IMG/VR virus record: IMGVR_UViG_3300021255_003438
Coordinates: 1 to 13,507 of that record
Reading direction: 5' to 3' (one strand)
Source: a virus
Taxonomy: Duplodnaviria > Heunggongvirae > Uroviricota > Caudoviricetes
DNA: 13,507 bases
Position 1 is the first letter of the stretch; every line of letters starts with the position of its first letter. The notes under the pieces are model-generated. The model was not told where the DNA came from. It saw nothing but the letters and a program-made list of their open reading frames with translations, and made no database searches. Shown in pieces: positions 1-13,507 of this stretch. The position numbers were made by a program, and so were the translations under genes.

Positions 1-75
1 AAGTGCATAATGTACAACATAATATGTTCCAAAATCTTTAAAAGAAGAAGAAAAGTATTTAAATATGAAACTATA

Positions 76-113
76 AAAAATTGAGGAATTGTTTATGCAG
101 TTCCTCAATTTTT
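76..113 (+). terminator. Intrinsic terminator hairpin upstream of the LRR gene
   Basis: AAAAATTGAGGAATTG (76-91) pairs with CAGTTCCTCAATTTTT (98-113) with one G-U pair; 6-nt loop; A/T tracts on both sides, so possibly bidirectional. Confidence 0.75.
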
Positions 114-125
114 ATTCATTATAGA

Positions 126-133
126 TATTTATA
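126..133 (+). promoter_or_regulatory. TATTTATA box, candidate phage-specific promoter element
   Basis: Lies between a terminator and the ATG at 151, where no TAnnTTTG host promoter is present. The same octamer is in sense orientation just upstream of the gene starting at 12073. Confidence 0.3.
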
Positions 134-150
134 TAGAAATAATAAAGATT

Positions 151-1041
151 ATGAAATATTTAAAACTATTCGAAAATCATAGGCAGTATGAAGACTATGT
201 GGCAAGTGGATTAACATTGCCAAATGTTTCACACTGCATCCAAGAAATAGAAGTGCATTACGCCCCATTTATCGAAACAAGGGTTGTATGCAAATATAAT
301 GTAGCAAGCACATCATCCCCAACCGCATTAAGGACAAATTTTGAACAGAACGTATTCAAATCAATGGAGGTTGATGGTAGGATGCTTGATGAGCTTGTTA
401 CTGAGTATACATTCGACAGTACTGGTGTTCATACAGTTAAATATGAGTTATATGACGAAACTAAATTGGGCAATGGTGCTCCAACTTTTTATAATAGTAA
501 TTTAATAGAGGCTACGATTCCAGACAGTGTTACAACTATTGCCTCTAATGCTTTCAATAGTTGTTATGCCCTTGCAAGCATAAACATCCCAAGTAGTGTT
601 ACAAGTATAGGTAGTTATGCTTTCCTTAACTGCACTAGCCTTACAAGTGTGTCTATTGACAGCAACGCAATAGTATCATCAGCATACACTTATTCTACAA
701 ATATACGAAACACTTTTGGCTCTCAAGTAACTGAATATGTAATTGGAAACAGTGTTACAAGTATTGGTGATGGCGCTTTCGTTGGTTGTAATGCCCTTAC
801 AAGTGTGGCAATAGGTAGTGGAGTTACAAGTATTGGAGGTGGTGCTTTCAGTAATTGTAGCGGCCTTACAAGTATAACAAGTAATGCTACAACTGCTCCA
901 ACTATACAGAGTGGTACATTCCAAAACGTTAAAACCAACGGTACTTTATATGTTCCAATAGGTAGTAGTGGCTATAATGTATGGATGCAGAATGCTAATT
1001 ATTATTTAGGAAAGTATAATTGGACAAAGGTAGAACAATAA
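151..1041 (+). CDS. BspA-type leucine-rich repeat (LRR_5-like) protein with N-terminal non-LRR modules; possible virion or surface adhesin
   Basis: Repeated ~23-aa units IPxSVTSIGxxAFxxCxxLTSVxI; typical C-cap ATTAPTIxxxTF...GTLYVPxGS; flanked by terminators. Confidence 0.85.
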   Translation: MKYLKLFENHRQYEDYVASGLTLPNVSHCIQEIEVHYAPFIETRVVCKYNVASTSSPTALRTNFEQNVFKSMEVDGRMLDELVTEYTFDSTGVHTVKYELYDETKLGNGAPTFYNSNLIEATIPDSVTTIASNAFNSCYALASINIPSSVTSIGSYAFLNCTSLTSVSIDSNAIVSSAYTYSTNIRNTFGSQVTEYVIGNSVTSIGDGAFVGCNALTSVAIGSGVTSIGGGAFSNCSGLTSITSNATTAPTIQSGTFQNVKTNGTLYVPIGSSGYNVWMQNANYYLGKYNWTKVEQ

Positions 1042-1053
1042 AATATAACAAAT

Positions 1054-1077
1054 GGGATAGTTCAAATGAACTATCCC
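1054..1077. terminator. Bidirectional intrinsic terminator between convergent genes
   Basis: Perfect 10-bp stem GGGATAGTTC-AAAT-GAACTATCCC with T-rich tails on both strands. Confidence 0.85.
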
Positions 1078-1088
1078 TTCTTCATTTT

Positions 1089-1250
1089 TTATGCACCCTT
1101 AATTATTGGCCTAGCAATCTCTTGCCTTTTCTTACTTTTCTTGCCGTGTTTCTTCTCATACCATTTGAAGGTTTTATACATAACCTCAACGGCTGTAATT
1201 GTTGCGCTTGCCACAGTGACAAGTGTATTAACTTTTTTTAGCAATCCCAT
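1089..1250 (-). CDS. Small 53-aa protein, not in ORF track: MGLLKKVNTLVTVASATITAVEVMYKTFKWYEKKHGKKSKKRQEIARPIIKGA
   Basis: ATG at 1250, TAA at 1091-1089; fills the gap between the upstream gene (23-nt overlap) and the terminator; apolar helix followed by a basic tail. Confidence 0.7.
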   Translation of the reverse strand: MGLLKKVNTLVTVASATITAVEVMYKTFKWYEKKHGKKSKKRQEIARPIIKGA

Positions 1251-1533
1251 ATTTTCCCTTATTTAATTTATATACGTTGTTAACTGCCCCTATGAAATCA
1301 TTCCATCCTTGCAGCTCTTGGCCATTAACCTTTATACCCAAGACAATCTTCTTTGAAACAATGTCCTTTGAATTCAGTCTTGTGGTCAAGACCTTAAATG
1401 TAACGTGATGGTATGGCACACTTATGTAAGTGTATTCAATCCTACCATTCTCACGCTTCGCTGTGAATCCAAAGAACTTGTTTCTTTCAAGAATTTTACT
1501 TACTGCATCGAAATGTATTAATCCTTTACTCAT
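1228..1533 (-). CDS. Hypothetical protein (101 aa)
   Basis: ATG directly follows the upstream TAA (TAAATG); same strand as the cluster. Confidence 0.7.
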   Translation of the reverse strand: MSKGLIHFDAVSKILERNKFFGFTAKRENGRIEYTYISVPYHHVTFKVLTTRLNSKDIVSKKIVLGIKVNGQELQGWNDFIGAVNNVYKLNKGKYGIAKKS

Positions 1534-1890
1534 TTAGGTACTTTTTCTAATAATATAGTCAGGCACTTTTTCTAATAATATAGTCATTGCATATTGACTC
1601 GTTTGGCTAATGTCAACGTCTCCATTAGGCTTCTTAACCTCTAAGGGTTTTAGTAAAGCTCTGATGGACTCAAACAATGAAGATGGATAACCTTTAAGCA
1701 TCATCTTACAAATGACGTTATCCTCAACGATAGGGGCTTCTTCTAGGGGTTCTTGTGGCATACCGTCAGCCGCAATTTCAAGTAGTCTCTCCCTAAACGC
1801 TTGTGTGAGGCTTATTTTGTTAAGCTCTTCTTTAAGTTTTTTTAGAGTTTCATCCTTTTTGGACGGTGCTATTACTTTTGTTGTTGTCAT
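1534..1890 (-). CDS. Hypothetical protein (118 aa); C-terminus remodelled by the 25-bp duplication
   Basis: ATGA overlap with the YqeY gene stop at 1887-1890. Confidence 0.75.
   Translation of the reverse strand: MTTTKVIAPSKKDETLKKLKEELNKISLTQAFRERLLEIAADGMPQEPLEEAPIVEDNVICKMMLKGYPSSLFESIRALLKPLEVKKPNGDVDISQTSQYAMTILLEKVPDYIIRKST
1536..1585. repeat. 25-bp tandem duplication (2 copies, 24/25 identical)
   Basis: aggtactttttctaataatatagtc (1536-1560) followed by aggcactttttctaataatatagtc (1561-1585). Confidence 0.95.
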
Positions 1891-2438
1891 TTCATAAATG
1901 GAGTTAATGCGGTTTTAACGATGTTACCGTTTACATTAGGATACTTAGCTTTAACCTTTGGCATAATCTGGCCCATATCTCTCATAGAAACAACATAGTC
2001 AGCTGGTTTCTCAGCCAAGAACTCCTTAATGACTTCCTTAGTGTAGTCCACAATCTCTTCCTCTGTAGGCTGCTTTGGTGTGAACTCGTTGATAACCTTA
2101 AGCTCTGCTTCCTCATGGTCGTACAAATCGTTCCTACCCACTTTTTTGTACTCATCCATTGATTCCTCATGCTTTGACTTGAGACGAAGCATTACCTTTA
2201 CCTCACCATCCTTTGAAATGACGTATGAAGCGTTGTTGTTTTCCCTTATAAGTTCAGCCTTAATGACCTTTAGAGCGCCAAGCCTCTCTTTAAGGTTAGC
2301 CTCCTCAACAAGTTCTTCTAGAGTTTTATCCTCATTCTTAATTTTTGAATATGGGATAAGCTCTTCCATTGTCTTATTCATTGCGGTGTCAATCTCTTTA
2401 AGAATTGACATTTCATATTCTTTTGTATTTGTATTCAT
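1887..2438 (-). CDS. yqeY: GatB/YqeY domain protein (alternative start 2411)
   Basis: Family-like segments ERLGALKVIKAEL, KxHEESMDEYKKVGRNDLYDHEEAELKVINEFTPKQPTEEEI and SMRDMGQIMPKV. Confidence 0.8.
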   Translation of the reverse strand: MNTNTKEYEMSILKEIDTAMNKTMEELIPYSKIKNEDKTLEELVEEANLKERLGALKVIKAELIRENNNASYVISKDGEVKVMLRLKSKHEESMDEYKKVGRNDLYDHEEAELKVINEFTPKQPTEEEIVDYTKEVIKEFLAEKPADYVVSMRDMGQIMPKVKAKYPNVNGNIVKTALTPFMK

Positions 2439-2441
2439 AGT

Positions 2442-3500
2442 TTATTCTTCTTTTTTTGATTCTTCGTTTATTTTCAAAATCATAGCCACTGTCATTTGTA
2501 CAAGTGACTCTAAATCTCTGTAATCACACACCTCAACTTGTGTGTGCATATTCCTGTTAGGAATGGAAAGAAGCAATGTGTCACAATCTGTTGAAGAGTG
2601 CTTAATATACACTGTATCTGTGCCTCCACTCTGTACGCAGAACTCTTGATAAGGAATATGGTTGTCTTTGCAGCACTGTTTTGCCATATCAGTCATTCTA
2701 CGGTTACTGTCTGGTCCATAGGCAATTGCTCCACCCCTTCCAAGCTTAATATCACCCCATTCATTAGGGCTAACATATTCATCGTCAGTAGCAAATGTCA
2801 CATCATAGTCGATAGAATAGTGTGGGTCAATCTTTACAGCAGCGCCTACAGCGCCACTAGCTGATGTTTCTTCTTGTGTACATGCCACGCCATACACCTT
2901 TACATTTTGGAGGTCATATCTCATAAGCCTCTTCATGGTTTCAAGCATAACCATAACGCCCACTTTGTCATCAAGACCTCTTCCACAGAAACGATTCTGT
3001 CCAAGGTCAAGAGGAATATCACATATAACCACAGGGTCTCCAATACTTACCCTTGCAGCAGCTTCCTCCTTCGATTCAGCACCAATATCGATTTTCATAT
3101 CCTTAATCTTGATTGCCTTATCCTTTTCTTCTCCACCGTTGCGATATTCGATATGAATTGGAGTTTTACCAATAACGCCATTGATAATGTCATTCTTTGT
3201 TATAATAGCAACAGTAGAACCAAGAAGAACCTTTTTATCTATGCCGCCATCTGCGATAAAATGAATAAATCCCTTATCATCAATGTTTTGGACTTGCAAA
3301 CCAATCTCGTCAATATGCCCTGAAAGCATAATTCGCACATCACCGTTTCCCCAAGAATATGCAATGTTTCCAACCTCATCTGTAAACTCATGGTTAGCCC
3401 CATTCAGAAACTCTCCGATAAGGTTTTCTGAAAACTCTCTTTCATATCCGCTTGGTGTTGGTGCGGAAAGCAATCTTTTAAGAAAATTTTTGTCTATCAT
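2442..3500 (-). CDS. M42 family metallo-aminopeptidase (TET-like)
   Basis: PTPSGYE, GHIDEIG, GGID, GRGLDDKVG, QEET, IDYDVT, GGTDT, SIPNRNMHT; dimetal ligands H/D/E/D/H appear intact. Confidence 0.9.
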   Translation of the reverse strand: MIDKNFLKRLLSAPTPSGYEREFSENLIGEFLNGANHEFTDEVGNIAYSWGNGDVRIMLSGHIDEIGLQVQNIDDKGFIHFIADGGIDKKVLLGSTVAIITKNDIINGVIGKTPIHIEYRNGGEEKDKAIKIKDMKIDIGAESKEEAAARVSIGDPVVICDIPLDLGQNRFCGRGLDDKVGVMVMLETMKRLMRYDLQNVKVYGVACTQEETSASGAVGAAVKIDPHYSIDYDVTFATDDEYVSPNEWGDIKLGRGGAIAYGPDSNRRMTDMAKQCCKDNHIPYQEFCVQSGGTDTVYIKHSSTDCDTLLLSIPNRNMHTQVEVCDYRDLESLVQMTVAMILKINEESKKEE

Positions 3501-3582
3501 ACTGTTGTTATATATTTGAATGTATTTTGAAAATATTTTTTTCTAATTTAGAATCCATCTGTTTTCTGGTATGCAGTCATTT

Positions 3583-4407
3583 TTATCTATCGAAAACATC
3601 TTTGAAAGGTTTCAAATTACCTTGTGGGTTGTGTGTACCATTGGTTGAAGGAACGTCAATTATGGCAAAATGAATCACCTTAAATGCTCCCTTATACCTC
3701 TTTGATTCAAGAACATCGTGGAACAGTTTTGCCATCTGTTCTGGAGGTGTACAATATGCCCCACAACCGAATGCACTCAGCACAAGAGAGTCATGTCCGT
3801 TCTCTAACGTAATGTCAAATATCTGTCTGATTTTATTCTTGATGGCATCAACAGCCCAAGGAACAATCTTGCCATTGTCAAGAGGTGGTTTTTTGACCGC
3901 AGGAACGCTTACAACGCTCACGGTGAATACATTGTCCAATCTCTTATAATTAACGTCCTCACCGCCTCTAAAAACGGTCACAGAGGGCGTATAGATGCCT
4001 CCAAAGTTATACTCCAAAGGATAACGCTCTTCTCTCTGCTTCACGCCATAGTTCAAACCTATTGGATGGAACTGATAGAGTGATTTGAAGAGGTCTGTCC
4101 TGCGGAATAGGTTTTCCTCTTGTGCTCCAGAGCCACGAGTAACGCCGCCACCAGGAGTTGAGAACGAAGCCATATTCAACACGCAAGGGTTTAAATCAGC
4201 TTGAATCATTTTCTCAGCTTCATATAAACAGTCATTGTTGACCACTTTTATCTCAGTCTCATAACGTGGGATATTATCATAGTCAACTAATGCTTTCTTA
4301 CCGTAGAACTTAGTTCCCTCTACCATAGCGGTTTCAGTTGTGAATGGGTTGTGCCTCACGATGTCTACAGTCTCCTTGTATATTTCTATTCTCTCTTCTT
4401 TATTCAT
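3583..4407 (-). CDS. TIGR02452 family protein, bacterial-type PARG macrodomain (ADP-ribose glycohydrolase-like)
   Basis: LNMAS...PGGGVTRGSGAQEE (GGG-x6-QEE catalytic signature) and VLSAFGCGAY. ATG at 4407 preferred over TTG at 4413. Confidence 0.88.
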   Translation of the reverse strand: MNKEERIEIYKETVDIVRHNPFTTETAMVEGTKFYGKKALVDYDNIPRYETEIKVVNNDCLYEAEKMIQADLNPCVLNMASFSTPGGGVTRGSGAQEENLFRRTDLFKSLYQFHPIGLNYGVKQREERYPLEYNFGGIYTPSVTVFRGGEDVNYKRLDNVFTVSVVSVPAVKKPPLDNGKIVPWAVDAIKNKIRQIFDITLENGHDSLVLSAFGCGAYCTPPEQMAKLFHDVLESKRYKGAFKVIHFAIIDVPSTNGTHNPQGNLKPFKDVFDR

Positions 4408-4576
4408 GTTCAAGCCTGAATTTATAGTCTAGAATCATTGATTCATTTTTAGTTATCTGCTGACGGTATTCGGCAGCTTTTTCTTTTGTTTTGCTTTTCC
4501 CAATTCGTTCTAACAGAGCAATGTTAGCCTTTTCCAATTGCTTGATTGCTTCAAGTAATACACTTTTTTTTGCCAT
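4400..4576 (-). CDS. Small 58-aa helical protein, not in ORF track: MAKKSVLLEAIKQLEKANIALLERIGKSKTKEKAAEYRQQITKNESMILDYKFRLEHE
   Basis: ATG 25 nt downstream of a consensus promoter; 3' end overlaps the PARG ATG by 8 nt. Confidence 0.8.
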   Translation of the reverse strand: MAKKSVLLEAIKQLEKANIALLERIGKSKTKEKAAEYRQQITKNESMILDYKFRLEHE

Positions 4577-4601
4577 ATTCTTTAAATTAAAGTCATTTTT
4601 G

Positions 4602-4633
4602 CAAATATATGAAAAAAATTCGTAATACCCAAA
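4602..4633 (-). promoter_or_regulatory. Bacteroidota housekeeping-sigma promoter
   Basis: TTTG (4633-4630)-N20-TATATTTG (4609-4602). Confidence 0.8.
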
Positions 4634-4654
4634 ATTTTTGATAGATATTACGAA
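4612..4654 (-). terminator. Intrinsic terminator overlapping the next promoter
   Basis: TTCGTAATA...TATTACGAA stem (4654-4646 / 4627-4619), extendable with G-U pairs, followed by a T tract on the minus strand. Confidence 0.75.
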
Positions 4655-4661
4655 CTTTTAA

Positions 4662-5018
4662 CTAAAAATTTTCAAGTTGTTTGTTCAGCAAATCAAATTT
4701 GCTGTCAATTTCAACTAGTTCTTCATTTATGTTTGGCAGTTGATGCTCTATAACGTCTTTCATATTTGCCACAGCAGACAAAAGCGTTTGGTTTTCCTTA
4801 AACAACTGTGTGTTGTCTTCCAACAGCTTTTTGACATCTATTTGTTCATTTCTTCTTTGTCCATTTTTGTGTGAAGAATTCCAAGCTTTGACATTATCCA
4901 ATTCTTGTTTTAGGATATATCCTATTTCAAGTAAAAGTTGTCTGTCGCTCCTTGTAGACGTTGTACTAAGCCGTGCCAAATTTTCTATGCACTTGTTCAA
5001 ATCTTCTTCGTTTATCAT
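4662..5018 (-). CDS. Hypothetical protein with C-terminal coiled coil (118 aa)
   Basis: Heptad-like C-half (LLEDNTQLFKENQTLLSAVANMKD); TAG stop followed by a terminator. Confidence 0.75.
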   Translation of the reverse strand: MINEEDLNKCIENLARLSTTSTRSDRQLLLEIGYILKQELDNVKAWNSSHKNGQRRNEQIDVKKLLEDNTQLFKENQTLLSAVANMKDVIEHQLPNINEELVEIDSKFDLLNKQLENF

Positions 5019-5023
5019 ATTGA

Positions 5024-5191
5024 CTAGTTTTTATACACTCCACTCTTAATTAGTCTTTCCCTTTCCAATATGAAATAACTCATCTGTTCAGAGGTTATGC
5101 CACTAATCCATTACATACAATAGTGTTTATACCGACTTGGTATTCTGTCGGTAAAACGCCATATAAGATATTCCTCCAAATATTTTTCCAT
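5024..5191 (-). pseudogene. Small gene with one in-frame TAA: MEKYLEEYLIWRFTDRIPSRYKHYCM*WISGITSEQMSYFILERERLIKSGVYKN*
   Basis: ATG 2 nt after the upstream stop; final TAG 5 nt before the next ATG; 56-codon frame with a single TAA at codon 27 (5113-5111). Confidence 0.7.
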
Positions 5192-5193
5192 AG

Positions 5194-5769
5194 TCAATCC
5201 CAATACTCTTCGTAAGCACCATGTGCGCAGTAACCATTATGGCCACTACCATAGCCATTGTTATAGCCTCCGTTATAGGAATATGTGTTCTTTGATATTA
5301 CGAAATCCTTAAGAAGCTCTTTGTGCTCTTCACACATAGGTTTAATTACATCACCGTTATATTCTAGTTTTGGTATAATAATTTTATGTACAACTTCTCC
5401 TGTTTCAACATCTACTAGTGCCAAGAGGTCTTGATTCCATATATATCCGTATTCTAAGAGTTTTTCAATGGCATCTTGCTTTTCGGCCTCAGTACATATT
5501 TTCCAAAAATAGTCTTCTTCGTAAGTGTCTAAAGTTTTTTCACAAGGTTTGCCATTCTTTGCGACTTCTAGCACTGGACGAGAACTCCAACCAATACCGT
5601 TTTCGTTTTCACAGTATTTGCTAGGGTCATAAAATGCCGCGACTGAAAGTTTCTTTGTATACTGATAGGATGGCATCAAGTCAACTCCTTCAAATATGGC
5701 AAATGAGCTTGGCTTATTCTCATATTTAAGGAAATCACCCTTTTCAAATTTTCTTTTAATTAGCTCCAT
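5194..5769 (-). CDS. Hypothetical protein (191 aa) with G/Y/N-rich C-terminal tail
   Basis: Long ORF overlapping the nadD end by 14 nt; tail YSYNGGYNNGYGSGHNGY. Confidence 0.8.
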   Translation of the reverse strand: MELIKRKFEKGDFLKYENKPSSFAIFEGVDLMPSYQYTKKLSVAAFYDPSKYCENENGIGWSSRPVLEVAKNGKPCEKTLDTYEEDYFWKICTEAEKQDAIEKLLEYGYIWNQDLLALVDVETGEVVHKIIIPKLEYNGDVIKPMCEEHKELLKDFVISKNTYSYNGGYNNGYGSGHNGYCAHGAYEEYWD

Positions 5770-6385
5770 CTTTGTATAAGTTGTTTTTATTTATAATCTC
5801 TAACACTTCTTCGTTCACATAAGGGATAGGATTCATATGCCTACCTATCATATTTCTTACCATCGTTGATGAGGCATCCATACGTTGAGTCTTGATGCTC
5901 CAAAACTCCTTGTCAGTAAGACTATGCCTAGAGACAAGATGCTCTTTAAACGGAATTTTATTGCTGTCCATTTCAGTTCCGTCATTCCTCTTAACTTCAA
6001 TGTATGACAGCTTGTTCCTTATATGTGAATCAAAGTTTTTCCACTGAGGAATCCTTTCTATCGTGTCAGTTCCACCTATAAGGTATAGTTCATCGTTGGG
6101 ATATGCCTCACGAATCTTCTCTATAACCTTATAAGAGTACGTAGGGGGTTCAATGTCTTTTTCCAAGTCACATACCTCACACCTACCGTTAAAGCCGCTT
6201 ACAGAGGCTTTTATCATGGCACAGCGCAATTCCATAGGGGCTGGTTCATAACTTTTCCAAGGGTTGTGTTTTGCCACAACGAATAGCACCTTGTCGCACA
6301 GCCCACTGTTCAGCACACATGCGGCAATGTTTACATGACCAATATGTATTGGGTCAAATGAACCAAGGAGCAATCCTACTTTCAT
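5756..6385 (-). CDS. nadD: Nicotinate/nicotinamide-mononucleotide adenylyltransferase, NadD family
   Basis: GSFDPIHIGH (HxGH), NPWK, LIGGTD, W, SSTMVR, C-terminal NNLY. ATG at 6385 gives the usual N-terminus. Confidence 0.88.
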   Translation of the reverse strand: MKVGLLLGSFDPIHIGHVNIAACVLNSGLCDKVLFVVAKHNPWKSYEPAPMELRCAMIKASVSGFNGRCEVCDLEKDIEPPTYSYKVIEKIREAYPNDELYLIGGTDTIERIPQWKNFDSHIRNKLSYIEVKRNDGTEMDSNKIPFKEHLVSRHSLTDKEFWSIKTQRMDASSTMVRNMIGRHMNPIPYVNEEVLEIINKNNLYKDGAN

Positions 6386-6665
6386 AATGTTTTTTTGTTT
6401 TAATGCTATAAAATTCTTCTCCCAATGTACTACCAATACAGAAAATCAAAAACAAAGGCCACGCCATAACTCCAAGTTTAACTAACTCATATTCGTGTTT
6501 GCTGATATAATTATATACTTCTATTGAAACCACGTCTTCGTCATTGTATTTCCTAATCCTTTGCCTTATGTTTTTCGTCATCAATATTCCAACAAGGAAA
6601 TATACTACAAAAAATATAAAAAGTGGAACACCATAGACCAACACAATATATAATACTGTTTTCAT
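6354..6665 (-). CDS. Small membrane protein, two predicted TM segments
   Basis: Hydrophobic VLYIVLVYGVPLFIFFVVYFLVGIL and LGVMAWPLFLIFCIG; ATG 6665 lies 6 nt after a promoter -7 box. Confidence 0.7.
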   Translation of the reverse strand: MKTVLYIVLVYGVPLFIFFVVYFLVGILMTKNIRQRIRKYNDEDVVSIEVYNYISKHEYELVKLGVMAWPLFLIFCIGSTLGEEFYSIKTKKHYESRIAPWFI

Positions 6666-6671
6666 TTTTTG

Positions 6672-6703
6672 CAAATGTATGGAAAAAAAATTAAATAGCC
6701 AAA
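6672..6703 (-). promoter_or_regulatory. Bacteroidota housekeeping-sigma promoter
   Basis: TTTG (6703-6700)-N20-TACATTTG (6679-6672). Confidence 0.78.
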
Positions 6704-6717
6704 ATATTTTTGTTTTT

Positions 6718-7086
6718 TTAACCAAAAAATTCTTTTTGGTCTTCTACCCACACTGAATGGACTAAATTTGTTTGTATTTTATCCAAAGGTGACTTTAGTG
6801 ATTCGTTGACATAGGAGTTGATTATGTCCAAGACTTCCTTATCACTGCTATACGGCCCAATCCAAACATGCTCTGACCATTCACAGTGATGAACGTATAA
6901 TTTCCCATTTTTGGCTTTTCTAGAAACGAAAGCAGTTCTTTCAATGGGCTTGCGATACCAAGGGAGCTTTTTTATTTTTTCCTCTAACGATTCACTCTTA
7001 ACTGATTTGTGCTTTTTCGCAACAAAAGATGCTATGTCATTCATAATTTTAACAATAATGGCTAGCTTTTCAACATTGCTAGCCAT
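6718..7086 (-). CDS. Hypothetical protein (122 aa)
   Basis: ORF in the minus-strand cluster with an A-rich upstream region. Confidence 0.75.
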   Translation of the reverse strand: MASNVEKLAIIVKIMNDIASFVAKKHKSVKSESLEEKIKKLPWYRKPIERTAFVSRKAKNGKLYVHHCEWSEHVWIGPYSSDKEVLDIINSYVNESLKSPLDKIQTNLVHSVWVEDQKEFFG

Positions 7087-7103
7087 TTTATTGTGTTTAG
7101 TCG

Positions 7104-7442
7104 TTAGTCTTTTTCTACTAGCTTTAACAAATTCTCAGCGTATTCCTCAAGAATCAACGGATAATACATTGTGTAGAACTCACGGATTTCTTCGATTGTA
7201 TAATCCTTTTTCATCTGTCTGAAAATGCACTTGGCTTCCAAAATGATAACCTTTTGAACGTGCATGTCAGGAACTTTGCCCTCACACCAATCTTCTGCCA
7301 TCTTATTGAAGATACTTACATATCCCAAGAACTCGGCAAAGATAATGAATAAAGGAGCATCTACGATGATAATTCCGTTTTCACCGTTTGAATACTTCGT
7401 CTTAATTTCGACTTTTGTCTCTGTTTTTGTTTCTGTACTCAT
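7104..7442 (-). CDS. Hypothetical protein (112 aa)
   Basis: ORF in the minus-strand cluster with short spacers. Confidence 0.75.
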   Translation of the reverse strand: MSTETKTETKVEIKTKYSNGENGIIIVDAPLFIIFAEFLGYVSIFNKMAEDWCEGKVPDMHVQKVIILEAKCIFRQMKKDYTIEEIREFYTMYYPLILEEYAENLLKLVEKD

Positions 7443-7461
7443 ATGAAAAAATGTTATTTAG

Positions 7462-7677
7462 TTACCAACTGTCAATGTCTGTTATGTCTTTCTTCTTTCC
7501 ACAATACGGACATATTATTTCAATGGCAGTACCAATTCCTAACGGTGTCAGCACATATTTAAATGGTGCATATTGAGGAATGGTGTCATTATTTTTATTG
7601 GGTCTGCACCTTTTATGCCATTTTTTGAAAGATTCAGCTTTTTTTTCTTCGACCTCATTTAACTCAAATTTTATCAT
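7462..7677 (-). CDS. Small phage-type protein with Zn-ribbon-like CPYC (71 aa)
   Basis: LTPLGIGTAIEIICPYCGKKKDITDIDSW resembles a common phage hypothetical motif (recognised from memory); ATG 7677 is in an ATGA overlap. Confidence 0.75.
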   Translation of the reverse strand: MIKFELNEVEEKKAESFKKWHKRCRPNKNNDTIPQYAPFKYVLTPLGIGTAIEIICPYCGKKKDITDIDSW

Positions 7678-7799
7678 AAATAATAACACTCTGGATGCAA
7701 GGATTCTGTTTCAATCCCATTATTTTCCTTGGCCTCATTTACGCTATTGGTCACAATTGTGGATGCCGTGAAAAACACATCAGTTTGATTTTGATTCAT
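7674..7799 (-). CDS. Small 41-aa protein, not in ORF track: MNQNQTDVFFTASTIVTNSVNEAKENNGIETESLHPECYYL
   Basis: Fills an otherwise empty gap; TGA overlaps the next ATG (ATGA); 20-nt overlap with the upstream gene. Confidence 0.55.
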   Translation of the reverse strand: MNQNQTDVFFTASTIVTNSVNEAKENNGIETESLHPECYYL

Positions 7800-8229
7800 T
7801 TGATACTATTGTTTTAGATACACTTATTTTAAAATTTCGTTTACACTTTGGTAATATCTGCTTATACTCTTGTCCATAAGTATTGGGCGTAGTTACGTAG
7901 CTTTGCGCATATGGAGTATAAGTTTGTTTGTCATACGACCAATTGTTCTGTTTGGGTGTATAGCTATTTCTTGCTGGAGCAATTCTCCTATGGTGTTTAG
8001 TTTCGTAACCATAATCCGTGTACTCTGGAGAAAGCCATGATATTTCATCAGGGTCTATTCCATGTCTCCTCAGAAACTCCTTATCATTTTCATCAAAGAA
8101 TGAAAATAATCCCCAAATTAAAATGATTATAGGAAAAAAGATGTAAACGTAACTAGAATATACAATCATGTGAAATATACCAATGATTGCAGTCAACATC
8201 ATCATTCCTCTGAAACTATTATATAGCAT
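7780..8229 (-). CDS. Membrane-anchored hypothetical protein with Tyr-rich polar C-half
   Basis: N-terminal hydrophobic stretch (MMMLTAIIGIFHMIVYSSYVYIFFPIIILIWGLFSFF); first gene after a promoter. Confidence 0.75.
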   Translation of the reverse strand: MLYNSFRGMMMLTAIIGIFHMIVYSSYVYIFFPIIILIWGLFSFFDENDKEFLRRHGIDPDEISWLSPEYTDYGYETKHHRRIAPARNSYTPKQNNWSYDKQTYTPYAQSYVTTPNTYGQEYKQILPKCKRNFKISVSKTIVSNESKSN

Positions 8230-8245
8230 ATTTTATCTTTTTGCG

Positions 8246-8276
8246 CAAAGATACGACTTTTTTTCCAATTATCGAA
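8246..8276 (-). promoter_or_regulatory. Bacteroidota housekeeping-sigma promoter
   Basis: TTCG (8276-8273)-N19-TATCTTTG (8253-8246); -33 box has one mismatch. Confidence 0.7.
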
Positions 8277-8296
8277 ACTTTACGCATTAAAAAAGG

Positions 8297-8554
8297 TTAA
8301 AATTTTTTCTTTTTAACAAGAAACCTAGCAAAAACACTCGTGTTATACATAGTTCTTTCCTTCTGTTCAGCGTCACCGATTCTTTTGTATGTGGCTTTGT
8401 CTCCTTCTTTTGTGAGGATTAACAAATCCCTACGTTCCAAAGTAATGATTGGTGGAACATGGTACACGGTGTTCGGAAGGATTTCAGACCAAGGAACTAC
8501 GCTTTTAAGTTTTTGAAGCTGCGGTTTTAATTCTTGAAGTGAACGTTTAGCCAT
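8297..8554 (-). CDS. Hypothetical protein (85 aa), paralogous to the C-terminal domain of the upstream gene
   Basis: Shared pattern W-x2-I-x4-VY-x2-P-x-I-x4-R-x4-I-x2-K. Confidence 0.8.
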   Translation of the reverse strand: MAKRSLQELKPQLQKLKSVVPWSEILPNTVYHVPPIITLERRDLLILTKEGDKATYKRIGDAEQKERTMYNTSVFARFLVKKKKF

Positions 8555-8559
8555 AATAT

Positions 8560-9390
8560 TTAGTATTTATGTATGTTAGTAATAAAAACCATTTCAATGT
8601 CACTAGGATAGACGGAAGTGCAGTATTTTGACTCTTCGCCAAACTCGTTTATTTCTGAACACTTTAATATGCTGTCTGTTTTCATAACAATCCTAACCAC
8701 TTTCCTAGCTTGAGTCAATATCTTAGGTATCACATATACATCACCTTCCTTAATGTCATCCCAAGAAAGATGTGGTGGCATTTTCTTAAGTCTCTCCTTT
8801 TTTTCGTAGTAAGTTAAATGCTTTGTCTGTGTTGTTGGTGTTGGGCTATAGTTGTACTCATCATCGTCTTCATCAGATGGATGGTTATTAACTTGAGTTG
8901 TGGTAGGAGTCAAACGTTTTGTTATTTCGTTTTCATCTGCCATAGTAGAATCACTAGCAACTGGCTTAAGCACTTGTTTATTAATTCCACGCTTTTTAGG
9001 ACACCAATCTGGAGTATCAATCTGTAGCATCTGTCCAGTCTTGTATTTAATAACTCTCGGCTTGTTGTAGTCACCATAATCAATAATTACTCTACCACAA
9101 CAAGCGTTAAACACAAGTCTGCCATCACCTATAAAATTTTTAATTAGGTCTTGACATTGATTGCATGTTTCTTTTGGCGTTATCATTTTTTTATCTTCTT
9201 TAAAATCTTTGTATTCACAATCCTCACATTGGTATCCTGTAAAACACTTTACAAGCTGCCCACATTGACTAGACATCGGTTTTGACTTCGGCTGTAAGTC
9301 ATCAATATCTACGTCAAAAATACAAGTGGTGCATTGGTCACATACCTTACCGCGACAAGGGTGTTCTTGGTTCTCAATTACATAAGCCAT
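8560..9390 (-). CDS. Cys-rich multidomain hypothetical protein (276 aa)
   Basis: 13 Cys in the N-terminal ~130 aa (CxxxxCxxCxxC; Cx5Cx5CxxC; CxxC...CC...PDWCP), a T/D-rich linker, then the duplicated domain. Confidence 0.8.
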   Translation of the reverse strand: MAYVIENQEHPCRGKVCDQCTTCIFDVDIDDLQPKSKPMSSQCGQLVKCFTGYQCEDCEYKDFKEDKKMITPKETCNQCQDLIKNFIGDGRLVFNACCGRVIIDYGDYNKPRVIKYKTGQMLQIDTPDWCPKKRGINKQVLKPVASDSTMADENEITKRLTPTTTQVNNHPSDEDDDEYNYSPTPTTQTKHLTYYEKKERLKKMPPHLSWDDIKEGDVYVIPKILTQARKVVRIVMKTDSILKCSEINEFGEESKYCTSVYPSDIEMVFITNIHKY

Positions 9391-9402
9391 ATTTATTTTA
9401 AA

Positions 9403-10149
9403 TTAGAATGGACTGTTATATTCATCTTCATCTTCATAATACAAAGGGTTAGGAATAGTGTGCATTTCTTCAAATGTCGGAGCACTTAACCACCCATCGT
9501 TTTCTTTTGGTGGCTCAAATATCAGCTTCTTTCTTTTAAGGAATTCAAAGAACTTCTTGTTTCTTCCCAATTCCTCTGGTCTGAATCCTCTACCCTCATC
9601 AGATGTTAAGAACTCCATCTGTGCTTGCATCATCTTTTTTTCATCATCAGGCAAATCCTCCTCTGTAGTATCAACGAACCCATCGCCAAACAATTGTTCG
9701 CAAGTTATGTCAAATGCCTCTTTTCCCATCTTGCCCAACAATGAGAAATCTAGAATACGACTTTCCACGCAATAATGCAACAAATTGTTTATGTGCTGCA
9801 AGACGCACATTTGAAGCTTTTTGGAGTCTTCTAAAGGTATGGTAATACCATTGTTATGACCAACCACCTCTAACATTTTGTTAAGCAGTTCCTTAAGGTT
9901 TTTTGTGCCGTTAAATGGGTTTGATTCCCCTTTACAGAAATATATCAGTCTTCGTATATCAGATTTTTCATCTACTGACGGAAGGGTTGCGAAAAACGGA
10001 TAGAATGCTGAATAGCGTATGGTTAAGTTACCATGTCCGTTACCCACGTTGGAACGGAATATATGATATACCTTATTTCTTTTCAACGTTCTAGTTAAGT
10101 TTTTATATATCATCAACACTAGGTCTGATTCGTTTACACTCTTTTTCAT
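9403..10149 (-). CDS. Hypothetical protein (248 aa), probably leaderless mRNA
   Basis: Long ORF; ATG 4 nt after the -7 box. Confidence 0.8.
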   Translation of the reverse strand: MKKSVNESDLVLMIYKNLTRTLKRNKVYHIFRSNVGNGHGNLTIRYSAFYPFFATLPSVDEKSDIRRLIYFCKGESNPFNGTKNLKELLNKMLEVVGHNNGITIPLEDSKKLQMCVLQHINNLLHYCVESRILDFSLLGKMGKEAFDITCEQLFGDGFVDTTEEDLPDDEKKMMQAQMEFLTSDEGRGFRPEELGRNKKFFEFLKRKKLIFEPPKENDGWLSAPTFEEMHTIPNPLYYEDEDEYNSPF

Positions 10150-10153
10150 AATG

Positions 10154-10184
10154 CAAATATATAGGTTTTTTAGTTAATTTCAAA
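10154..10184 (-). promoter_or_regulatory. Bacteroidota housekeeping-sigma promoter
   Basis: TTTG (10184-10181)-N19-TATATTTG (10161-10154). Confidence 0.8.
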
Positions 10185-10194
10185 ATACATAATG

Positions 10195-10380
10195 TTAATT
10201 AATCTTAAATGCTTCCATATCATCATAATTCTTGCATTGTGGACAATACAAGTATGGACGCATATTGTTCTTAGGAAGCGTTACCATTAACGTTTTCCAA
10301 GGTACAAACATGTGCCCACACTTCTTACAATGTAAGACATATTTCTGTTCTATTTTATCGAAATCTTCTATCGTCATCAT
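10195..10380 (-). CDS. Small Zn-ribbon protein (CKKC...CPQC)
   Basis: Two CxxC pairs; ATGA overlap with the phosphoesterase stop. Confidence 0.75.
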   Translation of the reverse strand: MMTIEDFDKIEQKYVLHCKKCGHMFVPWKTLMVTLPKNNMRPYLYCPQCKNYDDMEAFKIN

Positions 10381-11057
10381 ATTTCAAAATATTGTGGTTT
10401 AAATACCATTTTATAGTCTTCATCCAATAATGAGACATTATATACTTTGGTGTTTCCCAACATTTCTTCCTCTCGATTTGAGGTGTGTAAATGTCCATGC
10501 AAACAATACTTTGGCTGTGCCTTTTCTATGAACGTTGCAAGAGATTTATTTCCTATGTGCGAACCATCTGCCCACCAACAATCTTTCTGTAGAATGATGT
10601 CACTAACGCCATAAGGGGCATCGTGAGCCATAACTACATCAATGTGTTCTATCGCTTTAAGATGACGCTCATACTTCTCGTCTTGCTCTTCATAAGGAGG
10701 CATAAAAGCCCATCTTCCAAATGGCTTGCACATAGGAGTACCGTAAATGGTCTTACCATCATATTCATATGTTTCACAGTCCAAGTAAACTACTTTGTCT
10801 TGTCCTTGCAGCATAAGTCGAATTCTGTCTGGGTGACGCATAGCAAAGAAATCGTGATTCCCAGCCACAAACAGAACTTTCTGACAAGGCAATGCACTAC
10901 ACCAAGGTATGAATACCGTTTTGTACCACTCTTCACTTGGAGTTGTGTAGCCTTGTATGTGTAGAGGAATTAAATCCCCACATATCATAACAATGTCGCA
11001 TGGTTCAACTTTAAAATCTAAATTGCCATGCATATCAGAAAATGCACATATTTTCAT
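10377..11057 (-). CDS. Calcineurin-like metallophosphoesterase
   Basis: SDMHG, CGD, AGNHD, MAHDAPYG, HGHLH. ATG 11057 preferred because the longer ORF starts inside the terminator/promoter. Confidence 0.9.
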   Translation of the reverse strand: MKICAFSDMHGNLDFKVEPCDIVMICGDLIPLHIQGYTTPSEEWYKTVFIPWCSALPCQKVLFVAGNHDFFAMRHPDRIRLMLQGQDKVVYLDCETYEYDGKTIYGTPMCKPFGRWAFMPPYEEQDEKYERHLKAIEHIDVVMAHDAPYGVSDIILQKDCWWADGSHIGNKSLATFIEKAQPKYCLHGHLHTSNREEEMLGNTKVYNVSLLDEDYKMVFKPQYFEI

Positions 11058-11078
11058 AACTTCAATATTAACTTTTGG

Positions 11079-11110
11079 CAAAGATATATAAAATAATTGT
11101 AAAAACCAAA
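11079..11110 (-). promoter_or_regulatory. Bacteroidota housekeeping-sigma promoter
   Basis: TTTG (11110-11107)-N20-TATCTTTG (11086-11079). Confidence 0.8.
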
Positions 11111-11112
11111 TA

Positions 11113-11150
11113 AAATAAGGAGTAATCATAGTTATGACCACTCCTTACTT
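11113..11150 (-). terminator. Intrinsic terminator
   Basis: AAGTAAGGAGTGGTCAT-AACT-ATGATTACTCCTTATTT on the minus strand (G-U pairs work only on minus), then a T-rich run. Confidence 0.8.
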
Positions 11151-11432
11151 CTTAATTTCCCTAATAAATACCTTATCATTACTGTCAATGTCTATGACAA
11201 TCTTTGAAGGTATCTCTAGATTTACGTCACAATCTACGAAGAGGATGAACGGATTCCACTTTCTACTTGTAAGGTAAAGCCAACGTCTTCCATCATTTAA
11301 AGCGATACACCTAGCCTTAAAACAGCCCAACATATAGAGCAGTGTGATTAATACCATAGCTAGCCAATCACCTTCGCTCATATATATAAGCCGTATAGTT
11401 GTGAATATGTTCTTTATTTTTAATCCTTCCAT
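11145..11432 (-). CDS. Hypothetical protein with one hydrophobic segment (95 aa)
   Basis: WLAMVLITLLYMLGCF; 13-nt overlap with the upstream gene. Confidence 0.65.
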   Translation of the reverse strand: MEGLKIKNIFTTIRLIYMSEGDWLAMVLITLLYMLGCFKARCIALNDGRRWLYLTSRKWNPFILFVDCDVNLEIPSKIVIDIDSNDKVFIREIKK

Positions 11433-11632
11433 AGCTCCATTCTGTGTTCCTCAAAAAGTGAGATTAGGTCTCCCAAGAGCATGAACCTCTCAAGAGTCTT
11501 CTGTCTCGCCTCTGGATTACTTTGCTGTCTTGCCTGCTCGTGGAAGCACTGCTCATGCTGCACGTTAAGAGCCTTGATGATTTCATCAACTTGCTCCTTT
11601 GCAAGATTTACCTTAATTTCTTTTACCTCCAT
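11420..11632 (-). CDS. Hypothetical helical protein (70 aa)
   Basis: ORF in the minus-strand cluster. Confidence 0.75.
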   Translation of the reverse strand: MEVKEIKVNLAKEQVDEIIKALNVQHEQCFHEQARQQSNPEARQKTLERFMLLGDLISLFEEHRMELWKD

Positions 11633-11674
11633 AACAAATTTGATTTAGAATATGCGTTAACAGTTAACAAACAT

Positions 11675-12073
11675 TCATAACAGTACAACAAGCATGATTA
11701 CAATGAATCCCACAAGGACAGCAGTACCAATGGACAACTCACTTGGGTCGTAGTCTTGAGCAGAACCATCAAAGTTTCCAGCAGTATGACAAACATCATT
11801 GTTTTCATCACACAACTTGAAATAGCTTCCAATTGGATGATTCTCATGCTCCTTATTGGAGTTGTCGGTGAGATACTTAGCCATTGCATTAATCTCAGCC
11901 TCATTCTCCTTATAGTTCTTATACTTTGAAGAGGTCAGCGTAGCCAACACATGATAGAAATTGAACATGCTGTTGGTCTTTTCAGCCTTTTCAACAATCT
12001 TCTCCTCGTTCTTGAGGGCATAGCAGCCAACAGCAATGACGAGCGCAACAATAGCTAAAATAATGTAAATCAT
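11675..12073 (-). CDS. Membrane protein with N- and C-terminal hydrophobic anchors
   Basis: MIYIILAIVALVIAVGCYAL and IGTAVLVGFIVIMLVVLL. Confidence 0.75.
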   Translation of the reverse strand: MIYIILAIVALVIAVGCYALKNEEKIVEKAEKTNSMFNFYHVLATLTSSKYKNYKENEAEINAMAKYLTDNSNKEHENHPIGSYFKLCDENNDVCHTAGNFDGSAQDYDPSELSIGTAVLVGFIVIMLVVLL

Positions 12074-12093
12074 AACTTTATAAATAATTTTTT

Positions 12094-12519
12094 TTAATAA
12101 GAATACATATCATCAATTTGTTTTTGTCTTCCTCGTGTTTTAAAATCAGATTGGTTGGTATCACCTATTTTAACACGTTTCTTAAACACAAAATGATAAC
12201 AATTGCCTAAGTTACTACTTGCTGGATACGCATTCACAAGAGTCCACCCTTTTGATGCAAGGTAATTGCAAGCATCAATCATTGAGTTGAATTTGATTTT
12301 TTTACCATCTTCATCAACCATTTTTGTTTCCCTAACTGACCAAATAGATGTTTTTTGACCAAAATCTATGTCAATTGATACTTTGTTTGACATAAACTGC
12401 CCAGTACCAACAATCATACAATAGATTTCTTGCGTGGAATCGTTTTCTTCAACAGTTTGGCCAAATAAATTCAATGTAGTACAAACTGTAAACGCTAAGA
12501 GTAAAAGCAATTTTTTCAT
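12094..12519 (-). CDS. Secreted Bacteroidota-type conserved hypothetical protein
   Basis: Sec-type signal MKKLLLLLAFTVCTTLNLFGQ; core YCMIVG...IDFGQ...FNSMIDACNYLASKGWTLVNAY...YHFVFKK resembles a Bacteroidota family (from memory). Start 12519 preferred to 12603. Confidence 0.75.
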   Translation of the reverse strand: MKKLLLLLAFTVCTTLNLFGQTVEENDSTQEIYCMIVGTGQFMSNKVSIDIDFGQKTSIWSVRETKMVDEDGKKIKFNSMIDACNYLASKGWTLVNAYPASSNLGNCYHFVFKKRVKIGDTNQSDFKTRGRQKQIDDMYSY

Positions 12520-12566
12520 TTTAAATTTGTTTTTTATTGTTTGTTGTTTTGTATTCTCTTGAAAAT

Positions 12567-12652
12567 GATGAAGTTCGGTGGTTTGTACCCACACTGACAG
12601 CAACTTCTTTACTACTTGCTCGGTCTAACGTTTAACCTCTACGTCCTTCATC
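12567..12652 (-). ncRNA. Candidate 86-nt cloverleaf-like structured RNA (5' leader or small RNA), family unassigned
   Basis: 7-bp closing stem GAUGAAG/CUUCAUC plus three hairpins; 5' end 5 nt downstream of the -7 box. Confidence 0.5.
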
Positions 12653-12656
12653 GTTG

Positions 12657-12687
12657 CAAATATACGAAAAAAAATTGGAATAACAAA
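12657..12687 (-). promoter_or_regulatory. Bacteroidota housekeeping-sigma promoter
   Basis: TTTG (12687-12684)-N19-TATATTTG (12664-12657). Confidence 0.8.
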
Positions 12688-12704
12688 ATGAAATTCCAAT
12701 TTTT
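12666..12704 (-). terminator. Intrinsic terminator overlapping the promoter
   Basis: AAAAATTGGAAT...ATTCCAATTTTT inverted repeat with a longer T run on the minus strand. Confidence 0.75.
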
Positions 12705-12718
12705 AACAGTAATTAAGA

Positions 12719-12835
12719 GACCCCTAGTGGTAACGCTCCACTCCACCTTTCGGCCATTAGTTTTGCAGACTACGACAATAACTTCTCTGTCAAGGGGTCA
12801 TAGAAGCCTAGTCTATTTTCACAAACCAACTAGGC
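12719..12835 (-). ncRNA. Candidate structured ncRNA: 5' hairpin plus five-way junction, family unassigned
   Basis: P1 GACCCCU/AGGGGUC encloses four hairpins; GAAA, GCAA and GUGA (GNRA) loops and G-U pairs favour the minus strand; region is GC-richer than its flanks. Confidence 0.62.
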
Positions 12836-12860
12836 AGTAGATAAAAATAGAAATAAAATC

Positions 12861-13507
12861 TTAATTTTCATCAGGTTCTCTACGGACAAATCGTCCGTTT
12901 GGTGCGCGATGCAGCTTCGTCTTTTCCACGTTCTGCTGAATCTTGCGCATAAGTTTACTAGAAATGTGAGTTATAGGCTCTTCGGCAGCTTTCTCTTCTG
13001 CCTCAGTATTCGTTTCGGCCTTTTTCGCAGGCTTTTTTCTCACCACTTTTTTAGGTTTTTCAGTTGGTGTTGCCTCTTCCTCGGCTGTGTCAATCAGAAC
13101 CACCTTCGGAATAGTAATTGTAGCCGTTTTCAAAGCTTCGTTGGTCTTGAGAGAAATCTTCTCCAAGTCACAGTTGCTAGGAATCACTACAACAGTTTTG
13201 TTACTTCTAGAACTAGTCTCGTCCTCATAAGTCACTTCCACCTTCAACTTATTGTCCTCAACTTCATAAGAGAGCTTTTCACCAATCCTTTCGTCAAAAG
13301 GAACTGTCACCGAAAAATCGGTAAGACTGTCTTTAACGTGCTTCATAAGTTCGTTAAAGTCATTCAAGAGTTCGTTGCTTTTACTGAGTAAAGCATCCCT
13401 ACGTTCCTTGAGGTAGTCAATCTGAGCACCCCAATCAAAAGAATTTACGACTTCGTTGAAATTCTCTACCAAGCTCTTGGCTTGATTCGCCCCATTGTCA
13501 ATAAGAC
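12861..13507 (-). CDS. HSP20/alpha-crystallin-like domain protein with K/E/A-rich tail (5'-truncated by window edge)
   Basis: Frame is open to the window end (...LIDNGANQAKSLVENF...). Core DFSVTVPF...LSYEVEDNKLKVEV...VVIPSNCDLEKISLK...ATITIPK follows the ACD beta-strand pattern. Confidence 0.6.
   Translation of the reverse strand, partial: LIDNGANQAKSLVENFNEVVNSFDWGAQIDYLKERRDALLSKSNELLNDFNELMKHVKDSLTDFSVTVPFDERIGEKLSYEVEDNKLKVEVTYEDETSSRSNKTVVVIPSNCDLEKISLKTNEALKTATITIPKVVLIDTAEEEATPTEKPKKVVRKKPAKKAETNTEAEEKAAEEPITHISSKLMRKIQQNVEKTKLHRAPNGRFVRREPDEN

What the first reader, a model, noticed from the sequence alone, without database searches (positions are those of the whole stretch)
12719..12835. 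Unassigned five-way-junction RNA downstream of the HSP20-like gene
Seen on the minus strand: a 5' hairpin (12835-12806; GCCUAGU/ACUAGGC, can close on a GUGA loop), then P1 GACCCCU/AGGGGUC (12799-12793 / 12725-12719). P1 encloses P2 UGACAG/UUGUCG, P3 UAGU/ACUA (GCAA loop), P4 GCC-GAAA-GGU and P5 AGUGG/CCACU, with junction linkers of only 0-3 nt. The P2 and P5 loops look alike (AGAAGUUA and AGCGUUA), which could be repeated protein-binding sites. Loop AGAAG can also pair with the CUUCU linker (12806-12802) as a pseudoknot. I could not match it by eye to hammerhead, twister, twister-sister, pistol, HDV-like, c-di-GMP, lysine, fluoride or RNase P cores. It sits between a stop codon and a terminator, so it is inferred to be a 3'-UTR element or processed sRNA of a phage.
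Basis: partly seen in the sequence, partly recalled or inferred. Interest (0 to 1): 0.78.

Follow-up and report, generated by a model that had tools for sequence, protein, structure and literature searches.

The report
Odd phage cysteine tRNA gene
The "five-way-junction RNA" is a phage transfer RNA gene for cysteine, built on the long-arm body normally reserved for serine, leucine and tyrosine tRNAs, with a matched rewrite of the two loops that form the tRNA corner, which is why standard tRNA finders miss it.

Summary
It has anticodon loop CUGCAAA (GCA, Cys) and discriminator U73, and it encodes no CCA. ARAGORN at default settings and Rfam miss it. This is because the T-loop is AGCGUUA (not UUCRANY) and the D-loop is AGAAGUUA (no G18G19).

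A sister phage with a 98% identical flanking gene has a canonical class-II tRNA-Cys at the same site (Rfam 51.9 bits). A covariance model built only from canonical relatives finds the window copy at 46.4 bits (E about 3e-12).

Against its nearest relative (L280), all 16 differences are two-sided swaps at 8 stem positions, and no unpaired position differs.

The same T-loop recurs on Cys, Tyr, Met, Gly and Asn anticodons inside tRNA arrays of other phages. G55 co-varies with loss of the D-loop GG (p about 7e-28).

Most likely it is a working Cys tRNA, co-transcribed with the upstream gene and cut out by RNase P. Which amino acid it carries is inferred, not shown.

This scan has noted both oddities before on other DNA. 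Four literature searches and four papers read found no published description of either.

The parts
12718..12799 (-). tRNA-Cys(GCA) gene, 82 nt to the discriminator, class-II body, no encoded CCA. Acceptor 12799-12793 / 12725-12719. U8 G9 12792-12791. D stem 12790-12787 / 12778-12775. Anticodon stem 12773-12769 / 12761-12757. Variable region 12756-12743 (3-bp stem GCC/GGU with a GAAA loop). T stem 12742-12738 / 12730-12726. Discriminator U73 at 12718.
   Evidence: ARAGORN at 80% threshold calls tRNA-Cys(gca). Model R2, built without it, scores 46.4 bits, E 3.1e-12.
12762..12768 (-). Anticodon loop CUGCAAA: U33, anticodon GCA at 12766-12764, A37.
   Evidence: Read directly. It is invariant in all 21 aligned class-II tRNA-Cys.
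12731..12737 (-). Non-canonical T-loop AGCGUUA (A54 G55 C56 G57 U58 U59 A60), closed by G53-C61.
   Evidence: The identical loop is in L280, L036, L286 and L032, and on four other anticodons.
12779..12786 (-). D-loop AGAAGUUA. A14, G15 and A21 are kept. G18G19 is replaced by A-G.
   Evidence: G55 co-varies with absence of GG in the D-loop across 881 tRNA calls.
12800..12805 (-). 6-nt 5' leader UUCUAU between the hairpin and the tRNA. Inferred to be removed by RNase P.
   Evidence: Sequence. The leader is not conserved in L009 or L280. Processing is inferred.
12806..12835 (-). Conserved hairpin: outer stem GCCUAGU/ACUAGGC, apical GUGA tetraloop. Inferred to be a 3'-end protector or attenuator of the upstream mRNA.
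   Evidence: It is identical in L009. In L280 the outer stem and GUGA loop are kept, with one U-A to C-G swap in the inner stem. It is unique in the genome. The function is inferred.
12657..12716 (-). Terminator-like hairpin (12697-12677) plus T run, overlapping a Bacteroidota-type promoter (TTTG 12687-12684; TATATTTG 12664-12657). It ends the tRNA's transcription unit and starts the next one.
   Evidence: 12 places in the 104.7-kb record match this stretch, including the query's own site; several lie directly upstream of tRNA genes.
12861..13507 (-). 3' part of the upstream 224-aa gene (it runs to 13535, beyond the window). No promoter was seen between it and the tRNA, so co-transcription is inferred.
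   Evidence: No promoter motif lies between its stop codon and the tRNA. There is no HSP20 hit in Pfam, NCBIfam or PDB sequences.

Best explanation
It is a phage-encoded tRNA gene that reads cysteine codons (UGU/UGC). The gene has no promoter of its own. It is transcribed as the tail of the upstream gene's mRNA, past a conserved hairpin. The tRNA is then released by RNase P at G1 (12799) and by 3' trimming after U73 (12718). CCA is added afterwards, since it is not encoded and the phage carries a CCA-adding-family enzyme. The hairpin is left as the protected 3' end of the mRNA. The tRNA has two departures from textbook bacterial tRNA-Cys. First, it has a serine-tRNA-like class-II body with a short extra arm. 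Second, it has a compensated alternative elbow: A54/U58 replace T54/A58 and A18/G55 replace G18/Psi55, while G19-C56 and G53-C61 are kept. With GCA and U73 it is most likely charged by the host CysRS. It supplies the one amino acid missing from the 31 tRNAs found in the held 35% of this phage. Shown here: the fold, homology to bona fide tRNA-Cys, selection on stems and loops, and recurrence of the loop pair. Inferred: co-transcription and processing, CCA addition, charging with Cys, and use on the ribosome.
For: The cloverleaf has 7/4/5/5-bp stems, a 7-nt anticodon loop with U33 and A37, U8, A14, G15, A21, G53-C61 and U73. At the same site, sister phage L009 (flanking protein 98% identical, hairpin identical) has a class-II tRNA-Cys(GCA) that ARAGORN calls at default and Rfam scores at 51.9 bits. 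Model R2, built from 18 canonical relatives only, gives a single hit in the window: 46.4 bits, E 3.1e-12. Window versus L280 shows 16 differences, all in stems. They fall at 8 two-sided positions: 7 swap one standard pair for another, and one is the 27:43 mismatch, unpaired in both. Of 45 unpaired columns, 0 differ. Window versus L009 shows 13 two-sided swaps and 0 one-sided. On 21 sequences, 94.6% of cells pair and 19 of 21 pairs change on both sides. U73 is present in 63 of 66 distinct class-II GCA tRNAs, against G73 in 51 of 72 tRNA-Ser calls from the same loci. The AGCGUUA T-loop recurs with different stems in L280, L036, L286 and L032. In the last three it lies inside same-strand tRNA arrays, and two of them encode U73-CCA. 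It also occurs on Tyr, Met, Gly and Asn anticodons. Among the distinct tRNA calls with a 7-nt T-loop, G55 without GG occurs 26 times and G55 with GG once. U55 with GG occurs 751 times and U55 without GG 52 times. Fisher p = 6.7e-28. No other Cys tRNA is in the 104.7-kb record. A PF01743 CCA-adding-family gene lies at genome 24391-24804.
Against: It fails Rfam tRNA even at E <= 10 and ARAGORN at default. It lacks the near-universal T54, Psi55 and G18, so folding, EF-Tu and ribosome use are unproven. It has A2-U71, not the G2-C71 listed among bacterial Cys determinants (PMC9976931). It carries several SerRS determinants (long arm, C11-G24, G30-C40, C72). It sits alone, 28 kb from the phage's tRNA island. 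The record is only about 35% complete, so 'the only tRNA-Cys' is provisional. No CysRS is encoded in the held part, so charging depends on the host enzyme accepting this body.
Confidence: 0.78

Rival explanations
1. It is a working tRNA that is charged with serine, not cysteine. The body is serine-tRNA-like, and SerRS reads the long arm rather than the anticodon. It would then insert Ser at UGU/UGC codons, either as deliberate mistranslation or as an intermediate that is converted on the tRNA.
For: The class-II tRNA-Cys consensus matches serine tRNAs closely. R2's best hit in L036 is a tRNA-Ser(CGA) at 52.2 bits. The long arm, C11-G24, G30-C40 and C72 are bacterial Ser determinants (PMC9976931). 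Mukai et al. regard a long arm with G73 or U73 as compatible with SerRS (PMC5389517).
Against: U73 is kept in 63 of 66 GCA class-II tRNAs, while tRNA-Ser in the same loci mostly has G73. That is the expected signature of selection for CysRS. The window has A2-U71 and C4-G69, not G2-C71 and R4-Y69. The extra arm is short (3 bp; median variable region 15 nt against 18 nt in tRNA-Ser). Proteome-wide Cys-to-Ser replacement would also damage phage proteins.
Confidence: 0.1
2. It is a tRNA look-alike that is not used for decoding. It could be a decoy or sponge for a host tRNA-cutting or tRNA-modifying defence enzyme. It could also be a processing 'punctuation mark' whose cleavage by RNase P sets the 3' end of the upstream mRNA.
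For: It stands alone at the end of a protein gene, outside the tRNA island. It lacks the elbow residues read by TrmA, TruB and TrmH. The same genome carries other tRNA-shaped RNAs (earlier notes e1-1839886 and e1-1839889, unchecked here). A second cloverleaf-like RNA lies 66 nt downstream.
Against: The anticodon loop, U73 and all loops are perfectly conserved against L280. The same loop pair occurs on at least five anticodons inside ordinary tRNA arrays, some with encoded CCA. A canonical tRNA-Cys occupies the same slot in the sister phage, which argues that the slot supplies a decoder.
Confidence: 0.1
3. It is a decaying pseudo-tRNA: a former tRNA-Cys that lost its T- and D-loop consensus by drift.
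For: It fails both standard detectors. A sister phage has the canonical form.
Against: Drift does not produce 8 two-sided stem swaps with no unpaired change. Drift also does not produce the same 7-nt T-loop in unrelated phages on five anticodons, nor a G55/no-GG association at p about 7e-28.
Confidence: 0.02

Closest known systems
Canonical bacterial and phage elongator tRNA (Rfam RF00005), in particular tRNA-Cys(GCA)
   Same: It shares the cloverleaf with a 7/5 acceptor/T branch and a 7-nt anticodon loop with U33, GCA and A37. It also shares U73, U8, A14, G15, A21, C56 and G53-C61. It lies at a site where a sister phage has an Rfam-positive tRNA-Cys.
   Different: It has a long variable arm, whereas bacterial tRNA-Cys is class I (established knowledge). 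It has T-loop AGCGUUA and no G18. It has A2-U71. It scores below any reportable Rfam value.
Bacterial class-II tRNA-Ser
   Same: It shares the D arm, the anticodon stem (G30-C40), C11-G24 and an extra stem-loop. The family consensus is nearly a tRNA-Ser body, and R2 scores a tRNA-Ser at 52.2 bits.
   Different: It has anticodon GCA, and U73 instead of G73. The extra arm is shorter. The window member has A2-U71 and C4-G69.
selC* tRNA-Cys and allo-tRNAs (Mukai et al. 2017, PMC5389517; Krahn et al. 2020, PMC7609411)
   Same: These are natural tRNAs that combine a long variable arm with a Cys anticodon and U73 (selC*), or with non-Ser anticodons (allo-tRNA). Some are found in phages.
   Different: Those have 8/4 or 9/3 acceptor/T branches and a Sec-like long D stem with a tetraloop. 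This one is 7/5 with a 4-bp D stem and an 8-nt loop. It is not next to selB/cysS-type genes.
tRNAs with non-canonical elbows: tRNA-Pyl and many animal mitochondrial tRNAs (PMC7609411)
   Same: They lack G18G19 and/or T-Psi-C yet function in translation.
   Different: Those have shrunken D-loops and other core changes. Here the loop sizes are normal. The change is a specific matched substitution (A18/G55, A54/U58) with G19-C56 retained.

Membership tests
tRNA (RF00005) | Cloverleaf with 7-bp acceptor, D arm, 5-bp anticodon stem, 5-bp T stem closed by G53-C61 | tested here: met
   On the family alignment 94.6% of cells pair.
tRNA (RF00005) | 7-nt anticodon loop with U33 and purine 37 | tested here: met
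   The loop is CUGCAAA, invariant in 21 of 21 relatives.
tRNA (RF00005) | Homology to accepted tRNA genes | tested here: met
   The syntenic L009 copy scores 51.9 bits on Rfam tRNA. Model R2 of canonical relatives gives 46.4 bits, E 3.1e-12.
tRNA (RF00005) | Rfam gathering score (29 bits) | tested here: not met
   No tRNA match even at E <= 10 on 401 nt. The AGCGUUA members in L280, L036, L286 and L032 are also absent from the gathering list.
tRNA (RF00005) | Canonical elbow residues G18 G19 / T54 Psi55 C56 A58. These are typical rather than strictly defining, since tRNA-Pyl and mitochondrial tRNAs lack them. | tested here: not met
   The D-loop is AGAAGUUA and the T-loop is AGCGUUA. Only G19 and C56 are retained.
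tRNA (RF00005) | Aminoacylation at a CCA 3' end and use on the ribosome | not testable with these tools
   CCA is not encoded. A CCA-adding-family gene is present in the phage.
tRNA-Cys identity (bacterial CysRS) | Discriminator U73 | tested here: met
   T at 12718. U73 is in 63 of 66 class-II GCA tRNAs.
tRNA-Cys identity (bacterial CysRS) | Anticodon G34 C35 A36 | tested here: met
   12766-12764.
tRNA-Cys identity (bacterial CysRS) | G2-C71 and C3-G70 (PMC9976931) | tested here: inconclusive
   C3-G70 is present. Position 2:71 is A-U. The determinants were defined in E. coli, not in Bacteroidota.
tRNA-Cys identity (bacterial CysRS) | G15:G48 tertiary pair (E. coli type) | tested here: inconclusive
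   G15 is present, and the last variable-region base before the T stem is G in the window, L280 and L036. It is C in most canonical-elbow relatives. The pairing itself cannot be tested.
selC* tRNA-Cys / allo-tRNA (Mukai 2017) | 8/4 or 9/3 acceptor/T-stem branch | tested here: not met
   The 7/5 branch is supported by covariation in both helices.
selC* tRNA-Cys / allo-tRNA (Mukai 2017) | Long variable arm with U73 and GCA | tested here: met
tRNA-Ser | G73, G2-C71, R4-Y69 | tested here: not met
   The window has U73, A2-U71 and C4-G69.
tRNA-Ser | Long variable arm, C11-G24, G30-C40 | tested here: met
   The arm is short (14-nt variable region).

The most novel reading that the evidence does not exclude
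The window RNA is a working member of a phage-borne class of tRNAs. In this class the near-universal corner contacts (T54-A58, G18-Psi55) are replaced by a co-evolved alternative (A54-U58, A18-G55), here on a serine-like long-arm body carrying Cys identity. Such tRNAs could not receive m5U54 or Psi55 (those uridines are absent) nor Gm18. They may therefore be blind to host enzymes or antiviral nucleases that read the elbow, giving the phage a private decoder set. This would be a natural second solution to the tRNA elbow.
Probability: 0.35. Interest if true: 0.8.

Novelty: new variant of a known kind. Interest (0 to 1): 0.58.

Why it matters
Three things follow if this holds.

First, standard annotation (ARAGORN at default, Rfam at gathering score) misses such genes. 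Phage tRNA repertoires, and any codon-supply arguments built on them, are therefore undercounted. Here the miss is the one amino acid absent from the tRNAs found in the held part of the genome.

Second, G18-Psi55 and T54-A58 are among the most conserved contacts in biology. A matched natural replacement on many anticodons is a direct handle on what the elbow must do for RNase P, EF-Tu, the ribosome and the modification enzymes.

Third, a Cys tRNA on a serine-type body tests how CysRS and SerRS partition substrates. It is also a candidate orthogonal scaffold for genetic code engineering.

Tried and rejected
- **Rfam.** The gathering-score search of the whole window gave nothing. The E <= 10 search on 12500-12900 gave only chance-level sRNA, miRNA and leader matches.
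- **ARAGORN at default.** No call.
- **blastn of the region against 50,697 phage records.** No match.
- **A new ribozyme or riboswitch-like five-way junction.** Rejected: every helix maps onto a tRNA arm and the sequence is homologous to tRNA-Cys.
- **Pseudoknot between the D-loop AGAAG and the leader CUUCU.** Rejected as a functional feature. The leader is not conserved, and L009, L036 and L286 have no counterpart. L280 could form a wobble version, which I take as coincidence.
- **P2 and P5 loops as repeated protein sites.** Rejected: they are the D- and T-loops.
- **Own promoter for the tRNA.** No TTTG/TAnnTTTG pair was found between the stop codon and the tRNA.
- **A wider scan for more long-arm Cys members with AGCRUWA-type T-loops.** No new members beyond L032, L036 and L040.
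- **HSP20 identity of the upstream protein.** There is no Pfam, NCBIfam or PDB-sequence support. A single-sequence AlphaFold model was too poor (pLDDT 60, about 50 in the beta region) to search with.
- **Phage-encoded CysRS.** None in the held record.

Full report
**What is in the sequence**

On the minus strand the upstream 224-aa gene stops at 12861. After a 25-nt AT-rich spacer comes a 30-nt hairpin (12835-12806) and a 6-nt linker. Then follows an 82-nt element (12799-12718) whose ends form the 7-bp helix GACCCCU/AGGGGUC around four hairpins. RNAfold reproduces all of this (-37.5 kcal/mol, z = -2.71).

Read as a tRNA, the element has:
- a 7-bp acceptor stem, then U8 G9;
- a 4-bp D stem with the 8-nt loop AGAAGUUA, then C26;
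- a 5-position anticodon stem with a 27:43 mismatch;
- the loop C-U-GCA-A-A;
- a 14-nt variable region with a 3-bp stem and GAAA loop;
- a 5-bp T stem closed by G-C, with loop AGCGUUA;
- U as discriminator, and no CCA.

ARAGORN calls nothing at default. At an 80% threshold it calls exactly this as tRNA-Cys(gca), 83 nt. Rfam gives nothing at the gathering score, and no tRNA match even at E <= 10 on a 401-nt slice.

**Genome context**

The window is the first 13.5 kb of a 104.7-kb IMG/VR phage record, estimated 35% complete. That record carries 31 ARAGORN tRNAs and a tmRNA, all on the minus strand between 40.8 and 74.1 kb. Between them they cover every amino acid except cysteine. A covariance model of long-arm Cys tRNAs finds no other GCA tRNA in the record.

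The stretch after the tRNA (12716-12640) matches 11 further places in the genome. It holds a Bacteroidota-type promoter (TTTG, about 19 nt, TATATTTG), which in several copies drives a tRNA directly. In the window copy, the part upstream of the -7 box can also fold into a weak hairpin followed by a T run. The tRNA is thus the last element of the upstream gene's transcription unit, and I found no promoter motif in front of it.

The phage encodes an RNA ligase two genes upstream. It also encodes a CCA-adding-family nucleotidyltransferase at 24391-24804. There is no CysRS in the held part.

**Homologues**

The flanking protein retrieved one close relative, L009 (98% identity). There the hairpin is identical. 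At the same distance downstream lies an 84-nt tRNA-Cys(GCA) with a long variable arm, D-loop AGUGGUCAA and T-loop UUCGAAU. ARAGORN calls it at default and Rfam scores it at 51.9 bits.

A pattern joining the anticodon loop to a canonical T-loop at long-arm spacing gave 81 matches among the loci read from IMG/VR. The same pattern gave 121 matches among the loci read from 185,579 cellular genomes. Only 9 are such tRNAs, most of them inside dense tRNA arrays.

A pattern requiring the window's own T-loop found further long-arm Cys tRNAs with AGCGUUA. These are L032/L040, L036 (IMG/VR), and L280 and L286 (metagenomes).

L280 lies on a 412-kb contig and shares the window's synteny. It has a gene end coding ...NGRFV..., a hairpin with the same outer stem and GUGA loop, the tRNA, and then a terminator/promoter.

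**Evidence of selection**

On 21 aligned long-arm Cys tRNAs, the cloverleaf pairs in 94.6% of cells, and 19 of 21 pairs change on both sides. Structures slid by 1-3 columns pair in 35-47%. Because the set was chosen with ARAGORN, this mainly shows that the window sequence fits the family.

The sharper test is pairwise:
- Window versus L280 differ at 16 positions. All are in stems, at 8 two-sided positions. Seven swap one standard pair for another; the eighth is the 27:43 mismatch, which is unpaired in both. None of the 45 unpaired columns differs.
- Window versus L009 show 13 two-sided swaps and none one-sided. They also show the coordinated loop differences.

A model built only from 18 canonical-elbow relatives (R2) finds one hit in the window. 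It is this element, at 46.4 bits, E about 3e-12. It is therefore a tRNA-Cys homologue under purifying selection for both fold and loops, and not a pseudogene.

**The elbow**

The loop G-AGCGUUA-C also occurs in the L036 and L286 arrays, on Tyr(GUA), Met(CAU), Gly(UCC) and Asn(GUU) anticodons. Close variants (AGCGUAA, AGCAUUA) occur on Val, Glu and Ile. Two of the Cys members encode U73-CCA. None of these passes the Rfam gathering score, although they sit in tRNA arrays.

I classified the distinct ARAGORN calls with a 7-nt T-loop (from 881 distinct calls) in the phage loci held:

| T-loop position 55 | D-loop without GG | D-loop with GG |
|---|---|---|
| G55 | 26 | 1 |
| U55 | 52 | 751 |

Fisher p = 6.7e-28. 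Loops of the form AUCGUWA keep U55 and keep GG. The 54/58 exchange and the 18/55 exchange are therefore separable, and each is matched.

My reading is that A18-G55 replaces G18-Psi55 and A54-U58 replaces T54-A58, with G19-C56 unchanged. This reading is inferred from covariation, not from a structure. The relaxed ARAGORN threshold admits some false calls, but that cannot create the association.

**Which amino acid**

According to Giege and Eriani (PMC9976931), bacterial Cys identity rests on U73, GCA, G2-C71, C3-G70 and tertiary features. The window has U73, GCA and C3-G70, but A2-U71.

U73 is present in 63 of 66 distinct long-arm GCA tRNAs. tRNA-Ser calls from the same loci have G73 in 51 of 72. 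That is what selection for CysRS recognition on a serine-like body would produce.

The body does carry Ser determinants: the long arm, C11-G24 and G30-C40. R2 scores a genuine tRNA-Ser at 52.2 bits. Serylation therefore cannot be excluded without an assay.

**Comparison with what is known**

The long-arm tRNA-Cys species in the papers I read are the selC* tRNAs of Mukai et al. (PMC5389517). Those have an 8/4 branch and a Sec-like D arm, as do the allo-tRNAs. The 7/5 branch here is supported by covariation, so it is not a member of either group.

The review of non-canonical tRNAs (PMC7609411) and the T-loop review (PMC7912444) mention neither G55/U58 T-loops nor long-arm phage tRNA-Cys. Four full-text searches found no description. 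The library is incomplete, so 'undescribed' is provisional.

Earlier notes of this scan report the same two features on other phage DNA. I reached the same reading from this window and tested it here.

**The hairpin**

It is unique in the genome, identical in L009, and conserved in L280 with one compensatory inner pair and the same GUGA loop. Its position just upstream of an RNase P site suggests two roles. It may protect the 3' end of the upstream mRNA after the tRNA is cut off, or it may attenuate read-through. This is inference only.

**Verdict**

The structure is real and conserved. It is a tRNA gene of a known kind with two unusual and recurrent variations.

Noticed in passing
window 12567-12652 (-): A second cloverleaf-shaped, 86-nt RNA starts 5 nt after the TATATTTG box. 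L009 (3584-3670) has it too, with three two-sided swaps in its T-like stem, although the protein gene that follows differs between the two phages. It has no usable 7-nt anticodon loop and no Rfam match. It is the subject of a separate note of this scan (e1-5413016).
   Followed up: partly
window 12640-12716 (-), with 11 further matches across the 104.7-kb record (e.g. 4593-4633 in the window): A repeated promoter unit reads GTTAAAA..TTTGG..CCAATTTTTTTTCRTATATTTGCAA. It drives both tRNA genes and protein genes, and in some copies it doubles as a terminator-like hairpin.
   Followed up: partly
L009:3340-3520: The sister phage has about 190 extra bases right after its canonical tRNA-Cys. They encode the C-terminal remnant of an HNH endonuclease (..LLCPNCHA..; Pfam HNH E 6.8e-4). 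Since L280 and the window share the AGCGUUA type at this site, the canonical tRNA in L009 may have arrived by endonuclease-linked cassette replacement. A nearly identical tRNA sits in a tRNA array of another 171-kb phage (L021).
   Followed up: partly
genome 56748-56837 and 52381-52462 (outside the window): The same phage has a 90-nt long-arm tRNA with a Trp anticodon (CCA). It also has an 82-nt long-arm tRNA with CAU whose T-loop is UGCAAAU and D-loop AGUAGUCAA. That is G55 with no GG again, but with U54/A58 kept.
   Followed up: no
window versus L280 (L280:1971-2053): All 16 differences between the two tRNAs fall in stems as two-sided swaps, with none in any loop or linker. So many double changes without any single change or loop change is more than simple purifying selection predicts. 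It may mean pressure to diversify stem sequence, or recombination between stem modules.
   Followed up: no
A single-sequence model shows a long helical hairpin, then about six strands at low confidence, then a Lys/Glu-rich tail. The label is unverified.
   Followed up: partly
genome 13717-14359 (just beyond the window) and 24391-24804: An RNA ligase gene (Pfam RNA_ligase; PHROG 548) lies two genes upstream of the tRNA. A CCA-adding-family nucleotidyltransferase lies further on. Together they form a tRNA repair and maturation toolkit.
   Followed up: no
window 151-11141: Other genes in the window are a BspA-type leucine-rich-repeat protein, a YqeY-like protein, an M42 aminopeptidase, a microbial PARG, a cytidylyltransferase-like (NMNAT-type) protein and a metallophosphoesterase.
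   Followed up: no
L186, L271, L243 and other genome-contig loci: Long-arm tRNA-Cys genes in cellular assemblies sit in dense tRNA arrays (up to 27 tRNAs in 8 kb). In L186 and L161 an ordinary short tRNA-Cys lies beside them. One array is in a cultured Chryseobacterium hagamense assembly.
   Followed up: no
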